Positions 1 through 64,000 of a stretch of 64,000 nt of DNA are shown here, in pieces. The position numbers and the translations under genes are program-made. The notes beneath the pieces are model-generated. The model was not told the DNA's origin and did no database searches. It saw only the letters and a list, made by a program, of their open reading frames with translations. Positions within the stretch are counted from its first letter, which is position 1. Each line of letters begins with the position of its first letter. The DNA comes from Patescibacteria group bacterium (GTDB lineage: Bacteria; Patescibacteriota; Patescibacteriia; UBA9934). Location of the stretch: NCBI GenBank assembly GCA_038064675.1, contig JBBTSM010000002.1, positions 145,852 through 209,851 of the forward strand. The letters run 5' to 3'.

Positions 1-427
1 ATTTGATAATCGCGAAATGCGTCGTGCACCAAGTCTTGCTGGAGATGTGGAGATCGCGCCGCGTTCTACCTGGCAGCCAACCCCTGCATCGCGTCGTGAT
101 GATTTCCGTGGAACGACGCGTATTGCTGCGCCGCACGAAACACCATTCGAATCCCGAAAAGTTCCCTCGGCAATGCCGTCTGCACAACCGCAGATGGAGC
201 GAATGGTTCCGCAGGAGCGCGATGTGTATCAGGAGCCGGTGCCACAACAACCATCACGTGGATCGATGATGAATGACGTCATTCCATCGGAGCCACGATT
301 CCGTCAGCAGCCAGTGTCGAATCAGTCGCCGCAGCAACAGGCCCCAGCGCCAATCCAGCAGCCACCGCAAAAGAGTGAAGACGATGATTTTGGAATTCCG
401 GCATTTATCCGACGAAAAATGATGTAG
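1..427 (+). CDS. ftsZ: Cell division protein FtsZ, C-terminal part (5' end lies outside the window). Gln/Pro-rich linker followed by the conserved C-terminal peptide DDDFGIPAFIRRK.
   Basis: The frame is open from base 2. Its C-terminus, '...EDDDFGIPAFIRRKMM', matches the FtsZ conserved C-terminal tail that follows the disordered Q/P-rich linker. Confidence 0.5.
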   Translation, partial: FDNREMRRAPSLAGDVEIAPRSTWQPTPASRRDDFRGTTRIAAPHETPFESRKVPSAMPSAQPQMERMVPQERDVYQEPVPQQPSRGSMMNDVIPSEPRFRQQPVSNQSPQQQAPAPIQQPPQKSEDDDFGIPAFIRRKMM

Positions 428-437
428 CAGAGCTTCC

Positions 438-488
438 TCAATTGGTCTATTTTCGACTTGCGTCATCGTAAACTAGCCTCAATTGAGA
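438..488. repeat. Truncated copy of the dispersed palindromic MITE-like repeat (copy G).
   Basis: The sequence 'caattggtctattttcgacttgcgtcatcgtaaactagcctcaattgag' aligns with the ends of the copies at 37332-37442 and 43903-44016. Confidence 0.4.
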
Positions 489-505
489 AACCTCCGCGGA
501 TTCGT

Positions 506-964
506 ATGAGATGCCCCGTGTGCGATTATAAGTCTACGAAAGTCATCGACTCCCGCCTTTCGCAGGACGGTATGGCGGTGCGCCGGCGACGGGAATGTGA
601 GAAGGCGCGATGCGCGTTTCGTTTTAGCACACAAGAAGAAGTTGAATTGATGGATTGTGCGGTGGTGAAACGCAACGGCAGACGCGAGCCGTATTTACGA
701 GAGAAGTTGGAATCTGGACTCAAAAAATCGCTCGAGAAGCGTCCGTATACGCAAAATCAATTTCATTCATTGGTGCACAATATTGAGCGCGAAATCCAAA
801 AGGTTCGCGGGGGAGAAATTACGTCGGCACAGGTTGGAGAAATCGTCATGCAACAGTTGAAAAGATTCGATAAGGTTGCGTACATCCGTTTTGCCTCCGT
901 ATATCACTCATTTGAAGGGCTAGAGATGTTTGAAAAGGAGCTGAAGAATCTTTCGGGAAAGTAG
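506..964 (+). CDS. nrdR: Transcriptional repressor NrdR (zinc ribbon plus ATP-cone).
   Basis: MRCPVCDYKSTKVIDSRLS...RRRREC...: an N-terminal CxxC...CxxC zinc ribbon followed by an ATP-cone. The in-frame ATG is at 506. Confidence 0.85.
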   Translation: MRCPVCDYKSTKVIDSRLSQDGMAVRRRRECEKARCAFRFSTQEEVELMDCAVVKRNGRREPYLREKLESGLKKSLEKRPYTQNQFHSLVHNIEREIQKVRGGEITSAQVGEIVMQQLKRFDKVAYIRFASVYHSFEGLEMFEKELKNLSGK

Positions 965-986
965 GGAATGGTATACTTCGTGTTGT

Positions 987-2390
987 ATGCACCGCAGAAC
1001 ACGAATTGTTTGTACGATCGGCCCAGCGTCGTCTGCGCCGTCGGTTTTGGCGCGCATGATGCGGTCTGGTATGGACGTGGCGCGGTTGAATTTTTCGCAC
1101 GGAACGCATCCGGAACATGAAGTGTTGTTGCGGAATATTCGATCGAGTGCAAAAAAGGTGGGGAAGCACATTACGATTTTGCAAGATCTTCAGGGACCAA
1201 AGATTCGCGTTGGAGCGTTGCCCGACGCTGGCGTGGAATTGCATCAAGGGCAATCGATCAGCTTTTCAACTGCGGTCAAAACATACGAAACACATGGCGC
1301 GTTGCCGGTGACGTATAAGAATCTTCATCGCGACGTGAAGGCTGGCGATAGGATTCTTCTTGATGATGGATTTCTTGAGGTTGCCGTAACACGCGTCAAA
1401 GGGAAAGTGATTCACGCGAAGGTTATTCATGGCGGAGTGTTGAAATCGCGAAAGGGGATGAATTTGCCAGACACAAAAGTGAGCGTTGATCCATTCACTG
1501 AGAAGGACCACACCGATCTGTTGTTCGGCGTTGCGCATGGCGTGGATTGGCTGGTACTGTCGTTTATTGCAAGGCCAGAAGTGGTTGAGCACGTTCGTCG
1601 TGTTGCTACCGCTACGGCTCGAGCGAACGCTGTTCCGGTGCCGTGGATTATGGCGAAGATCGAGACCGCGCTCGCGGTTGAGCGGTTTGATGAAATTCTC
1701 GCGGTTGTTGATGGCATTATGCTCGGTCGCGGCGATCTTGGCCTTGAAATTCCCATGGAAGAAGTGCCGATTGTCCAAAAGGACGTGATCGAGAAGTGCC
1801 GACGGGCAGGGAAGCCTATCATTATCGCCACACACATGCTCGATTCAATGTCGCGCAACCCTCGTGCTACGCGTGCCGAGGTTTCTGATGTTGCGAATGC
1901 GGTGTTCGACCATACGGACGCGGTGATGCTTTCTGCGGAATCGGCATCGGGTCGATACCCTGCCGCTACGGTGCAAGCAATGGCATCGGTGATCGATGAA
2001 GCAGAAAAGTCACGATTCGATTTGGTGGAAATGCCAATAGACGATGTCGATAGCCCCGTTCATGCCTTCGCGCACAGCATTGCCGTGATGGCGTCGCGAG
2101 CACTTATTGATGTGGTGGTGAGCACTGTTGCGCTTCCGGACGTGGCATTGGCATTACCGCGGTATCGTCCGCACGTCCCTATTTTGGTTGGGTGTGCAAG
2201 CGCGGCCGATGCACGGCGTATTGTGCTGTATGCTGGAGTTGTTCCATTCGTTTTGCCGATCGACGCCGGCACGTTTGTTCCACGATCCCACGCATTTCTT
2301 ATCCGTCACGGGTTTGTAAGGGCTCGTGATCGCGTGGCGTATGTGGTTGGCGGCGGCGGGACGCTTTCGTTAATGATTCACGGCGGATAG
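987..2390 (+). CDS. pyk: Pyruvate kinase.
   Basis: RRTRIVCTIGPAS...MDVARLNFSHG...MAKIETA...MLGRGDLG: canonical pyruvate kinase motifs over the full 467 aa. Confidence 0.9.
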   Translation: MHRRTRIVCTIGPASSAPSVLARMMRSGMDVARLNFSHGTHPEHEVLLRNIRSSAKKVGKHITILQDLQGPKIRVGALPDAGVELHQGQSISFSTAVKTYETHGALPVTYKNLHRDVKAGDRILLDDGFLEVAVTRVKGKVIHAKVIHGGVLKSRKGMNLPDTKVSVDPFTEKDHTDLLFGVAHGVDWLVLSFIARPEVVEHVRRVATATARANAVPVPWIMAKIETALAVERFDEILAVVDGIMLGRGDLGLEIPMEEVPIVQKDVIEKCRRAGKPIIIATHMLDSMSRNPRATRAEVSDVANAVFDHTDAVMLSAESASGRYPAATVQAMASVIDEAEKSRFDLVEMPIDDVDSPVHAFAHSIAVMASRALIDVVVSTVALPDVALALPRYRPHVPILVGCASAADARRIVLYAGVVPFVLPIDAGTFVPRSHAFLIRHGFVRARDRVAYVVGGGGTLSLMIHGG

Positions 2391-2397
2391 TCATTCT

Positions 2398-2871
2398 ATG
2401 AAACGTCTTTTCTTTCTTTTTGGTGCGCTCGTTCTTCTTGGTGGGGGATGCGGGTCGTCACCAACGGTTTCACCGGCAACGACCGCAACACCCTCGGCAA
2501 CGGTATCGTCACCAATGGCTCCAATTGTGCCCGCGGACGATGCCGCAACACCTGCTGCTCTGGTTGCTACTCCGCCGGTTACTCCCTCCGTTGCAGAGCC
2601 CGAAATATTGTCGGTCGCGATGACGACGGGAAACTTTTTCTTCGATCCTGCGACGATTACCACAAGCCCGGGGCAAGAGGTATCCATTTCTTTTACGGAT
2701 AATGAAGGCACGCACACGTTTCTTATTGACGAGATTGGGTTGAAAAAGACGATCACCACCGGAACGGTTGTGACATTCACCGCGCCAACAACTCCAGGAA
2801 ACTACGCCTACTACTGCGACATCGGTGCGCATCGGAAGTTGGGGATGGAGGGTGTGTTGATTGTGAAGTGA
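2398..2871 (+). CDS. Cupredoxin-domain lipoprotein (plastocyanin/azurin-like blue copper protein).
   Basis: Signal peptide with lipobox LLGGGC. The C-terminus, 'GNYAYYCDIGAHRKLGMEGVLIV', is a typical type-1 Cu site (Cys...His...Met). Confidence 0.7.
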   Translation: MKRLFFLFGALVLLGGGCGSSPTVSPATTATPSATVSSPMAPIVPADDAATPAALVATPPVTPSVAEPEILSVAMTTGNFFFDPATITTSPGQEVSISFTDNEGTHTFLIDEIGLKKTITTGTVVTFTAPTTPGNYAYYCDIGAHRKLGMEGVLIVK

Positions 2872-3294
2872 GCTGAATTTGAATTGGCCTGAGCCTTTGA
2901 AGAGGGTGGGACGAGGAGGCAACGGCTGAGAGTATGAGGTGCTGCAACAGGAATCGATGCCCTCGAATTTTGGGGTTTTAAAACTGGGCAACGAAACGTG
3001 ATCTGAGCCTGAAATCGGGAAACAATGAAATCGATTTCGAAAATCCGTTATCGCCGATCGTAGACTGCACCATCGACAACTCTGCGCATCGTCGGGATCG
3101 ACCAGTGATTTCTTTCTGCGAAACATTCGCATTAGCAGAACACCCTCTTTGAAATCGAGTACCCATCACTCTCGCAAGCCCCCTCCTTACTCCCCCATCC
3201 CCATCCGGGGACAAGTAAATGGGGGAGAGTTGTCGCCGCTCCGCTCACAACCCCTCAAAGGTTCAGTTCAGATCCCTTATAGCAAAAAAGAAAA

Positions 3295-3317
3295 CACAGC
3301 CCTTTCGGGCTGTGTTT
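3295..3317. terminator. Bidirectional intrinsic-terminator hairpin.
   Basis: The hairpin acacagccc-tttc-gggctgtgt is flanked by A-runs on one side and T-runs on the other, and lies between convergent genes. Confidence 0.5.
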
Positions 3318-3338
3318 TTCATCGAATCGATTATAGGA

Positions 3339-3560
3339 CTATGCCTTACACATCTTGCACTTGCCGCAAAACAGCATTGCAATAGCGGAAAGACCAACGA
3401 GCATGTACACCACGTTTTCCAACGATCCTCCTGCTACGGTGCCGAGGAGTGAGTGCACAAGATTCCACTGGAAGAAACCGACGAGTCCCCAGTTCAACGC
3501 TCCAACCCAGACCAACACACCAGCGACCTTGTGTACTGAACATTCGCCTTTGCCCATCAT
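3339..3560 (-). CDS. DUF378-family small membrane protein.
   Basis: The 73-aa product contains 'GALNWGLVGFFQWNLVHSLLG', which is characteristic of DUF378. Confidence 0.65.
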   Translation of the reverse strand: MMGKGECSVHKVAGVLVWVGALNWGLVGFFQWNLVHSLLGTVAGGSLENVVYMLVGLSAIAMLFCGKCKMCKA

Positions 3561-3672
3561 AGGAAAACGATTAATGATTTAATCCTAGTAAAAGCATACA
3601 TGGAAAAAATAGACCGCCCCGGAGGCCTGTGGAAAACTTTGCTTTGCGTGCTGTGCTGTACAATGCCGATAT

Positions 3673-3984
3673 ATGGATTCACTCGGAATGTTCTTCGCAA
3701 AACGATACGGATACGCGCTCTTGTTTGCGTCGCCGATCATTCTTGGAGCGATAGCCATTGGCATGCTCTCGAATATTCTCCAGGTGCGCGGTGCGTTGCA
3801 GGGCGTACAAGACGGCGTTGCCATTGTTGGCATGCTTGTACTGATGTTGGCGCTCGGAGTCGTCATCGTTGTTCGCAAACCACTCCCTGGGATTTTCGGA
3901 CGATGGCAAGGGCTGTTGAGCAAGATTCCAACATGGCGTATGCGTTTGGCAGAGCATGCAGAGGAGCAGCGTGCGCAGCGCTAA
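3673..3984 (+). CDS. Small hydrophobic membrane protein of unknown function.
   Basis: The 103-aa ORF has two predicted transmembrane segments and no recognisable motif. Confidence 0.35.
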   Translation: MDSLGMFFAKRYGYALLFASPIILGAIAIGMLSNILQVRGALQGVQDGVAIVGMLVLMLALGVVIVVRKPLPGIFGRWQGLLSKIPTWRMRLAEHAEEQRAQR

Positions 3985-4970
3985 CGGCTGTTCATGAATG
4001 TGTCGGTAGTTGTCGCGAATGAAGCGATGGTTGATGCAAGTGTTTGAAGATCGTTTCCTTCGGTCATCACGCAGATAAGGTATGGATTTTTCGCGTAAAC
4101 GATGCCGCAGTCGTGATGCTGATACGCCGTTGTTCCATCTGGGTTTGCAAGTGTCACGTCGCCAAATTTGTGTGCAACCGCCTCTGTTGCATCAACCCCG
4201 CTCACGAGCGCATCGCGATAATCGCTCCGTGAGAGCATCTCAAGAATACGCTCAGAGTCCTGCGCGGTAAGGAGCGTGCTGTTATGCAATACACGAAGAA
4301 GACGAGAGTAGAGTCGCGGTGTGATGGTGTAGTGTTCTTCGTCTGAAAAGCTTGGCAGTTCGAGTGCGTTCAGCAGCCCGTTCAGCTCCTCAGCTTTCAT
4401 ATGTTCGATGAGAGTGTGCGACGCAACGTTATCCGAGTACGTAATCATGATGGTGAGGAGCTCTGCAACGGTGTATTGCTTGCCCGACTCGGCGGAAACT
4501 GCTGGTGGAATATTTTGGGGAGATGCTTTATATGATGGATCGACGGTAAGAACTTCATCGAGAATGGTTGGATTGTTTTCTGATTCGTTGATGTACCCGA
4601 TGAGCGTGATAATTTTCATTAGGCTTCCAGGAATATATTCGTCGTCACCGTTCACCGCGGTCCATGTGCCGCCATTCAGATCGCGAACGTAGACTCCCGC
4701 TTTTTGAATGCTGCCAGCGGCAACAGCGCGATCGACGGCGTCTTGTAATAACGATCGGAGACTATCGAGTTCTGACGATGGGATTTGTGAATCCACGCCG
4801 CAGGCAAGAAGTGGTTGTATAAGCGGAAATGCAGGATTATCAATCCGGAGCGCGTGGCCGCGGCTGGCGGTTTCTTGTACAAAAAACGCCCAGGGAACCG
4901 TAAAGCCAATTCCAATGCCGAGGAGAAGGAATCCAACGGCCAGACGAATGGTGCGTTTTGTGGGCGACAT
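3981..4970 (-). CDS. Class A beta-lactamase-like serine hydrolase (membrane-anchored or secreted).
   Basis: An N-terminal hydrophobic anchor, an SxxK motif in 'GSLMKI', an SDN motif in 'YSDNV', and a KTG-like 'HKFGD'. Confidence 0.65.
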   Translation of the reverse strand: MSPTKRTIRLAVGFLLLGIGIGFTVPWAFFVQETASRGHALRIDNPAFPLIQPLLACGVDSQIPSSELDSLRSLLQDAVDRAVAAGSIQKAGVYVRDLNGGTWTAVNGDDEYIPGSLMKIITLIGYINESENNPTILDEVLTVDPSYKASPQNIPPAVSAESGKQYTVAELLTIMITYSDNVASHTLIEHMKAEELNGLLNALELPSFSDEEHYTITPRLYSRLLRVLHNSTLLTAQDSERILEMLSRSDYRDALVSGVDATEAVAHKFGDVTLANPDGTTAYQHHDCGIVYAKNPYLICVMTEGNDLQTLASTIASFATTTDTFMNSR

Positions 4971-5068
4971 GATGCTATTTTTTCACAGTCTCCATCCTTG
5001 TCAAAAAAATCCGGCGTGGTACTATACTCGCGCTCAGGAATTTATGTGAACGTTCATATTTGTGGGTA

Positions 5069-5162
5069 GTTTCGGTGCGCTAGGAGCAAATCTCGCGAGA
5101 CGTACTTCATGGTACGTTGAGCAAGTTTGCGACGCAGCAAACCGAAAATACCCCAAATAGGG
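5069..5162. repeat. Palindromic MITE-like repeat, copy A, immediately upstream of tRNA-Asp.
   Basis: It contains the core 'gagacgtacttcatggtacgttgag' with an ACGTAC-N6-GTACGT dyad. The same core is shared with copies at 29483, 28886, 37332, 43903 and 46436. Confidence 0.6.
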
Positions 5163-5174
5163 ACGTTCACTCCT

Positions 5175-5251
5175 GGGTCGGTAGCTCAACTGGTTAGAGC
5201 GCTGCCCTGTCACGGCAGAGGTTGCGGGTTCGAGTCCCGTCCGTCCCGCCA
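5175..5251 (+). tRNA. tRNA-Asp (anticodon GTC).
   Basis: Manual fold: 7-bp acceptor stem GGGTCGG/CCGTCCC, D-arm GCTC..GAGC, anticodon stem CTGCC/GGCAG with loop CTGTCAC, T-arm GCGGG TTCGAGT CCCGT, and a terminal CCA. Confidence 0.85.
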
Positions 5252-5302
5252 GAAAACGACTTCACCTTGGTGAGGTCGTTTTCTTTTTGGGTTAGCGGAA
5301 TT

Positions 5303-6424
5303 TTATGCCGTCACGAGAGTATTCACCGTCCGATTTTGCTCCCAAGAAATAACAGTGTTGCCCGCCTGTTGCCCGGGAACCTCAATTATCGTTTCGAGAA
5401 CCTGTACCGCATCGTGAAGAGAGGCTGATGTTAGGTGGGCGTATCGCTCCGTCATCGCGATCGTGGAATGACCGAGAAGCTCCTGAATGACTCGGAGAGA
5501 GATGCCCTTTATTGCGAGATGCGAAGCGAACGTGTGGCGCAACAGATGCCAGCCCACTTTCCGATCAATTCCAGCATTCCGACAAAGGCGCTTCAATTCT
5601 CGGGTTGCTCCATCGGTACTCCACGGCTTTTCGCCCAGACCGGGGAACGGGAACATGAGTCCCCTTGGTTTGCGCTCCATATAGAGCGAGTGACGCAAAT
5701 CACCAGCGAGTGGAACATGACGAATTCTGTGACTTTTTGTTGTTGTCATTTCTCGTCGAACCCACGATCGTTGGACAGCGACGGTATTTCCCTCGAAGTC
5801 GATATCACTCCACGAAAGTCCCAGAAGCTCCCCCAGCCGCAACCCCGTCCGAAGAGCGACAAAGATCATTCTATGCAGCAATGCGGGTGCTGGCGCGGCT
5901 AGGAGCCTTACAGCTTCGTGCTCTGAAAGAAAATCCACACGTCGCGAATGCGACTTCATCAGCGCAATACGAGGTATCGAGGAGATTTTCTCCCATTCGA
6001 CCGCTGATCGTAGGCAGCGACCGAGTACTGTTAGCTGATTGTTAATCGACTTGGACGATAGCCCCTCATCGCGCTTACGCGCCTTGTATCGCTCGATGTC
6101 TTCTCCGGCAATGCGATCAATCCGTATCTTTCCAAAGAAAGGCACAAGATGTCGTTGAAGGATTGATGCCTTCATTCTGCGTTCTGAGAGTTTATTGTTT
6201 GCGGCGACATAGGAATCCATCCAGCTAACTGAGAACTCCGAAAAAATCGGAGCGTCCACGGGTTTCTCTAGATGACCATCGCGCGCGAACCTCGCTCGTA
6301 ACATCGCCTCATATGCCGCAGCACCAGCGCGACTATTTTCCGGACTTCTTTTGCGGCAACGGACACACGCTATGCTGAAGTCCACCCACCATGTGTTTCG
6401 CATTTTTCGTACGCTCATACTCAT
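5303..6424 (-). CDS. int: Tyrosine-type site-specific integrase.
   Basis: The C-terminal catalytic region has 'HLLRHTFASHLA' (HxxR) and 'LGHSTIAMTERYAHL' (catalytic Tyr). The ORF is open to 6559, but the likely start is the internal 'MSMSVRKMRN' methionine. Confidence 0.8.
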   Translation of the reverse strand: MSMSVRKMRNTWWVDFSIACVRCRKRSPENSRAGAAAYEAMLRARFARDGHLEKPVDAPIFSEFSVSWMDSYVAANNKLSERRMKASILQRHLVPFFGKIRIDRIAGEDIERYKARKRDEGLSSKSINNQLTVLGRCLRSAVEWEKISSIPRIALMKSHSRRVDFLSEHEAVRLLAAPAPALLHRMIFVALRTGLRLGELLGLSWSDIDFEGNTVAVQRSWVRREMTTTKSHRIRHVPLAGDLRHSLYMERKPRGLMFPFPGLGEKPWSTDGATRELKRLCRNAGIDRKVGWHLLRHTFASHLAIKGISLRVIQELLGHSTIAMTERYAHLTSASLHDAVQVLETIIEVPGQQAGNTVISWEQNRTVNTLVTA

Positions 6425-6629
6425 TCGACTGCGCCACGAGGTGTCTTTCAATATACGTATCAACGTCTGAACGTCGAAAACGAATATAACGAGGGAACCG
6501 ATAGAACGGAATCGACTTTCGTCCGACAATGCGGTACACAGTCTGTTCCGAAATATCAAGGAATTTGGCCAAGCCTTTTACATCGAAGAATTCCTTTTGT
6601 TCAGTTTCTACCTCGTGGCTGCCTGTCAT
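6333..6629 (-). CDS. xis: Excisionase/AlpA-like helix-turn-helix DNA-binding protein.
   Basis: 'DVKGLAKFLDISEQTVYRIVGRKSIPFYRF' is an excisionase-family HTH. The gene lies directly upstream of the integrase on the same strand. Confidence 0.55.
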   Translation of the reverse strand: MTGSHEVETEQKEFFDVKGLAKFLDISEQTVYRIVGRKSIPFYRFPRYIRFRRSDVDTYIERHLVAQSNEYERTKNAKHMVGGLQHSVCPLPQKKSGK

Positions 6630-6713
6630 ATTAATTTTGAATGAGCAACGTTCCGGGCACGATTTTTTGATCGTGTATAGGTTTGCTCATCATAGTTGAT
6701 TTAATAGATATTG

Positions 6714-6917
6714 CTAAGCGGTTCGACTATAAATTTGCACACGTTCCTCGAAGGGTAATTCTGATTTCGGTATAGATGCGTAATAGCCACAGGGTTTTTT
6801 CGCGCCACACTGAAAGTAGACGTATTTCTTTCGTCGAGTGCACCGTAACGGAGATTTTCCACACCAAAGACACGTTTTATTCCAAAGTTCACGAACCGCA
6901 CTAAATTTTCTATTCAT
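6714..6917 (-). CDS. Small Cys-rich (zinc-ribbon-like) hypothetical protein, island cargo.
   Basis: A 67-aa ORF with CLWC...C...FQC...KPC spacing. An ORF in the other frame at 6701-6901 was considered less likely. Confidence 0.25.
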   Translation of the reverse strand: MNRKFSAVRELWNKTCLWCGKSPLRCTRRKKYVYFQCGAKKPCGYYASIPKSELPFEERVQIYSRTA

Positions 6918-7112
6918 ATTCAGATTACCTTCGCTCTCCCTCAGTGCACTGAGGAAGCCGACATTGGGTTGTATTAAGAGTCATGGCCATGGGGTTGAGC
7001 CCGAGCACACTGGCGAATCCAGCTTCAGGCGTGGTAGACATGGTCACGAATATGTAGAACGTATCGTCGAAAAGTTTTAAGTCGTTCCACGGATAGTCTG
7101 GACTTGGTGAAT

Positions 7113-7397
7113 CTAATTGCCGTCGTACATTCGAGCTTTGACGAACTTCATGTGTCGAGAAAATTCCTGCGGTTCAACTCGCATTCGTCGCATCCAAAAA
7201 GATTGGATTGCCGCTTCAAGCTCTTCTGATCGTTGAATGTAAAAAGCTACTCGTCCATCCTGATCTTTTTCCGTTGCCTCGATACAAAAACCGAGAAGCG
7301 AAAGTGATGAAACAAGAATCCAATCACGAGTCACGAAGGATCTATGCCCTGAATCTTCATCGTTATTCATATATGTTTTCTTAATCGAAAAGACCAT
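7113..7397 (-). CDS. Hypothetical protein, island cargo.
   Basis: A 94-aa ORF on the same strand as the integrase, AT-rich. Confidence 0.3.
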   Translation of the reverse strand: MVFSIKKTYMNNDEDSGHRSFVTRDWILVSSLSLLGFCIEATEKDQDGRVAFYIQRSEELEAAIQSFWMRRMRVEPQEFSRHMKFVKARMYDGN

Positions 7398-7488
7398 GCG
7401 CGCAGCATGATCTTTTTTCTAAAAATAGTCGTTCGGATTTAAGCCCCTGACTAAATCCAGCAGACTTTTTATGGATTATCCGATGTTT

Positions 7489-8445
7489 TTAGGCATTAAT
7501 CTCCACTAATCCACAGCTTATTTCTGAAACGATTTGTCGAATTGTTCCTGCATCTATTTTCAGCCCACCATTTTCTGGTCTTGATAGCCAAGTCTGTAAC
7601 TTAACATCAGGATTCTTTCCGGCCGTTTTAAAAACTTGATATTGGTTATAGATTCTTACATTACGCAAGAAGTTTCTATCCGCACTCATTCTTTTGCCCT
7701 CAGGTATTGATCTTCCCGCTTTCAAGCAAAGAGAAATGCTATCCCAATTCTTTTCTATATATCCCAAGAGTTCTTCTTTTTCCGTTGTGTCGTCAAAAAC
7801 AAGCTCACAGACTTTTGGGGCAAGCTCTTTGGGCTCAGTAATCGGAAGTTTAAGCGAAGGAAAAAGCTCGCTTCCCGGTAACTTTATGGGTGTCGCTGCG
7901 AGTATCTCCAAACTTTTCGCAATATCTGCTTTGAGCTCTTCTGGGGTAAAACGAAGGATTTGATTCACTTTCCTACTCGTAACGTCGGTTTTGAAACTAA
8001 TCGTATTTGAAATGTTTGGATAAGCGAATTCCTTGCTCCAGATTTCAAATTCCAGAGAAAAGGATGGGAAGCTCTTTATATCCATCGAATGCTCGAAATA
8101 TAGATGCTCGATAATTTGAGATGCTGTTTTTACAAAGTACTCCTTTTCGTTTTCGGTAACATTTTTGAAATAATTTCCAAGAACCACACGATCCAAATAT
8201 TTTCGAATAACATCGGAAACGTCCTCATCCTTCTCGCATAACGGATAGCTCAAGCCTTTCCTCATCTTTAGATAATGTGCGTCTAAATGAAATAATAGCC
8301 CTTGAAAATCGTTTCTCAGGATAAGAACTTTGAGAGAATGAGCAACACGAAACTCTTTATTTTTAAGGAGAAATTCGTAACATCGACAGCCAAAATCATC
8401 CAACTCTATTTTTGTATTCTCATTCTTCATATTCGCATTATGCAA
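7489..8445 (-). CDS. Hypothetical protein (318 aa), island cargo.
   Basis: A long AT-rich ORF with no recognisable catalytic motif. Confidence 0.45.
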   Translation of the reverse strand: MHNANMKNENTKIELDDFGCRCYEFLLKNKEFRVAHSLKVLILRNDFQGLLFHLDAHYLKMRKGLSYPLCEKDEDVSDVIRKYLDRVVLGNYFKNVTENEKEYFVKTASQIIEHLYFEHSMDIKSFPSFSLEFEIWSKEFAYPNISNTISFKTDVTSRKVNQILRFTPEELKADIAKSLEILAATPIKLPGSELFPSLKLPITEPKELAPKVCELVFDDTTEKEELLGYIEKNWDSISLCLKAGRSIPEGKRMSADRNFLRNVRIYNQYQVFKTAGKNPDVKLQTWLSRPENGGLKIDAGTIRQIVSEISCGLVEINA

Positions 8446-8473
8446 GTATGGTAAGCAATATCACCTACAATGA

Positions 8474-8786
8474 AAATGGTAGAAAAAGGTGGAAATACGA
8501 CGTTTCAAAAATGGTAGCAAATGGTCGCATTTTGGAGAGATGGAGACTAAAAAAGGTGGGAAATGGTGGGATTTTATAAATGGTGGAAAAGGGTGGAAAT
8601 TTGAGGTTTTAAAAATGTTGGAAAAACATGGAAATTCGTGGAATTAAAAGGGTCGAAAAAGGTCGAATCTCGTTAGTGAAGAATTGGCGGAAAAAGGCGG
8701 ATACTCAATAGCTAGAAAATGGCTGGAATGGTCTGGTTTTTGAGTTATGAAAAATGGTAGGCAAAGGTAGGATTTTTATTGGAAAA
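8474..8786. repeat. Array of nine degenerate ~35-bp tandem units. Each unit carries a unit-specific GG-word duplicated across an A-tract.
   Basis: Every unit has the form atGG-W-aaaaa-GG-W-aat...aaaa with a 10-bp internal period. Examples: ggtcgAAAAAggtcgAAT; ggcggAAAAAggcggATA; ggtaggCAAAggtaggATT; ggtggAAAAgggtggAAAT; ggctggAAtggtctggTTT. Confidence 0.7.
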
Positions 8787-8853
8787 TAAGGGAACTCGCC
8801 CGATCGAAGTGTCTGCTAGCCGAAGCCTTTCTTTTTCGCTATACTCCGTCTTG

Positions 8854-8988
8854 TCGAGCTTCAACCCAAAACACGGGCAATTTTTGCCTTATCGGATCGC
8901 GCGCTATAAGCGGCACCGATAAAACAACACAGCACGATCCGTCGTGTTGGGTTGAGGCTCGACACCTTCGGTGTCGCTTTTTGTTTTT
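8854..8988 (+). ncRNA. Candidate structured RNA or leader: a ~21-bp imperfect long-range stem enclosing ~67 nt, immediately followed by an intrinsic terminator.
   Basis: The left arm 'gtcgagcttcaacccaaaacacg' (8854-8875) pairs with 'cgtgttgggttgaggctcgac' (8943-8963). A terminator hairpin gacaccttcggtgtc plus a T-run follows at 8961-8988. Confidence 0.35.
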
Positions 8989-8994
8989 AAAAAT

Positions 8995-9330
8995 ATGGAA
9001 GAGTTCATCGCATATTTCTACGTCGGGATTCCAATAATCGTTATTGTCGTTATCGCTTTTCTACGGACAAAGAAAAAGATGAAAAGGATCAAAACGATCC
9101 AATCGATTCCGGAGAAGGATCGAACAACATCTGAAAGTAAATGGTTAAAATGGATTCGCTTTCTTTTGGAAATTATCATTCCGGCATACATAATCATCGT
9201 TCAAGGCTTTTTTGCCTATTTCGGTTATGGAAGCGGGCATCTACCTTGGTCAATTCTAGCTGTCTTTGTTGGTATAGCCCTTCACTTCGCCATACGAAGC
9301 TTCTTTCGAAATAAATTCGAAAACTCCTAA
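8995..9330 (+). CDS. Small membrane protein (first gene of the four-gene island operon).
   Basis: The ATG at 8995 is chosen because the 8971 start would lie inside the terminator stem. The product has about three transmembrane segments and a basic loop. Confidence 0.45.
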   Translation: MEEFIAYFYVGIPIIVIVVIAFLRTKKKMKRIKTIQSIPEKDRTTSESKWLKWIRFLLEIIIPAYIIIVQGFFAYFGYGSGHLPWSILAVFVGIALHFAIRSFFRNKFENS

Positions 9331-9342
9331 TAGATCGCCCCT

Positions 9343-9780
9343 ATGGAGAATCAAAAGGCGATCAAAGGAATCTCCCAAGAAAATAGGAAACTCATTTCCG
9401 GAACGTTATTCTTGGTTCTTTTTCTTTGGGTTTTTAACGGAATCTACGGAACGCTTATCTCCTTTGGATTATCGGCTGTTTTTTATTGGCTGCTCGATAG
9501 GATTGGAAAAGAATATGAATTCGATTCAGCGACAAACGAAAGGCTGAGAAGGGTCGTCTGGGGCATGATCGCGGGTGCACTTATCGTTGGATCGATACTG
9601 GCATTCAACTCCAAAAACCATACAGAGTGCGATCAACAGGTGCGAACAAGGGACGGTTACGAATGTGTTGGAGATTATGTTGCCGTTAAAGGGGGAGATG
9701 TTGTTGCGGGGGTATTATTAGCTATATTCGGTATTGCAGCCGCAAAAGTCTCGATAACGAAGGCTGACAGCGAGGCGTAA
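9343..9780 (+). CDS. Small membrane protein (second gene of the operon).
   Basis: Predicted to have three to four transmembrane segments, with a 12-nt gap to the upstream gene. Confidence 0.45.
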   Translation: MENQKAIKGISQENRKLISGTLFLVLFLWVFNGIYGTLISFGLSAVFYWLLDRIGKEYEFDSATNERLRRVVWGMIAGALIVGSILAFNSKNHTECDQQVRTRDGYECVGDYVAVKGGDVVAGVLLAIFGIAAAKVSITKADSEA

Positions 9781-9795
9781 CCCAATCTTCGGCCT

Positions 9796-10575
9796 ATGCT
9801 CAGATTTCTTGTTCCTGAACGATTTGAAGGCTTGAACGAGCAGGGTCTGACGAATGACCAAGCTATAGAGGCGCTCGTGCGAAAATATATTCAAGGCTAT
9901 AAACACGAATGTCCCAATACATCCTCGATTGCGGACGAAGATGATCGAAGTGCTACCGAAACTCTTCAAATCGGCGGGAAAATGGACACCCTATACGCAC
10001 TTAGTCGTTTGTATTTTAAACATTTAGATGAATTGGTGGATTCAGAAGCTGCCAGTCGATTAAAATCAGAAATCGCACAAGGCATCGGGGAAGAAAACCT
10101 ATTCCGAGATAAAGAGAGCTCCCCCGAAGAAGACCAGCAGAAAATGATCCGTAATTTACTAGATTACGTAGAATATACGGGGGAGGATGACCGAGTGATA
10201 AGCGTCTTAGCTACTCTAAAAAGAGACGTTTATAGAAAATCTACCAAATACGTCTTGGGCGATTTTGGTGTGCCGAACCCACTCTTGACCGAGGAGGCGG
10301 AGAAAACCGTGTCTGAAGGCTCTACGCGCTTCCTGAACGCGTTTAGAAGTCTGTATCCCGACCAATTTACCGGTAATCTCGAATTAGAAAACGACGGGTT
10401 GTTTTTCGTTGGCGAAATAGTCTCTCGCACACGGGTAATCTCCCAAGGAATGTACCCAGAATATGCTGACAACATTAGTCAAAGTGTTATTTTTGAAATC
10501 CTTCTTTCCCTCGATTCGATTCTTGGATCAAGAACCGCTTGGGATCAGGAATTCTGCGCTTGGATTTGTCATTAA
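9796..10575 (+). CDS. Hypothetical acidic cytoplasmic protein (third gene of the operon).
   Basis: A 259-aa Glu/Asp-rich product with no TM segments. The gap to the next gene is 47 nt. Confidence 0.45.
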   Translation: MLRFLVPERFEGLNEQGLTNDQAIEALVRKYIQGYKHECPNTSSIADEDDRSATETLQIGGKMDTLYALSRLYFKHLDELVDSEAASRLKSEIAQGIGEENLFRDKESSPEEDQQKMIRNLLDYVEYTGEDDRVISVLATLKRDVYRKSTKYVLGDFGVPNPLLTEEAEKTVSEGSTRFLNAFRSLYPDQFTGNLELENDGLFFVGEIVSRTRVISQGMYPEYADNISQSVIFEILLSLDSILGSRTAWDQEFCAWICH

Positions 10576-10622
10576 CTAAGGAGTAATATCAAGTTAACAC
10601 TTTAATAGCTACAATTAACGCT

Positions 10623-12620
10623 ATGGAATCAATTCAGATTAAAGGTAATGGCGTTAAATCGGTGCTTCGCAAGTTCAATAGAGCCCAATCCTTCGCTGAA
10701 TATGTCTGGAACGGTTTTGATGCTGGAGCAAAGAGCGTTAACATCAACTTTAAGACTGACAACATTTTTGATTCAGTTAACGAGATCAGCATATCTGATG
10801 ATGGAAGCGGCATCCCGTACCAGTTGCTAGAGGGCAAATTCAAGCCATTCTTTGAATCTGAAAAGGCGAGATTGAATGATCCGCAACATCGATCGCTGCC
10901 ACACGGAAAGAACGGCATTGGTCGCCTAACCTTCTACACTTTTGCACGCGAAGCTACATGGGAAACGATTTACTCTAAAAACGATAAGAAATTTTCTTAC
11001 ACAATTAAAATCACACAAAAAAGCCTAGAGAATTACGAAGGTAGTCACGACGAACAGAAGGAGGTCGCCACAGAAAAAACAGGAACAACGGTGGTATTTC
11101 GTTCGATTGAAGGGCTTACTCCTAGCATCATTAGAGATGAGATTGTAGATTTTTTAAAAACTGAATTCTGTTGGTTTTTAGAGTCGAAAAAGACCGCTGG
11201 CTTTTCCTTAAAAATTAACGGAGTTGATTTGGATTATGACGATATCGTCAATAACAAGGAGCGCATAGATTTGGTGCATCCTGATTCGGGAACAAAATTC
11301 TCACTAAACTTTATTCAATGGACTCGACATTTATCGAAAGAGTATTCCCGATGGTATCTGATTGATTCAAATGGAATGGAAAAATGGAAAAACGCGACTA
11401 GATTGAATAACAAAGGTGATAACTTTTTTCATAGCGTTTTTGTTTCGAGTAGCTATTTTGATGACTTTATATACGATCCGGATAAGACAGAAGAAGATAA
11501 GACGCTTTTCGGGCATTCAAAGGGTGATCCGGAGTTTAAATACTTGTTGGAGGAATTGAACAGATTCTTGTACAAAAAACGAAAACCGTTTTTAAAAAAT
11601 TCAGCAATCAAACTTATAAAGAATTATGAAACCGAGGGAATTATCCCAAAATTCAAAGAGCCATGGGAATTACCAAGAAAAGATGAGTTAGAGACGCTTA
11701 TCCGTGGACTGTATGAAATACAGCCTCGTCTCTTTTCGAGCTCATCCATAGAGCAAAAGAGGACATTTGTCCTTCTTCTAAATGCACTACTTGACTCAGA
11801 AGATCGAGAGCAGCTTTTAGATATCATTAATAACGTTCTCGAACTGAGTAGAGAAGATAGAACGGAATTAGTTGAGTTATTGAAAGTTACAAAGCTTTCT
11901 GGGATTATTAGCACAATTAAATTAATAAAAGAACGTTATAAAACGATCGATCAAGTTAAGGAGCTAGTCTTTAACCCCACTTTAAAAGCAAATGAAAGAG
12001 ATCATTTGCAGAAAATAATTGATGCACACTATTGGATCTTTGGTGAGAAATACAATCTAGTTTCATCTACAGAAATAAAGTTCCAAAAAGTACTTGAAAG
12101 CTATCTACATTTATTAGGAATCGAAAATAAGGCAGAAGTCATAACACATGTTGATAGGAATAAAGAGATGGATATATTTCTGTGCAGACAAAATATCTCA
12201 GTCGATACAATCGAGAATGTAGTAGTTGAGCTGAAGAGTCCAACCGTACCGCTCGGAGAAAATGAGCTATCACAGGTTAAAAGATACATGAGCGTTATCC
12301 TCAGCGCTGCCCAATTCAACGCAAATAACATGCAGTGGGATTTCATTTTGATTGGAAATAAATTCGATACCAGTGGTTTTATACAAAACGAGATTAAAAA
12401 TGCGGAAAGTCACGGCGAAAAGAGTAAGGGATTAGCATTCAAAACGGATCGTTATCGTATATATGTTCGCACGTGGAGTGAGGTATTAAACGACGTAGGA
12501 ATTCGACACGACTTCTTGCAAAAGAGGCTTGAACTTGATCGAAATAAACTGACTAAAGATTACGTTTCAGCAGATGATGTCGTCATAGACGCCGGAAAGA
12601 ATCTTGAGACGGTTGCGTAA
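10623..12620 (+). CDS. GHKL-family (MORC/MutL-like Bergerat fold) ATPase fused to a C-terminal PD-(D/E)xK nuclease-like domain. Predicted defence effector.
   Basis: N-box 'EYVWNGFDAGAK', G1 box 'ISISDDGSGIP' and G2 box 'HGKNGIGRL' mark the ATPase. The C-terminus 'DIFLCRQNISVDTIENVVVELKSP' fits a D...ExK nuclease motif. Confidence 0.6.
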   Translation: MESIQIKGNGVKSVLRKFNRAQSFAEYVWNGFDAGAKSVNINFKTDNIFDSVNEISISDDGSGIPYQLLEGKFKPFFESEKARLNDPQHRSLPHGKNGIGRLTFYTFAREATWETIYSKNDKKFSYTIKITQKSLENYEGSHDEQKEVATEKTGTTVVFRSIEGLTPSIIRDEIVDFLKTEFCWFLESKKTAGFSLKINGVDLDYDDIVNNKERIDLVHPDSGTKFSLNFIQWTRHLSKEYSRWYLIDSNGMEKWKNATRLNNKGDNFFHSVFVSSSYFDDFIYDPDKTEEDKTLFGHSKGDPEFKYLLEELNRFLYKKRKPFLKNSAIKLIKNYETEGIIPKFKEPWELPRKDELETLIRGLYEIQPRLFSSSSIEQKRTFVLLLNALLDSEDREQLLDIINNVLELSREDRTELVELLKVTKLSGIISTIKLIKERYKTIDQVKELVFNPTLKANERDHLQKIIDAHYWIFGEKYNLVSSTEIKFQKVLESYLHLLGIENKAEVITHVDRNKEMDIFLCRQNISVDTIENVVVELKSPTVPLGENELSQVKRYMSVILSAAQFNANNMQWDFILIGNKFDTSGFIQNEIKNAESHGEKSKGLAFKTDRYRIYVRTWSEVLNDVGIRHDFLQKRLELDRNKLTKDYVSADDVVIDAGKNLETVA

Positions 12621-12819
12621 TCCCTTTTTAGGTTTAAAAAATGTGTCTTTCTTAACAAAACCTACTATTTACTTCTCGATGTCCACAGTTTAAGAGAATG
12701 TCGGTGTATACTATGGGTACCATCAAATGTTGACAAAATGGCTAGATTTGAGACAATATTCCGTTACAAATCGAAAACCCCGATCGACTTGAGAATCAAC
12801 GGGGCTTCGATAATGAGAG

Positions 12820-12981
12820 TTACGCCTGCAAAATGCCCTCAATCTCACGGTTGATGGGCTTTTTGAATATGTGAAGATAGTAATAGATTTCTCCATCAAC
12901 CATCGTCTTCAACACTTTGCCCGGAGGATAATCCTCAAGCTCGGTGTCCCCCCATATTCGAAGAGGGTTCGGTACAATCAT
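12820..12981 (-). CDS. Possible 53-aa small ORF (MIVPNPLRIWGDTELEDYPPGKVLKTMVDGEIYYYLHIFKKPINREIEGILQA), found by manual translation.
   Basis: It falls below the ORF-track length cutoff. A hairpin (ccccgatcgacttgagaatcaacgggg, 12776-12806) lies downstream of its stop. Confidence 0.2.
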   Translation of the reverse strand: MIVPNPLRIWGDTELEDYPPGKVLKTMVDGEIYYYLHIFKKPINREIEGILQA

Positions 12982-13421
12982 AGTGATTCCCGTTATACCC
13001 TCAGGAGCCTGAGTGCGCGCTGGAGCTTATGCGCCCCCTCTGCCAGAGATGGGGGCAAAAGGGAAGCGTAAACAAAACACACGCTCAGGGCGAAACGAGA
13101 AGCTTTCCCTTTCGGGAAGAAAATCCAGTTCCATCCTAGGCGTGCGTGTTTTGAGTACGTAGTCCATTATGGTTGTGGCCTTTCCACTTCATGTTTCGTT
13201 CATATCGATTGCTCGATACGAAGATAGAGTAGCACATTCGCCCGCCAAAATACAGCGATCACCTCCCGGACGGTGTTGCCCGCCCGTTGCCTATAAGGTG
13301 ATGGGATCTGTATTTTTGTGAGTACTCGTGATGGCTAGTGAGAAACGAGAAATTAGCCTAGCTATCGCCAACTTCGTACCTTTTCGGCCATTTTTTCTTT
13401 TTTCCTAATTTTGCGTCATCA

Positions 13422-13446
13422 GGTTCGAGTCCCGTCCGTCCCGCCA
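13422..13446. repeat. attR-like 25-bp direct repeat identical to the tRNA-Asp 3' end.
   Basis: 'ggttcgagtcccgtccgtcccgcca' is identical to 5227-5251. It is followed by the terminator hairpin atccttcagc-tttt-gctgagggat. Confidence 0.7.
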
Positions 13447-13605
13447 AAAAATCCTTCAGCTTTTGCTGAGGGATTTTTTATTATCTTGCCAAGAGCCTGA
13501 GATTAAAACTTTTTTGTTTATTTAAAACGAACATATGGCCATAGAACGACTTGCGCAAAGTCTGCCATCGTCGCAGAATGGCCCCATGGTGAGTACTGAG
13601 AATAT

Positions 13606-14616
13606 ATGAAATACATTGATGTTAAGGAGTTGAAAGAGATCGTGCAAAGTGGGCATATGAACCTACTGGTTGGTTCCGGCTGTTCGCGCGACTATCTCTC
13701 GACATTGAGCGACATTGAAGTTCGCATGAATGCCCCGGAAACCGCCGAGCAAGCGCAAAAGGATTACTGTGAGCTAATATTGAAGTCTAAGGCTGTCCTC
13801 AGCCCGAGCCGGGAGCGCAGTGCAACGGAGAATGGCCGCCTAACTAAGACGAGGGAAAATTACAACGCGTTTCTAGGCCTACTCGCCGAAATTATCACGA
13901 AACGGTCGCTGCATATCGTCAACAAGCAGGTAAATATCTTTACAACAAATTTTGACGTGTTCATGGAAGAAACGTGCGAGCGACTCGGTATTCCTTATAA
14001 TGACGGATTTTCTGGTCAGATCCACCGCGTGTTCCGTACCGCAAATTTTAACAGGATTCAGAAATATAAGAGCTTACAGTTTGACAACACTTCGGACGTA
14101 CCAATTTTTAATATCATCAAGCTTCATGGGTCCACTTCTTGGCGAGTAAGGGGAGAGGAGATCGTCTACTCGGACGGCGCACATATCGACGACGATCTTG
14201 CCGAAAAGGACAGAGAGGATTTTTTGGATGGCTACAAAAAGCAGATCGCGGTCATCAACCCCAACGCCGAGAAACATTTTGAGACAGTACTCGACACGAC
14301 GTACGCGTCGTTGCTTCGAAAGTTCACCCTAGAGTTAGAAAAAGAGAACAGCGTACTTATCGTCATCGGTTTCTCGCTTACCGATGCCCATATTAGGCAT
14401 CTTCTCTACGGGGTCATGCAGTCCAATCCCACCCTCGTGGTTATTTACTACTCGCATTCTCCCTACAACGAAATGAGTGACAAGCTCGATGAAAAGAAAC
14501 ACCAGAACCTCTACGTGATTTCGCCTGAGCCGAGCTTCACCCTCGATAAGATCACCGGGCACCTTAGAAAAGCGTGTCTCGGAGACACGGATCCAGCCTA
14601 TGGAATCGAAGAATAA
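13606..14616 (+). CDS. SIR2-family NAD-dependent protein of the SIR2-HerA anti-phage system.
   Basis: The motifs 'NLLVGSGCS', 'IFTTNFD' and 'IIKLHGSTSW' form a SIR2-like Rossmann signature. The gene overlaps the HerA gene by 17 nt. Confidence 0.75.
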   Translation: MKYIDVKELKEIVQSGHMNLLVGSGCSRDYLSTLSDIEVRMNAPETAEQAQKDYCELILKSKAVLSPSRERSATENGRLTKTRENYNAFLGLLAEIITKRSLHIVNKQVNIFTTNFDVFMEETCERLGIPYNDGFSGQIHRVFRTANFNRIQKYKSLQFDNTSDVPIFNIIKLHGSTSWRVRGEEIVYSDGAHIDDDLAEKDREDFLDGYKKQIAVINPNAEKHFETVLDTTYASLLRKFTLELEKENSVLIVIGFSLTDAHIRHLLYGVMQSNPTLVVIYYSHSPYNEMSDKLDEKKHQNLYVISPEPSFTLDKITGHLRKACLGDTDPAYGIEE

Positions 14617-16486
14617 GTATCCGCTTGACGACCAGATCACGTATGATTCGGTGTTCACCATTGGCAACGTCGAAGGCGTAAAAGGAAAGGAGATCGTCGT
14701 GAGGGTGAAGAAGGATAAGAACCTTCCCCATCTCTTTTTTCATGGGAGAACTATCAAGAACGTGTCGGTCGGTCTTTCCAATTACGTAAAGATCATGAAG
14801 GGCTTTACCGAGATTATCTGCAAGGTCGAGGGAGAATATCTCGAAGAAGATCGGTCGAATGCTCGTAAGCCATACACGAACGAAAGGGCGAAGATCAACA
14901 GGTTCCTTAACGTTTCTGTGTTCGGATTTTACGATCACGATCAGAAGTTCCAGCATGGCATAAAGGAGATGCCTCTCGTTGGGAGCGAATGCAGGCTACT
15001 TTCCAGGGAGGAGTTTGAGACGTTACACCGACTTGCAAATGCTAACGAGCTATCTGTGCGACTCGGATCACTCGTCGATGAGGAAGCACAGTCTATCTCC
15101 ATCTCGGTAAAAAATCTGTTCGCTGGTCATATCGGTATCTTTGGGAACACCGGCTCAGGAAAGTCCAACACACTGGCGAAAATGTACTCGGAGCTCTTTC
15201 ATCTCTCAAAACTAAACGGTGCATTTAAGCGAAAGTCCAAGTTTATTTTTATCGACTTCAATGGGGAGTATTCGAGGGACGGCGCGGATCAAATTTTAAC
15301 TGAAGACAAGGCCGTCTTTCGATTACAAACAAGGGGTGCCTCTGGTTCGAAGTACCCAATATCAAAAGACGAGGTAGAAAAGTTGGAACTGCTCTCAATC
15401 CTGCTGGACGCCACGGAAAAGACGCAGCAACCATTCCTTCAGCGTGCCCTTGAACGATTGTGGTTCGACACTGACAATGATTACTTCGTCAAAGAAGTCG
15501 AAAGTATCACTCGGAAAATCCGAGAAATTTTGCTGAACAAGGAATCTCGCTTCGGCGTCTCATTTCTTAACAAGTTCGTCAAGGATTTCTCACAGCTTGG
15601 CTTTACAATCGTCAATACCTCGAAAAATCTGGACGATATAAAATACCATTCAAATAACCATTCGTTTTATTTTGTTGATGGCACTGACACGACATTATAC
15701 TCGGATAGGGATATCGAAAAATTCTTCGGGGAAGAAGGCTACTTTGACATATCCGCCCCAAGCAACATGGCGGTTCTGCGCAGGATTCAGTTTAAAATTT
15801 TCGACAATTATTACTTCGAGCTAATGAACGGGTACGTCAATGAGGAGCACATCGGTCCTTTAATGGGTCGCGTGAAGAAGCGGTTTAACATGCTGGATAA
15901 AGTCTTCGAAATAGACGGGCACACGGCCGATCACGCGAACATTCACGTCGTCGATTTAAAGAACGTAAATCTCGAGATTAAAAAGGTTATTCCGCTCCTC
16001 ATCTGTAAGACGCGTTATGACGAACAGAAGGAGCGGCGCAATGAGGACCAGGAAAACTCGCTCCATATCATTATCGACGAGGCGCATAATATTTTGTCGG
16101 AAAATTCAACTCGCGAAGCAGAGTCCTGGAAGGATTACCGACTGGAGACGTTCGAAGAAATCATCAAGGAGGGTAGAAAGTTTGGTGTGTTTCTCACTAT
16201 CGCGAGTCAGAGGCCGTCTGATATCTCCCCCACGATTATTTCTCAGTTGCACAATTATTTCATTCACAGGCTCATGAATGAGAATGACCTAAAGGCGATC
16301 AACAGGGCCGTCAGTTACCTAGATAAACTTTCGTTTGATTCGATCTCCAACCTTTCGATTGGCTGTTGCTTCATTGCGGGACAGATGACGCAATTTCCTC
16401 TTTCGATAAAAGTGGAACTTCTTGAACGCATTAGGAGGCCACAGAGCGAGACAGTCAACCTAGATACACTATGGCGAATGGAATAG
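14600..16486 (+). CDS. HerA-like (FtsK/HerA superfamily) ATPase partner of the SIR2 protein.
   Basis: Walker A 'GIFGNTGSGKSNT', Walker B 'LHIIIDEAHNI', and 'FLTIASQRPSDIS' (typical of HerA). Confidence 0.75.
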   Translation: MESKNKYPLDDQITYDSVFTIGNVEGVKGKEIVVRVKKDKNLPHLFFHGRTIKNVSVGLSNYVKIMKGFTEIICKVEGEYLEEDRSNARKPYTNERAKINRFLNVSVFGFYDHDQKFQHGIKEMPLVGSECRLLSREEFETLHRLANANELSVRLGSLVDEEAQSISISVKNLFAGHIGIFGNTGSGKSNTLAKMYSELFHLSKLNGAFKRKSKFIFIDFNGEYSRDGADQILTEDKAVFRLQTRGASGSKYPISKDEVEKLELLSILLDATEKTQQPFLQRALERLWFDTDNDYFVKEVESITRKIREILLNKESRFGVSFLNKFVKDFSQLGFTIVNTSKNLDDIKYHSNNHSFYFVDGTDTTLYSDRDIEKFFGEEGYFDISAPSNMAVLRRIQFKIFDNYYFELMNGYVNEEHIGPLMGRVKKRFNMLDKVFEIDGHTADHANIHVVDLKNVNLEIKKVIPLLICKTRYDEQKERRNEDQENSLHIIIDEAHNILSENSTREAESWKDYRLETFEEIIKEGRKFGVFLTIASQRPSDISPTIISQLHNYFIHRLMNENDLKAINRAVSYLDKLSFDSISNLSIGCCFIAGQMTQFPLSIKVELLERIRRPQSETVNLDTLWRME

Positions 16487-16590
16487 CCTAAATTGATGCC
16501 GAGTTACAAACTCTGCACCGTGTGACGTACCCGACAAGTCAACACTATAAGACAAAGAATATCCGCGTAAAACTATCCTGATAGAACCAT

Positions 16591-16630
16591 AAAATGCATT
16601 CCTACTCGTTCCATCACGTCCCGCCAAAAA
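16591..16630. repeat. 37-40-bp direct repeat (copy 1) ending in an att-like 'cgtcccgcca' followed by a terminator hairpin. It is part of a larger palindrome.
   Basis: 'aaaatgcattcctactcgttccatcacgtcccgccaaaaa' is about 90% identical to the repeat at 17381-17417. It is followed by the hairpin actccgcta-atttt-agcggagga and then by the inverted segment gcggacgggatggtgggaac. Confidence 0.5.
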
Positions 16631-16749
16631 TACTCCGCTAATTTTAGCGGAGGATTTTTATATGCGGACGGGATGGTGGGAACATAATGAAAGAGATCAT
16701 TAGTTATAAGGATGGTGGTTTCGTTTGATACATGAGAAAATATCTTTGT

Positions 16750-17367
16750 ATGCAGACCATCATTTTTGATTTTGACGGCACGATTGCGAATACCTTGGAA
16801 GCAACAGTTGAAGTTTATAATGAACTCGCTCCTCGTTTTCGGTGCAAACCCGTTAGCTCGGATGATCTTGAACATCTTCGAAATGGTCGGCCGAAAGAAT
16901 TGATGGCCGAATTCGGCATTAAAGCATGGAAACTTCCTTTTATTGTTTTCGCTGTCCGTAAAGGACTCGGGGATCGCAAGGTTCTGCCTCAAATTGGAAT
17001 AATTGATACAATTCGGAAACTAAAAAACCAGGGAGCTCTTCTCGGGATTCTTACCTCAAATTCAAAAGAAAATGTCGAGCGTTTCTTAAAGGAACACGAT
17101 CTTCAAAATAGTTTTGCGTTTATCAATTCCTATCGTCGTATTTTCGGTAAACACAAGGCCTTAATAAGCATCATGAAACAACGCGGGTTGAACCAATCTG
17201 AGGTTACTTATGTGGGAGACGAAGTCCGTGATATTGAAGCGGCGGAAAAAGCGGGTGTTAAAAGCGTCGGAGTAGTATGGGGCTTCCAGACACAGGGCGC
17301 CATCAAAGACGCGGATCCGGATGTCGTTGCCATAAAGCCGTTAGATCTTCTTGAACTTACGAAATAG
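16750..17367 (+). CDS. HAD-superfamily hydrolase (phosphoglycolate-phosphatase-like).
   Basis: Motif I 'IIFDFDGTI' is followed by 'LTSNSK' and a C-terminal 'GDEVRDIEAAEKAG'. The start is taken at MQTIIFDFDGT. Confidence 0.7.
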   Translation: MQTIIFDFDGTIANTLEATVEVYNELAPRFRCKPVSSDDLEHLRNGRPKELMAEFGIKAWKLPFIVFAVRKGLGDRKVLPQIGIIDTIRKLKNQGALLGILTSNSKENVERFLKEHDLQNSFAFINSYRRIFGKHKALISIMKQRGLNQSEVTYVGDEVRDIEAAEKAGVKSVGVVWGFQTQGAIKDADPDVVAIKPLDLLELTK

Positions 17368-17380
17368 GCGTTGCGTGCAT

Positions 17381-17417
17381 AAAATGCATTCCTACCCGTT
17401 CCACCACGTCCCGCTAT
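17381..17417. repeat. Direct repeat (copy 2) flanking the HAD cassette.
   Basis: 'aaaatgcattcctacccgttccaccacgtcccgctatgaaaaaa' is followed by the hairpin atctcagc-tcac-gctgaggtt. Confidence 0.5.
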
Positions 17418-17503
17418 GAAAAAATCTCAGCTCACGCTGAGGTTTTTTCTTTTTATTACACTTGGGCTTTAAGATTTTGTGTAAACTACGAGCGAAGTCG
17501 GAG

Positions 17504-17968
17504 TTACTCCGCTTCCGGAGTTGCAGGAGGAGTACCAAACGAAGATCCTTCTGGAAGAATTTGAATCGTACTTGCAGTAACACTGCCGTTATCGTTGCTC
17601 GTTCCTGTGACGGTGATCGTCGTCCCGGTCGTCAGGTCTGTCGAGGAACCTTCCGTCATTTTGTTGATTGTTGATGCATCTGAGAAGAAGACTAACTTGG
17701 AACCGCCATCGGAAAGCTTAATGGTCATGCTTTCAGCATCCATTGAGAGAATCTCGCCACTTACGAACCCGCCACCGGCTTGGCCTCGTGTGAAGCCGCC
17801 TGGTCCTCCGGACATCCCAGATCGCTGGCTTGGGTCGAAGTTGCCGAAACGTGATGCGAGGGCACTTATATCTGAGGTTTGTGATTTGGCATACTGCATG
17901 CCACCAAAGAACGCACCTCCACCCACGATGACTGCCGTAGCAATGACACTGAGAAGGATCTTTTTCAT
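17504..17968 (-). CDS. Secreted Gly/Thr-rich protein, last gene of the efflux operon.
   Basis: Signal peptide MKKILLSVIATAVIVGGGAFF, followed by a low-complexity G/S/T-rich region. Confidence 0.45.
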   Translation of the reverse strand: MKKILLSVIATAVIVGGGAFFGGMQYAKSQTSDISALASRFGNFDPSQRSGMSGGPGGFTRGQAGGGFVSGEILSMDAESMTIKLSDGGSKLVFFSDASTINKMTEGSSTDLTTGTTITVTGTSNDNGSVTASTIQILPEGSSFGTPPATPEAE

Positions 17969-17987
17969 AGAAAAACTGGGTAAATAA

Positions 17988-19205
17988 TTATTCATAACGT
18001 AAGGCCACGATCGGGTTCAGCCCTGCGGCACGTCGTGCCGGGTAGTATCCGAAGACAATACCGATAGCGGCCGAGACGCCGAACGCAAGGAGAACCGACG
18101 ACCATGAGACGCTCGTGCTGACAATTCCCAGTGCTGAGACAACGTAGGAAATGCCAAGACCGAGCGCGATACCAATAATTCCGCCCGCCAGCGTTAACAT
18201 GATGGACTCAGCGAGAAATTGCTGTTCAATTTCTTTGCGTTTGGCGCCGATCGCCTTGCGCAAACCGATTTCTTTCGTGCGTTCCGTGACGCTGGTGAGC
18301 ATCATGTTCATGATGCCGATGCCTCCGACGACAAGGGAGATGCCCGCGACGGCGGCAAGAAGCGTGGTAAACGTTTCCGTGACACTTGATGCTGTAGCGA
18401 TAATGTCGGCTTGGTTGAGAATGCTAAAGTCTGCCGACGCCGCATCAAGGTGATGCCGGCTAAGTAAAAGATTCGTAATTTCCGTTTCCAATTCATCCAC
18501 CGTTTTTTCGCTCGTTGCCTGTACCGAGATACTCGTCACGTACTGGTCGCCGGAAAAGTATCGTTGTGCCGTTGAGAGCGGTATGAAGATCATGTCATCT
18601 TGGCTTGAGAACGAGTTGCCACCCTTCGCGACAGTAGTTCCGACGACGGTAAATTGGCTCCCATTGATACGAATTGTTTGACCAACGGGACTAACACCCT
18701 CTCCGAAGAGATCGGTGCTCACCGTTGATCCAAGTACCGCCACTTTGGCAACAGATGTATTTTGCTGATCAGTAACAAAACTCCCTTCGGCCACCTGCAC
18801 GTTTCGTACCTGCGTGTAGCTAGACGTCGTGCCAACGATAGACGTATTCGTGTTCGTTCCTTTGGCCGCTACCTGATACCGGGAGCTGACTTCCGGCGCA
18901 ACGGCTTGAGCTACCGAAATATCGTTTGCGATCGCTTGAGCATCTTCCGTGGTCAACGACTTCGCCGAACCGCGCTGGGTAGCAACGCCTCCGAATGAAC
19001 GTTGCGATCCCGGCTGGACTTGGATAAGGTTTGCGCCGATGGATTGAATGCTCGACTGAATGGACGCCTGCGATCCTTGTCCGATGGACACCATGGCGAT
19101 CACTGAGCTAATGCCAATAATGATGCCGAGGGTCGTTAAACCCGAGCGCACCTTATTACTGGAAAGCGCAAGAAATGTTTCTTCGAGCAAGTCAGAGATA
19201 ACCAT
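17988..19205 (-). CDS. ABC transporter permease, MacB/FtsX family.
   Basis: The N-terminal 'NKVRSGLTTLGIIIGISSVIAMVSIG', a large periplasmic domain and a C-terminal four-TM bundle. Confidence 0.8.
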   Translation of the reverse strand: MVISDLLEETFLALSSNKVRSGLTTLGIIIGISSVIAMVSIGQGSQASIQSSIQSIGANLIQVQPGSQRSFGGVATQRGSAKSLTTEDAQAIANDISVAQAVAPEVSSRYQVAAKGTNTNTSIVGTTSSYTQVRNVQVAEGSFVTDQQNTSVAKVAVLGSTVSTDLFGEGVSPVGQTIRINGSQFTVVGTTVAKGGNSFSSQDDMIFIPLSTAQRYFSGDQYVTSISVQATSEKTVDELETEITNLLLSRHHLDAASADFSILNQADIIATASSVTETFTTLLAAVAGISLVVGGIGIMNMMLTSVTERTKEIGLRKAIGAKRKEIEQQFLAESIMLTLAGGIIGIALGLGISYVVSALGIVSTSVSWSSVLLAFGVSAAIGIVFGYYPARRAAGLNPIVALRYE

Positions 19206-19882
19206 ACGGCTTTGTCGCTTTCGATTTTTCCATCGCGAATGAAAATGATGCGATCGGCGTGTTGGGCGACGTCGGGTTCATGCGTAATGAGAATAATGGT
19301 GCGCTTCTCATCGCGATTGAGTTTGCGGAATGTTTCAAGGACGATCAGTCCGGTGTGGGTATCGAGGTTTCCTGTGGGTTCGTCGGCGAGAATGAGAGAC
19401 GGCTGGTTTACGAGCGCACGAGCAATTGCGACGCGCTGAATCTGGCCACCGGAGAGCTGGTTGGAGAGATGGTGAAAGTATTGCTCGTCGAGTCCTGCGG
19501 ATTTCAAGGCTGCGGTAGCGATTTTTTCGCGCTCTTCTTTAGGAATCTGTTTGTAAACGAGTGGAAGCGTGACATTTCGCAGGGCGCTTGCACGCGGCAA
19601 AAGGTTAAACGCCTGAAAGACGAACCCGATATGCTCGCGACGAATGTCCGCCAACTCATCTTCTGATAACGTGGATGCATCTTTGCCGTCGAGGACATAG
19701 GCTCCACTCGTTGGCGTATCAAGCGCGCCCAAAATATGCATGAGCGTGCTTTTTCCTGAGCCAGATGGTCCCATGATCGCCACAAACTCCCCGTCGCGGA
19801 TGGTGAAGCTCACCCCTTTGAGAGCATCAAACGATCCTGCGCCAGTTACGTATGTCTTAGTGACGTTCTTTACTTCAATCAT
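19136..19882 (-). CDS. ABC transporter ATP-binding protein (MacB/LolD-type).
   Basis: Walker A 'GPSGSGKST', ABC signature 'LSGGQIQRVAIARAL' and Walker B 'LILADEPTGNLD'. The start is set at MIEVKNV. Confidence 0.9.
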   Translation of the reverse strand: MIEVKNVTKTYVTGAGSFDALKGVSFTIRDGEFVAIMGPSGSGKSTLMHILGALDTPTSGAYVLDGKDASTLSEDELADIRREHIGFVFQAFNLLPRASALRNVTLPLVYKQIPKEEREKIATAALKSAGLDEQYFHHLSNQLSGGQIQRVAIARALVNQPSLILADEPTGNLDTHTGLIVLETFRKLNRDEKRTIILITHEPDVAQHADRIIFIRDGKIESDKAVWLSLTCSKKHFLRFPVIRCARV

Positions 19883-19886
19883 AGGT

Positions 19887-21857
19887 TTAGCGAGGGAACG
19901 AGCCACTGAACCCACCAGAAGCGCCGCCTCCACCACCCAATATGCTCGAGGCAGACGAAGTGGCTGTTGACGTTGTACTGTTCGTTACCGTTCTCGTAAC
20001 CACATATTCGCCAGCGTTCAAACCGGAGACGATTTCGCTTTGTGTGTCGTTGGAAAGACCAACCCCCACGCTCACTTGGCGTGGCGGCGTGTTTGATGTG
20101 ACGCCCTGCGTGCCGCCAGTTTCCGTTGCGCCGTCGAGAACTTCAACGTAAGAGGAATCACCGTATGACTTCACCGCGCTACTCGAAACCACGACGACAT
20201 TTTGTCGAATGTCCGTGATGATGGAGATGTTGGCGCTCATGCCGGAAAGTACACGTTCATCTTCGGTATCAAGCGCGATGAGTACGTTGTAGCTCACAAC
20301 ACCCTGAGAGACGGTACCGATGGTGTCGATTTGGATGACCTTTCCAGTCGTGGTCAAATCCTCGATAGCATCGAACGTGAGCGTCGCACGGTCGTCGATG
20401 ACAACTTTCGCCACATCAACTTCATTCAGGGTCATTTGTGCCGTGAACTGGTCCGCGACAACGATTGCGAGCGCACTGCCCGACGATGCCATTTCACCAA
20501 CGTGCAAACTCACGCTCGCCAACGTTCCGCTGATCGGAGCGCGAACCGTATATTCTGCCAAGTCTTCGAGGGCATCGTTATATTTGTTGCGAGCATTCTC
20601 AAGACTCAGTTCCTGAGAACGGACATCAAGACTGTCGGTATCGACCGTAAGATCCGCAAGCTGCTGCTCTCGTTCGGCAACCGTTTCTTTAGCTTTAGCA
20701 ATCTCATCTTCGTCTGCACCGTCCATAACGTCGTCATAGTTTTCTTGTGTGGTTGCGAGACTGATCTTTGCTTCTTCAACGGTGTCTTCGGCATCCGCGA
20801 TTGAGTTTGGTGCACTCAAGTCCGTTTCCTCAATGGTATTTGCTGAAGATTGCAACGAGCTGATAATGCCATTTGTGGTAACGACATCCGCAGGAATAGT
20901 CGTCATCATTTCATCGATATGGTCGGCGATAGCAGAATTCTCATAGCCGTTATCCTCGACGCGATTCAAAAGAATCTGAGCGCTATTGAGCGCGTTGGAG
21001 ATGTCTTCGGTAACTTGAAGCGTAAGCGTAATAACCTCCACTTTGTCGTCCGTACTACTGTCTCGACTTGAGTTCTGAAACGCAGACCACGCATCGTCGT
21101 AAGAATTCTGCGCGGTGTCGTAATCGTTCAGCACATCATCGGAATACGAAGAGCTGGCCATGAGGTTGTAATACCCGATGTATTCCTCTCCGCTCTGTTC
21201 TGTGCCGATGAAATCGGACAAATCTGTCATGAGGCTCGTGATGTCCGTGAATGCTTCTGCCACGGCGTTATAGCCGTTCTCGGAAGCCGATTTGAGATCT
21301 TGTTGCGCGGAAGTCTGTATTTTGGTGAGGTTGCGCTCAGCTTGCGCAAGTGCACGCTCCGCATTATCAATTGCATCCTGCGCATCGCTTTGCTCTACGC
21401 TGGTAGGACTGTTTTCCAAATCGCTCAACGCTCTCTGTGCTTGCGCAAGAGCATTTTCTGCCTGAAGGAGCGAAAGCGTGTCGGGATCAGCCATCAGCTT
21501 TTCGTAAGCGATCTGCGCGCTCTCAAGGCTGATCCGCGCATCGCGCACGCTCTTTTGGGCATTCTTCGCATCCAGAACAGCGATGATGTCACCTTCCTCA
21601 ATCTGCTGGCCGCTTTTTGCGACGAGTTGAACAATTTTGCCAGACACCTCCGGCTTCACCTCGATTTCCGCTTCGCCTTGAACTTGTCCGGTGCCGGAAA
21701 CACTCGTCGTAAGCGTTTCTTGCGCTGCGACTTCAAGAACATACCGTGCTTGTGCGGTATCGGTGCTGAATGCTCGAACGATGAGGATTCCTCCCCCTAA
21801 CAATACAATACCGGCCAGTACTGCGGTTTTCTTTCGTTGACGGAGAAATTGATACAT
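19887..21857 (-). CDS. Unusually long (~656 aa) HlyD/MacA-type periplasmic adaptor. It has an extended coiled-coil and a C-terminal Ser/Thr/Gly-rich tail.
   Basis: A TM anchor, then a biotin-lipoyl-like 'KPEVSGKIVQLVAKSGQQIEEGDIIAVLD', a long heptad-rich region and a beta-barrel domain. Confidence 0.75.
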   Translation of the reverse strand: MYQFLRQRKKTAVLAGIVLLGGGILIVRAFSTDTAQARYVLEVAAQETLTTSVSGTGQVQGEAEIEVKPEVSGKIVQLVAKSGQQIEEGDIIAVLDAKNAQKSVRDARISLESAQIAYEKLMADPDTLSLLQAENALAQAQRALSDLENSPTSVEQSDAQDAIDNAERALAQAERNLTKIQTSAQQDLKSASENGYNAVAEAFTDITSLMTDLSDFIGTEQSGEEYIGYYNLMASSSYSDDVLNDYDTAQNSYDDAWSAFQNSSRDSSTDDKVEVITLTLQVTEDISNALNSAQILLNRVEDNGYENSAIADHIDEMMTTIPADVVTTNGIISSLQSSANTIEETDLSAPNSIADAEDTVEEAKISLATTQENYDDVMDGADEDEIAKAKETVAEREQQLADLTVDTDSLDVRSQELSLENARNKYNDALEDLAEYTVRAPISGTLASVSLHVGEMASSGSALAIVVADQFTAQMTLNEVDVAKVVIDDRATLTFDAIEDLTTTGKVIQIDTIGTVSQGVVSYNVLIALDTEDERVLSGMSANISIITDIRQNVVVVSSSAVKSYGDSSYVEVLDGATETGGTQGVTSNTPPRQVSVGVGLSNDTQSEIVSGLNAGEYVVTRTVTNSTTSTATSSASSILGGGGGASGGFSGSFPR

Positions 21858-21980
21858 ACGTTGCATATGATTTCTTCAGGAGTGGCAACACTATAAAAAA
21901 ACGCCAGTGAAGAAAGTGTAAAGAAGCGGCTACCAAAAAACGCCCGCGTGGGCGCTTTTGGAAGAACACTCCCGATGTAA

Positions 21981-22973
21981 CTAGGAAGCGCGGGAGATAG
22001 GAAGCATGATGGTGACCTTTGTTCCTTTGTCAGAAACACTCTGTATATCAATCTTGCCACGGTGGGCGCGTATCACCGCGTTGGCAATCGATAAGCCGAG
22101 CCCACTGCCGCCCGTGCCGCGAGAGCGGCTCTTTTCTGCCCGATAGAAACGATCAAATACATGCGCAATGTCTTCGGGATTCATGCCGATGCCTGTGTCG
22201 TCGATTTCAATAATGGCCTGAGACTGTGCTTCTGAAAGACGGACCTCGACGCTTCCACCAGACTTGTTGTAGCAAACAGCATTCTTGAGAACGTTGGCAA
22301 TAGCCTGCGAGAGCATCTGTTTATCGCCGAAGACGGTAACTTCAGCATCGGCGTTAACGAAGCAATCAATATTGATATCGTTTTTTGCGGCAAGTTCAGT
22401 AAATCGTTCAGTGGTTTCCCGAAGGAGCGGTGCGAGTTCCACGTTCTCCTTGTTTGGAATGTTGATATTTCGCTCCGCGAAATAAGAAAGCTGCAGCAAG
22501 TCCTCAACAAGTCGGGTCATGCGATGCACCTCTTCAAGATGACTTGTAATCTTCTTCTCCTCTTTCGTGTTCTTATTTCTTCGCAGCTGACTTTCGAGTC
22601 CTGTTTGCAAGATGGAAAGTGGTGTACGAAGTTCGTGCGAGGCATCGCCTAAGAATCGGCGTTGACGCTGATACGCGGAACGAATCGGACGCAGTGTTAA
22701 CCCCGCAAGACCGTAACTGAGTATTGCCGCAACAATAAGCAGCGCGCCATTCACCATGAGAATGGTACTTTGAAAATCTTGCTCAATATTGCGCATGTCC
22801 GGTCCGGGTGGCGGCATGAGCTCTGAAACTTCCTGCCCCGAAGTCGATTCATCAAACCGTGCGCGCAGACGTTCAGAAAAGATCGAGCGACTAATGCCAC
22901 TTGAGGAAGCCAAAATACCCGCAAGAATCATCACGTACACAACGGTGAGGACGATTCTTGTTTTGACGAACAT
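21981..22973 (-). CDS. Sensor histidine kinase.
   Basis: A TM anchor, a HisKA 'HELRTPLS' motif, and HATPase 'DDTGIGM...GGSGLGLSI'. Confidence 0.8.
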   Translation of the reverse strand: MFVKTRIVLTVVYVMILAGILASSSGISRSIFSERLRARFDESTSGQEVSELMPPPGPDMRNIEQDFQSTILMVNGALLIVAAILSYGLAGLTLRPIRSAYQRQRRFLGDASHELRTPLSILQTGLESQLRRNKNTKEEKKITSHLEEVHRMTRLVEDLLQLSYFAERNINIPNKENVELAPLLRETTERFTELAAKNDINIDCFVNADAEVTVFGDKQMLSQAIANVLKNAVCYNKSGGSVEVRLSEAQSQAIIEIDDTGIGMNPEDIAHVFDRFYRAEKSRSRGTGGSGLGLSIANAVIRAHRGKIDIQSVSDKGTKVTIMLPISRAS

Positions 22974-22977
22974 GAGG

Positions 22978-23640
22978 CTAGACGAGTCGGTAGCCTTTCC
23001 CCCAAACGGTTTCAATGCGCTGCGCATATTCTTTTGGTAACTTCTTCCGTAAATTTTTTACATGGACGTTGACCACGTTGCTGAATTCGTCATGGAACCT
23101 ATCCCACACGTGGGAAAGAATGTCTTCCCGCGTGACGACGGCTCCGTGATTACGCAGGAGAAGTTCCAGCAAGCCGAATTCCCGGAGCGTGACATCGAGC
23201 TTTTTCTTTTTTATCCAGACTTGCTGCGATCGCGTGTCGAGATGTAAGTCATCCAGCTCAAGAACGTCTCCGGTGAGTTGCGGAGTGCGCCTCAGCACCG
23301 TTCGCATGCGTGCAAAGAGTTCGTCAAAAGAAAATGGCTTTACGAGGTAGTCATCTCCGCCGATATTTAATCCGGCGATTTTATCCTCCGTCGTATCCCG
23401 TGCAGTAAGAAAGATGACGGGGGTCTGTATTCCATGCGTGCGAAGATTCTGGCATACCGCCAATCCATCACGTTTGGGAAGCATGATATCCAAGATAATC
23501 AAATCGTAGCCGTTGATTCTTGCCAACGTTTCTCCTTCTTCACCGTCGAATCCAAAATCAACCGCATAGCCGCGGTCACGCAATTCTTCCACGATGTTTT
23601 CGTTTAATTTTGGTTCGTCTTCGACGACGAGAATTTTCAT
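22978..23640 (-). CDS. OmpR-family response regulator.
   Basis: An N-terminal receiver domain ('MKILVVEDE...DLIILDIMLPKRDG') and a winged-helix C-terminus ('VWGKGYRLV'). Confidence 0.9.
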   Translation of the reverse strand: MKILVVEDEPKLNENIVEELRDRGYAVDFGFDGEEGETLARINGYDLIILDIMLPKRDGLAVCQNLRTHGIQTPVIFLTARDTTEDKIAGLNIGGDDYLVKPFSFDELFARMRTVLRRTPQLTGDVLELDDLHLDTRSQQVWIKKKKLDVTLREFGLLELLLRNHGAVVTREDILSHVWDRFHDEFSNVVNVHVKNLRKKLPKEYAQRIETVWGKGYRLV

Positions 23641-23801
23641 AGCGTAAGCACAATATACCCCGACTGGTGAAGAAATAGTGAAGCGTTCGCTGTTGTTATC
23701 ATTCTATCAGAACCATATTCTTTTATCCTGAACAACAGGAAGAGGAATTTGTTGCCCAGTAATTATTCGAACTCCATCACAATATTTGGTAAAATATCAG
23801 T

Positions 23802-24305
23802 ATGGGAAGAAAGGCTTTAATGAATCGCATGAAAATTCACAACACATTAAAACTCGTCTCCGCCATTGGTATCTCTGAGCTTGCGGGCATTATCGGATCG
23901 GTGTTCACGATGCCTTCCGTTACGAGTTGGTACGCGGAAATTGCGAAGCCAGTCATCAACCCTCCGGCATGGGTGTTCGGACCAGTCTGGACGACGCTCT
24001 TCGCTCTTATGGGCGTTGCTGCGTTTTTGGTATGGAGGAAGGGGTTGAAACGCAGGGATGTCAAAATCGCGCTCAGTATCTTTATTGGCCAGCTGATTTT
24101 CAATACGCTTTGGTCAATCATCTTCTTTGGTCTGCATAGTCCAGGTGGTGCGCTTGTGGAAATCGTGTTCCTCTGGTTTGCGATTGCGGCAACCATCATC
24201 GCCTTTGCCAAAGTCTCTAAGCCAGCCGCGTGGATTCTTGCGCCGTACATTCTTTGGGTCAGTTTCGCCGCGTATCTGAATTATTCGATTTGGATTCTCA
24301 ACTAA
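23802..24305 (+). CDS. tspO: TspO/MBR family (tryptophan-rich sensory protein).
   Basis: 'WYAEIAKPVINPPAWVFGPVWTTLFALMGVAAF' is the canonical TspO signature. Five transmembrane segments are predicted. Confidence 0.8.
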   Translation: MGRKALMNRMKIHNTLKLVSAIGISELAGIIGSVFTMPSVTSWYAEIAKPVINPPAWVFGPVWTTLFALMGVAAFLVWRKGLKRRDVKIALSIFIGQLIFNTLWSIIFFGLHSPGGALVEIVFLWFAIAATIIAFAKVSKPAAWILAPYILWVSFAAYLNYSIWILN

Positions 24306-24312
24306 TTTTTTT

Positions 24313-24771
24313 ATGAGTTTCGCCGAGTGGCTTGACGTTATAGGATTATTTTTACTTCTCGCCGGTTTTGTTATCGGTCTGGGGGCGGTGACCGTGATAG
24401 ATATCCACGGCTTTCTTGGGCGAACGTCGTTGTACTGGACCGAGGCCACAACCCGAACGCATAAAGTAACAAAGCCAATGATCTGGGCTGGCATTACTCT
24501 TGCCGTTGTTGGCGGTTTCATTTTCTACTGCGCACACGGCTTTTCCGGCATTCCGCTCGTGCATGCGTTCATCGCGTTGATCCTTGTCGTTAACGGCTTC
24601 TTTCTCTCTTTCAGCGTGAGTCCTTTCTTGCTGAAGCGTGAAAAAGAGGGTCGATCCGGAGAACTCTTGCCGGCTTCTTGGCAGAAGAAAATCATGGTTA
24701 GTCTCATTGTGTCCGATCTTGGTTGGTGGAGCGGATTGTTTTTGTTAGCTGTCTATCTTGTGGCCCGTTAA
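24313..24771 (+). CDS. Membrane protein of unknown function.
   Basis: 152 aa with four predicted transmembrane segments. Confidence 0.4.
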   Translation: MSFAEWLDVIGLFLLLAGFVIGLGAVTVIDIHGFLGRTSLYWTEATTRTHKVTKPMIWAGITLAVVGGFIFYCAHGFSGIPLVHAFIALILVVNGFFLSFSVSPFLLKREKEGRSGELLPASWQKKIMVSLIVSDLGWWSGLFLLAVYLVAR

Positions 24772-24777
24772 ATACCT

Positions 24778-25290
24778 ATGAGAAAAAAGTTTGTTACGGT
24801 GAACGATACATTTCAGCAGGGTTACAGATACGAACTCACCGAACCGGCAGGACGGAACTTTCATTCTGATTTCACGCCGGAACTTAGCCCAAAGGACATG
24901 CTTGCGCTTGGCGTCTTTGGCGGCAAGTACATGACCGACTGCCAAAAAGAGTTCCCTAAAAGCTGGTTTACGCGTGCTAAGCTTTCACCCGAGCATCACG
25001 ATGACATGATCAATTTCTTTCACAAACATGCCAGCCAACCGTTAAAGGTTTGGCAGGAAAAAGGATGGATTAACGAAGAACACGATCCTCGCGGCTGGTT
25101 TCAGTGGTATTGCCGCTACTACATGGGTAGGCGACTCGGTGTTGAAGATGAGCGACAAATCAAGAGGTGGAAAGCTATTGGGCGGCACATAGCGCAGATT
25201 CGAAAGAATTGTCGGACGAAAGATTTGACCTGCCGCCCTGCGCAAAGACAAGCTGTTCTGCACTGGGCTTACGACAGCAGGAATATATAG
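24778..25290 (+). CDS. Conserved-looking hypothetical protein (170 aa, Trp/His-rich).
   Basis: A clean ORF. Motifs such as 'GWFQWYCRYYMGRR' were not recognised. Confidence 0.4.
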   Translation: MRKKFVTVNDTFQQGYRYELTEPAGRNFHSDFTPELSPKDMLALGVFGGKYMTDCQKEFPKSWFTRAKLSPEHHDDMINFFHKHASQPLKVWQEKGWINEEHDPRGWFQWYCRYYMGRRLGVEDERQIKRWKAIGRHIAQIRKNCRTKDLTCRPAQRQAVLHWAYDSRNI

Positions 25291-25428
25291 AAAGGCTATG
25301 CCGTTATTGCCGATCTCAACAAGGATTTTGTTCGTACCTCCCACGATTGTGAACGAATACGCCATGTTTCATTTTGTAACATTTTGTCCGGTCCGTCTGC
25401 CTTTAAATTCCCCATTCGTTTATCTGCT

Positions 25429-25866
25429 ATGAAAAAATATTTTCATCCAAGCGAAGGCATATCGCAGACTCCGGAACTTTTAGAGTGCCCAAAGAGCGTC
25501 TTGGAGTATCTTAAGGAGAAGCATAAGGCGCTAAAGAGTTTTTATCGAACGCCTGACGGTCGTCATTCTGAAATTTGTAGCACGATTGCTCTGGAGATTG
25601 CTGAACTTTTCATCCAGGCTGGTTGCCGTCCTGATATTTGCGTCATTCGCGAGCGGGTTACCGAAGACGGTCTTGTTAGTTGGAAAAAACTTGTACCCGT
25701 GATGTTTCAAGGACTCGTAGAATGGTCCGCGCACATCGTGTGTTGTTACGGTGGAAAAGTATATGATCCTCTTCTTTCTGAGCCGATTCCCACAGAAGAG
25801 TACACATTGCGGATTTTTGGAGAAAGTATTCCAGTGCAGGTACTATTCCTCGAACGAGGTCGCTGA
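25429..25866 (+). CDS. Hypothetical protein.
   Basis: An ORF starting at MKKYFHP with no recognisable motif. Confidence 0.35.
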   Translation: MKKYFHPSEGISQTPELLECPKSVLEYLKEKHKALKSFYRTPDGRHSEICSTIALEIAELFIQAGCRPDICVIRERVTEDGLVSWKKLVPVMFQGLVEWSAHIVCCYGGKVYDPLLSEPIPTEEYTLRIFGESIPVQVLFLERGR

Positions 25867-25930
25867 TTCCACCGGGAGGTTAAAATAATAATCAGCTCAT
25901 CAAAGGGGCTTACTCTAAGGCGTATAAAAT

Positions 25931-26356
25931 ATGGTCACAATCAATCCCTACATCAACTTTAATGGTAATGCTGAGGAAGCATTTATGTTTTATCAATCGG
26001 TCTTTGGGGGAGAGATTGGAAAAATTATCCGCTTCAAGGACATCGCGAGTGCTGAGTTTCCAGTGCCTGAAAACGAAGCAAATAAAATAATGCGCATCGT
26101 TCTGCCTATCGGCGCAAGCGTTTTGATCGCGAACGATGTTCCAGAAAGCATGGGGTCCGTGAATGAAAACGAAAATAGATCTAAAATAGCGGTCATTGCA
26201 GAAAGCAAAGAAGAGGCAGAGAAAATATTCACCGGCCTTTCGCAGGGCGGAAGTGTAGAGATGCCTATGGGGCAGAGTCCGTGGGGCACATATTTTGCAA
26301 TGTTGCGAGATAAATTTGGTATTGAATGGACGGTGGAATTTACTGCAGAAATATAA
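25931..26356 (+). CDS. VOC-family (glyoxalase/PhnB-like) protein.
   Basis: 'INPYINFNGNAEEAFMFYQSVFGGE...' resembles PhnB/YjdN-like VOC proteins. Confidence 0.65.
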   Translation: MVTINPYINFNGNAEEAFMFYQSVFGGEIGKIIRFKDIASAEFPVPENEANKIMRIVLPIGASVLIANDVPESMGSVNENENRSKIAVIAESKEEAEKIFTGLSQGGSVEMPMGQSPWGTYFAMLRDKFGIEWTVEFTAEI

Positions 26357-26462
26357 AAGTTTAGGGTTTTTCTTTTGAAAAATACAGATGCCCGGCTCCC
26401 TATGGTGGGGGAACCGGGCATATCGTGTGGCAGCTGCCGCGTTGGCGAACTGCCGGGGTCGT

Positions 26463-27029
26463 TCACGAGGGGCGGGGCGGCACCGGGACGGGGATGGCCG
26501 CCGGTGTGGTCGGCGCCGCCGCCGGGACGCTCTTGCCGTGGCTCCGGGCCTCGGGCGCCGGGGTGGGCGCGGTCGTGGCCTCGGGCGCCGCGGGGGCGAC
26601 CGGGGCGTCGGCGGCGGCGGGCGGCACGGGGGCCGCCGCGTCGCAGCCACCGTCCCACATCACCTGACAGCGCCCGGTCACCTCGAGGTCGCCGAGCTTG
26701 ACCGGCGTCTGAGACAGGGTGAGGACGCGATTCGGGGTCAGGATGTGGCCCGCCCCGTCGGTGAGGAACCCGTCCTGGTTGTCGTCGATCGATCCGGGAG
26801 TCGCGCCGTAGACCGTGATGACCCGCTTCGCGGCCCCGTCGCAGATCTTGAGGGTCGTGATCTTCCCGTGGGGGATCGTGATCGGGAAGCGACCCTTGTC
26901 ATCGGTCGGGGTATTGGTGTCGTAGCCGTCCGCTCCGGCGACGCAGGTGGTGCCGTTGGGGCTGTGGGGGTTGTTGATACCGGACTGCGCGCAGCCGGCG
27001 GCGAGGAGGAACAGAACGAGGTAGCGCAT
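26463..27029 (-). CDS. High-GC lipoprotein with a Pro/Ala-rich C-terminal tail.
   Basis: Lipobox 'MRYLVLFLLAAGCAQ' and a PAPT-rich tail. Local GC is ~70% against ~50% in the flanks. The antisense ORF at 26388-27104 is judged a GC artefact. Confidence 0.45.
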   Translation of the reverse strand: MRYLVLFLLAAGCAQSGINNPHSPNGTTCVAGADGYDTNTPTDDKGRFPITIPHGKITTLKICDGAAKRVITVYGATPGSIDDNQDGFLTDGAGHILTPNRVLTLSQTPVKLGDLEVTGRCQVMWDGGCDAAAPVPPAAADAPVAPAAPEATTAPTPAPEARSHGKSVPAAAPTTPAAIPVPVPPRPS

Positions 27030-27245
27030 GCGATCTCCGAGGGAGGGGAGCCGGCCAGCCGAGGGGCTGGTTTGCGGCAGTTGCCCGGGAATCCGGGTGT
27101 TTGAAGGGCGAAGGAGGGCTTCGCCGCTCAAAATCCCGGACTCTCGCAGTTTCGCATGACGGGAAAGAATACCAGAAATAGTCGGAAAAGTCAATATTCA
27201 AGGAACAAAAAATCACCCCCGATTGCTCGGGAGTGATTTTTAGGT

Positions 27246-27590
27246 TTATTTAGCCGCTGCAACGATCTTTGCGAACACTTCTGGGTGCTTTTCTGCAACC
27301 TGGGCAAGAATCTTGCGGTCGATTGCGATATTGGACACCTTGAGCATGTTGATGAACCGGGAGTAGCTCAAGCCGAGTTCGTGAACTGCGGCGTTGATCT
27401 TTACGGTCCAAAGGGCACGGAAGGTGCGCTTCTTGGCACGGCGGTCGCGGAATGCGTACACACCAGCCTTGAGCATAGCCGGACGAGCGAGACGAATCTT
27501 GCTCTTTCGACCCCACTTGTAGCCCTTTACGCGAGCAAGCAGGTTCTTTCGGCGTTTTGTGTGTTGTGTACCACGTTTTACTCTTGGCAT
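27246..27590 (-). CDS. rplT: 50S ribosomal protein L20.
   Basis: 'MPRVKRGTQHTKRRKNLLARVKGY...' is a full-length L20. Confidence 0.95.
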   Translation of the reverse strand: MPRVKRGTQHTKRRKNLLARVKGYKWGRKSKIRLARPAMLKAGVYAFRDRRAKKRTFRALWTVKINAAVHELGLSYSRFINMLKVSNIAIDRKILAQVAEKHPEVFAKIVAAAK

Positions 27591-27591
27591 A

Positions 27592-27792
27592 TTAGGAAAG
27601 ATTGTATGGCATCATCGCTTTCAGAGCGCGACGGATGGTGACGCCAAAGGAGACGTCGGAGCGCTTGTTGCGCGTAGTGTTCCCGGATTCACGGGAATTG
27701 AAGTGGCCTTGGCCAGCTTTTCGCTTGATAACCTTGCCTGTTCGTGTGATACGAACACGCTTGGACATCGCCTTATGAGTTTTCATTGCCAT
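27592..27792 (-). CDS. rpmI: 50S ribosomal protein L35.
   Basis: 'MKTHKAMSKRVRITRTGKVIKRKAGQ', in the conserved infC-rpmI-rplT order. Confidence 0.9.
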   Translation of the reverse strand: MAMKTHKAMSKRVRITRTGKVIKRKAGQGHFNSRESGNTTRNKRSDVSFGVTIRRALKAMMPYNLS

Positions 27793-27862
27793 ACTGGGGT
27801 TTCTAAGATGTGCGAAGGTTAGTGGAAAACTGGCGTTCGGTCAAGGACAAGTGGGGAAGATT

Positions 27863-28420
27863 CTAGGTCTGACGAGCTAAAATCATGTTCATCCTTCCAT
27901 CAACCGCCTTTAAGGGGCTTTCAACGCGGATAGGATAATGGGTTCCCAATTGCTTCACAAAGTCATCAAATACGGCTCGGGCCACGTCGCCATGGGCGCG
28001 TTCTCGGCCGCGAAGGATCATTTCCACCTTTACTTTATCGCCTTGTTCAAAGAACTTTGCGGCCTGTTCTACACGGATCTGAAGGTCGCCGGAACCGATA
28101 CGCATGGAAAGGCGAATGCCCTTGATTTCCACCTCTTTACTTTGGGCGCGTTGCTTTCGCATCTCCTTTTCCTTCTGATATTTGAAATGGCTGTAGTCGG
28201 CGAATTTACACACTGGTGGCTCGGCTAATGGCGAAACCTCGATAAGATCCATGCCCTTCTCCCGTGCGAGTTCAATAGCCTTCGCGGTGGTCATGACGCC
28301 AAGCGGCTTACCCTCGTCATCAATAACGCGCACTTCTGGTGCGAGAATATTGTGGTTTGCCTTAAATTCCTGAATTTCGAACTTCGGCTTCTGAAATCTT
28401 CGATGTCTGTGGATGCGCAT
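27863..28420 (-). CDS. infC: Translation initiation factor IF-3.
   Basis: 'IRVIDDEGKPLGVMTTAKAIELAREKGMDLIEVSP' matches IF-3. The true start may be a non-ATG codon. Confidence 0.9.
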   Translation of the reverse strand: MRIHRHRRFQKPKFEIQEFKANHNILAPEVRVIDDEGKPLGVMTTAKAIELAREKGMDLIEVSPLAEPPVCKFADYSHFKYQKEKEMRKQRAQSKEVEIKGIRLSMRIGSGDLQIRVEQAAKFFEQGDKVKVEMILRGRERAHGDVARAVFDDFVKQLGTHYPIRVESPLKAVDGRMNMILARQT

Positions 28421-28483
28421 TTCTGTAGGGTTAAAGTTAGCGAAATGATAGACTAAAATGAAAAATTATGCTAGTATTTTGCT

Positions 28484-28882
28484 GGGCTTGACGGGTTTCG
28501 ATACTCTTCGGATCCTCACAAATCACGCCGGAAGGGCACCATATTCCGTAATCCCGTGGTGCAACGAGATACTTGCAAACGCATTCTCAAAGGTGAAGAG
28601 CATGATCGCTTCGGCGTTCAGCGTTCCTTCATTCTCATTGGTTACCGCCTAAGGGCCGCAACCCATCCACTTCGCAATGCCTCATAGCGGATGTTGGGTG
28701 CAATATTATGAGACTATAGGCGTTCTCTTGTTCGCTCAGAGAACGTAACCCGTTGCAGCGAAATCGTGTCGATGATTCTTGTTCCGTCTTATCATCGCCC
28801 CGTATCCGACGGAACTGCGCGTGGAACAAATTTGTTTGGTGAGGTGGGGTAGACGAGGGTTCAACTCCCTCCAGGTCCACCA
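28484..28882 (+). ncRNA. ssrA: tmRNA (SsrA).
   Basis: The 5' end 'GGGCTTGACGGGTTTCGAT' pairs with the 3' 'CAGGTCC-A-CCA'. The 3' tRNA-like T-arm 'GAGGGTTCAACTCCCTC' ends in CCA at 28882. A -10-like 'tagtat' lies just upstream. Confidence 0.75.
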
Positions 28883-28885
28883 TAA

Positions 28886-29000
28886 AACCCCGTAATTTCG
28901 TCCAGGACGTTGTCAGAAAACTCCGCGGCGCCTCAACGTACCATGAAGTACGCCTCGGCGCCTGCTCGTTTTCTTCCTAGTCCTGAACAAAATTACGGGG
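28886..29000. repeat. Palindromic MITE-like repeat (copy C) with terminal inverted repeats.
   Basis: The termini 'aaaccccgtaattt' and 'aaattacggggtttt' are inverted. The core 'caacgtaccatgaagtacgcc' is the family dyad in reverse orientation. Confidence 0.6.
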
Positions 29001-29013
29001 TTTTGTATTTGCC

Positions 29014-29451
29014 TTATTCGAGGTCCCGTTGAATCGCTCGGTCGAGGTCGCGCTTTTTAATCGTTTCGCGTTTTTCGTATTTGCGTTTTCCGCGGGCGAG
29101 GGCGATTTCGAGTTTTACTCTATTTCGAGTCACGAATAGTGCGATCGGCACAATCGTCAGGCGATCGGTTTCGCGTTTTGCGCGGAGGTAATCGATTTGG
29201 CGTTTGTGCAGGAGGAGCTTTCGAGTGCGAGTTGGATCGTCGGAATCTTTTGCTGGTGCTTTGGCGTATTGGCCGATGTGCATGTTGGTGACGTACGCCT
29301 CGTCGTTGCGCACCGTCACGAACGCGCCTTTCAAATTCACACTTCCAGCTTTCGCGGCTTTTGTCTCTGCGCCGGTGAGCACTAAGCCCGCCTCGAATTT
29401 CTCGAGGATTTCATAATCGTGGAATGCTTTCTTGTTTTGCGCCAAAGACAT
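29014..29451 (-). CDS. smpB: SsrA-binding protein SmpB.
   Basis: 'KKAFHDYEILEKFEAGLVLTGAETKAAK...LLLHKRQIDYL...' The start is taken at MSLAQNKK. The gene is convergent with the tmRNA. Confidence 0.9.
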   Translation of the reverse strand: MSLAQNKKAFHDYEILEKFEAGLVLTGAETKAAKAGSVNLKGAFVTVRNDEAYVTNMHIGQYAKAPAKDSDDPTRTRKLLLHKRQIDYLRAKRETDRLTIVPIALFVTRNRVKLEIALARGKRKYEKRETIKKRDLDRAIQRDLE

Positions 29452-29482
29452 AGACCGATAATGCGACTTGGGCTTTCTCGTT

Positions 29483-29590
29483 TGCGTCGAGTTTGGATGC
29501 GCGGCGAGGAAAACTTCCGAGACGTACTTCATGGTACGTTGAGGAAGTTTCCGATGGCGCAAGTCCAAAATCGGCCAAAGGAGGAAGTCC
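29483..29590. repeat. Palindromic MITE-like repeat (copy B) in the smpB upstream region.
   Basis: 'gaggaaaacttccgagacgtacttcatggtacgttgaggaagtttccgatg' forms a long imperfect palindrome around the ACGTAC-N6-GTACGT core. Confidence 0.6.
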
Positions 29591-29614
29591 AATCATGATA
29601 CACTATCAGCGATT

Positions 29615-30676
29615 ATGACCACACGCAAAACCGACGCAGTCTCTGGGGTGAAATCGATCGCAATCTCGAGCGGAACCATGTTTCGCGTGTTGATTATTGC
29701 CGCGGTTGCAACGTTTTTGTACATGATTCGCGATGTTGTCGCGATGACGCTCGTTGCAGCATTTCTTGCGGCGCTTATCGATCCATTCGCGGACATTTTT
29801 ACCCGTTGGAAGATTCCTCGCGCGCTGGCGGTGCTCGTGGTGTATCTTCTTGGATTCTCGTTTTTCGTTCTTGTAGTGTTTCTCATCGTCCCACCGCTCC
29901 TCACAGAGTTGAGTGAGCTCGCCACTGCGCTTTCACCATTCATTGCTGGTGCAAATGGATGGCTTCAGGTGGATGCGTTCCTTGCGGGAACATGGAGTTC
30001 GAACGTTGGCGAGATTGTGTCGTCCATTCGTGATAGCGGTGTTGCTGGTGCGCTTCCAAAGATCGCTGCGTTTGGATCGTCTGCTTTTGATGTTGCGCTG
30101 AGCGTTGGTGTGGTGTTGATCCTCGCATTTTATTTTATCGTGGAGAAGAACGAGATGATTCGTGGCATTGGTATTGTTGCACCGCCAGAATATCAGCCGT
30201 TTGTGATGCATATTGCATTGAAGGCTCGTGAACAGATGGGCGTGTGGCTTCGTGGCCAGCTTGCGCTGATGGGTTCGATCTTCGTTCTTATTTACGGTGC
30301 GCTTTCTATTCTTGGCATTCCGTATGCGTTGGTTCTTGCACTTTTCGCTGGCTTGCTTGAGATTATTCCGTTCGTTGGCCCGATGGTATCGGCAATCCCT
30401 GCAATTGTTCTTGCGCTTGCCGTGTCGCCGGTGCACGCATTGCTGACGGCGTTCGCGTATCTCGTCATTCAACAGATTGAGGGAAACATCCTCGTGCCAA
30501 AAATCATGCAGAAAGTTGCGGGCATCAACCCTATTGTGAGCGTGCTTGCGGTGTTGATTGGTTGGCGTGTGGGCGGTATTGTTGGTGCTGTTCTTTCCAT
30601 CCCACTTGCAATGGCGATTCTCGTCTTTATGGACGACGTATTTAAACATAAAGAGACTGCTAAAGATGTTTTATGA
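29615..30676 (+). CDS. AI-2E family transporter (PerM/UPF0118).
   Basis: Eight transmembrane segments are predicted. 'AFAYLVIQQIEGNILVPKIMQK' is the family signature. Confidence 0.85.
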   Translation: MTTRKTDAVSGVKSIAISSGTMFRVLIIAAVATFLYMIRDVVAMTLVAAFLAALIDPFADIFTRWKIPRALAVLVVYLLGFSFFVLVVFLIVPPLLTELSELATALSPFIAGANGWLQVDAFLAGTWSSNVGEIVSSIRDSGVAGALPKIAAFGSSAFDVALSVGVVLILAFYFIVEKNEMIRGIGIVAPPEYQPFVMHIALKAREQMGVWLRGQLALMGSIFVLIYGALSILGIPYALVLALFAGLLEIIPFVGPMVSAIPAIVLALAVSPVHALLTAFAYLVIQQIEGNILVPKIMQKVAGINPIVSVLAVLIGWRVGGIVGAVLSIPLAMAILVFMDDVFKHKETAKDVL

Positions 30677-31074
30677 ACGACGAACTTCCGTCACAGCGCA
30701 ATTGGTTCCCGGTGATTGTTGCAGGATTAACGATTGTTCTCGCAATCGCGTTTTATGCAAAATTTCGTCCAGGGGATTTTGCAGCGCTCGTGCAGGGCGG
30801 GGGAGACGATCAGCCGGCCACAACTTCTGTGGTGACTGAAGACGGATACAGAACTGCGGTGGCAGCGATTTTCGCTGCATATGACAACAATCAGAATCCA
30901 ACCGAGGCATACAACGCGTTAATTGCATTGCATGTGCCGGCGTCGATGCAGCAGTTTCATATTGATTGCATCATCGCACTTGGCAAGCTTATGGATGGAA
31001 ATTCCACGAACACCGACGACGCGATGGCGCGATTCAATGCGCTTCATGCGCAGTACTCTTGGTTTACCCTGTGA
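30673..31074 (+). CDS. Membrane-anchored hypothetical protein.
   Basis: An N-terminal TM segment followed by a soluble domain. Its stop overlaps the next gene's GTG start. Confidence 0.4.
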   Translation: MNDELPSQRNWFPVIVAGLTIVLAIAFYAKFRPGDFAALVQGGGDDQPATTSVVTEDGYRTAVAAIFAAYDNNQNPTEAYNALIALHVPASMQQFHIDCIIALGKLMDGNSTNTDDAMARFNALHAQYSWFTL

Positions 31075-31835
31075 TTCTCGTCCATCGCATCACGCCATTC
31101 GGCATCGCGCTCGTAAGTATTGCAGCGTTTGCATCGCTGATTTATTCCCCGTTCTTTGGGATGAAAGTGCTTATTCCTGCTGCGGCGATGCTCGTCTTTG
31201 CGTTTTCGCGTCTGCTCTTGTGGGAATTCCGCCGACCTGCATTTTGGGTATTCCTCGGTACGCCGATGTTGTTGTGGTTTTCGTCGCTCATCTTTTTTTC
31301 GTTTCTTGAGGACCCCGTGAGTAAGTGGGTTATTGCAACAACCGTGACGTTTGGTGTGGCGTTGTATGCAGAGAACGTGTTTACGTTTTATCATTTGCCA
31401 AGTGCGTATCAAGCCTACGCGCTCGAGAATTTGTCGTTGGTGTTGTATGTGTTGAGCGCGTTCTTTTTTACAAGCGGTGCATTCGGTTCTCAGCTTTTTT
31501 TGCTCTTGCCGGTGTGGATTCCGATGCTTGTGGTGTTTGTCGCCGTATTGTTTGCGACGGTTTCTGTGTTCTGGGTGAGCAAGATTGGATTTGAGACTGG
31601 GCGACCGTATGCCATTGTTGGCGCGATACTCATGGCGGAGCTGTATAGCGTTCTCTCCACGTGGCCGACGAGTTTCGTAACGAATGCGGCAACGTTTGCT
31701 GTGCTGCTCTATACGTTCCTTGTGCTATCGCGTGCAAACGTACTGGAGCGTTTGACGAAGAAGATGGTGATACGAACGGTGGTATTCTCCAGCGTTCTTC
31801 TTGCGATTATTCTCGGTTCTGCCCGTTGGCTCTAA
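31071..31835 (+). CDS. Polytopic membrane protein of unknown function.
   Basis: The GTG at 31071 overlaps the upstream stop codon (sequence GTGA). About eight transmembrane segments are predicted. Confidence 0.45.
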   Translation: MILVHRITPFGIALVSIAAFASLIYSPFFGMKVLIPAAAMLVFAFSRLLLWEFRRPAFWVFLGTPMLLWFSSLIFFSFLEDPVSKWVIATTVTFGVALYAENVFTFYHLPSAYQAYALENLSLVLYVLSAFFFTSGAFGSQLFLLLPVWIPMLVVFVAVLFATVSVFWVSKIGFETGRPYAIVGAILMAELYSVLSTWPTSFVTNAATFAVLLYTFLVLSRANVLERLTKKMVIRTVVFSSVLLAIILGSARWL

Positions 31836-31844
31836 TTTTTTTCT

Positions 31845-32987
31845 ATGACGACATCACAAACTTCTTCAGGCCGGTGGTGGGGGATTGGCCGATCTCTGAT
31901 TCTTGCCGTTGTTGCCGGCGCCGGCGCAGGAGTTGTTGCTGCGGTGTGGACATCGCGATCGCTCGACGACTATGCCGCGAGTCTGCTTGCTGGCAGACAT
32001 CTGCCGCAAGTTTCAACACAGCAGCCAACGCCAATTCCTGGAACATATGAGGAGGCGTTGAGCCGTGTTCGAGAGAACGCGCGAACCGGCGTTGCTGCGG
32101 TGATGCCCGTTTCCACGGATAGTTTTGCGGCAAAGAGTTGGCTCAGCGACACATCTGCGTTGGGTTACGGCGCTATTGTGAGCGACGACGGCTGGGTTGC
32201 GGTTGATGCGAGCGTTCTTGATGACGTGAAAAATCCGCTCAAAGATATTGAAGTATGGATGAACGGGAAACGGTATGCGGTGCAGGCGGTTGTTCGCGAT
32301 TCACAGACGAGCGCGGCGATGCTTCATACAACGGCGACTGGACTGTCTCCGCTGGGCTTTGCATCCACGAATGGTGATCATTCTGGCGAGATGATGTTTG
32401 CTGTTGACGCGCTTGGGGGAGTGTTCCCGAATGCGGTCGCGCAAAGCGACGAAGAGATAATGTCTGGCGCGCAGCACGCAGAAACGTTTACGACAGACTG
32501 GGCACTGTCGGCGTCATCGCCATCGCTCAGCTCGCCGTTGTTGAATGCCGCAGGAGAGCTTGCGGGATTCGCTCGCGCTGGCGACGTTCATGTGTTGCCG
32601 CTTCATCAGGCGCTGCACGCGATTCGTTCGGTGGTGAAGACGGGTGCCAATACGGTTGCGATGTTCGGTGCATACAGCATCGATCTTGCGCATGCATACA
32701 ATATCGACAGCGATCTTCGTCAGAATCTTCGTGCTGGTGCGTTACTCTTTTCGCCAGATGCATCGGTGCACGCAACGGTGCGTGGCGGGCCTGCGGCAGA
32801 AGCCGGATTTGCGAGCAAAGATATTATTCTCGCTGTTGATGGAGAATCGGTAACAGATTCCACATCGCTCGCGGAAATTCTCGCGTTGTATGATCCTGGT
32901 GACGTTGCGCGATGTACGGTGTTGCGTGCTGGCCAAACAATGACGATTTCCGTGACGCTCGGCGATACATCGACCCTGGTATACTAA
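31845..32987 (+). CDS. HtrA/DegP-like protein with a C-terminal PDZ domain. The trypsin-fold catalytic His and Ser appear to be substituted.
   Basis: A TM anchor. 'SLSSPLLNAAGELAGF' aligns with GNSGGPLLN with the catalytic Ser replaced, and 'VAVDASVL' aligns with TNNHV. The PDZ domain includes '...ILAVDGESVTDSTSLAEIL...'. Confidence 0.5.
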   Translation: MTTSQTSSGRWWGIGRSLILAVVAGAGAGVVAAVWTSRSLDDYAASLLAGRHLPQVSTQQPTPIPGTYEEALSRVRENARTGVAAVMPVSTDSFAAKSWLSDTSALGYGAIVSDDGWVAVDASVLDDVKNPLKDIEVWMNGKRYAVQAVVRDSQTSAAMLHTTATGLSPLGFASTNGDHSGEMMFAVDALGGVFPNAVAQSDEEIMSGAQHAETFTTDWALSASSPSLSSPLLNAAGELAGFARAGDVHVLPLHQALHAIRSVVKTGANTVAMFGAYSIDLAHAYNIDSDLRQNLRAGALLFSPDASVHATVRGGPAAEAGFASKDIILAVDGESVTDSTSLAEILALYDPGDVARCTVLRAGQTMTISVTLGDTSTLVY

Positions 32988-32991
32988 TCAT

Positions 32992-33636
32992 ATGGCCTAT
33001 CGATACGCGCAGCTTTCCCCATTGTTAAGCGGATGGGTAACCATTCTTCTTTCGGGTGTCATTGGTATGGCGCTCGCCGTTGGGTTGTCGTTTTTACGTC
33101 CGTTGGAATACAGCGCAACGACGCAGATTCTTATTACCCAAGAGCTTGGTGCAGTCGATGCGTATACCGCAAGTCGCTCTGCGGAACGCATTGCTGATGG
33201 ATTGGCGAGCGCGGTGTACTACTCAACGTTCTTCGACAAAGTGATGGCATCGGGTTACGACATTGATCCAACGTATTTTTCTGACGACGCCATCACGCTT
33301 CGGGATCAGTGGGAAAAAACCGTTACCGCAGAAGTATCGCGCAGCAGTGGGTCGCTTTCGATTACAGCGTATCATCCGGATGTTCAGCAGGCAGAACAAA
33401 TTGCCCAGGCTGTTGCATACGTGTTGACCACGGAAGGCTGGACGTACACGTCTGGTGGAAATATTACCGTTCAAGTTGTCGATGAGCCGTTGAATTCGCG
33501 ATATCCCGTTCGTCCAAACCTTTTGATTAATGGATTCTCTGGCCTCGCACTTGGCCTTCTTGGCGGAGCGGGATACCTCTTGATTGCTGCAGAACGCACA
33601 CGTCGCCGCCACCAGTTTATGCATGATGAGGATTAG
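32992..33636 (+). CDS. Wzz/chain-length-determinant-like membrane protein.
   Basis: N- and C-terminal transmembrane segments flank a periplasmic domain. The C-terminus 'GLALGLLGGAGYLLIAAERTRRR' is typical of Wzz-like proteins. Confidence 0.5.
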   Translation: MAYRYAQLSPLLSGWVTILLSGVIGMALAVGLSFLRPLEYSATTQILITQELGAVDAYTASRSAERIADGLASAVYYSTFFDKVMASGYDIDPTYFSDDAITLRDQWEKTVTAEVSRSSGSLSITAYHPDVQQAEQIAQAVAYVLTTEGWTYTSGGNITVQVVDEPLNSRYPVRPNLLINGFSGLALGLLGGAGYLLIAAERTRRRHQFMHDED

Positions 33637-34013
33637 TTGAACCGACCGAGCGTAATGAGCGATTCAACGGGTGGCGCCGAGGGAGGTCCCCGTACGGAGC
33701 GCAACGAGCACAGAGTGCTGATGATAGTTACCGCAAACGTTCATGTGCGAGCTGAGCACCGTAACGGGGTCCGAGGCGACAGGACCCGTTGATGAGCGAG
33801 AGAAGCGATTGTGAAGAGCGGTTATCCCCGTTCATTGTTGATAGATTCTTGACGCTTGCGTCTGCTTTTGGTTCCCTTTGCACACGAAAACCCCTTGAGG
33901 GGACCCTACGGAACGGTTGTGACGCCTCCTCCTCGTTGCAACCCGTCACCATAGGGTCTCCTAAACGGGTTTTTTGTTTTGGCGCATTTCCTTGTTTATT
34001 GTCGCCTAATATT

Positions 34014-34042
34014 TGACTTTTTGGCCATTTTTTGGTATGATA
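34014..34042 (+). promoter_or_regulatory. Consensus-like sigma70 promoter (TTGACT-N17-TATGAT) that would give a ~215-nt 5' UTR for the gene at 34259.
   Basis: 'ttgactttttggccattttttggtatgat'. Confidence 0.4.
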
Positions 34043-34258
34043 GTCTGTCCTTGAATAAAGGATTCCATAGGGAAATCGGCAGGGAATTGAGGTGAGTAGA
34101 GCTTTCCCATTTGAGATCAAATAGGAAGTTCTAGCGCTCTCCAGTAGTTTGGTGTCCTGGGTGTTCCCTCCAACACTCGGTCGACGCCAAACTTCTGGAG
34201 CGCGCGAAACGCCCAATTACGGCATTCGCCGCGCAGTCTCTGACCAAATCACCCTGGA

Positions 34259-35197
34259 GTGCCCATGTTCCGCAAGAGCCTTGTTTCCCTCGTTCTCGTC
34301 CTGATCGCGTCGTCGGCGTTTGCCGCCGACATCGACCCGGCCACGCTCGACGCGCTCGCGCGTCAGCAGGGCCAGATCCAGGATCTCCAGGCCGAGCGCG
34401 ATGCGCTCGCGGCCCAGTGTGCCAAGGAATGCAAGCCCGTCCCGGCCCCCAAGAAGGCCTCGACGAAGCCCACCGCCCCCAAGGCCGCCGCCGCGCCGAA
34501 GACGCCCGTGCCGACCGTCGATCCCCGGATCGCGGAGTTGGAGGAGGAGGTGCGCTTCCTCCGCGCGCAGCTCGAGTTGCCGCCGGCGCCGATCACCGTC
34601 GTGGTTGCTCCGCCGATCGTGAACGTTGCGGCTCCGATTGTGACGATCACCCCGGTGGTCGAGAGCCACACGGAGCACACCAACACCGTCGTGGTCGAGG
34701 GCACCCGAATCCAGGTCGGCCTCATCGGCGCCGGGGTGATGGCTCCTCCGCTCCCCGGGGACGACATCGTCCTCGTCGATCGCGAGAAGGTCTTCGCCCG
34801 CATCGAGCTCGACCTCGGCAATGACAACCAGGTCGGAATTGAGGGGTTCGGTGGCTACGGTTTTACCAAGGACTCCACCGAGGCCGGTGCGATGTTCGTC
34901 TACGCACGGAACCTTGGTTTCGACGTCGACTTCGTCGCCGGCGCCGGCGTGAACTACCTCTGCGAAGAGGCGTTCAGCGGTGGTTCGCTCTGCTCGGCGT
35001 CCCGGTTCGGCCCGCAGGGGCAGATCGGGTTCGACTTCCATGCGTTCGGTCCGATCAATGCCGGAATCTACGGCGGTGGCGGGTACGACATGGTCGACGC
35101 GAGTGACGCCGGCGTCGGTGGCGTGGGGTATGGCTTCCTCTCGGCCCGGTTCTTCTGGGGCGAGCTCGGCAAGGCCACCTCGTCCGCGCCCAAGTAG
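34259..35197 (+). CDS. High-GC secreted protein with a coiled-coil, a Pro/Ala/Lys linker and a Gly-rich C-terminal domain.
   Basis: Signal peptide MPMFRKSLVSLVLVLIASSAFA. The overlapping antisense ORF at 34217-35323 is treated as a GC artefact. Confidence 0.5.
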   Translation: MPMFRKSLVSLVLVLIASSAFAADIDPATLDALARQQGQIQDLQAERDALAAQCAKECKPVPAPKKASTKPTAPKAAAAPKTPVPTVDPRIAELEEEVRFLRAQLELPPAPITVVVAPPIVNVAAPIVTITPVVESHTEHTNTVVVEGTRIQVGLIGAGVMAPPLPGDDIVLVDREKVFARIELDLGNDNQVGIEGFGGYGFTKDSTEAGAMFVYARNLGFDVDFVAGAGVNYLCEEAFSGGSLCSASRFGPQGQIGFDFHAFGPINAGIYGGGGYDMVDASDAGVGGVGYGFLSARFFWGELGKATSSAPK

Positions 35198-35442
35198 TGA
35201 TCCTTCGGCCCTAGTAAGTCTCATGTCGAAGTGAGACCGACGGGCCAAGGCACGGTGACCCACGCACGGTTCGGCTGGGAGGGAAGAGGTGAAAACCTCG
35301 ACTCTCCCGGCCGTTCGCGACACTTATTGGAGTGAAAGGTTAAGATGGTTAAACGGTTAAGACGGTTATTCTGAGTAGGAATAACCGGGTTAACCGAGAT
35401 GGTAATCCATCGATTTATCGCCTTAACCGTTCCCTTCAATCA

Positions 35443-35626
35443 TTGACAAAACTCCAAATTCTTGCTATAGTACGTAGTCAAGATTTCACACCATTTCAAC
35501 ACCAGTTCTGTGCAAGCAGTGAAGCGATCCTTCACTTCTGCCACAGGCCTGGAGTACCAGGTGGCTCGTCTCATGAGAGCTGCCGGGAACCCCCTCGGCC
35601 TGTCACCACCCTCAGGAGTCTCATCA
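35443..35626 (+). promoter_or_regulatory. Promoter plus conserved ~150-nt leader (copy 1) with a TGn extended -10, a conserved hairpin and a conserved RBS.
   Basis: TTGACA(35443-35448)-N17-TGcTATAGT(35463-35471). The leader is shared with 36286-36434 and includes AGTCAAGATTTCACA, the hairpin GCAGTGAAGCGA..CTTCACTTCTGC, and CACCACCCTCAGGAG. Confidence 0.55.
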
Positions 35627-36189
35627 TGTTCGTGTTCGCTTTTCTCGCATGCTCGACCTACGGCTCTGCCGAGGAGATCGCGGCTCAACAAGTCTCGTCC
35701 GGTGCGGTCATCATGCCGACCTCCGCCGCCCCCGTGGCGTACGGACCCGAAGGAATGATGTACCTCTACTGCGCCGCCGCCGACGAAGGGTGCTACGGGA
35801 CCGCCGAGCTGAACCTGTGCGGGACGTCCCCCGACTTCCCGATCCAGTGGAAGCCCGCGCTCTGTGACGATGCCTTCGGCACCTTCACGGCGGACAGCGG
35901 CCAGATGGCCTTCGTCACTCAGATCCCGTACCCCTCGGCAGGTCGCGGCGACGCGGCCACCCCCGACGCGGTGAACGTGGCGTGGAACGAGGAAGATGGC
36001 ACTGACCTCGCGGAGGAGGGCCTGGACGACGGGTGGTTCAACCTCCCGACGACGAACGGCGTCCCCTACGTGCAGATGATCAGCGACTGTGGTCACTACC
36101 ACCCCAACATCGTGTGGGGCTGGGACGTGGATGGCGACGTCAGCCTTCCGGCGAACGTGGCCAGCTACGGCGAGGACTACTGCGGTTGA
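35627..36189 (+). CDS. High-GC secreted Cys-rich protein.
   Basis: Signal peptide MFVFAFLACSTYGSA. The ATG sits 7 nt after the conserved AGGAG. Confidence 0.5.
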
Positions 36190-36285
36190 CGATACCGGCG
36201 AGTGATCTACGGATTCTCGCCACCACGGCTGACGCCCCGGACTTGTCTGGGGCGTTTCCATTTCCAGATATTTCTCTATTCTCCA

Positions 36286-36434
36286 TTGACATTTCTTCAA
36301 TTTTCTGCTATAGTACTCAGTCAAGATTTCACAGGAATAAAAGCCAGATTGTGCAAGCAGTGAAGCGAAAACTTCACTTCTGCCACAACCTGGATCTCGC
36401 AAAGACCAGGCCTCGACCACCCTCAGGAGCAACA
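36286..36434 (+). promoter_or_regulatory. Promoter plus conserved leader (copy 2).
   Basis: TTGACA(36286-36291)-N17-TGcTATAGT(36306-36314), then the same leader blocks as copy 1. Confidence 0.55.
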
Positions 36435-37226
36435 ATGTTTTCACTCGTTCTCTCCATCGCCGCTTGCGGCGTCGATCACAGTGCCGACACCGGTTCCGAA
36501 GTCACCGCGACTGGCGGCGTGTATGGCACGCTCCCCGGCTCCGGTTCCTCCGGTTCCGGCTCGACCGACACCGCCACCGAGGACACCGGCTCGGCCGACA
36601 GCGGCGAGACCGGCGAGACCGCGGACAGCTGCGATACCGCGGACACGGCCGACAGCGGCGAGACCGGCGATAGCGACTGCACCCCCGTCACCTGGTACCG
36701 CGATGCGGACGAGGACGGGTACGGCAGTTCGACGTGGACGAGCGCGTGCGACCAGCCGACGGGCTACGTGAGCAACGATGATGACCTCGACGACAGCCTT
36801 GCGGTGGTTGGGAGCAGCCCGACCCACGTGCGGATCTGCGGCACGGTCGACATCGGCTACGAGTTCAGCTTCTGGTGGGACGACACGGAGATGTCCGAGT
36901 CCAACACCTGGCTGAGCACGACGGTCTCCTTCACCACGGCCGCGTGCGAAGACGTCGCCGACTTCCGCCCCACCCACCTGTTCGCCCTCAACGGTTACTA
37001 CAAGGGCGGCGGGAGCGAGGACGAGTGGCTCGTGGGCGCGGGGAACAACTCGCACATCACCGACGTGTACGTCATGTTCGATGACGGCTCGTTCGACGAG
37101 TACACTGTGGACTCCACTGGCACCCACACCACGATCGGCTACGCCTACTTCGTGGACAACGGTGTCGGCGGTGGCAACCTGTACTTCGAGGCCGAGCCCG
37201 ACTTCGAGGGGGAGAACAGCTACTAG
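36435..37226 (+). CDS. High-GC lipoprotein with one MopE-like Cys/Asp metal-binding repeat.
   Basis: Lipobox 'LVLSIAACG', an acidic S/G/T/D linker, and 'CTPVTWYRDADEDGYGSSTWTSACDQPTGYVSNDDDLDD'. Confidence 0.55.
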   Translation: MFSLVLSIAACGVDHSADTGSEVTATGGVYGTLPGSGSSGSGSTDTATEDTGSADSGETGETADSCDTADTADSGETGDSDCTPVTWYRDADEDGYGSSTWTSACDQPTGYVSNDDDLDDSLAVVGSSPTHVRICGTVDIGYEFSFWWDDTEMSESNTWLSTTVSFTTAACEDVADFRPTHLFALNGYYKGGGSEDEWLVGAGNNSHITDVYVMFDDGSFDEYTVDSTGTHTTIGYAYFVDNGVGGGNLYFEAEPDFEGENSY

Positions 37227-37331
37227 TTCGGTTCCGCCACGTGACGGTGACTCACGCAACGAGCGGCCTCGGCCTCTTCCTTCCCTACGCGGGTTGGTCG
37301 AGCGTCCGAGGTCGTTTGCATTTGAGAACAC

Positions 37332-37442
37332 TTTTATTTTGGCCATTTTCGGCTTGCGTCATCGCAAACTCGCTCTACGTACCGAGAAGTACGCCTCGCG
37401 AGCTTTGCTCGACGCGCACCGAAACTGACCGAAAATAAAACC
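37332..37442. repeat. Palindromic MITE-like repeat (copy D) with terminal inverted repeats, inserted inside the high-GC segment.
   Basis: The termini are 'ttttattttggccattttcgg' and 'gaccgaaaataaaacc'. The core is 'ctacgtaccgagaagtacgcc'. Confidence 0.6.
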
Positions 37443-37627
37443 GTCCTCATCCGTTGTGTATTTTCCCCAAAGTTTTCTTTACTTTTACGTGCTTTTGGAC
37501 TATTATTTTTTGTCCCCTCAATGAGTGAGTGGCGCATTGCCACAACGCCCATGTGTGGGCACGACACCTTCAAATTTGAACCCTCACTGACTGACATTCA
37601 CGCTCACCGATCCCAGGAGATCACCTC

Positions 37628-39760
37628 ATGAATCGTTTCAGCTTCCGTTCCCTCGTCGCCCCGATCCTCACGATCGTCGGCGACAGCCTTCCTTCCATCC
37701 CCACCGTCGCTGTTTCTGGCGTTCTCGCCCTCGTGCTCACTGGCTGCAATCTGCCCTCGGGCGACTGCACGAAGTCGAGTGATGGCTTCTTCGGAACAGC
37801 CACGATCGTGCTCGACTGCGGCAAGGCCGATACTGGCAACACGGTGGTGGATTCCGGAGACACCGGCGACTCGGTTCCAGACTCGAACGCCGAGACCGGT
37901 GAAACGGATTCGGGTGAGATCGATGAGACCAATTCGGACACAGACACCGCTGCTCAGCCCACCGATGCGGACGGCGACGGTTTCAACACCGACGACGATT
38001 GCAACGACCACGACACGGCGATCAATCCGGATGCCACGGAGATCTGCGACGGCGTGGACAACAACTGTGACGACGTCATCGACACCGATGCGGCGGACCA
38101 GACCACGTACTACGCGGACACGGACAGCGACGGCTACGGCGACGCGACGGTGATCGTGGACGACTGTTCGGCTCCCGCCGGGTACGTCGAAGACGACACC
38201 GACTGCGACGACGCGGATGCCACCATCCATCCGTACGCGGACGAGGACTGCACGGCGATGGAAGATCTCAACTGCGACGGCTCGTTCGGCTACGCGGATG
38301 CCGACGGTGACTTGGTTCCCGCGTGCGAGGACTGCGACGACACCAACGCAAACGCCTACCCCGGTAACACGGAAGTGTGCGACGGGGTGGACAACGATTG
38401 CGAAGACACCGTCGACGAAGACGCCGCGGACGAGCTCACTTGGTACGAGGATCTCGATGGAGACACGTACGGCGATTCGGATTCCACCACCTTCGCCTGC
38501 GACGAGCCCATTGGCTACGTGGCCGACTCCGCCGACTGCGACGACGCCGCCGCCACCGTCAACCCGGGAGCCGCAGAGGTCTGCAACGACGTGGACGACG
38601 ACTGCGACGGCGGTACGGACGAGGACCTCGCGGTCACCGTCTACTACACCGACGCGGACGGCGATGGGTACGGGGCGGGCAGCGGGTCCTCCGAGTGCGC
38701 CGATCCCGGCGCCGGCTACAGCACGGTCAACACCGACTGCGACGACACCAACGGGGCCATCAACCCCGCGGCGGTGGAGACGTGCGACGGCGAAGACAAC
38801 GACTGTGAAGGCACCGTCGATGAAGGCGCCGTGGATGCGCTCACCTGGTTCGCGGACGGCGACAACGATGGCCACGGCAACGCTGCCATCAGCGTCTTGT
38901 CCTGCAGTGAGCCTTCCGGCTACACCGCGGACGACACCGACTGCGATGACACGGACAACGATGTCTACCCGGGCGATGCCGAGTGGTGCGATGGCAAGGA
39001 CAACGACTGCGACGGCGTCATCGATATCAACGACGGCGACGGCGACGGCGTCGATGCCTGTAGCGGGGACTGCGACGACGGCGACGCCGCCGAATTCCCC
39101 GGGAACCCCGAAGTTTGCGACGGCCTCGACAACGACTGCGACGGCGGCGTGGATGACGGTCTGACCGGAACCTACTACCGCGACAGCGACGGCGACACGT
39201 ACGGCGACCCGTCGGTGTCCACCACCGCGTGCAGCGCTCCGAGCGGGTACGTGTCCAACAACACCGACTGCGACGACGGCGACTCCGGAATCAACCCCGG
39301 GGGAACCGAAGTCGTGGGCAACGGCGTGGACGACGACTGCAGCGGAACGGAGCTGGTCTTCACGACCGACTTCGGGATGTCCACCGGCGTGTGCCGTCTC
39401 GACGGCGCATACACCTCGACGGGTGCCGCCGTCCGTCAGGCCGGCGGGTGCTACATCTGGGTAGAAGGGTACGGGAGCCTCACGGCTCCTGCGGTGTCCG
39501 TGGATATCGACGTCGCGGGCCTCACGGCTGGCGATGAGTACATCTTCTCCTGGGACGTCGGGAACGCGAGCGCGTCCACCACCACGTTCGTCGGCGCGTT
39601 CACCGGCTCGTCCATCGAGTCGCTGTCCCTCGGGACGGGAACCTCCGGCGTGCTGGAGGACATCGTGACTGTCGGGTCCACCACCGTGACCGCCAGCATC
39701 TGGCACACGGGGACGAACGACTACGACGGATACCTGACCGGGTTCACCGTCGAACGGTAG
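37628..39760 (+). CDS. High-GC secreted lipoprotein with ~8 tandem MopE-like repeats (putative metal-binding Cys/Asp repeats).
   Basis: Lipobox 'LALVLTGC'. The repeat unit is 'W/YYxDxDGDGYGxxxxxxxACxxPxGYVxxxxDCDDxxxxxxPGAxExCDGxDNDCDGxxDE'. The 805-aa antisense ORF is rejected as a GC artefact. Confidence 0.65.
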   Translation: MNRFSFRSLVAPILTIVGDSLPSIPTVAVSGVLALVLTGCNLPSGDCTKSSDGFFGTATIVLDCGKADTGNTVVDSGDTGDSVPDSNAETGETDSGEIDETNSDTDTAAQPTDADGDGFNTDDDCNDHDTAINPDATEICDGVDNNCDDVIDTDAADQTTYYADTDSDGYGDATVIVDDCSAPAGYVEDDTDCDDADATIHPYADEDCTAMEDLNCDGSFGYADADGDLVPACEDCDDTNANAYPGNTEVCDGVDNDCEDTVDEDAADELTWYEDLDGDTYGDSDSTTFACDEPIGYVADSADCDDAAATVNPGAAEVCNDVDDDCDGGTDEDLAVTVYYTDADGDGYGAGSGSSECADPGAGYSTVNTDCDDTNGAINPAAVETCDGEDNDCEGTVDEGAVDALTWFADGDNDGHGNAAISVLSCSEPSGYTADDTDCDDTDNDVYPGDAEWCDGKDNDCDGVIDINDGDGDGVDACSGDCDDGDAAEFPGNPEVCDGLDNDCDGGVDDGLTGTYYRDSDGDTYGDPSVSTTACSAPSGYVSNNTDCDDGDSGINPGGTEVVGNGVDDDCSGTELVFTTDFGMSTGVCRLDGAYTSTGAAVRQAGGCYIWVEGYGSLTAPAVSVDIDVAGLTAGDEYIFSWDVGNASASTTTFVGAFTGSSIESLSLGTGTSGVLEDIVTVGSTTVTASIWHTGTNDYDGYLTGFTVER

Positions 39761-39866
39761 TGAGGGTTCGTCACCTCGGGCCGGCGTACGCAGCGCCAGC
39801 CAACGAAGCTCTCGATCACCGCAAGGTGATCGGGGGCTTCTTCGTTTCCGATGGTATACTTTCTGT

Positions 39867-41399
39867 ATGATTCCCGATTTTCGTTCGTTGTATCGTGCGT
39901 CGGAAGAGCATGCGCGTCTTGCGTTCTTCGGATTTACTGCGCTTCTTGCACTTGGTTTTCTCGGGACGGTATTCTTTTCGTCTACGCTTGTTGTTGCGGC
40001 TGTCGTCGTGATCATTGGCATCGCCTTTACGTTTGCACGGCCGACGTGGACGCTGGCTGCCTTTGCCGTGTATCTCCCATTTGAGCCGTTTTTGTTGAAA
40101 TGGGTTCCGGACGATGTGTACGTGTTTGCACGCTATGGTTCCGAGCTTATCGTGTATTTGCTCCTTGCGGTTGTTGTGTGGCGAATGATCACCGGATCGA
40201 TTACGTTCAAGCGTACGCCGCTCGATGTTGCCTTTTGTGTCGTGATTTTTCTTGCACTCGTTTCTGTTGCGATTAACGCTCTTTCGCCGTGGGTTGCACT
40301 TCTTGGCCTTCGGCAAATTTTCCGATTCGTCTTACTGTTTTTTATCGTCGTGTACCTCTCGCCGTCAAAAGAACTTCTTCGAAAATTGCTGGTCGCAATG
40401 TTTGTTATCGTCACCATTCAGGCAGCGCTCGGATACGCTCAGCGTTTGCTTGGCGAGCCAATCGATACATTCCTTCTTCCGTCTGCACAGCGTACGCTTG
40501 GAAGCTTGCAGCTCACGTCCGGTACTACGCAATTTTGGGATCCTGGTCAGCGCGTGTTCGGTACGCTTGGCCGATATGATCAGTTAGGAACATTCATGGC
40601 GTTCTTCCTGATTCTTTTGGTAGCGTTTTTGTACGAACGCGCTCTTGCGAAACATGAGGAGCTTCCGGCGTGGTTCATCTTACTTTTTTCTGTTCCTGTT
40701 GTGGGATTAGCGTACTCGCGCTCTGCGTGGTTTGGTTTTGCGCTCGCATTCTTTTTTATCGCCCTTGTTGTAAAGCGCGACAAGCGTGTTCTTGCGGCAA
40801 CGCTCATTGGTGCATCGCTGGTTGGCGGATATCTTTCCATTTCTGGACTTGTCGTGAATCAACTTATTGATTCTTCAAGCCAAACATTGAGCGAGCGGTT
40901 TTTTGAGGCGTTTTCTTACGCGCGATGGCAGGGTGAATATTTCGGGCTCGGTCGTGTGTATTGGATGGCGCAAACCGTGTGGACTGTGGTGCCGTCGTCG
41001 CCGTTGTTCGGCCATGGCCCAGGAACATTCGGCGGTGGAGCGGTTGCGGCGCTTGGGAATACCGATGTGTATGACCGGCTCGGCTTGCCGTTTGGTGTGT
41101 ATGGAACGGAGGGCTACATCGACAACAATTGGTTTAGCATGTGGGGTGAACTTGGTACATTGGGGCTTGGCGCGTATCTCGTGATGTACGTGACGTTGTT
41201 CTTGGTGTGCTTACGGGTGTACCGCGAATCGAAGGATCCCGAGGTACGCGCGTTTGCCCTTGGTGTAGCCGGAGCAATGCTCGCGGTTGCGGTGAACGCA
41301 TTTCTTGCGACATTTTTGGAAGCGCGAACGCTCGCTCCGTATCTGTGGATTATGGGCGGCTCTGTGGTTGCGTTCGGAAAGAAGGAGGAGATTCTATGA
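39867..41399 (+). CDS. O-antigen ligase/polymerase (Wzy_C) family membrane protein.
   Basis: About twelve transmembrane segments are predicted, with a 'GLAYSRSAWFGFALAFF' Wzy_C-like region. Confidence 0.7.
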   Translation: MIPDFRSLYRASEEHARLAFFGFTALLALGFLGTVFFSSTLVVAAVVVIIGIAFTFARPTWTLAAFAVYLPFEPFLLKWVPDDVYVFARYGSELIVYLLLAVVVWRMITGSITFKRTPLDVAFCVVIFLALVSVAINALSPWVALLGLRQIFRFVLLFFIVVYLSPSKELLRKLLVAMFVIVTIQAALGYAQRLLGEPIDTFLLPSAQRTLGSLQLTSGTTQFWDPGQRVFGTLGRYDQLGTFMAFFLILLVAFLYERALAKHEELPAWFILLFSVPVVGLAYSRSAWFGFALAFFFIALVVKRDKRVLAATLIGASLVGGYLSISGLVVNQLIDSSSQTLSERFFEAFSYARWQGEYFGLGRVYWMAQTVWTVVPSSPLFGHGPGTFGGGAVAALGNTDVYDRLGLPFGVYGTEGYIDNNWFSMWGELGTLGLGAYLVMYVTLFLVCLRVYRESKDPEVRAFALGVAGAMLAVAVNAFLATFLEARTLAPYLWIMGGSVVAFGKKEEIL

Positions 41400-42625
41400 G
41401 AATTGTTCACGTCCATAAATATTTTCACTCTCGCGACGGCGCAAGTCGGTACGAGCGTGGGTTGATGCGTTTGCAGGAGGAGGCGGGGAACGCTGTTGCG
41501 CCATTTGCGATGCACGACGACCGAAATGAACCAACGCCGTGGAGCGAATATTTTGTTTCCAATCTTGAGACGAAGCGTGCGGTGATTGGTCTGAGTGCGT
41601 TCCGACAAGCCGCGAGAGCATTGTGGTCCAGGGAGGCGGAAAAGAAATTTGATCGCATGCTTGAGGTGTTTCGCCCCGACGTCATCCACGTTCACAACAT
41701 TTATACGCATCTTTCGCCGTCGGTGCTTGCGGTTGCCAAGCGAAGAAAAATTCCCGTCGTCATGACCGTGCACGACTATGCATTGATGAGTGCGAATTAT
41801 TCGTTGTGGGACGAGTCCAATATGCGGTCGATGGATCTGAACGACATCGGTATTCTTGCTACAGCGCGAACGAAATTCATGAAAGGATCGTTTCTCGCAA
41901 CACTCGTGCTTGAGATGATCTTGAAAATTCATCATGCATTCAAATGCTACGATTCTGCGATTTCGCACTACACGACGTATTCCAACTTTGTTCGCGATGT
42001 GATGGTGCGCTCGGGAATTCCCGCAGAGAAGATTGCTGTGCTCCATGCGTTCGCGGAGCCGTTGATGCATCCGGACATATCGATACCCGCAAAGGCGAAG
42101 GAACCTTTCGTGCTCTTCGCTGGCCGTCTCGAATCGTACAAGGGTGTTCATGTTCTCCTTGAGGCGTTGCGATATTTGCCATCGACGACGCGCATAAAGA
42201 TTGTGGGTGTGGGGCCTGATGAGGATCGATTGAAAATTATGATCGGGAAGGACCATCGAGTTGAATTCCTTGGTTTTGTTCCGGGGGCTGACCTCTGGAA
42301 GATGATGGCGCAGGCGGCTGTTGTGGTTGTTCCCTCCATTTGGAACGAGCCGTACGGGCTTGTCGCGCTTGAGGCGATGTGCCAAGGCACGTCGATTATT
42401 GTTGCGAAGAGCGGGGGACTGCCGGAGATTGTGGGGGAGTCGGAAGCAGGAATCGTGGTGTCGGCGGGCGATCCGAGGGCGTTGGCACGAGCCATAGAAC
42501 GAATACTTGATGATCCCGATCGTGCAAAGGTCATGGGAAGGGCGGCATATGAGCGTGCGCGGGCTATTGGGAATCCACAGGAGCACCTTGCAAAGATCAT
42601 GGAGATATACTCACGGTGTGGATAA
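41396..42625 (+). CDS. Family 4 glycosyltransferase (GT4).
   Basis: 'MRIVHVHKYF' at the N-terminus and a C-terminal 'VPSIWNEPYGLVALEAMCQGTSII' (EX7E). Confidence 0.85.
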   Translation: MRIVHVHKYFHSRDGASRYERGLMRLQEEAGNAVAPFAMHDDRNEPTPWSEYFVSNLETKRAVIGLSAFRQAARALWSREAEKKFDRMLEVFRPDVIHVHNIYTHLSPSVLAVAKRRKIPVVMTVHDYALMSANYSLWDESNMRSMDLNDIGILATARTKFMKGSFLATLVLEMILKIHHAFKCYDSAISHYTTYSNFVRDVMVRSGIPAEKIAVLHAFAEPLMHPDISIPAKAKEPFVLFAGRLESYKGVHVLLEALRYLPSTTRIKIVGVGPDEDRLKIMIGKDHRVEFLGFVPGADLWKMMAQAAVVVVPSIWNEPYGLVALEAMCQGTSIIVAKSGGLPEIVGESEAGIVVSAGDPRALARAIERILDDPDRAKVMGRAAYERARAIGNPQEHLAKIMEIYSRCG

Positions 42626-42733
42626 GACCAGAATCCTATTATAAATATCGCTAATACTAGCGATATTTTATTTGTATTTCCCGAAGGCGCTTCGTTGACC
42701 AAATGGCTAAAAACTGATAGGCTACTCGGTCTT

Positions 42734-43894
42734 ATGAAAATTGCCATGATTGGACAGAAAGGGATTCCGGCACAGTTTGGCGGCGTGGAAACCCACGTCG
42801 TCGAGCTTGCAACTCGCCTTGCGCGCCTTGGCCATACGGTCACGGTGTATGGCCGTACGTGGTACGTCCCAAAGCGGACGGACCGGGTAAACGGAATTCG
42901 CGTGGTTCGCACGCCAAGCATCCGCACGAAGCACCTTGATACTATTACGGCGTCGTTTTTTGCCGTGCTTCATGCAACGATGTTCGTCCGTCCAGACGTC
43001 TATCATTTTCACGGCGTTGGCCCCTCGCTCTTGGCGTGGATTCCTCGAATCTTTGCACCTCGGGCAACAGTGGTCACCACGTTCCACTCTATCGACCGTA
43101 CTCACGAAAAGTGGGGAGCGTTCTCTCGCCTTGCTCTTCGGCTTGGTGAACGCGCATCGTTTGCATTCGCCGACGAAACCATTGCTGTGAGCAAGACGCT
43201 CGCCAAGTATGGTGAGCGTGAATATGGCCGCCGTGCAACATATATTCCAAATGGCATCACGCCGGTTCACACTTCCGTCGAGCCATTGCTCTTGTCGCCA
43301 TTCGGTTTGGAACCGTTTCATTACGTCGCGATGATCGCACGTTTGGTTCCGCATAAGGGAGCGCACACACTCATCGCTGCATGGCAGATGGCACATAAAC
43401 GCCAGCCTGATGTCATGAAAGGCATCAAGCTTGCTATTGTTGGCGGAAGTGCGTTCACCGATGCATATGTCCGTAAACTTCATGCCATGGCATCGCATGA
43501 TGATTCTATTGTCTTCACTGGTTTTCAACGCGGCGATACATTGACTGCGTTGTTCTCTGGCGCGCGATTTATGGTGCATCCTTCCACTAGCGAGGGATTG
43601 CCAATCGCGGTGCTTGAAGAAATGAGCCACGGTAAAGCGGTTATCGCTGCAGATATTCCAGAAACCATGGAAGTTGTTGGCGAATACGGCGTGCCGTTCT
43701 CCCAGGGCGATATCACCACGCTCGCAGACTGCATCATCGATCTTGCAAAGGATCCAATGCAGGCTGCGGCAATCGGACATGCTGCGCGAACGTTCGTGGA
43801 AGACGAATATCATTGGGACGACATTGCGCAGGAAACTGCCGCGCTCTATCGTCGTCGTGCGATGGTTCGTCAAGGAGTATTCGCTGTTCGATAA
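42734..43894 (+). CDS. Family 4 glycosyltransferase (GT4).
   Basis: 'MKIAMIGQKGIPAQFGGVETHV...' at the N-terminus and a C-terminal 'HPSTSEGLPIAVLEEMSHGKAVIA'. Confidence 0.85.
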   Translation: MKIAMIGQKGIPAQFGGVETHVVELATRLARLGHTVTVYGRTWYVPKRTDRVNGIRVVRTPSIRTKHLDTITASFFAVLHATMFVRPDVYHFHGVGPSLLAWIPRIFAPRATVVTTFHSIDRTHEKWGAFSRLALRLGERASFAFADETIAVSKTLAKYGEREYGRRATYIPNGITPVHTSVEPLLLSPFGLEPFHYVAMIARLVPHKGAHTLIAAWQMAHKRQPDVMKGIKLAIVGGSAFTDAYVRKLHAMASHDDSIVFTGFQRGDTLTALFSGARFMVHPSTSEGLPIAVLEEMSHGKAVIAADIPETMEVVGEYGVPFSQGDITTLADCIIDLAKDPMQAAAIGHAARTFVEDEYHWDDIAQETAALYRRRAMVRQGVFAVR

Positions 43895-43902
43895 AAACAG
43901 GA

Positions 43903-44016
43903 CTTCCTCATTTGGCCGATTTTGGGCTTGCGCCATCGGAAACTTCTTCAACGTACCAAGAAGTACGTCTCGGAAGCTTTCCTCGCCGCGCACCCAAACT
44001 CGTCACAAATGAGAAA
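43903..44016. repeat. Palindromic MITE-like repeat (copy E) with terminal inverted repeats.
   Basis: The termini are 'cctcatttggccgattttggg' and 'cccaaactcgtcacaaatgag'. The core is 'caacgtaccaagaagtacgtc'. Confidence 0.6.
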
Positions 44017-44246
44017 CTCCTGGTCGTTACATAAAACCGAGTCTGAAAAGACTCGGTTTTGTGTTGGAGAGGGGGCCTGAACTGAATCTTGAAAATGGTT
44101 GTGACGGGAAGTTGGCGACGACGAACTGGAGTCATCGCCGAGATCGGCATGTGTGTTTTTCGATAAGACCGATGTTAGGTAAATATAAGATTTCACTCAT
44201 CGATTCATTGAGCTTTTCGCAGATAAGATGTTAGGTCCACACCCAT

Positions 44247-45479
44247 TCAAAGATTCACGTCAGATCGTAGTACTTCTTTCACGATTCGCTTACTTACAAA
44301 ATCCGGTATGCGGCCGACGATGTGTTTTGATCGGAGGAATGGAATGTGCGCGATGCTGGCGTGGCCGGCAAAGAGGGTTGGGAGAATCTCGGATTCACCG
44401 AACGCGTCGATCGTCTGGCGGACTTGGATCAGACCTGATCGATAGAGATGATCGCGACGAAAGCCGAGGCCGGCGGTGTTCGGATGATGAATACCGCGAG
44501 ACACACGAAGCATGAGCCGCCATGCGGTATCGAATGCCTCCTCATCGGCGTGATTAATGTTGAGCGCGATGTTGAGTTTGCGGCGTGCGTCGCGGATGAT
44601 TTCAAAAGCCGATCGGAAATCCGCTTCCTTCGAAAGTGCAGCAGCCCAAGCATCCCAGAACCCAGGGTCCATGGATTCTTCGGTTTTGAGTTTTTGTTGC
44701 ATCGCGACGGCGAGGCCTTCGTCGGTGGCGATATATCCGGCTAATCCCCGGCCAAGCAGGAGTATCGGCGATGTCATGCCGTTCGCTGTTCGCAACGCGT
44801 GAACCTCGATTTCGTGAGTGAGCAATCGTGCGGCACGAGCTCTGGACGCAAGAAAGTTTTTTGGGATCTTCACCGTTGGTGCGCGGTCGAGCGAATCGCC
44901 GCGTGAAACGGAAACGCTTGGTCGATTGATGAACCGTGTTGTCCAATCGGTCATGCCGTAATGATCAAGCGTCGCGCGGACCATGCGCTCGAATATGACG
45001 GTATCCACTCGGTCTTGATGGGTATGGAGTTCGTGCGATCGTGCCAAGAGGGTTGTGAATTCATCGGCGAGCTCGGCGCCCGTTTGGACGCATGGTCCGA
45101 AGAGATGATCTGCGAGTGCGGAAACTGCGGTGTCGTCTTTCCGTTTCATTGCACTAACAATCTGCGCACGGGTTGTGAGCTCGGCAAGTTTCTCGAGATA
45201 GAGTGCGCGAATATCTTCGGAGGCTGGAATCGAGGCGATGCGATCATGAACGGATCGGAGCGCGGTGAGATATGCGACGTCATCAAAACGATCGAGACGG
45301 TGATATATGAACGTTGGTGTTGTGCGATCGGCGACGAATTGGTTTCGTGCAACTCGGGCGGCTGCGCGATTTTGACGAACAAGGTTTGCAAACGGAAATG
45401 CTGGGAGGGTTTGGAACGTCTTAAACAATGGGGCGTCGAGCGGCTCCATATCTAGGTACGTTCTGTGGGGATCTTCCAC
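44247..45479 (-). CDS. HExxH-motif protein resembling the DUF1704 (QEGLA-motif) putative metallopeptidase family.
   Basis: 'LLTHEIEVHALRT' provides the HExxH motif, and 'IATDEGLAVAMQQ' is QEGLA-like. Confidence 0.45.
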   Translation of the reverse strand: MEDPHRTYLDMEPLDAPLFKTFQTLPAFPFANLVRQNRAAARVARNQFVADRTTPTFIYHRLDRFDDVAYLTALRSVHDRIASIPASEDIRALYLEKLAELTTRAQIVSAMKRKDDTAVSALADHLFGPCVQTGAELADEFTTLLARSHELHTHQDRVDTVIFERMVRATLDHYGMTDWTTRFINRPSVSVSRGDSLDRAPTVKIPKNFLASRARAARLLTHEIEVHALRTANGMTSPILLLGRGLAGYIATDEGLAVAMQQKLKTEESMDPGFWDAWAAALSKEADFRSAFEIIRDARRKLNIALNINHADEEAFDTAWRLMLRVSRGIHHPNTAGLGFRRDHLYRSGLIQVRQTIDAFGESEILPTLFAGHASIAHIPFLRSKHIVGRIPDFVSKRIVKEVLRSDVNL

Positions 45480-45700
45480 TTGTCTACAAACTGGCCGATA
45501 CCGTCTTTGGCGAGCTTGTGGCGAACGGTTGTAGTCTTGTCAGCCCAGTCTAAAAGGGAGGCGAGATCGATCTTGTATCGATTTTGAACCACAATACACT
45601 CCACCGCTTTGTCGGTAATTGCTCGGCGGATCGTTCGTTGGCTCACCCCGAAGAACTTCGCGGCTTCGGAAACGGAGAGTCGGATGGAAGTGTCTTCCAT
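45452..45700 (-). CDS. Small helix-turn-helix DNA-binding protein (excisionase/MerR-like HTH).
   Basis: 'LSVSEAAKFFGVSQRTIRRAITDK'. Confidence 0.5.
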   Translation of the reverse strand: MEDTSIRLSVSEAAKFFGVSQRTIRRAITDKAVECIVVQNRYKIDLASLLDWADKTTTVRHKLAKDGIGQFVDKWKIPTERT

Positions 45701-45876
45701 AGGGTGTAATGATCCTGAATCTTTTACGTCTTTTGCGAACCTTAGCCAAATTTCTTCTCCAGGAGGCCTGAAGGCTACCCTATACCCTTGAGATTATATA
45801 CTTTTCTTCAAAATCCTGCTAAGGTTCGTGCTAATTTTGGCACTGTAATACTTTGTCGCGTCTTGCGTCTTAATAC

Positions 45877-46410
45877 ATGTCAACACTTCGGGAAAAATTT
45901 CTTGCCTTCCGCGTGTACCGCCATCAGGACAGCGTGGCGTACGGCGAAATCTACGACATGTTCGCGGACCGCATCCGACGCTTTCTGGCGTTTAAGCTTC
46001 CGCGAAACGAAGACGCGGATGAGCTTACTGGAGAAGTCTTTCTCCGAGGGTGGGAATACATGACGAGTAGCGCCGTGAATAACCTCAACGCATTCTTCTT
46101 CCGCATTGCTCGAAACTTGGTGGCCGACTTCTATCGGAAGTATAAGGTTACCGAGGAGCTCGATGCGGCATCAGAAAAGGCGAGCGGCGTATCTGTTTCG
46201 GAAGAAGTCGCCACGAAGATCGAAAGCGATGAGCTCATCGAATCGCTTCGAGGGATAAAGGATGAATATCGCGAAGTTCTGGTCATGCGTTACTTGAGTG
46301 AAATGGAAGTGGGGGAGATTGCGTCTGCTTTAGAGAAGACGTCCAACAGCGTTCGTGTGCTCCTGCACCGGGCAAAAAAAGCGTTACAAGAAAAGATGAA
46401 AATAGATTGA
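45877..46410 (+). CDS. ECF-subfamily RNA polymerase sigma-70 factor.
   Basis: Region 2 'ELTGEVFLRGWEY' and region 4 'YREVLVMRYLSEMEVGEIASALEKTSNSVRVLLHRAKKAL'. Confidence 0.8.
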   Translation: MSTLREKFLAFRVYRHQDSVAYGEIYDMFADRIRRFLAFKLPRNEDADELTGEVFLRGWEYMTSSAVNNLNAFFFRIARNLVADFYRKYKVTEELDAASEKASGVSVSEEVATKIESDELIESLRGIKDEYREVLVMRYLSEMEVGEIASALEKTSNSVRVLLHRAKKALQEKMKID

Positions 46411-46435
46411 CTTTTAGGACTTTCACATTTGAGGC

Positions 46436-46521
46436 TAGTTTCGATGAAGATCGAGGAAAGCTCGCGAGGCGTACTTATGTGTACGTTGAGCGAGTTTCCG
46501 ATGATCTGAGTCGAAAATAGA
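46436..46521. repeat. Palindromic MITE-like repeat (copy F).
   Basis: 'gctcgcgaggcgtacttatgtgtacgttgagcgagttt' with termini 'tttcgatgaagatc' and 'gatctgagtcgaaaa'. Confidence 0.55.
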
Positions 46522-46543
46522 CCAAATGGGGAAGTCATAAATT

Positions 46544-47668
46544 ATGAACAAGATCGCCGCACAACTCCGCGCCGCAAAAAATCGACCAGCTGCTGGTGGA
46601 TTTTCTGTTGACGCGCAGGCTGCGGCAAAACGATCATTGATGCTTGCGATTGGTGCGGACGTTTCAGTGCCATCGATCGAACCGGCAGTACATTTGAAAA
46701 CACGCTATATCCTTTGGTTGTCGCAATCTTTCATTTCACGTCCGGTCGCGATCGGTGTTGCGGGAATTGTTCTTTCGGTGAGCGGTTTGATGACCACGGT
46801 GAATGCGGCACAGCAGAGCTTGCCTGGCGACGCGTTGTATACGGTGAAGCTGATTAACGAGCGCGCGCAGCTTCAGCTTGCATCGCTCGACCGTAAGGCG
46901 GTGCTTCACACAGAGTTCGCTGAGACGCGTCTGAAGGAAGTTGCGAAGTTGCAGTCGGACACATCGGGTCGCGATACGAATCTTGTTGCACAAACTATCG
47001 ATGCCTACACGCAAGAAGTCGCGTCGGCGAATCAAAATCTTCGTGAACTTCAGGCGTCCGGCAACGCAACAACTGTTGCGACGGCGAGCGAGGTACAGCA
47101 GAACCTTGTCGCGCTCGATTCCACTATCACGAATTCTGTCGGTCCGGCTGCATCGTCAGCAGAGTCGGCTGCGGTTACATCGGCTCAAACCACAACGCAG
47201 GTCGCTCAAGACGACAGTGTTACGGTCGCGGTCGAGGCGCACAACGACGCGAATTCTGAACGATCTACGCGAGAGTTAAACGACATGTTCCTTCGTCAGT
47301 TTGCAGCGATCGGTACACGAAAAACATTCGACATACATCGTATCGCGGTGATTCGTGCATCGCTTCAGGCTCATGCGGATCTCCTCGGTGCGTCGGGAAT
47401 GATGACGGAGACTGATCTTCGTCGCCTTGAGCGAAGCATCAATATCGCTGTTGCGGATGTTGCTCCGGCGATGGACACCTTTGCGATGGGTGGATATCGA
47501 TCCGCATTCGACGTATTGAAGCATGCAGACACGGTGCTCAGGGGTATTGAGGCGACGCTCGCTGATGCGGAGACCGCTATCACTGCCGCGCTCATGCAAG
47601 CTCCGCCACCGGCTCCAGTCACCGATCCACAGTCCGCCGTTCCAGTGTCTGATCCTCTAGTACAATAG
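46544..47668 (+). CDS. Membrane-anchored protein downstream of the ECF sigma factor (possible anti-sigma or regulatory partner).
   Basis: A single TM segment at about residues 70-90, a long Ala/Gln-rich extracytoplasmic region, and its position next to the sigma factor gene. Confidence 0.4.
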   Translation: MNKIAAQLRAAKNRPAAGGFSVDAQAAAKRSLMLAIGADVSVPSIEPAVHLKTRYILWLSQSFISRPVAIGVAGIVLSVSGLMTTVNAAQQSLPGDALYTVKLINERAQLQLASLDRKAVLHTEFAETRLKEVAKLQSDTSGRDTNLVAQTIDAYTQEVASANQNLRELQASGNATTVATASEVQQNLVALDSTITNSVGPAASSAESAAVTSAQTTTQVAQDDSVTVAVEAHNDANSERSTRELNDMFLRQFAAIGTRKTFDIHRIAVIRASLQAHADLLGASGMMTETDLRRLERSINIAVADVAPAMDTFAMGGYRSAFDVLKHADTVLRGIEATLADAETAITAALMQAPPPAPVTDPQSAVPVSDPLVQ

Positions 47669-47862
47669 GCCCCATCGTTCATATCGCATTTCCTTCAGCG
47701 CCGATCTCGTCCGGAGATCGGTGCACAAGGGATTGTGAAGACACAATTCCCGCACCCCGATATGCATTGTAGGAGAGCCCGCTCTCTTAAAGGTCGAGAC
47801 CGCACGGTCATGTATATCGGTAATCTTCTTCCCTATTTTGGGAAAAAAAGACTTCAGAAATT

Positions 47863-50800
47863 ATGACAAACGTTCTTCAAACTGGGAAACGTGCGTTGTC
47901 TGTAGCAGTCGCTGCAGCAACCATGCTCTTCTCTGTCGGTGCTGGCCTTTTGCAGCCTTCGGTTGCAGCAGCAGCATCTGCTGGAGACCTCATCAAGGGC
48001 ACCTCGCTCTCGACGGTCTACTACTACGGTTACGACGGGATGCGCTACACGTTCCCGAACGAAAAGACATACATGACGTGGTACTCGGATTTCTCCGGAG
48101 TTTCCACGATCTCTGACAGTGCGCTTGCGGATCTTTCTCTCGCAGGCAATGTCGTATACCGCCCAGGTTCGTACTGGATCAAGGTTCAGTCCGACGACAA
48201 GGTGTACGCAGTGTCCACGGATGGAAGCATCCACTGGATTGAATCTGAGACTGTTGCATCGAACTACGCTGGTTCCTCATGGGCTAGCCGCGTTCAGGAC
48301 GTTCCAGATGTCTTCTTCACAGACTACACCGTTGGTTCTTCGCTCATGACGGCAACCGCATTTGACGGCATGTTGTACATGGATGGCGGAAGCTACTACC
48401 TTTCTTGGAACGGTGCAAAGCGAATGGTCAGCTCTGCTGGTCGTTCGGCAAACGGTCTCCAGGCTGGATTCTTCCTTTCTGGTACCGGAATCGATGACAG
48501 CGACCTCGTTGCTGGCGACGATATCACTTCTGAAGTTAGCTCCGTTGTGGATGCTGCTCAGACCGTTTCCTCCGATGTTACTGCAACTGGCAGCGTGAGC
48601 GTTTCGCTCGCATCTTCCACTGCAGCTTCGACATCAATCCCAGATGCTGCATCTGGCGTGAATGTTGCAACGTTCAAGATGACAGCTGGTTCTTCAGCTG
48701 CTTCAGTTGACGTGATGAAAGTCTCTTTGATGGGTCTTTCTGCAACTTCGCACTTCACATCAAGTGGCGTGTACCTTTACGAAGGTAACGTTCGTTTGAC
48801 TGATGGAAAGAGCTTCAACTCTTCTACACGTCAGGCAACCTTCGGCTCCCTTGGTCTCGAGTTCGCAGCAGGCGAAACTCGTTACATCTCGGTGCTCGTG
48901 GATATGCTTGATGGATCAACGACTTCAACCTTCTCGGTTGGAATTGAAGGTTCTTCAGACGTGGAAGCAGGAGGATCGGTCTCTGGCTCGTTCCCAATTT
49001 CTGGAAACACCATGAGCATCGTCGACTCCGCGGTTGGTGGCGTAACGATCATCGATACTGGATCCCTCTCGAACCCAGTCATCGGTGAACAGAACGCAAC
49101 CATCAGCAAGTTCAAGTTGACGGCATCTTCAGTAGAAGATGTCACTCTTGAGCACATCACATTGAAAATTGATGACGAATCCGATCACAGCGACTTCCAG
49201 CTCTACCAGGGAACTACATGGTTGGCTGAAGGTTCGAGCATCGATAACAAGCTCGTGATGTTTGATCTTGGTTCAAACGCATTCTCTATCGAAAAGGGAT
49301 CTGATCGCACCTTCACGGTGACGGCAGACATCGGTGGAAACGCAGCTGACACCATCACAACTCACTTGGACAACGCTGCAGACCTTTACGTGACTGGTGA
49401 CGATTTCGGTTTCGGCGTCTCTGTGACTGACGCTGATTTCGACACCGCCGCAGAAGGTTCTACGGTAACAATTCAGGGCGGTGACTTGACGGCTTCTTTC
49501 AGCGGTCCTTCCGCTTCAGACGTCAGCAACACCACTCAGAACTTCTCTCTCTTTGAGGGAACATTGGTCGCAGAACGTGCAATGACCATCACTGCAATGC
49601 CAATGATCTTGACCATGGTCGAGACAAGCGGCGGAAATGACAGCACGCTTGAGCATGATCCAATTTCGGACATCCGAATTGTGAATGCTGACACCGGTGC
49701 ATTGTTGATGGGTCCTATCGACCTTTCTGAGACTGCAGACGGAGACTTGTCTGCAGACCTCGCATTCACCGATGACTTCGACATGGATGCTGGTGAAACC
49801 TTGAACTTCAAGGTTACTGCAGACATGGAGAGCACTGCAGACGCAACAGATACCTTCACCATAACCATGGATCTTACTTCCGGATTGGCGGCAGAAGACA
49901 TGGATGGCGATGCGATCACGAGCGTGATCCCAACAGCAAGCTTGGCGGGTAACGCACAGACTGTTGTCGCATCTGGCTTGACTGTTTCGTTGGCTTCAAC
50001 CCCAACAGGCACCAAGACATACGTTCGTGGTACTTCCGATGTGGTGTTCGCTTCCTTCAACTTTGCAGCAGCAAACGGCGGCGCAATTGAAGTAACCGAC
50101 TTCAGCCCATCGATCTACGTCGACCACAACGCAGGAGGAACATTCGCTGCAGGACAGGAGAGCACCACGCTTTCTACTGAGCGCATTACTTCTTGCTCGT
50201 TGTACGATGGAAGCACATTGGTTTCCGGACCAGAATCGATTGCATCCGCAACGACTGGAAAGGTGAACTTCAACGACTTCTCGTACTCAGTTTCTGCAGG
50301 AACCACCGAAACATTGAGCGTGCTCTGTAACTTGGCGAACATCGACCCAAGCACAGCTGACTACTTTGCGGCAACAGTCGTTGCAACATCGGATGTCACA
50401 GCATTGGACTCAGAAGGTGACTCCGCAACTGTGACTGGTTCGAGCATCAACACGACGCCAACGGTCATCATCAACGTGACGAACTCTGGTTCGCTCGCGG
50501 TGACCGCGGCATCTGACACCCCTTCTGCAGACTTCGTATTGTCTGGTTCTTCCAGCAACACTGTCTCGAAGTTCCGCTTCGACGCAACAAGCGAAGCATT
50601 CGTTGTCGATCGTTTGACGATCGAAGAGCAGCAGGCTGCCGCAGATACTGGTTCTGCAAACTCCACAGCGTACTCGAATAACGTGTCGCTCGTGACGGTT
50701 TCGTACCCAGATTCTACTGGCGCAACTCAGACTGCGACTGGTGCACTTACCAACAACGGTCTCACCTTGAACGGTCTTACCTTCTACGTTGCTAAGGATA

Positions 50801-51894
50801 GCCACGCTGAAGTGACCGTGAAGATCGACGTCCCAAGCACGGATCGCTCTGGCGGTTCGGCAACGTCGAACGAGCGCATTCGTATGGTTCTCGACGACGG
50901 CACTGGTGAACTCCGCGCAGTGGGTCAGGGCTCTGGCCAGACACTCGCTGATAGCGCAGTAACCACTGTTGACACCGCTGGAACCACCATGAACAAGTTC
51001 GTGGTTCGCGAAACCAAGCCAACCATCGCCTTGAACTCTGTGTCCCCATCGGGAAGCAACAAGACTCCAGGCAACCAGGAAACGCTTCGTTTCAACGTGA
51101 CCGCAGCATCTGGTGAGGATGTCATTCTCAAGAACGTCGTCTTCTCATTCAGCGCTTCGGACAACGGAGGCCCAACACTTTGGGACAACTGTGACACCGA
51201 CGTGACTGACGGATCGGAAATCCTCGCTTCTGGCGCAGACTTCCACATCTACAACATGAACAAGGAAGGCACCGCAACCGCATTGGACGCAGCAAACGAC
51301 TTCACCATCTTGAAGTCGACCGGCGCAGTGTGTGACGGAACGGATGCTGACGTTGCATTCATCAAGTTGTCGCTTACCACCGCGGAAGTTATTCCAGCTG
51401 GATCTACATATGCATACGCGTTGTACTTCAACTCGGATAGTGCTTCTTCGGTGAACAACGACTCCGTACAGATCGGTCTCGCATCGGATCCAATCACGGC
51501 CAGCTACATCGAAGTTGCTAACGCAACCAACGAAACAGCGATCGCGATCGCCGATACAACCATCGACGTTGACACTGGCGCAACCTACAATGTTGGCGAT
51601 GTCATCGCGTACGACGAAACTGATGGCGACGGCGGAGCCGCTCCATCGTCTTCTGAGCGCATCCTCGTGACGGGCATCTCGTCGAACACCCTTACGGTTG
51701 TTCGCGGATACCTTGGAACGACTCCTGTGGCTTACGCATCGTTGAGCAACACTGCCGACGATATGTACCGCCTCCCAGGTGCAATGCTCTGGCAGGATGA
51801 CGGTTCCACTGCTATTACTACCTCTAACCAGGAGTACTACGGTGCACACCTCGTCGATAGCCTTCCAATCACTGGAAACAGCATCTCGTTCTAA
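47863..51894 (+). CDS. Very large (1343 aa) secreted or cell-surface protein with Ser/Thr/Asp/Gly-rich repetitive beta-domains.
   Basis: Signal peptide 'LSVAVAAATMLFSVGAGLLQPSVAAA', followed by an uninterrupted 4-kb ORF of low-complexity adhesin-like composition. Confidence 0.7.
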   Translation: MTNVLQTGKRALSVAVAAATMLFSVGAGLLQPSVAAAASAGDLIKGTSLSTVYYYGYDGMRYTFPNEKTYMTWYSDFSGVSTISDSALADLSLAGNVVYRPGSYWIKVQSDDKVYAVSTDGSIHWIESETVASNYAGSSWASRVQDVPDVFFTDYTVGSSLMTATAFDGMLYMDGGSYYLSWNGAKRMVSSAGRSANGLQAGFFLSGTGIDDSDLVAGDDITSEVSSVVDAAQTVSSDVTATGSVSVSLASSTAASTSIPDAASGVNVATFKMTAGSSAASVDVMKVSLMGLSATSHFTSSGVYLYEGNVRLTDGKSFNSSTRQATFGSLGLEFAAGETRYISVLVDMLDGSTTSTFSVGIEGSSDVEAGGSVSGSFPISGNTMSIVDSAVGGVTIIDTGSLSNPVIGEQNATISKFKLTASSVEDVTLEHITLKIDDESDHSDFQLYQGTTWLAEGSSIDNKLVMFDLGSNAFSIEKGSDRTFTVTADIGGNAADTITTHLDNAADLYVTGDDFGFGVSVTDADFDTAAEGSTVTIQGGDLTASFSGPSASDVSNTTQNFSLFEGTLVAERAMTITAMPMILTMVETSGGNDSTLEHDPISDIRIVNADTGALLMGPIDLSETADGDLSADLAFTDDFDMDAGETLNFKVTADMESTADATDTFTITMDLTSGLAAEDMDGDAITSVIPTASLAGNAQTVVASGLTVSLASTPTGTKTYVRGTSDVVFASFNFAAANGGAIEVTDFSPSIYVDHNAGGTFAAGQESTTLSTERITSCSLYDGSTLVSGPESIASATTGKVNFNDFSYSVSAGTTETLSVLCNLANIDPSTADYFAATVVATSDVTALDSEGDSATVTGSSINTTPTVIINVTNSGSLAVTAASDTPSADFVLSGSSSNTVSKFRFDATSEAFVVDRLTIEEQQAAADTGSANSTAYSNNVSLVTVSYPDSTGATQTATGALTNNGLTLNGLTFYVAKDSHAEVTVKIDVPSTDRSGGSATSNERIRMVLDDGTGELRAVGQGSGQTLADSAVTTVDTAGTTMNKFVVRETKPTIALNSVSPSGSNKTPGNQETLRFNVTAASGEDVILKNVVFSFSASDNGGPTLWDNCDTDVTDGSEILASGADFHIYNMNKEGTATALDAANDFTILKSTGAVCDGTDADVAFIKLSLTTAEVIPAGSTYAYALYFNSDSASSVNNDSVQIGLASDPITASYIEVANATNETAIAIADTTIDVDTGATYNVGDVIAYDETDGDGGAAPSSSERILVTGISSNTLTVVRGYLGTTPVAYASLSNTADDMYRLPGAMLWQDDGSTAITTSNQEYYGAHLVDSLPITGNSISF

Positions 51895-51997
51895 CGAACG
51901 CGTGCGTTTTACAGCAATTGGTTAGGAACCAAGCCCCCGCAGCAATGCGGGGGTTTTGGTTGCTCACTTTGGTGAATTCCGATATTCTTCTTCTCAT

Positions 51998-52708
51998 ATG
52001 ATGAACCGTTTTACTCGGAAGCAGGTGGTTCTTGGCGTATCTATTCTCGTGGTGCTGCTTGTTGCTGGATACGTTTTTTGGCAAAAGGAGGGCAGAAAGC
52101 TGGTTGATCCGTACTACGGACTTGTAACGTCGATTGATGTGCAGATGGAGGATTCAACTCGTGTGTTGCTCCAGCAGCGTTTGGCCACCGCACAGGCGTC
52201 GTTGTCGTCGCAGATCTCGTCTGGTGCTGATGTCGATAAACAGCTCTATCTCGTCATTGCCGAGAACGAGAAAATGCTCGGCGATTTGGTTGCATCACGA
52301 AAAATGTACGAAACATATCTTGATGTAATGCCAACATCGTACGTCGCGTGGAATTCGTATGCAGTGCTCTTGGAGATGATGAAGGATTATCCAATGGCAG
52401 AAACAGGATACAAGAAGTCGCTCGAACTTTTGAAGACGGAAGAATACTATCGAGACTACGTTGAATTCCTCAAGCTGCATTATCCAGATCGTCGCGACGA
52501 CGTGAAGGTGTTGCTAGACGACGCGTATAAGAACTTGCTTCAAACGCCGTGGACCATGACTGCGCTTGGTGATTGGTTTTTCGAGACTGGGGATTGCGAT
52601 CAAGGCAAGGCGCATTACGATGTCGCAATATCCATTACATCGCAGGACACCGCAACATTAAAGCAGGATCAGCAAGAAAAACTCGCCACGTGCGAAGCGC
52701 CTCGATAA
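51998..52708 (+). CDS. Membrane-anchored TPR-like repeat protein.
   Basis: A TM anchor 'VVLGVSILVVLLVAGYVFW' followed by helical repeats. Confidence 0.45.
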   Translation: MMNRFTRKQVVLGVSILVVLLVAGYVFWQKEGRKLVDPYYGLVTSIDVQMEDSTRVLLQQRLATAQASLSSQISSGADVDKQLYLVIAENEKMLGDLVASRKMYETYLDVMPTSYVAWNSYAVLLEMMKDYPMAETGYKKSLELLKTEEYYRDYVEFLKLHYPDRRDDVKVLLDDAYKNLLQTPWTMTALGDWFFETGDCDQGKAHYDVAISITSQDTATLKQDQQEKLATCEAPR

Positions 52709-52780
52709 ATAGGAAAGAACGGTGTCTGTGGGTACCGTTCTTTTGTTTCCAAACTGCGCGTGGGATAATCGCACTACTCT

Positions 52781-54868
52781 ATGCGATATCGCTTTTTTTC
52801 GCGTGCCATTATTGCTGCAGCTTCCGCTGCGCTTATCCCATCGCTCGTTCTTGCGCAAACACCCAATGATCCTCGGTATGCGGAACAGCAGTGGTACCTG
52901 GACGCCATTCACGCCCCAGCAGCGTGGGATGTAACAACAGGATCATCTTCGGTCATCGTCGCGGTGCTTGATACCGGGCTCGATCTCACGCATGAAGATA
53001 TCGCCGACAATCTTTGGGTAAACACCAAAGAAATTTTCGGCAACGATATCGACGACGACGCAAATGGTTTTGTGGACGACGTGAACGGCTGGGACTTTAT
53101 TGACGGCGATAACGACCCTTCGCCGAGTCCTGTGGCAGGATCATCGGAGGACGCAATCTCGCACGGAACGCTTATCGCTGGAGAAATTGGCGCAGTTGGC
53201 GACAATCATCTTGGTATTTCTGGCGTGAATTGGTCGGTGAAAATTATGCCGGTGCGCATGTTGGATGATCAGGGTGGTGGAACGGAGTACGACGCCGCGA
53301 ATGCTATTCGATACGCCGTACGAAATGGTGCGAAGGTGATTAACTTGAGCTTTGCAGGGAATGAGGCACACGCAGCCCTGCAGAGTGCGGTAAAAGATGC
53401 GTTTACGAAAGGTGTGGTGATTGTTGCAGCAATGGGGAACGACGCTCGCGACACGAACGCGAATCCTGTGTATCCAGCGTGTCTGCGAACAACGGATGAG
53501 GATTGGGTGATTGGCGTTACCGCGATTGATGAGACGGATCGCGGCGCGTCGTTTACGAACTACGGAACGATTTGTGCCGACGTTGCCGCGCCAGGAACGA
53601 ACGTGTATGGATTGGCGTATCACAACGTCAGTGCAGGGTACGCGGATCTCTATCAGGGGGGATGGAGCGGAACATCGATGGCATCGCCGCTTGTTGCCGG
53701 TGCGGCGGCATTACTTTTCTCTCGATTCCCAAGTCTTTCCGCGGCCAACGTACGGAATATTCTGAAGCTTTCGGTGGATCCGGTGAATATTACTGGATTT
53801 ACCTCCGGTCAACTTGGTGCGGGTCGCCTGAACATCGATCGTGCGCTTGCGATGGCGTCCTCATATGCTCCGGCGGTCACCGTTGATACATCAGCTCCTA
53901 CGGCGTCCGAACCATCGACTACAGGATCTGAACCCGCAAAATCCGACGTCGCAACGGGATCTGATGATGTACTGCGGTATTCGTTCGCTGTTTTTGGTGC
54001 GCCGTCTGGCGTTGCGCCGGAAGTTGACGTTCGGCGAGCGGATGGGTCGGAATATGCAAGATTTGCTGCATACTCTAGCAATTTCCGTGGGGGAGTCCAT
54101 GTCGCAACGATCAATAATGATCACGATGGAATTCCAGAAATTGTCACCGGGGCCGGGGAGTCCGGCGGCCCGCATGTTCGAGTCTTTAAAGCCTTTGGAT
54201 CAGTAGACCATGAATTTTTTGCCTACGACAAAGCATCGAGTCACGGCGTTTCCGTTGCAGTTGGAGATATCAATGGCGACGGCGAAGACGACATCGTTAC
54301 CGCTGTGGGAGAGGGCGTGAGCCAGGATATTGTTACGTGGAGTGAAGGTGGGGAAGAGATTTTCCGATTCCCAGCGTCGGTGTTTCCTGTGGCCTCGGCG
54401 CTTTCTGTTTCAACCGCCGATATCGATGAGGATCCTGCGGACGAAGTTGTGGTCAGCGGTCTTATCGATGGCGTCATTCATGTCGCCGTTTACGACAACG
54501 ATGGAAGATATCTTGTGGACTTTGTTCCATTCCCGAGCGCGGCCGCGGTCAGTGTATCGGCAGGCGATCGCGACGGCAATCTTATCGACGACATCTTTGT
54601 GAGCAACTTGTCTTCGGGCAACACGGTGAATGTTGTGCGAACGATCGGTTCGCTTGTTGGAGTGTTCACGCTTCAGGACCAGGCGCCTTCTGGAACGGCA
54701 ACAGTCGGCACGGATCTCGATCTTGATGGCTGGGATGATATGATGACGATGGAAAACGTTGATGCTGGCTTAGTCACGCTAACGGTATCTGACGGGAAAA
54801 CCGTTCTTGGGTCGTGGCATGCGCCAACATTTGGGTCAACTTCCGGCGCGTTCTTTGCGGGATGGTAG
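52781..54868 (+). CDS. S8-family subtilisin-like serine peptidase with C-terminal FG-GAP/VCBS-like repeats.
   Basis: Catalytic Asp 'VAVLDTGLD', His 'HGTLIAG' and Ser 'GTSMASPLVAG'. The C-terminal repeats include 'DINGDGEDDIV' and 'DHDGIPEIVTGAG'. Confidence 0.85.
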   Translation: MRYRFFSRAIIAAASAALIPSLVLAQTPNDPRYAEQQWYLDAIHAPAAWDVTTGSSSVIVAVLDTGLDLTHEDIADNLWVNTKEIFGNDIDDDANGFVDDVNGWDFIDGDNDPSPSPVAGSSEDAISHGTLIAGEIGAVGDNHLGISGVNWSVKIMPVRMLDDQGGGTEYDAANAIRYAVRNGAKVINLSFAGNEAHAALQSAVKDAFTKGVVIVAAMGNDARDTNANPVYPACLRTTDEDWVIGVTAIDETDRGASFTNYGTICADVAAPGTNVYGLAYHNVSAGYADLYQGGWSGTSMASPLVAGAAALLFSRFPSLSAANVRNILKLSVDPVNITGFTSGQLGAGRLNIDRALAMASSYAPAVTVDTSAPTASEPSTTGSEPAKSDVATGSDDVLRYSFAVFGAPSGVAPEVDVRRADGSEYARFAAYSSNFRGGVHVATINNDHDGIPEIVTGAGESGGPHVRVFKAFGSVDHEFFAYDKASSHGVSVAVGDINGDGEDDIVTAVGEGVSQDIVTWSEGGEEIFRFPASVFPVASALSVSTADIDEDPADEVVVSGLIDGVIHVAVYDNDGRYLVDFVPFPSAAAVSVSAGDRDGNLIDDIFVSNLSSGNTVNVVRTIGSLVGVFTLQDQAPSGTATVGTDLDLDGWDDMMTMENVDAGLVTLTVSDGKTVLGSWHAPTFGSTSGAFFAGW

Positions 54869-54884
54869 CCTCTTACTTTCTTCT

Positions 54885-55895
54885 ATGTCGCTCGAACAAA
54901 AAACATCAGTAGTCACGGGAGGTGCGGGATTCATTGGTTCATTTTTGTGTGAGGCATTGTTGCGAGAAGGGAACCGGGTGATTTGTATCGATAACTTTTC
55001 CACCGGGCATGTTCGAAATATTGAAGGACTTCTTCGGAATCCTGATTTTCAGTTTCTGCGCATCGATGTGAATGACGCGTTCGATCTTGGATCGTTTGCC
55101 GAGCTTGAACCGTTTAAGGTGAAGTTTATCGGTGTGCATGAGATCTATCACCTTGCGATGCCAACAATTTCTAAAGGATTTGAAGAGTTCCGTATTCCAA
55201 CGCTCCTTACGAATAGCGTTGGTACACGAAACATGCTCGATATTGCTGTAAAATATAAGGCGAAGTTTTTGCTTGCGTCGAGCGCGGTGATTTACGGAAA
55301 TCGCATCGCCGACACCAAACTGTTCAACGAAGACTACCTCGGAATCGTGAACCACCTTACACCGCGTGCTGCGTATAACGAAGGGAAGCGATTTGCGGAA
55401 ACCATGGTGACGACGTACGCAAGTGTTCATCACTTGGATGCAAAGATCGCGCGAATCTTCCGGACGTTTGGCCCACGAATGCCATTGTTCCAGGGGCACC
55501 AAATTCCAGATTTTGTGCTTTCTGCGCTCGACAATAAGCCGCTCGCTATTTCCGGTGACGAATCGACGACGACGGCGTTGATTTATGTGTCCGATGTTGT
55601 GGATGCGTTGATTCGATTAATGCGCGCTGAACCAAGTGTTGGTCCGGTGAATATCGGAAGCGATGTTGAGCTGCCAATGCGCGACGTTGCATCCAGCATT
55701 ATTAAGCTTGCTGAAAGTACATCGGAAGTGGTGTACGAACCTGCTCCACCGTTTTTGACGCAGATGGGCCTTCCGGATCTTACGAAAGCTCGGAATCAGC
55801 TCAGCTGGATCCCTCTGGTCCGTTTAGAGGACGGTTTGGCAAAAACAATTGACTACGTTCGTGCGAATAAGCTTCTCTTGACGAACGGGGACTAG
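54885..55895 (+). CDS. NAD-dependent epimerase/dehydratase (UDP-glucuronate decarboxylase/UXS-like).
   Basis: 'VVTGGAGFIGSFLCEALL' Rossmann motif plus a YxxxK SDR core. Confidence 0.8.
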   Translation: MSLEQKTSVVTGGAGFIGSFLCEALLREGNRVICIDNFSTGHVRNIEGLLRNPDFQFLRIDVNDAFDLGSFAELEPFKVKFIGVHEIYHLAMPTISKGFEEFRIPTLLTNSVGTRNMLDIAVKYKAKFLLASSAVIYGNRIADTKLFNEDYLGIVNHLTPRAAYNEGKRFAETMVTTYASVHHLDAKIARIFRTFGPRMPLFQGHQIPDFVLSALDNKPLAISGDESTTTALIYVSDVVDALIRLMRAEPSVGPVNIGSDVELPMRDVASSIIKLAESTSEVVYEPAPPFLTQMGLPDLTKARNQLSWIPLVRLEDGLAKTIDYVRANKLLLTNGD

Positions 55896-55925
55896 GCCGC
55901 CACTATAGGCTAAAAGTAATGAATT

Positions 55926-56603
55926 ATGCGTATTGTCGCCGTGGTTCCAGCGTATAACGAAGGGAAGAGAGTCGTCGCGGCAATCGCTGATGCGAAACAG
56001 TTTGTTGATCACGTCGTCGTCGTTGACGATTGTTCGAGTGACGATACTGGTGCTGCAGCAAAAAGCGCTGGAGCGATTGTTCTTCGCCATATCATCAACC
56101 GCGGGCAAGGCGCGGCATTACAGACGGGAACAGACTACGCAATCAAAACACTCATCGCGGACGTTGTCGTTCATTTTGACGCGGATGGTCAGATGCGTGG
56201 CGACGAAATTCCGATGATGATCGCACCAATTGCAAGCGGCGAAGCAGACATCGTTCTCGGCTCGCGCTTCCTCGGCAAGCAGGCGCTCAATATGCCAATG
56301 ATGCGCAAGGTGATGATCCGTTTTGGAACGTTGTTTACTATTTTGCTTTCTGGAATTCGTGTTACCGATACGCACAATGGTTTCCGTGCGCTTTCACGCA
56401 AAGCGGCAATAGAGATGCGCATTACACTCGACCGCATGGCGCATGCGTCGGAAATTCTCGACCTCGTCAAAACAAAACGTTTGCGATATGTGGAGCGTCC
56501 GGTAACGATTTCGTACTCCGCGGAAACGCTGCAGAAGGGCCAGTCCACGGTGAAGGCGATGCTTACCGCGAAGGACATCATTAAGAAAAAAATTGTTGGC
56601 TAA
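55926..56603 (+). CDS. Family 2 glycosyltransferase (polyprenyl-phosphate sugar transferase-like).
   Basis: 'MRIVAVVPAYNE...VVVVDDCSSDDT...VHFDADGQ' (DxD). Confidence 0.85.
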   Translation: MRIVAVVPAYNEGKRVVAAIADAKQFVDHVVVVDDCSSDDTGAAAKSAGAIVLRHIINRGQGAALQTGTDYAIKTLIADVVVHFDADGQMRGDEIPMMIAPIASGEADIVLGSRFLGKQALNMPMMRKVMIRFGTLFTILLSGIRVTDTHNGFRALSRKAAIEMRITLDRMAHASEILDLVKTKRLRYVERPVTISYSAETLQKGQSTVKAMLTAKDIIKKKIVG

Positions 56604-56934
56604 TATGGTGTTTAAGATTTTTTTGATCGTGTTCTCGTTGTACGCCATTGCTCGTGCAAAGAAGCAGTACGAAAAGCGTGAGGCCTCGTGGTACTGGGCG
56701 GTGGTGTGGTCGTTCATGTGGGTGGTGGTGATTGCGGTTGCGCTCATGCCGCAGGCAACGGATGCGGTGGCTGCATTTGCTGGTGTTGGTCGTGGCGCAG
56801 ATTTGTTGGTGTATCTTGCGGTGATTTTCTTGTTGTACGCAACCTATCGCTCCATGGTGCATCAGCAAAAGATGAGCGAAGACATTACCGAATTGGTTCG
56901 CAAGATTGCTGTTGATCGACCGGAACGTCCGTAA
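56593..56934 (+). CDS. DUF2304-like small membrane protein, a typical partner of GT2 enzymes.
   Basis: 113 aa with three transmembrane segments, overlapping the GT2 stop. Confidence 0.5.
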   Translation: MLANMVFKIFLIVFSLYAIARAKKQYEKREASWYWAVVWSFMWVVVIAVALMPQATDAVAAFAGVGRGADLLVYLAVIFLLYATYRSMVHQQKMSEDITELVRKIAVDRPERP

Positions 56935-56941
56935 AATCTTT

Positions 56942-58063
56942 GTGGAGCGATCATTGCGCATCGCTATTGTTACTCCAGTCTATCCGCCATACCGCGGCGG
57001 CATTGGGACAGTTGCGGATCACGATGCGCGGTGTTTGCGAGCGCTTGGCCAGACTGTCGATGTCTTTACTCCGACGCATAATGTTCCCACGAAGGCCGAG
57101 GCGGGAATTACCCGGCTTCAGCCGTTTTATGCGTGGGGGAACGGCGCGGTGCTCCTCGATCTCGTGAGGAAGCTGCGAGGATACGACATTGTGCATCTCC
57201 ATTATCCTTTTTTTGGAAGCGATATTCTTGCAGCATTTGCGGCGAAGCTGTGGAGCATCCCACTCGTCGCGACGTATCACATGCGTCCAAAAGCATCGGG
57301 AATTCTCGGGTTTACGTTTCGCGCGTACCGATTCGTTCTTGAGCGATTTGTTTTTCAATCGGCAAAAGTGCTTTTAGTGAGTTCAAAAGAATACGCACAG
57401 GAACACGGCGTGCGCCATAGGAATATCGAAGCGCTTCCATTCGGGATCGATACGGAGCGATTCGTGCCGGGTGATCGAATCGCTGCTCGGAAAACTTTTG
57501 GGTTGAAAGAAGATATTCCAACAATCCTTTTTGTTGGCGGACTCGATCGTGCGCACTATTTTAAAGGCGTCGACGTGTTGCTCTCTGCATGTTCCGCGAT
57601 GACGATGCCGTGGCAGCTCCTCGTTGTTGGCGACGGGAACAATCGAAAGACGTTCGAGGCGCTTGCTGCTGATCTCGGTATCGCCGATCGTGTGCGTTTT
57701 GCTGGTTCGGTTCCGTTTGAGGACTTACCACGTGCATATCAGGCGGCAGAAGTTCATGTTCTTCCGTCTATCGATCGATCGGAGGCGTTCGGGCTCGTCA
57801 CGCTCGAGGCGATGTCGAGCGGCGTTCCGAGCATTGTTTCCGATCTTCCCGGCGTTCGATCGTTGATTATTCCTCATGAAACGGGAAGCCTTGTGATTCC
57901 GGGCGATGCCGCTTCGCTCACGAAGGCGCTCGATCAATATTGTGGTGACGAAAACTTCGCAAAGCACTGCGGAGAACATGCACGAATTCGCGCTTGTGCA
58001 CTTTACGACGAGCGCATTCTTGCGAAACGTCTCGTTGAGGTATACAACAGATGCATCGTATGA
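56942..58063 (+). CDS. Family 4 glycosyltransferase (GT4).
   Basis: 'LRIAIVTPVYPPYRGGIG...' and a C-terminal 'LPSIDRSEAFGLVTLEAMSSGVPSI'. A GTG at 56942 is proposed as the start; the listed ORF begins at a TTG at 56906. Confidence 0.75.
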   Translation: MERSLRIAIVTPVYPPYRGGIGTVADHDARCLRALGQTVDVFTPTHNVPTKAEAGITRLQPFYAWGNGAVLLDLVRKLRGYDIVHLHYPFFGSDILAAFAAKLWSIPLVATYHMRPKASGILGFTFRAYRFVLERFVFQSAKVLLVSSKEYAQEHGVRHRNIEALPFGIDTERFVPGDRIAARKTFGLKEDIPTILFVGGLDRAHYFKGVDVLLSACSAMTMPWQLLVVGDGNNRKTFEALAADLGIADRVRFAGSVPFEDLPRAYQAAEVHVLPSIDRSEAFGLVTLEAMSSGVPSIVSDLPGVRSLIIPHETGSLVIPGDAASLTKALDQYCGDENFAKHCGEHARIRACALYDERILAKRLVEVYNRCIV

Positions 58064-59274
58064 AAATTGGAATCGTCACCAATCTCTATCCACCGCATGC
58101 ACGTGGCGGTGCAGAAAACGTCATTGTCCGCACGGTTGAGCAGCTTTTAGGCATGGGGCATGATATTTTTATCATTACCGGCCAGCCAAAGGAGAAAGGC
58201 GTTGGTATTTCCGTTGGGCAAATGAGTGTTGAGCGCGTGTATCGGTTTTTTCCAAAAAACGTGTATTTTACCATCGACGATTATAAACATTCCTGGCCTG
58301 TACGCTTGCTTTGGCACATCATCGACGCATTCTCATTCAGTGGGAGTTCAGCGGTTTCGGAGATTCTTGCAGACGAGAAGCCTGATGTTGTCGTAACTCA
58401 TAACCTGAAAGGCATCGGCTTGCGAATTCCTGGGGCGATTCAGGCAATGAACATTCCGCACGTGCATATCATGCACGACTTGCAACTCGTTATTCCTTCC
58501 GGACTTCGAATGTTCGGACAGGAAAAGGAGCCATGGTATTCAAAGCCTGGATATATCATCTACCGAGCAATTTGTCGTGCTCGGCTCGGTAAGCCTTCGC
58601 TAGTCATCTCTCCTTCACAATTTCTTATCGATGAATATAAGAAGGTTGGATATTTTAAGAATGCCGATGTTCGATTCGTCCCAAATCCATCGCCAAAACC
58701 TTCCGATGTTCTTCGCGATCCGCATCGTTCCGGCCCACTGCGACTCTTGTTTATTGGACAGTTGGGGTATCACAAAGGCCTGGCGTTTTTACTCGACGCG
58801 TTTTCAAAGTACGAAGGTGATGCGCGATTACAAATCGTTGGTGGCGGTCCGCTAAGGGCTTTGGTCGAGGAACGCGCCCAGCACGATAAGCGTATTGTGT
58901 ATTTGGGATACACGCCGCAGGAGGAGGTGATGAAATGTATTGCTGCGGTGGACGCAGTGGTGGTTCCAAGCCTGTGCTATGAGAATTCTCCAACCGTGAT
59001 TTACGAAGCGTTGTCGGCAGGTATTCCGTTGATTGCATCAAGGATTGGCGGTGTTGGTGAATTGATCCAAGATGGGAAAACGGGTTTGCTTTTCACGCCT
59101 GGCGATGAATCCGATGTGTTGCGTGCTATCCGAAGAATGGACGCCGAAAAGGATGCGTATGCGACTCGTGGAGAAGTCATGCGAGAGAGTATCGCTCCGT
59201 ACGTCCTCTCAAAATATGCAGAACGATTCGTCGAGCTTCTTACTGAGGCTATTGCGCACTCTCTTCGTTCGTAA
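58060..59274 (+). CDS. Family 4 glycosyltransferase (GT4).
   Basis: 'MKIGIVTNLYPPHARGGAENV...' and a C-terminal 'VPSLCYENSPTVIYEALSAGIPLIA'. Confidence 0.8.
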   Translation: MKIGIVTNLYPPHARGGAENVIVRTVEQLLGMGHDIFIITGQPKEKGVGISVGQMSVERVYRFFPKNVYFTIDDYKHSWPVRLLWHIIDAFSFSGSSAVSEILADEKPDVVVTHNLKGIGLRIPGAIQAMNIPHVHIMHDLQLVIPSGLRMFGQEKEPWYSKPGYIIYRAICRARLGKPSLVISPSQFLIDEYKKVGYFKNADVRFVPNPSPKPSDVLRDPHRSGPLRLLFIGQLGYHKGLAFLLDAFSKYEGDARLQIVGGGPLRALVEERAQHDKRIVYLGYTPQEEVMKCIAAVDAVVVPSLCYENSPTVIYEALSAGIPLIASRIGGVGELIQDGKTGLLFTPGDESDVLRAIRRMDAEKDAYATRGEVMRESIAPYVLSKYAERFVELLTEAIAHSLRS

Positions 59275-61255
59275 AGATAAACACCGTTGTTTTTCCGCCA
59301 TCAACAGCAAACCAGTCGTCGGTTTGCTGTTTTGCGTTTTCAATAATGGCATCGCTCTTCCACCAATAATCGCTTACGACGAAATACGCCTTTGGAACGC
59401 CGGCGAGAGCCATTGCTGAGCCCACCGTTTCCTTCGTGGGTGCGGTGTTGACCATGGAAAGATATGACTGGTAGAGCGCTCCTCCTGTTGGAATCGGGTA
59501 ATAGAAGATATCGGTGTGATAGTACTTTCGGAACCCAAATTCTTGGAGCGCGGCTGCAGCGGTTGCTTGATTAGAAAGCACGATGTAATCTGCGTTATCG
59601 GCCTCGCGTTGGTGGATGGCGTATACCGTATCGAAGTCGGCTTGACTCACATTGAATGCGGCGGAACGAACGTAGCCATCGTGGCGAGGATATAGACCGT
59701 AGACTGTTGCTGTACTCACAATGAAAAGCGCAACGAATGCAGCAGCAGATCGAGATCGCGAGGAATAGCCTGCGTAATCGACGATCGTTCGAATCGTTTC
59801 ATCTGCAATCGGAAGCGCAAAAATTGTTGCGAGCAGCAAAAGGCGAAGCGCAAAGTCTTGGCGTTCGTAGTTGATGAGATATGAGAAATCGATTCCCAGT
59901 GAGACGATGATGAACGAGACGAAGAGACTCATCATCAAGATTCCTGAATCATTTGTTGACGGAGTTTTTGATCGGCGACGCATGATTATGCCAGCGAGAC
60001 CAAGGACGAGAATGATGGATGAAAGGTTCCCAACAACGAGGTACATCCCATCGAGCCATGTACTGCCGTGAGAGAAGAGAAATCCGGAGAGCGGAAGCTC
60101 ATTGAGTTTCCAAAGGTTGCTCAAAGAAAAAGATACTGGCGCGTGGCTGATGACGGCCTGTGCAGCGAACATCATTGGCAGCGCGAGGGCCGCGCCAATT
60201 GTGAGAAGCGATCGCGCGGCTGTTTTTATCACTGACGGATTCCAAGTGCGTGTTGCGCAGAACGCCACAAAGAAACATGCTGGAACTCCGGCAATCGGGT
60301 GCGTGATGAGCGCTGCGAGTGCAAAGATGGACGGTGCAACGAGATCGCGATATCGGGTGATGGCCTTTGGAACGGTTACGATTGTGAGGATAGTAAAAAG
60401 ATACGCCAACGATTGTGGCGTTGTTGTTACAAAATTGCTTAAGGCGATGAGGAGAATGGCAATGCCGATTGGGAGTCGGCGTGCAGCGATTGTGAGTGTT
60501 ATTGCCGCAATCAGCGGCACGAGGAATGCATCGATGACAGCGATGGGAATTCCACCAAGAATATTTCCAAAAAGTTCAATCGCGTACTCGCCAATGTAGT
60601 ACAGCGGCTTTGGCGTAATTGTTCCATGCTCGGCAATGTGTGCGATTGTTGCGCGGTGAAGAAACGGATCGAAGCCATAGCCGAGTGGGAAGAGCGCAGT
60701 TGCTGATGCGAAGATCGAAAAGAGTGTGGCAAAAAGCGCGAGGGATCCGAAGAGCTTGGCTTCACGATGCAGAAGAACGAAGCTTGCGACAAGCGCTACC
60801 GCTGGGGCGATGATGCTGATTGGTGAAAGAACGAGCCATGGGGATCGAGCTGCGGCCGCGATTGGTGTAGAAAGAATCGCCTGCCACCAGGCTGCAAGAG
60901 AAATGACAGTGACGAGGAGAAGGGCGGCGGTTTGACCTCGATGTTCTCCGAGGAGTGTTTGAGGAGGGCTCTGCACCACCTGCGACCGCCATCGTCGCGT
61001 CGCGTATACGATTCCGCCGATCGTGGCGATTGCAGCGGCTCCGAGCGTCAGAACATTCACGGATGTGAGGTAATAAACCGCGGAACCGGAAAGAGAGAAA
61101 CACGCTACGGCGAGAAGGACACCAATCGCGGTTGAGAGGCCTTTCGTTTCGTTGGGGAAGAGCGTTGCACCAATTCTGCGGCCAAGAACCGTCAAAAGGC
61201 CAAAGATGAGGACTAAGCTCAAGAAAATGACAGCCATAGCGTATACTGTAATCAA
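59249..61255 (-). CDS. Large polytopic membrane protein (668 aa), possibly a GT-C-type or polysaccharide-associated membrane protein.
   Basis: About twelve transmembrane segments are followed by a ~200-aa soluble C-terminal domain. It lies within the glycan locus. Confidence 0.5.
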   Translation of the reverse strand: MITVYAMAVIFLSLVLIFGLLTVLGRRIGATLFPNETKGLSTAIGVLLAVACFSLSGSAVYYLTSVNVLTLGAAAIATIGGIVYATRRWRSQVVQSPPQTLLGEHRGQTAALLLVTVISLAAWWQAILSTPIAAAARSPWLVLSPISIIAPAVALVASFVLLHREAKLFGSLALFATLFSIFASATALFPLGYGFDPFLHRATIAHIAEHGTITPKPLYYIGEYAIELFGNILGGIPIAVIDAFLVPLIAAITLTIAARRLPIGIAILLIALSNFVTTTPQSLAYLFTILTIVTVPKAITRYRDLVAPSIFALAALITHPIAGVPACFFVAFCATRTWNPSVIKTAARSLLTIGAALALPMMFAAQAVISHAPVSFSLSNLWKLNELPLSGFLFSHGSTWLDGMYLVVGNLSSIILVLGLAGIIMRRRSKTPSTNDSGILMMSLFVSFIIVSLGIDFSYLINYERQDFALRLLLLATIFALPIADETIRTIVDYAGYSSRSRSAAAFVALFIVSTATVYGLYPRHDGYVRSAAFNVSQADFDTVYAIHQREADNADYIVLSNQATAAAALQEFGFRKYYHTDIFYYPIPTGGALYQSYLSMVNTAPTKETVGSAMALAGVPKAYFVVSDYWWKSDAIIENAKQQTDDWFAVDGGKTTVFIFTNEESAQ

Positions 61256-61279
61256 TTATCCTCATGGTACACGTTTCGC

Positions 61280-61867
61280 TTGCTTATGTCTCAGCGAGGT
61301 TTTGCAAAGCTCTATCCGCATGATCACGTCATGCGATATACGTTCGTTCCCCTGGTTCCGCGATGGATGACGCCAAACCACATCACGCTGTTCCGCATGG
61401 TTTTGACGCCGTTTGTGGTGTGGATTTTGTTTCTTGGGGACTACGCGTTGGGCATTCCGCTCTTTGTGCTTGCAGCGTTTACGGACATGCTCGACGGTTC
61501 TGTTGCGCGATTGCGGCATCAAATTACTCCGTGGGGAATATTCTTCGATCCCGTTGCCGACAAAATGCTGGTTGGCGGAGTTGCGCTCACGGTTGCATTG
61601 AAATATTTCCATCCCGTTCTTGTGTTCGTCGCTATTGCTCTGGACTTGCTTCCGGCGCTCGTCTTTCTCTCACGAAAAAATCCCGGCGGCGAGATGATGA
61701 AGGCGAATGTGTGGGGAAAGGTGAAGATGGTGCTGCAGTTTTTTGCGCTTACTGCGCTCCTTTTTGGAATATTCGTCGGGTCATCGGGACTGATTACTGC
61801 GGGTGAGGTTATTTTGGGAATTTCTTTGGGATTTGCGCTTATCGCTGCAGTCACGTATTCATTGTAG
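61280..61867 (+). CDS. CDP-alcohol phosphatidyltransferase family protein.
   Basis: 'DMLDGSVARLRHQITPWGIFFDPVADKM' matches the D-G-x2-A-R-x8-G-x3-D-x3-D motif. Confidence 0.8.
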   Translation: MLMSQRGFAKLYPHDHVMRYTFVPLVPRWMTPNHITLFRMVLTPFVVWILFLGDYALGIPLFVLAAFTDMLDGSVARLRHQITPWGIFFDPVADKMLVGGVALTVALKYFHPVLVFVAIALDLLPALVFLSRKNPGGEMMKANVWGKVKMVLQFFALTALLFGIFVGSSGLITAGEVILGISLGFALIAAVTYSL

Positions 61868-61870
61868 CGT

Positions 61871-63457
61871 ATGAATACTCGTTTTCGGTGGGCATTGCGC
61901 GTTGTAGCACTTGGCGCCGTTTTGATAACGATGACCTGGTTGACGGTGGGAACTCAAGGGGTTTTTGCGTCGCCAGACGAAAGCGCGAACGCTTTTTTTG
62001 CTCGAACGTTTGCGGAAACGGGATCGATGGTGGCATCCGAACCGTTGAACGCTGTTGCGCAGGGCGTTATCCATCCGCGATCAATGATCGCCCCGGGCAC
62101 CGCGATTCTTCCAACAAGTTTTCTGGGATTCCCGTTTGTCTCCGGCGGTCTCCGATACATTTTTGGAGAATTCATTCAGTATTTCTTTACGCCGATTATT
62201 GCTGCGCTCGCCATTGCGGCGCTGTGGTGGACGGTTCGTAAGCTGAGTAATAATGAGTTGCTCGCAGACTGTTCAGCATTCTTCGCGCTGATTCATCCGG
62301 CATTTTGGTACTACGGCGCGCGAGTGATGATGCCGAACGTTGCCTTTGTTTCGATGCTGATGGTCGGCGTTGCTGCGTTTGTTCTTGCATGTTCGAAACG
62401 ATCGAGCATCATTGGGTTCATTGCAGGTTTGATTTTTGCGACTGGCTTAACGATGCGCCTCGTCGAAGCACCAATGATGATGGCCGTTGTCGCCGTCGTT
62501 CTCGTCGCGTACCGAAAATCGTTGCCGTGGAAAGTGTTGTGTGGCGTTGCGATTGGTGGTGCGATTGTTCTCGGCGCGTACCTTGTTGGGAACTCTGCAC
62601 TCTACGGATCTGCATTGACGACGGGATACACACTACCGGATGCCCGATCGACTACAGACGCGGTTGTGGCGATTTCGCCGATTGCCTCTATCGGTCATTT
62701 ACTCCTTCCATTCGGATTCCATCCTCGCGCAATGGTGACGAACGTGTTTCATTACGGCTGGTGGTTGTATCCGGTTTCATCGACACTCGCCGTTATCGGT
62801 GCGTGGTTTGCGTGGACAGCAAAAGAACATCGAAAGGCATGGCGGACGTTTGTGGTATGTCTTGGTGTTGCTGCGGTTTGGATGGCGGTGGTATACGGAA
62901 GCTGGTCTGTTGCTGATAATCCGGATCCGAAAGCGATCACCATCGGCAATTCACATGTTCGATATTGGCTGCCGCTGTTCTTTGCTTCCAGTGTTCTTGT
63001 TGCGCTCGGCGTTCTTCGTATTCGAAAGAAGATGACGCACGGCCTCAAATCGACCGTTGGATCAATCATGCTCGTCGTGATTATTGCAACCTTGAGCGCA
63101 CAAACGGTGTTCTTAGGCTCCGATGGGCTTATTGCTGCCCGTGCTGCGGCAATCGCGTCCATCGAGAAACGCGCTGGAGTTCTTGCAGATACTGAGTACA
63201 ACGCCGTTGTTATCGTCGATCGTGCGGATAAATATCTTTTCCCGTATCGTCGGGTTATTGTTCCATTGCGGTCGGATTCTACGTACGCTGCAATGCCGAT
63301 GCTCGCGCCAATCGTTCCGCTCTATTACTTTGGTATTACATTCCCGCAGTCCGATCTTGAATACTTAAACAGCGAAAAGCTCGGTGCGATGGGGCTATCG
63401 ATTTCCCCGGTTGTAACGATTCAGGACGAGACGTTGTATCGAATTCAATTGAAATAG
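61871..63457 (+). CDS. GT-C superfamily (ArnT/PMT-like) membrane glycosyltransferase.
   Basis: An N-terminal 'SPDE' (DE motif) in the first loop, about eleven transmembrane segments, and a C-terminal soluble domain. Confidence 0.55.
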   Translation: MNTRFRWALRVVALGAVLITMTWLTVGTQGVFASPDESANAFFARTFAETGSMVASEPLNAVAQGVIHPRSMIAPGTAILPTSFLGFPFVSGGLRYIFGEFIQYFFTPIIAALAIAALWWTVRKLSNNELLADCSAFFALIHPAFWYYGARVMMPNVAFVSMLMVGVAAFVLACSKRSSIIGFIAGLIFATGLTMRLVEAPMMMAVVAVVLVAYRKSLPWKVLCGVAIGGAIVLGAYLVGNSALYGSALTTGYTLPDARSTTDAVVAISPIASIGHLLLPFGFHPRAMVTNVFHYGWWLYPVSSTLAVIGAWFAWTAKEHRKAWRTFVVCLGVAAVWMAVVYGSWSVADNPDPKAITIGNSHVRYWLPLFFASSVLVALGVLRIRKKMTHGLKSTVGSIMLVVIIATLSAQTVFLGSDGLIAARAAAIASIEKRAGVLADTEYNAVVIVDRADKYLFPYRRVIVPLRSDSTYAAMPMLAPIVPLYYFGITFPQSDLEYLNSEKLGAMGLSISPVVTIQDETLYRIQLK

Positions 63458-63502
63458 CCTGTTATTATTGATCCAAGTGTTAAAGCTTAGCTTTGCCAGA
63501 TT

Positions 63503-64000
63503 GTGAAGAATACGATTGCAAAATCTCTCATTGTCTTCGCGGCGTTGTTGCCGTTCATTTGGCTTTCATTGCTTTCGTCGTCACCGAGTGGGGAGCGGTC
63601 GGTTTCGTGGATCCCGGGATCGTTATCGCCGTTTGTACAGTCGCCGTTACCCGCCGAACGCGTCTCCGGGGCTCAAGATTCCGATCGCGGTGCATACGTT
63701 TCTATTGAGAGCGAACCGGTATATTTCTCCGTCTTTCCGCCGTCGGATGATTTTACGAGCGCAGAGGTTTCTTTGGAATTTGATCCGCACGATGCGTTTG
63801 CGGTGGAGCTCGGAGGCATGACGAATCTTGCGGCGTACGCATTCGACTTCCGCGCACTGTCGAATGCAAAGCTCGAGAACCTCTCATGGAATATTCTTCC
63901 GAACGCTGATTCGGAATCGGCGCTTACCGTATTCGCGAAAGACGACGTGAAGGCTGCTGTTCAAGACTTTGTGCTCCATCAGCCGGCTCGAACCGCTGTG
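63503..64000 (+). CDS. Partial secreted or membrane-anchored protein (3' end outside the window).
   Basis: Manual translation from the GTG at 63503 gives VKNTIAKSLIVFAALLPFIWLSLLSS... and stays open to the window end. Confidence 0.35.
   Translation, partial: MKNTIAKSLIVFAALLPFIWLSLLSSSPSGERSVSWIPGSLSPFVQSPLPAERVSGAQDSDRGAYVSIESEPVYFSVFPPSDDFTSAEVSLEFDPHDAFAVELGGMTNLAAYAFDFRALSNAKLENLSWNILPNADSESALTVFAKDDVKAAVQDFVLHQPARTAV

What the first reader, a model, noticed from the sequence alone, without database searches (positions are those of the whole stretch)
8995..12620. Four-gene island operon ending in a GHKL (MORC-like) ATPase-nuclease fusion: candidate undescribed defence system
- Layout: four co-oriented, tightly spaced genes (gaps 12, 15 and 47 nt) inside an integrase-bearing tRNA island. 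The same island also carries SIR2-HerA.
  - Genes 1 and 2 encode small 3-4-TM membrane proteins.
  - Gene 3 encodes an acidic 259-aa protein.
  - Gene 4 encodes a 665-aa protein.
- Gene 4 has a complete Bergerat-fold ATPase: N-box ExxxNxxDA, G1 DDGSGI and G2 GKNGIG.
- Its C-terminus has a D...(V)ELK PD-(D/E)xK-like nuclease motif.
- Prokaryotic MORC/MutL-like GHKL ATPases fused to nucleases have been predicted as restriction-like components.
- I do not recognise a combination with two small membrane proteins and an acidic partner as any named system.
- The membrane proteins could act as abortive-infection effectors or as sensors.
Basis: partly seen in the sequence, partly recalled or inferred. 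Interest (0 to 1): 0.8.

Follow-up and report, generated by a model that had tools for sequence, protein, structure and literature searches.

The report
GHKL-nuclease defence gene on integrative element
The four genes are real, but only the last one looks like an immune gene: a stand-alone ATPase-nuclease of a type predicted in 2008, with a distant relative shown in 2025 to block phages. The three small genes before it belong to the mobile element that carries it.

Summary
The four-gene-system reading fails.

- **Gene 4 travels alone.** It has over 870 homologues (38-56% identity) across bacterial phyla and archaea. In 80 genomic loci, plus the three closest relatives, none has a detectable homologue of genes 1-3. 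Its closest relatives sit inside Type I or Type III R-M operons; other neighbours vary.
- **Genes 1-3 travel without gene 4.** They are near-orphans. The same triad (TM, TM, gene-3-like) recurs in a few other mobile elements that have no GHKL gene. In one (L084) it follows the same iteron-like repeats and structured leader.
- **Island borders.** A 25-nt repeat of the tRNA-Asp 3' end (5227-5251 / 13422-13446) bounds an 8.2-kb integrative element. Genes 1-4 lie inside it and SIR2-HerA lies outside.
- **What gene 4 is.** It has a GHKL domain, an S5/transducer domain and a conserved E-D-ExK nuclease, which is the paraMORC3 architecture (Iyer 2008). This architecture was validated as single-gene defence in V. 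cholerae VcSduA (2025).
- **Relation to VcSduA.** It is only a remote sister of that family (about 12% identity, hhalign probability 90%), and its link to Shedu's DUF4263 domain is sub-threshold.

Verdict: a likely single-gene defence nuclease carried as cargo, a new member of a known kind.

The parts
5175..5251 (+). tRNA-Asp (GTC); its last 25 nt (5227-5251) form attL of the integrative element
   Evidence: ARAGORN, Rfam tRNA 67.6 bits, direct-repeat family D2, sequence
5303..6304 (-). tyrosine integrase of the element (333 aa as called publicly; the mechanical ORF extends to 6559)
   Evidence: Pfam Phage_integrase 1.1e-30; public gene call
6333..6629 (-). HTH_17 (excisionase-like) protein, element backbone
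   Evidence: precomputed Pfam HTH_17; 34% identical to the L084 HTH_17 protein, E=5e-7
7113..7397 (-). DUF5659-like protein, element backbone
   Evidence: precomputed Pfam hit, weak; homologous to the L085 DUF5659 protein, E=5e-8
7489..8445 (-). 313/318-aa protein of unknown function, element backbone
   Evidence: ORF; no Pfam, PADLOC or NCBIfam hit
8472..8776 (.). iteron-like array: units made of two tandem GGTNGNA heptamers separated by an A-run. A similar array lies upstream of the triad in L084
   Evidence: the repeat finder family D1, 6 copies; sequence; L084 2545-2775; blastn 70-83%
8845..8976 (+). structured leader ending in a terminator-like hairpin (8960-8976 plus T-run), 19 nt before the g1 ATG. 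A counterpart with a different closing-stem sequence exists in L084
   Evidence: MFE -60.3 kcal/mol, z=-6.46; L084 z=-5.84; terminator scan; alignment; no Rfam family
8995..9330 (+). gene 1: 111-aa basic membrane protein (~3 TM). Backbone triad member; its N-terminus is homologous to the first ORF of the L084 triad
   Evidence: tblastn 50% over 32 aa, E=4.5e-7; blastp 39% over 56 aa
9343..9780 (+). gene 2: 145-aa membrane protein (~3 TM). Backbone triad member; an orphan apart from a partial homologue upstream of the g3 homologue in L098
   Evidence: only a self hit among 5.8 billion proteins; L098 fragment
9796..10575 (+). gene 3: 259-aa acidic soluble protein (pI 4.57). Backbone triad member; rare family defined by an N-terminal ~100-aa domain
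   Evidence: contexts
10623..12620 (+). gene 4: 665-aa GHKL ATPase (~1-170) + S5/transducer-like middle domain (~170-290) + helical linker (~300-470) + PD-(D/E)xK nuclease (~475-620). The likely defence gene
12699..12806 (+). conserved non-coding segment 3' of gene 4 (promoter-like TTGAC..GACAAT, then a CCCCG..CGGGG hairpin). About 80% identical to L084 706-599, where it also lies 3' of a cargo-like gene
   Evidence: blastn E=1e-19; alignment; promoter scan
13422..13446 (+). attR: exact 25-nt copy of the tRNA-Asp 3' end, followed by a terminator hairpin (13446-13479)
13606..16486 (+). SIR2 (13606-14616) and HerA (14600-16486): a known defence pair, adjacent to but outside the element. Context only
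   Evidence: PADLOC SIR2 1.4e-48, HerA 6.1e-175

Best explanation
**The element.** Window 5252-13446 is an 8.2-kb integrative element inserted in the 3' end of tRNA-Asp of a Patescibacteria genome.

**Its backbone.** This consists of a tyrosine integrase, an HTH_17 excisionase-like gene, a DUF5659 gene, a 318-aa gene, an iteron-like repeat array, a structured leader and the gene 1-2-3 triad (two small membrane proteins and an acidic protein). The function of the triad is unknown. It belongs to the element, not to gene 4.

**Gene 4.** It is separately acquired cargo: a self-contained ATPase-nuclease of the paraMORC3 type (GHKL + S5/transducer + RecB-like E-D-ExK nuclease).

**Most likely mechanism (inferred from VcSduA and other GHKL enzymes, not shown here).**
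- The protein dimerises through its GHKL domains.
- ATP binding and hydrolysis, with E26 as catalytic base, close a clamp formed by the middle domain around DNA.
- This licenses the C-terminal nuclease (D517, E536, K538) to cut invading phage or plasmid DNA directly, without partner proteins.

**Expression.** Its position behind the triad probably means it is transcribed by read-through from the triad's promoter or leader, or from a promoter inside the end of gene 3.
For: **Element borders.** A 25-nt exact att repeat, the integrase next to the tRNA and low GC3 inside the element.

**Gene 4 domains.**
- HATPase_c_3 E=2.7e-15.
- All Bergerat motifs are invariant in 24 homologues.
- The model matches TRAP1/Hsp90, MutL/MLH1, Topo II/GyrB ATPase regions and MORC3 over 310-420 columns, probability 1.0. 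That span is GHKL plus transducer.
- E484-D517-E536xK538-Q551xxxY are invariant.

**Gene 4 has no fixed partner.**
- No g1-g3 homologue in 80 loci.
- No neighbour family in more than 9 of 71 loci.
- The closest relatives are embedded in HsdR-X-HsdM-HsdS and Mod-X-Res operons.
- A plasmid homologue lies beside Drt2, Dcm and an LlaMI-type REase.

**The triad is independent of gene 4.**
- L084 has iterons, leader, TM, TM and a g3 homologue with no GHKL gene.
- L100 has TM, TM and a g3-domain protein, with a serine recombinase and a Rep gene.
- In L098 the ORF that follows g3 is not gene-4-like.

**Function by analogy.**
- VcSduA has the same architecture. It protects as a single gene, and E27A and K557A abolish defence (PMC12137116).
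- hhalign of the g4 family against VcSduA-family sequences gives probability 90%, E=1.5e-6 over GHKL plus middle domain.
- Iyer 2008 notes that nuclease-bearing paraMORC3 proteins occur as stand-alone genes.
Against: - No experiment exists for this family. Defence is inferred from architecture, context and a relative with about 12% identity.
- BLASTP finds no collinear similarity to VcSduA, and the VcSduA HMM search of the authors did not pick up members of this family.
- The link to Shedu's DUF4263 domain is sub-threshold.
- The tight spacing, with no predicted terminator between genes 3 and 4, allows co-transcription. A local functional link with the triad cannot be excluded.
- The two closest relatives are wired into R-M operons with gaps of 1-15 nt. 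That could mean the family normally works with R-M subunits, which this element lacks.
- No empty tRNA-Asp site was found to prove that the element is mobile.
Confidence: 0.75

Rival explanations
1. One reading: genes 1-4 form one four-component defence system. The two membrane proteins act as sensors or abortive-infection effectors, and the acidic protein acts as a partner or regulator of the GHKL nuclease.
For: - The genes are co-oriented with gaps of 12, 15 and 47 nt.
- There is no predicted terminator between them, and a single structured leader lies upstream.
- g1 gives a weak PADLOC hit to a '4TM effector' model, E=5e-4 over 42 residues.
Against: - No g1-g3 homologue lies next to any of 80 gene-4 homologues or the 3 closest relatives.
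- The triad occurs in L084, L100 and L098 without a GHKL gene.
- g2 and g3 are near-orphans, with 0-5 relatives among billions of proteins, while gene 4 has over 870.
- GC differs: g4 0.377 against g2/g3 0.44.
- The 4TM hit covers one hydrophobic stretch and is below any meaningful threshold.
Confidence: 0.06
2. Gene 4 is not autonomous. It is an accessory ATP-driven nuclease or looping subunit of Type I/III restriction-modification systems, as Iyer et al. proposed for paraMORCs. Here it is an orphan copy that works with an unlinked R-M system, or is inactive.
For: - The two closest relatives (56% identity) sit between HsdR and HsdM/HsdS, and between Mod and Res, with gaps of 1-15 nt.
- 9-10 of 77 loci show HsdR-X-HsdS.
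- Iyer 2008 made this proposal.
Against: - Most loci (over 80%) have no adjacent R-M gene.
- Type I R-M operons are known landing sites for unrelated defence genes (general knowledge, not tested here).
- The architecturally equivalent VcSduA works alone.
- All catalytic residues are intact here.
- The element carries no methyltransferase.
Confidence: 0.15
3. Gene 4 serves the mobile element rather than the host. For example, it may be a nuclease used in competition between elements or plasmids, or in the element's own DNA processing.
For: - It lies inside an att-bounded element next to replication-like features (iterons).
- Homologues occur on plasmids and beside recombinases.
Against: - The related backbone elements L084 and L100 lack it, so it is dispensable for the element.
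- The neighbours of its homologues are mostly defence or R-M genes, not replication genes.
- Competition between elements and defence are not mutually exclusive.
Confidence: 0.04

Closest known systems
paraMORC3 family (Iyer, Abhiman & Aravind 2008, PMC2292703)
   Same: - N-terminal GHKL domain with intact ATP motifs, then an S5 domain, then a conserved C-terminal RecB-like nuclease with E-D-ExK.
- Sporadic distribution across bacteria and archaea.
- Found in R-M neighbourhoods or as stand-alone genes without conserved neighbours.
- Lacks the MORC-specific S5 motif.
   Different: No feature tested here differs. The original member list is not held, so identity of the sequence family with Iyer's paraMORC3 could not be checked directly. 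paraMORC3 was a computational prediction with no assigned mechanism.
VcSduA of Vibrio cholerae WASA lineage (GHKL-Shedu, 'type I-D'; PMC12137116)
   Same: - Same three-part architecture and similar size.
- The motif-I Glu (E27 there, E26 here) and the nuclease ExK Lys (K557 there, K538 here) lie in equivalent motifs.
- Single gene in a defence-rich mobile region.
- Remote homology over GHKL plus middle domain: hhalign probability 90%, E=1.5e-6, with a shared end-of-S5 motif.
   Different: - About 12% identity and no collinear BLASTP match.
- Members of this family are not among the 543 VcSduA hits, although at least one host genome was in the searched set.
- The VcSduA nuclease is reported as DUF4263. 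Here Pfam favours HSDR_N_2 (18/18 members), and SduA_C is sub-threshold.
- Many members here are embedded in Type I/III R-M operons.
- This family is untested experimentally.
Canonical Shedu (SduA, DUF4263 nuclease; B. cereus / E. coli structures 8TI8, 8PS4)
   Same: - Single-protein PD-(D/E)xK defence nuclease with a regulatory N-terminal region.
- PADLOC SduA models give weak hits in 15 of 24 family members.
   Different: - SduA is not the best structural match; N.BspD6I, FokI, NucS and Cap4 score higher.
- Pfam SduA_C scores 12.5 bits against a cut-off of 27.
- Family profiles do not reach the solved SduA sequences.
- The N-terminal region is a GHKL ATPase rather than a Whirly-like sensor.
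- The oligomeric state is unknown.
BbrUII/HgiDII-type Type II restriction enzymes with an N-terminal GHKL domain
   Same: The N-terminal ~185 residues match NCBIfam NF050001 (E=3e-14) and PADLOC REase_II models. These are also GHKL-containing restriction nucleases.
   Different: - The match is to the GHKL part only (52.5 bits against a cut-off of 550).
- The C-terminal halves are unrelated.
- There is no cognate methyltransferase in the element.
MORC / MutL / Hsp90 / Topo II ATPase modules
   Same: Bergerat fold plus transducer (S5-like) domain. Foldseek probability is 1.0 to TRAP1, MLH1, MutL LN40, Topo II and MORC3.
   Different: - The MORC S5 signature is absent (0 of 24).
- There is no MutL C-terminal endonuclease or dimerisation domain.
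- Sequence identity is 12-16%.

Membership tests
paraMORC3 (Iyer 2008) | N-terminal GHKL domain with conserved ATP-binding motifs | tested here: met
   HATPase_c_3 E=2.7e-15. E26xxxN30xxD33A, D59xGxG63 and G95xxGxG100 are invariant in 24 homologues.
paraMORC3 (Iyer 2008) | S5/transducer domain directly after the GHKL domain | tested here: met
   The AF2 model (pLDDT 79) aligns over 310-420 columns with two-domain ATPase fragments of MutL LN40, MLH1, Topo II, GyrB43 and MORC3, probability 1.0.
paraMORC3 (Iyer 2008) | Conserved C-terminal globular domain of the restriction-endonuclease fold with an E-D-ExK motif (RecB-like) | tested here: met
paraMORC3 (Iyer 2008) | Lacks the MORC-specific S5 motif GhXhhpXXRhl | tested here: met
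   A regex for the motif finds it in 0 of 24 family members.
paraMORC3 (Iyer 2008) | Sporadic, laterally mobile distribution; R-M neighbourhoods or stand-alone without conserved neighbours | tested here: met
   Homologues occur in Patescibacteria, Bacteroidota, Chloroflexota, Bacillota, Cyanobacteria, Pseudomonadota and archaea. R-M genes flank about 15% of loci, and no family is present in more than 9 of 71.
paraMORC3 (Iyer 2008) | Direct sequence relationship to the proteins originally listed as paraMORC3 | not testable with these tools
   The identifiers are only in a figure and an additional file that are not held.
VcSduA family (Adams et al. 2025) | Recognisable full-length sequence homology to VcSduA / detection by the VcSduA profile | tested here: not met
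   BLASTP against VcSduA residues 1-399 gives no collinear match. Records holding my family's members are absent from the 543-hit table. Only remote profile-profile similarity was found: probability 90%, 12% identity. The C-terminal part of VcSduA is not held.
VcSduA family (Adams et al. 2025) | Catalytic Glu of GHKL motif I and Lys of the nuclease ExK motif present | tested here: met
   E26 and K538 are present and invariant. The equivalents in VcSduA are E27 and K557.
VcSduA family (Adams et al. 2025) | Acts as a single gene and protects against phage | not testable with these tools
   The absence of any conserved partner is consistent with this. Protection needs an experiment.
Shedu (DUF4263 nuclease family; Gu et al. 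2023) | C-terminal nuclease domain is DUF4263 / SduA_C (retrievable from B. cereus SduA by iterative search) | tested here: inconclusive
   - Pfam SduA_C gives E=0.16 and 12.5 bits against a cut-off of 27 for this protein. It hits 3 of 18 homologues, best E=0.0022.
- PADLOC SduA models hit 15 of 24 members, best E=1.2e-4.
- Family profiles find no solved SduA sequence at E<=10.
MORC proper | GhXhhpXXRhl motif in the S5 domain | tested here: not met
   Found in 0 of 24 members.
BbrUII/HgiDII Type II restriction enzymes (NF050001) | Full-length match above the curated cut-off | tested here: not met
   52.5 bits against a cut-off of 550. The match covers only residues 23-207.
Proposed four-gene system (genes 1-4) | Components co-occur in other genomes | tested here: not met
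   tblastn with g1-g3 against 80 gene-4 loci finds only the same contig. The closest relatives lack the triad. Triad-bearing elements lack gene 4.

The most novel reading that the evidence does not exclude
In this Patescibacteria lineage the co-transcribed membrane-membrane-acidic triad has been recruited to control or localise the GHKL nuclease. That would give a lineage-specific four-component system that synteny cannot reveal, because both the triad and the combination are so rare.

A milder and more likely novelty is also open. The iteron array, structured leader RNA and triad may together form an undescribed replication, maintenance or exclusion module of tRNA-Asp-targeting mobile elements of candidate-phyla-radiation bacteria. 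In addition, gene 4's large family is an untested sister lineage of VcSduA that current defence finders miss.
Probability: 0.05. Interest if true: 0.6.

Novelty: new member of a known kind. Interest (0 to 1): 0.3.

Why it matters
- **An unannotated defence-like family.** Gene 4 adds a large family to the GHKL-nuclease class of single-gene immune proteins. It has over 870 detected homologues and more than 500 genomic loci, all annotated only as 'ATP-binding protein'. PADLOC v2 does not assign it to any system, and the VcSduA profile does not detect it. Only one member of this class, a distant one, has been tested.
- **A testable link to R-M systems.** The family's frequent insertion inside Type I and Type III R-M operons makes it possible to ask whether such ATPase-nucleases act alone or cooperate with R-M enzymes.
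- **A caution for genome scanning.** Tight co-oriented spacing on a mobile element does not make a system. Here a cargo gene sits behind a backbone module.
- **A rare view of a Patescibacteria mobile element.** The backbone itself (iteron-like repeats, a structured leader with compensatory stem changes, and a membrane/acidic triad) is a small glimpse of mobile-element biology in these bacteria.

Tried and rejected
- **Family searches for g1-g3.** Pfam, NCBIfam and PADLOC gave nothing usable. The '4TM effector', BatA and DUF hits are single hydrophobic stretches.
- **Rfam.** A scan of 5000-17000 at E<=1 found only the tRNA. Nothing matched the leader or the 800-bp region after gene 4.
- **PDB by sequence.** The full protein and two C-terminal profiles gave no informative hit.
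- **Bridging to Shedu.** I tried plasmid homologues that match only the C-terminal domain. The Curtobacterium 245-aa stand-alone nuclease and the Streptomyces proteins also lack a DUF4263 hit.
- **Assuming gene 4 is a VcSduA orthologue.** The near-identical residue numbering suggested this. I rejected it after recovering the VcSduA sequence.
- **Empty tRNA-Asp/SIR2 junction.** None is on record.
- **More triad loci.** The viral-contig scan found none, and the metagenome scan found three short ones.

Full report
**1. Observation**

The four + strand ORFs exist as described: g1 8995-9330 (111 aa), g2 9343-9780 (145 aa), g3 9796-10575 (259 aa) and g4 10623-12620 (665 aa). Public gene calls on the same Patescibacteria MAG contig (GCA_964357295.1) agree. 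The gaps are 12, 15 and 47 nt. By Kyte-Doolittle, g1 and g2 each have about three hydrophobic segments. g3 has pI 4.57 and no TM segment.

Gene 4 carries E26YVWNGFDA, D59DGSG and G95KNGIG and matches Pfam HATPase_c_3 at 2.7e-15. In an alignment of 24 homologues from many phyla, these residues are invariant. So are E484, D517, E536-x-K538 and Q551xxxY in the C-terminal part.

One contextual statement is wrong. The last 25 nt of tRNA-Asp (5227-5251) recur exactly at 13422-13446, each followed by a terminator-like hairpin. This repeat lies between gene 4 and SIR2 (13606). Genes 1-4 are therefore inside an 8.2-kb att-bounded element, together with the integrase, an HTH_17 gene, a DUF5659 gene and a 318-aa gene. 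SIR2-HerA (PADLOC 1.4e-48 and 6.1e-175) is adjacent but outside. Codon-position GC agrees: 0.38-0.45 inside the element and 0.57-0.59 for SIR2/HerA, which is host-like.

**2. Is it a four-gene system?**

Gene 4 has more than 870 homologues of 655-695 aa at 38-56% identity. They occur in Patescibacteria, Bacteroidota, Chloroflexota, Bacillota, Cyanobacteria, Pseudomonadota, Deinococcota and archaea. I fetched 80 genomic loci.

- tblastn with g1, g2 and g3 at E<=1 found nothing except the three copies of the same contig.
- Clustering the four neighbours on either side of each gene-4 homologue found no family in more than 9 loci.
- Scanning 120 immediate neighbours of 71 loci gave the same limit. 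Recurrent neighbours are HsdS (9), HsdR (5-6), HsdM (5), Type III Mod (2), AAA_21/AAA_15, PIN, SLFN, Fic and recombinases.
- The three closest relatives lack the triad. P0002 (56%) lies between HsdR and HsdM-HsdS with gaps of 1-5 nt. P0003 (56%) lies between a Type III Mod and Res. P0010 (52%) has other neighbours.
- A Psychrobacter plasmid homologue lies beside Drt2, Dcm and an LlaMI-type enzyme.

Genes 2 and 3, conversely, are near-orphans.
- g2 hits only itself among 5.8 billion proteins.
- g3 hits itself and one 60% homologue. An exhaustive HMMER search of 1.8 billion representatives adds four remote relatives that share an N-terminal ~100-aa domain.

The contexts of those relatives are mobile elements without any GHKL nuclease.
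- **L084:** a 146-aa TM protein whose N-terminus matches g1, a 130-aa multi-TM protein, a full-length g3 homologue (E=5e-21), then unrelated genes, an HTH_17 gene and a large serine recombinase.
- **L100:** 90-aa TM, 69-aa TM and a g3-domain protein, with a serine recombinase and a Rep gene.
- **L098:** a g2-like C-terminus, then the 60% g3 homologue, then an ORF whose start does not resemble gene 4.
- **L085-88:** a g3-domain protein among small TM proteins, in an element with a DUF5659 gene.

L084 also shares four other features with the window element:
- the iteron-like repeat array;
- a structured leader with a different closing-stem sequence;
- a ~108-nt conserved non-coding segment;
- the tRNA-Asp target.

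The triad is therefore part of a rare mobile-element backbone, and gene 4 is cargo.

**3. What gene 4 is**

The AlphaFold2 model (pLDDT 79) matches TRAP1/Hsp90, MLH1/MutL, Topo II/GyrB ATPase fragments and MORC3 at probability 1.0 over 310-420 columns. That span is a GHKL domain plus a transducer/S5 domain.

A separate model of residues 440-665 (pLDDT 78) matches restriction-endonuclease-fold proteins.
- Foldseek: Cap4 nuclease domain (probability 0.94), MspJI, Avs3, McrC and FokI.

Pfam HSDR_N_2 hits 18 of 18 C-terminal domains, and SduA_C hits 3 of 18, all below threshold. PADLOC SduA models give weak hits in 15 of 24 members. The MORC-specific S5 motif is absent in all 24.

**4. Comparison with known families**

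Iyer et al. 2008 defined paraMORC3 as GHKL + S5 + a C-terminal RecB-like E-D-ExK nuclease. They described it as sporadic in bacteria and archaea and associated with R-M systems. They also noted that nuclease-bearing members occur as stand-alone genes without conserved neighbourhoods. Every one of these features was tested here and met. Only a direct comparison with their sequence list was impossible.

Gu et al. 2023 noted Shedu homologues with HATPase_c_3 plus an Hsp90/MORC-like middle domain among type 1D.

Adams et al. 2025 showed that V. cholerae VcSduA, with the same architecture, protects E. coli and V. cholerae as a single gene. E27A and K557A abolish protection, and the growth curves suggest direct, non-abortive restriction.

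I recovered the first ~400 residues of VcSduA from the preprint's supplement.
- BLASTP shows no collinear similarity to gene 4.
- Records holding my family's members are not among the 543 VcSduA hits. This includes the Paraflavitalea soli chromosome, which was in their searched set.
- Profile-profile comparison gives probability 90%, E=1.5e-6 over 210 columns, from the G1 box to the end of the middle domain, at 12% identity. The two families share the motif FFHSVFVSSSYFDD / FVYTCYVSSKFLDD.

Gene 4's family is therefore a remote sister of the VcSduA family, not a member. Its assignment to Shedu (DUF4263) is inconclusive.

**5. Mechanism**

The following are inferred from VcSduA and from GHKL enzymes in general:
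- The protein dimerises through its ATPase domains.
- ATP binding and hydrolysis (E26) close the middle-domain clamp on DNA.
- This licenses the C-terminal nuclease (D517/E536/K538) to cut foreign DNA.

What distinguishes self from non-self is unknown. The element carries no methyltransferase.

Because the closest relatives are wired into R-M operons, cooperation with R-M enzymes is a serious rival (0.15). The four-gene system is unlikely (0.06).

**6. Verdict**

Gene 4 is a new member of a known kind. Interest is modest (0.3). It comes from two points:
- The family is large and untested, and current defence finders do not recognise it.
- The Patescibacteria element has an unusual backbone.

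Noticed in passing
window 8472-8776; L084 ~2545-2775: Iteron-like array. Each unit holds two tandem heptamers (GGTNGNA, an A-run, GGTNGNA) whose variable bases match within a unit but differ between units. Units are 27-105 bp apart. The same kind of array precedes the triad in the unrelated element L084. It could be a replication origin or a protein-binding array of a Patescibacteria mobile element.
   Followed up: partly
window 8845-8976; L084 2810-2990: Strongly structured leader (z -6.5 and -5.8). It has a shared TTCG-TATACT box, a 17-19-bp closing stem whose sequence differs between the two elements (compensatory), a GATAAAACAA motif, and a terminator-like hairpin just before the gene 1 ATG. 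There is no Rfam match. It may be an attenuator or a small RNA. Only two examples are known, so covariation cannot be assessed.
   Followed up: partly
window 12699-12806; L084 706-599 (minus strand): A ~108-nt non-coding segment, about 80% identical between the two elements. It has a promoter-like TTGAC..17..GACAAT and a CCCCG..CGGGG hairpin with a variable loop. In both elements it lies 60-80 nt downstream of a cargo-like gene, in the same relative orientation. It may be a small RNA gene or a cassette boundary.
   Followed up: partly
L084 9456-9484 (minus strand): The L084 contig ends in the same tRNA-Asp 3' sequence as the window's att site, next to a large serine recombinase. Two related backbones with different recombinase types therefore appear to use the same tRNA-Asp target.
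   Followed up: partly
L084 768-2483 (minus strand): In L084, the genes beside the iterons are a 346-aa protein with a weak HATPase_c (histidine-kinase-like) C-terminus and a 223-aa protein. They sit in a cargo-like position in that element. No function is assigned.
   Followed up: no
window 12820-12981 (minus strand): A 53-aa ORF between gene 4 and attR is called as a gene in a public assembly (L101). It has no family hit.
   Followed up: no
window 16588-16624 and 17378-17414: A 37-nt direct repeat (95% identical) flanks the low-GC HAD hydrolase gene (16732-17367, GC3 0.39). It may mark another small insertion downstream of SIR2-HerA.
   Followed up: no
window 28484-28882: A tmRNA gene with an unusually long predicted tag peptide, ANAFSKVKSMIASAFSVPSFSLVTA.
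   Followed up: no
window ~34000-40000: A block of markedly higher GC (0.58-0.66, against about 0.51 for the rest of the window). It was not examined.
   Followed up: no
L092 2998-3735 (Curtobacterium plasmid NZ_CP126255.1): A stand-alone 245-aa protein homologous to gene 4's C-terminal nuclease domain only (32% identity, E=6e-22). This shows that the nuclease module also exists without the GHKL part.
   Followed up: partly
L028-L031, about 9008-9838: In four Flavobacteriia/Cytophagales loci, the gene-4 homologue is followed 27-30 nt downstream by a 276-278-aa protein; three of the four cluster as one conserved family. It may be a clade-specific partner and was not characterised.
   Followed up: no

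Follow-up and report, generated by a model that had tools for sequence, protein, structure and literature searches.

Small 8-stranded β-barrels of the OmpX/Ail kind represent a fold typical of two-membrane bacteria, and MopE repeats (Pfam PF11617) are found in Myxococcus and other high-GC taxa. Bacterial recombination rate correlates positively with gene GC, and biased gene conversion versus more effective selection is debated as the reason (PMC11879095). The locus described here lies in a 64,000-nt stretch of a Candidatus Uhrbacteria (Patescibacteria/CPR) MAG, which was analysed as a whole and is called the window below. It holds a GC-rich block of genes, one of them with a predicted C-terminal 8-stranded β-barrel that resembles OmpX/Ail and another with MopE-type repeats.

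Composition and gene content of the block

Four co-oriented genes for secreted proteins or lipoproteins (G1-G4) occupy 34265-39760, and a related gene (G0) is found on the other strand.

26463-27029, minus strand: G0, 188-aa lipoprotein, GC3 0.93, fifth gene of the G1-G4 class
27166-27194, minus strand: G0 promoter TTGACT-N17-TATTCT (TG), followed by a leader of ~130 nt
34265-35197, plus strand: G1, secreted 310-aa protein with a signal peptide
35626-36189, plus strand: G2, 187-aa Cys-rich lipoprotein-like protein, allele type A
36435-37226, plus strand: G3, 263-aa lipoprotein
37628-39760, plus strand: G4, 710-aa lipoprotein with 8 MopE-type PF11617 repeats
39805-39840, plus strand: terminator-like hairpin at the end of the block

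Per-kb GC is 0.58-0.66 over 34001-40000 and about 0.50-0.55 on both sides, so that the sliding-window check proposed in the first-pass annotation gave a non-uniform profile. In 200-nt windows, GC is 0.62-0.73 in coding DNA and goes down to 0.42-0.49 in intergenic DNA. The anomaly is almost wholly one of third codon positions, with GC1 and GC2 hardly elevated: GC3 is 0.87, 0.86, 0.90 and 0.85 for G1 to G4, against 0.51-0.54 in the adjacent flanking genes, where GC1 and GC2 are near normal. The description of the block as high-GC, co-oriented genes for exported proteins, with a codon usage alien to the resident genome, is borne out. A homologue of G0 in a related genome (L022) has a GC3 of 0.89 and only 33% amino acid identity, and the rplT region beside it is 88% identical in nucleotide sequence. 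Because G0, a gene of the same kind, lies 7 kb away, G1-G4 represent a gene class and not a single island.

The N-termini of G2, G3 and G4 have lipobox-like signal peptides (very short in G2), and that of G1 an ordinary signal peptide, followed by two coiled-coil helices, a Pro/Ala linker and the predicted barrel (pLDDT 75-90 in an AlphaFold2 model). Foldseek placed the G1 model nearest to NspA, Ail, OmpX, the OmpA transmembrane domain and OmpW (lowest E 1e-6). G3 combines a disordered Asp/Ser/Thr/Gly linker with one MopE-like half-repeat and, at the C-terminus, a β-sandwich (AlphaFold2 model), and comparison of its model with the PDB gave no significant match. The single G3 repeat, which had been proposed earlier, is visible only as nucleotide/sequence similarity to the G4 repeats, but it is not detected by Pfam. 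In G4, where about eight MopE repeats had been counted by eye, 8 PF11617 repeats were found (E 1e-67), and the C-terminus forms a distinct domain of ~130 aa. G2-G4 would be lipoproteins in which acidic, disordered linkers are combined with Cys/Asp repeats of the MopE type and with β-rich end domains that vary, and we infer that the products of G1-G4 are adhesin-like surface proteins.

Searches of 5.8 billion proteins returned 7 homologues of G1 and 8 of G3, other than the proteins themselves, and a search of 1.84 billion representatives returned 7 clear homologues of G2 and one marginal match; none of these bears a source name from another phylum. The MopE repeats of G4 match thousands of proteins in many phyla, including Patescibacteria/Uhrbacteria, at ~45% identity and with no preferred lineage among them. 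These searches gave no backing to the Myxococcota or Actinomycetota donor that had been suggested.

Promoters, leaders and non-coding elements

33843-33985, plus strand: ~140-nt non-coding element just 5′ of the G1 promoter, candidate sRNA or long terminator hairpin
34013-34041, plus strand: G1 promoter TTGACT-N17-TATGAT with TG extended -10, kept in L002, L008, L022, L023 and L025
34048-34264, plus strand: G1 5′ leader of ~217 nt, from the inferred transcription start, kept in L002 and L008
35198-35330, plus strand: G1 3′ UTR, GC-rich and conserved, with the motif ACGGTGACyCACGCAACG, also in the G3 3′ UTR
35443-35471, plus strand: G2 promoter TTGACA-N17-TATAGT with TG extended -10, 11/12 consensus positions
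35500-35555, plus strand: G2 leader hairpin (covariance model R1), -24.4 kcal/mol, z -3.3
36286-36314, plus strand: G3 promoter TTGACA-N17-TATAGT with TG extended -10, 11/12 consensus positions
36341-36396, plus strand: G3 leader hairpin (covariance model R1), -21.9 kcal/mol, z -3.9
37335-37440, plus strand: MITE/REP-like palindromic host repeat, with copies elsewhere in the window
37478-37506, plus strand: weak promoter-like site 5′ of G4, TTTACT-N17-TATTAT, 9/12 and without TG, kept in L002

The AT-rich upstream regions with strong local promoters were recovered (intergenic GC 0.42-0.49), the G2 and G3 promoters being the top two sigma-70 consensus matches on both strands of the 64-kb window. 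The label of textbook promoters suits these two genes; G1 has TTGACT and TATGAT with TG, but G4 has only the weak site. The notation N17-TGnTATAGT, used earlier for these promoters, refers to real sites but is correctly written N14-TGn-TATAGT, which makes a 17-nt spacer. Judging from sequence, each gene would run from its own near-consensus sigma-70 promoter and carry a long structured 5′ leader.

A conserved hairpin in the G1 leader (34150-34189, loop CCCUCC) has a folding energy of -26.9 kcal/mol (z -1.8). The leaders of G2 and G3 show an 82% match between 35441-35490 and 36284-36333 and a 92% match in the hairpin core (35509-35545 and 36350-36387), and ACCACCCTCAGGAG is present in both. Of the ~150-nt leader that the two genes were said to share, the hairpin and ACCACCCTCAGGAG are common to both, but they form separate blocks and not a continuous 150 nt. 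The R1 hairpin was found in 13 copies in 7 genomes, each 5′ of G2 or G3. Both partners have changed in 6 of its pairs, 97% of cells are paired, and 0/500 shuffles attained its covariation score; the hairpin matched no Rfam family. The hairpin is predicted to lie downstream of the transcription start and ahead of the ribosome-binding site, and its most likely role is to bind a shared factor or to determine mRNA stability or translation. Since a conserved, structured leader is common to G2 and G3, the coordinated local control that had been proposed is plausible.

The element at 33843-33985 is near-invariant in 6 genomes that are ~46% divergent at 4-fold sites. It contains a ~90-nt hairpin with 3 compensatory pairs (RNAalifold), an invariant apical loop CCUCCUCCU and a U-run at its end, and has no Rfam match. 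A called 74-aa ORF on the minus strand overlaps the element. Between genomes, the intergenic segments with promoters, leaders and 3′ UTRs have identities of 76-89%.

The host MITE between G3 and G4 was correctly recognised: the repeat at 37345-37426 has copies at 5068-5149 (minus strand), 43919-44000 (plus strand) and 46451-46504 (minus strand), and a partial copy at 449-474. It folds into a long palindrome (-42 kcal/mol, z -6.6), and its insertion sites vary from genome to genome.

The locus in related genomes

The comparison set consists of MAGs or metagenome contigs throughout. The gene order of PDZ and Wzz-like genes, G1-G4, then Wzy_C and GT4 recurs in L002, L008, L022, L023, L025 and L026; six Uhrbacteria genomes besides this one thus have the four-gene block at this position, and the block is not a private acquisition of the genome studied here. 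The L009 contig carries G2-G4 in the same order, without the left flank. More distant genomes (L010, L011 and L012) have GC3-rich MopE/lipoprotein genes in related contexts and with the same codon usage. In L011, right-hand synteny (GT4, MATCAP, HTH_17, sigma-70, DUF5667 and a large protein) is seen beside MopE lipoprotein genes, with flank proteins only 35-65% identical to those of the window.

Both junctions are also covered, at 100% identity, by a second assembly (GCA_964357295.1, 12.5 kb), and Logan contigs of two read sets match the right junction exactly, which disposes of the chimeric assembly for which a junction check had been advised. A Hainich groundwater contig has 99.8% identity over 35027-36951.

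Exchange of coding cassettes

The flank proteins of L023 and L025 are 97-98% identical, yet their G1 genes are mosaic, with 99% nucleotide identity over ~180 nt and 55-64% across the barrel part, and identity rises again to 94-98% in the intergenic parts. In slot 2, the window shares type A with L009 and L026, and its G2 shows no similarity to the type B gene of its closer relatives (L002, L008, L022 and L023), types A and B being unrelated. The G2 alleles of the window and L026 are 67% identical in amino acid and 73% in nucleotide sequence, although the PDZ protein of L026 is 48% identical to that of the window and most flank DNA ~67%. The identities of G1 and G3 likewise conflict with the PDZ tree. 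Where G2 type B is retained (L002, L022 and L023), it is 83-85% identical, equal to the flank protein, so that divergence in the block represents replacement and not general hypermutation. The mosaic G1 and the G2 alleles discordant with their flanks confirm that coding sequences have moved laterally. The comparisons show that the non-coding framework (promoters, leaders and 3′ UTRs) is inherited together with the flanks, and that recombination replaces whole or partial coding cassettes with alleles of other Uhrbacteria lineages.

Codon usage and the origin of the high GC content

Cassette GC3 is 0.85-0.90 in the window, 0.87-0.97 in L002, 0.78-0.87 in L008, 0.82-0.95 in L022, L023 and L025, 0.63-0.79 in L026, 0.75-0.85 in L012 and 0.65-0.84 in L011. 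Background GC3 is 0.49-0.57 in the window group, ~0.44 in L026, ~0.46 in L012 and ~0.30 in L011, and spans 0.30-0.72 across L010, L011 and L012. The codon fractions of the cassettes correlate with each other across four genomes (r=0.92-0.97), with their own hosts at r=0.48 and 0.00, and with the background of L010, a high-GC member of Uhrbacteria, at r=0.89, a preference for CTC over CTG being shared. As the best codon match is this Uhrbacteria background, a high-GC source, if any, most likely lies within the same candidate phylum. The L010 cassettes are no nearer to those of the window than L010 flank genes are, and no specific reservoir lineage was caught among the genomes compared.

At 4-fold sites, the window and L002 diverge by 0.63-0.72 in cassettes and 0.71-0.77 in flanks, a near-equality that strict vertical descent, with selection maintaining GC3, would explain as well. 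In cassettes, 25% of these sites differ by G<->C and 19% between GC and AT classes; the corresponding values for flanks are 9% and 38%. A two-state model of the cassette sites gave a stationary GC of 0.885 and exp(-λT)=0.05. Passive decay from 100% GC under the flank process predicts 0.77 (bootstrap 0.73-0.80), and the observed values (0.85 and 0.92) exceed any such remnant, so the block is not a decaying relic. GC at 4-fold sites is stationary at ~0.88, and the high GC would not be the remnant of a single import out of a remote high-GC phylum. A closed cassette pool confined to lower-GC genomes should drift down as a whole, so that either a high-GC reservoir or some additional force would be needed. 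AT-rich, weakly conserved spacers (35330-35440 and similar) lie 100-200 nt from the cassettes; they speak against a mutational or gene-conversion bias that is purely regional, and fit a coding-limited force, or recombination tracts delimited by the conserved framework.

Interpretation

If the genes had descended vertically, with selection on synonymous sites holding GC3 near 0.88 in all lineages and allele exchange secondary, possible targets would be very high expression, mRNA stability or structure, and accurate decoding of the Asp/Gly/Thr/Cys-rich repeats. Such selection would suit an anomaly that is coding-only, sharpest at third positions and marked by a strand-specific preference for C-ending codons, in a block whose unconstrained spacers remain AT-rich and whose genes have the strongest consensus promoters of the window. 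Polarised counts for L023/L025 also show, per site and relative to flanks, that GC->AT changes are suppressed and AT->GC changes enriched. The same counts, however, give a ~16-fold per-site excess of synonymous G<->C changes, which points to segment replacement and not selection alone. GC3 is only 0.60 and 0.55 in the window genes for ribosomal protein L20 and IF3, and 0.30 and 0.25 in those for L31 and RF1 of L011, so ordinary translational selection here does not favour GC-ending codons so strongly, and the lower cassette GC3 of some lower-GC hosts (0.63-0.79 in L026; 0.65 in one L011 gene) fits partial amelioration after import. Selection as the main cause is considered unlikely. A recombination hotspot alone, where biased heteroduplex repair, or better selection with linkage broken, raises GC3 with no high-GC source, agrees with the recombination demonstrated within the block and with the positive correlation in most bacterial species studied (PMC11879095), and the conserved framework could confine conversion tracts to coding parts. 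It is quite improbable, however, since a GC3 shift of +0.35 to +0.55 far exceeds the modest gene-level correlations (our assessment of PMC11879095 and general knowledge), biased conversion is expected to be strand-symmetric but the coding strand has C > G, and GC1 and GC2 are hardly raised though the proteins tolerate many replacements.

A single ancient transfer from a high-GC donor outside the CPR (e.g., Myxococcota), with host promoters and then vertical descent and slow amelioration, would account for cassette GC1, GC2 and GC3 similar to those of a 65% GC genome, for the MopE repeats shared with Myxococcus and for the barrel fold of G1. Passive decay cannot, however, leave 4-fold GC of 0.85-0.92 after the split of the window and L002, the sites being already stationary, and cassette codon usage is unchanged in genomes with background GC3 from 0.30 to 0.72. 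In addition, G1-G3 lack a named homologue in other phyla, the mosaic and discordant alleles represent continuing exchange and not simple descent, and an integrase, adjacent tRNA and flanking direct repeats were all not seen at the block; such a transfer is very doubtful. The abrupt compositional step at both ends, and the binning of the related L009 contig as Gammaproteobacteria, could suggest a contaminant contig fused to a CPR scaffold, but this is refuted for practical purposes by identical junction-spanning sequence in independent assemblies and read sets, by matching gene order at the site in six other genomes, and by the host-type MITE copies and host-like promoters within the block.

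On balance, the evidence leans towards the block being an old cell-surface protein locus of Candidatus Uhrbacteria that is fixed in position, hypervariable, and swaps cassettes within Uhrbacteria. It is located after a Wzz-like gene and before a Wzy_C/GT4 cluster for envelope polysaccharide. The codon usage of the cassettes, GC3-rich and C-ending, would belong to a shared cassette pool and not to the resident genome, and the high GC would be kept by repeated allele replacement, by recombination-linked GC bias, or by both.

Composition and gene content of the block

Between nt 34001 and 40000 the GC content is 0.58–0.66 per kb, with about 0.50–0.55 on both sides. At a resolution of 200 nt, coding parts at 0.62–0.73 alternate with gaps at 0.42–0.49. 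The block holds four co-oriented genes for secreted proteins or lipoproteins:

34265–35197 (+), G1, 310 aa
35626–36189 (+), G2, 187 aa
36435–37226 (+), G3, 263 aa
37628–39760 (+), G4, 710 aa

The GC3 of these genes is 0.85–0.90, compared with 0.51–0.54 in the flanking PDZ, Wzz-like and Wzy_C genes, and the anomaly lies almost wholly at third codon positions, GC1 and GC2 being near normal. Codons are shifted strongly towards forms ending in C or G (CTC 0.68, ATC 0.95, TAC 0.97, AAG 1.00, CCC 0.50). With minor corrections, these values bear out the high-GC, co-oriented segment of four genes described in the first-pass annotation. Long ORFs on the opposite strand of the block are by-products of high GC, and the wrong strand has been called in some public annotations of relatives.

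An assembly chimera was ruled out by independent identical contigs, and a mis-assembly, which the first-pass annotation had named as a danger, can be discounted. The region 30471–42953 is 100% identical to a 12.5 kb contig from another assembly, contigs of two Logan read sets are identical over 39116–43941, and a metagenome scan recovered a Hainich groundwater contig of the same strain that is 99.8% identical over 35027–36951. The chance that the block is an artefact of assembly is negligible.

A fifth gene of the same class adjoins rplT, outside the block:

26463–27029 (-), G0, lipoprotein gene, GC3 0.93
27166–27194 (-), promoter of G0, TTGACT-N17-TATTCT (TG), with a leader of about 130 nt

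Its counterpart in the related genome L022 (GC3 0.89) shows 33% identity, though the adjacent DNA is 88% identical. The presence of this kind of gene elsewhere indicates a gene class rather than one island.

Position and distribution in related genomes

The window proteins are deposited under a Patescibacteria MAG, and the related contigs are titled Candidatus Uhrbacteria. The neighbours of the block are PDZ and Wzz-like genes on the left and Wzy_C and GT4 genes on the right, and the order PDZ, Wzz-like, G1, G2, G3, G4, Wzy_C, GT4 recurs in L002, L008, L022, L023, L025 and L026. Another contig (L009, CAYROW010000023.1) is labelled 'uncultured Gammaproteobacteria' and carries G2–G4 in the same order, together with both leader hairpins described below; it is almost certainly a mis-binned relative within Uhrbacteria, the mis-binning probably being caused by the high GC of the block. 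In L012 the lipoprotein genes still adjoin Wzy_C and GT4. L011 keeps the right-hand synteny (GT4, MATCAP, HTH_17, sigma-70, DUF5667 and a large protein), with flank proteins only 35–65% identical to those of the window. In the high-GC Uhrbacteria genome L010 such genes are no outliers.

GC3 of island genes and of the background in related genomes
L002, L008, L022, L023, L025: island 0.78–0.97, background 0.48–0.57
L026: island 0.63–0.79, background about 0.44
L012: island 0.75–0.85, background about 0.46
L011: island 0.65–0.84, background about 0.30
L010: island 0.82–0.87, background about 0.72

Predicted products

No family in Pfam or NCBIfam was found for G1–G3 or G0. G1 consists of a signal peptide, two coiled-coil helices, a Pro/Ala linker and eight long β-strands in the AlphaFold2 model. 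Residues 147–298 are predicted to form eight antiparallel strands of 12–17 residues (pLDDT 75–90, AlphaFold2 with an 8-sequence alignment), and Foldseek matches this putative barrel to NspA (E 1e-6), Ail, OmpX, the OmpA transmembrane domain, OmpW and OprF-N, with a probability of 1.0, E values of 1e-6 to 1e-4 and target-normalised TM-scores of 0.5–0.6. The model thus has the eight-stranded antiparallel form of OmpX, Ail, NspA, the OmpA N-terminal domain and OmpW. Unlike those barrels, G1 has no sequence-family match and carries a coiled coil and Pro/Ala linker before the barrel; its last strand ends ...ARFFW and is followed by a 12-residue tail, in place of the terminal aromatic residue of OmpX/Ail-type barrels. 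CPR bacteria are generally regarded as having no outer membrane, and the predicted barrel is unexpected for a lineage viewed as single-membrane.

The MopE family is named for a copper-binding protein of Methylococcus. G4 comprises a lipobox, a linker, eight MopE repeats (PF11617; 224 bits against a Pfam gathering cutoff of 27, E 1e-67) and a C-terminal domain (about 130 residues) which the L002 orthologue lacks, in agreement with the first-pass description of a lipoprotein with about eight such repeats. The single MopE-like repeat proposed for G3 holds as a similarity at the level of the repeat, G3 having no Pfam match: a lipobox and a disordered acidic linker of about 70 residues precede one MopE-like half-repeat and a β-sandwich, for which the fold search gave no significant PDB match and generic β-sandwiches only. 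With its eight clear repeats, G4 resembles proteins with the PF11617 (Cu-binding_MopE) 'putative metal-binding motif', whereas Pfam does not place G1–G3 in the family.

In other organisms, MopE repeats are joined with lectin, fibrinogen-like and other binding domains, and here they most likely act as a Cys-stabilised stalk. These domain partners, the protein architectures and the Wzz-like, Wzy_C and GT4 neighbours fit variable surface or adhesin-like proteins, their probable exposure being read from signal peptides, lipoboxes and predicted folds.

Promoters and the shared leader hairpin

The two best matches to the sigma-70 consensus in the whole window lie upstream of G2 and G3; the G1 promoter is listed with them:

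34013–34041 (+), G1 promoter, 10 of 12 consensus positions plus TG
35443–35471 (+), G2 promoter, TTGACA, 17 nt, TATAGT, with TG
36286–36314 (+), G3 promoter, TTGACA, 17 nt, TATAGT, with TG

Only a weak site was found upstream of G4, so the AT-rich consensus promoters claimed for all four genes are confirmed for G2 and G3, nearly so for G1, and weak at best for G4. The leader said to be duplicated before G2 and G3 was recovered as the promoter-proximal 50 nt, a hairpin core and a ACCACCCTCAGGAG block common to both. The hairpin (CCAG.UUGUG..AG.AGUGAAG-loop-CUUCACU.CU..CACAA.CUGG) folds at -22 to -24 kcal/mol (z -3.3 to -3.9), and a second covarying hairpin comes after it.

A covariance model of the leader hairpin (R1) finds 13 copies in 7 genomes, all upstream of G2 or G3. 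Both partners have changed in six of the 18 pairs, some pairs are G-U and 97.4% of cells are paired, compared with 34–53% in slid controls; the covariation score was reached by none of 500 shuffles. Given the G-U pairs and the strand-specific scores, an RNA structure is more likely than a DNA operator. Little or no variation is seen in the stem-proximal sequence or the internal loops, which suggests that the hairpin may have a protein or RNA partner acting in trans. Neither a terminator nor an obvious alternative structure sequestering the ribosome-binding site was found in the leader, and the hairpin may be a common binding site, or a determinant of stability or translation, that couples G2 and G3.

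Rfam gave no match to the leader at the gathering threshold across the whole window or at E<=1 over 33600–37700. A scan of the genome collection for the leader pattern returned Uhrbacteria relatives only, plus one chance hit (L006), and metagenomes gave one same-strain contig at 99.8% identity and chance hits only; the motif is accordingly narrowly distributed. It resembles known cis-regulatory RNA leaders of linked genes in being a conserved, covarying hairpin that two co-located genes carry, in 7 genomes, between promoter and ribosome-binding site, and differs from them in its narrow distribution and in having no Rfam family. R1 found nothing in L010 or L012, and did not detect a hairpin of similar structure in L011. 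There, the leader of a MopE lipoprotein gene (6268–6345) has a long hairpin of similar outline (GAUUGUGG...AUGAAG / CUUCAU...), the homology being a visual impression.

Other conserved non-coding elements

A non-coding stretch of about 140 nt lies between the Wzz-like gene and the G1 promoter:

33843–33985 (+), candidate small RNA or unusually long terminator

This element is nearly invariant in six genomes and forms a hairpin of about 90 nt with three compensatory pairs, a trailing U-run and an invariant apical loop, CCUCCUCCU, which is anti-Shine-Dalgarno-like. It has no Rfam match, and a called minus-strand ORF of 74 aa (33728–33952) overlaps it. A conserved hairpin in the G1 leader (34150–34189) displays CCCUCC in its loop, so that two anti-Shine-Dalgarno-like motifs, this one and the CCUCCUCCU loop, lie no more than 350 nt apart.

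The 3′ UTRs of several cassettes carry conserved motifs:

35198–35330, window, after G1
37227–37330, window, after G3
5252–5375, L002
6370–6495, L002
7535–7655, L002

The 3′ UTRs after G1 and G3 in the window have the motif ACGGTGACyCACGCAACG in common, and a pyrimidine tract, CTTCCTTCCC, is found after G3 and also after G2 of L002.

Replacement of coding cassettes within a conserved framework

Pieces of promoter, leader and 3′ UTR are 76–89% identical between genomes, and the coding parts between them are sometimes unalignable. Flank proteins are 83–98% identical across genomes, compared with 27–50% for G1, and the G3 proteins of different genomes have only the N-terminus in common. The G2 position (slot 2) is occupied by two unrelated allele families that share the lipobox and first few residues alone:

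Type A: window, L009, L026
Type B: L002, L008, L022, L023

Allele relationships are at odds with those of the flanks. The window G2 is closest to that of L026 (67% aa and 73% nt identity), a genome in which the PDZ protein matches that of the window at 48% and most of the flank DNA at about 67%. The window G3 is closest to that of L022 (79%), yet the L022 flanks group with L023 and L025. G1 identities likewise disagree with the flank grouping.

The close pair L023 and L025 has flank proteins that are 97–98% identical and G1 proteins only 68% identical. Nucleotide identity is blocky: 0.99 at L023 3571–3750, 0.55–0.64 at 3838–4190 (the barrel part), and back to 0.94–0.98 in the intergenic region downstream of G1. 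General hypermutation of the cassettes would be an alternative to exchange, and is ruled out by this blocky divergence and by alleles that have been retained: type B G2 proteins of L002, L022 and L023 are 83–85% identical, the same as flank proteins. Retained alleles evolve at the flank rate, and the hyper-divergence therefore reflects replacement. No sign was seen of programmed variation by silent-cassette gene conversion, invertible promoters or a DGR: searched against the 64 kb window, the intergenic pieces gave no further copies except the MITE and the paired leaders, and inside 33600–40000 there is no repeat pair other than the MopE repeats.

On balance, the data somewhat favour a fixed, hypervariable surface-protein locus in which cassettes are swapped among Uhrbacteria. 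The promoter, leader and 3′ UTR framework would be inherited vertically while coding cassettes are replaced from other Uhrbacteria, and the GC3-rich codon usage would travel with, and be a property of, the cassette pool.

Source of the high GC3

The first-pass annotation explained the composition by horizontal acquisition from a high-GC donor such as Myxococcota or Actinomycetota. Atypical composition and codon usage agree with acquisition; against it, the block is not patchy among close relatives, and donor homologues of G1–G3, mobility hallmarks and amelioration were looked for and not found. No tRNA lies near the block (the only one in the window is at 5175) and no direct repeats flank it. 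Among 5.8 billion proteins, G1 has 7 homologues and G3 has 8 besides themselves, and 1.84 billion cluster representatives yielded 7 clear homologues of G2 plus one marginal match. None of the G1–G3 homologues in these collections has a source name from another phylum, and all of those traced to contigs are in this same locus. The G4 repeats match more than 7,000 proteins of many phyla at about 45% identity, including Patescibacteria, Uhrbacteria and Myxococcus, with no preferred lineage. The proposed donors are thus not borne out, and acquisition of the cassettes from a distant phylum is improbable. The block is like a classical genomic island in its compositional step, atypical codon usage and cargo of exported proteins. 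It is unlike one in occupying the same site in six related genomes without integrase, tRNA or att-like repeats, in having no identifiable donor, and in a composition that is stationary and not ameliorating.

That stationarity was examined at fourfold-degenerate (4-fold) sites. Between the window and L002, divergence at these sites is 0.63–0.72 in cassettes and 0.71–0.77 in flanks. G<->C differences occur at 25% and GC/AT-class differences at 19% of these sites in cassettes, against 9% and 38% in flanks. Under a two-state model of the flank process (equilibrium GC 0.56, λT=1.48), a cassette starting at 100% GC in the common ancestor would now be expected at 0.77 (bootstrap 0.73–0.80); the observed values are 0.85 and 0.92. 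In the same kind of model, the cassette sites are almost fully re-randomised about an equilibrium of 0.885 (exp(-λT)=0.05). Because observed GC exceeds the decay expectation, one ancient import that then ameliorated passively is rejected, and this stands for vertical descent and re-import alike. The L023/L025 pair has similar synonymous third-position differences in flanks (24.5%) and G1 (28.6%), and its polarised changes are G<->C in 22 of 36 cases in G1 and 3 of 119 in the flanks. These close-pair and two-state analyses were used in place of a six-taxon parsimony polarisation of 4-fold sites, which was dropped as it left 24 usable G1 sites and parsimony is biased under one dominant state.

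Codon fractions within amino acid families are nearly the same in the cassettes of the window, L010, L011 and L012 (r=0.92–0.97), and correlate poorly with those of their own hosts (r=0.48 in the window, 0.00 in L011). They match the background genes of L010 at r=0.87–0.90, with CTC>CTG and CCC>=CCG in common; Myxococcus and Streptomyces would be expected to prefer CTG. In genes for ribosomal proteins and IF3, GC3 is raised only slightly; ordinary codon selection linked to expression therefore fails to explain the cassettes and was down-weighted.

Three processes could keep the pool GC-rich. Import from high-GC Uhrbacteria lineages agrees with the codon-usage match to the L010 background, but no donor was caught; the lower cassette GC3 in some low-GC hosts suggests that import is balanced by partial amelioration. 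Recombination-linked GC bias draws on a correlation between recombination and GC that is documented in bacteria in general (PMC11879095). The confinement of the anomaly to coding sequence and its strand asymmetry, with C favoured over G, are consistent with selection acting directly on synonymous sites.

Repeats and other features of the window

The MITE reported inside the block is a multi-copy palindrome of about 100 nt, intergenic, with a hairpin of -42 kcal/mol. Three more full copies and a partial one are in the window:

37345–37426, inside the block
5068–5149 (-)
43919–44000
46451–46504 (-)
449–474, partial

Related genomes carry the element at different sites (within the G2 leader of L002; between the candidate small RNA and the G1 promoter in L008 and L022), indicating recent mobility.

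A low-GC block (GC 0.36–0.47) spans about 7000–17400 and looks like an anti-phage defence island from its SIR2-HerA pairing. Even the distant L011 keeps an ECF-type sigma factor and a DUF5667 protein in synteny with the MopE locus. The features are:

10623–12620, HATPase_c_3 protein, in the low-GC block
13606–14616, SIR2_2-domain protein
14600–16486, HerA/DUF87 ATPase, directly after the SIR2_2 protein
28484–28882 (+), tmRNA gene, tag ANAFSKVKSMIASAFSVPSFSLVTA
45877–47668 (+), ECF-type sigma factor and DUF5667 protein

Comparison with known loci and implications

Recombining surface loci and compositional islands are already known. Like O-antigen and capsule loci and mosaic adhesin or pilin genes, the block has a fixed chromosomal position, here adjoining envelope-polysaccharide genes. 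It also resembles recombining surface-antigen and envelope loci in its conserved flanks, unrelated alleles in one slot, mosaic genes, allele trees discordant with the flank tree and composition atypical for the genome. It differs from such loci in that the unit replaced is one coding sequence, or part of one, between a conserved promoter/leader and 3′ UTR; in a GC3 that is 0.3–0.55 above background; in near-identical cassette codon usage (r=0.92–0.97) in four genomes with backgrounds of GC3 0.30–0.72; and in its host, a CPR bacterium.

Several aspects are unusual: the GC3 offset is large and stationary and persists in backgrounds from 0.30 to 0.72, the cassettes sit in a framework that has conserved promoters and an RNA hairpin without Rfam match, and an OmpX-like barrel is predicted in a CPR bacterium. 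No description of such a locus was found in the literature on Uhrbacteria, CPR, MopE and codon usage. A bolder and rather unlikely reading joins these aspects: the cassettes would be a stable compositional compartment of CPR genomes, in which a force specific to these genes (recombination-linked GC bias or mRNA selection) holds a private GC3-rich usage at equilibrium across family-level divergence and host GC3 down to 0.30, with a dedicated RNA hairpin, and G1 would be an outer-membrane-type β-barrel deployed by a bacterium without an outer membrane, possibly into a host-cell membrane.

Base-composition outliers are routinely taken for recent horizontal transfer, an interpretation that did not survive quantitative testing for this one, which is old, fixed in position and stationary and so calls for caution. 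High-GC blocks of this sort also get mis-binned, as with the contig labelled Gammaproteobacteria. Exchangeable cassettes that keep their own codon usage across this range of host GC3 offer a natural test case for the debate over bacterial GC, in which recombination-linked bias, selection and source-sink gene flow are set against each other. The leader hairpin and the CCUCCUCCU-loop element, neither with an Rfam family, are candidate new regulatory RNAs. The conserved, strongly promoted and rapidly shuffled lipoproteins, together with the predicted OmpX/Ail-like barrel, are obvious candidates for the interface by which CPR bacteria attach to their hosts.
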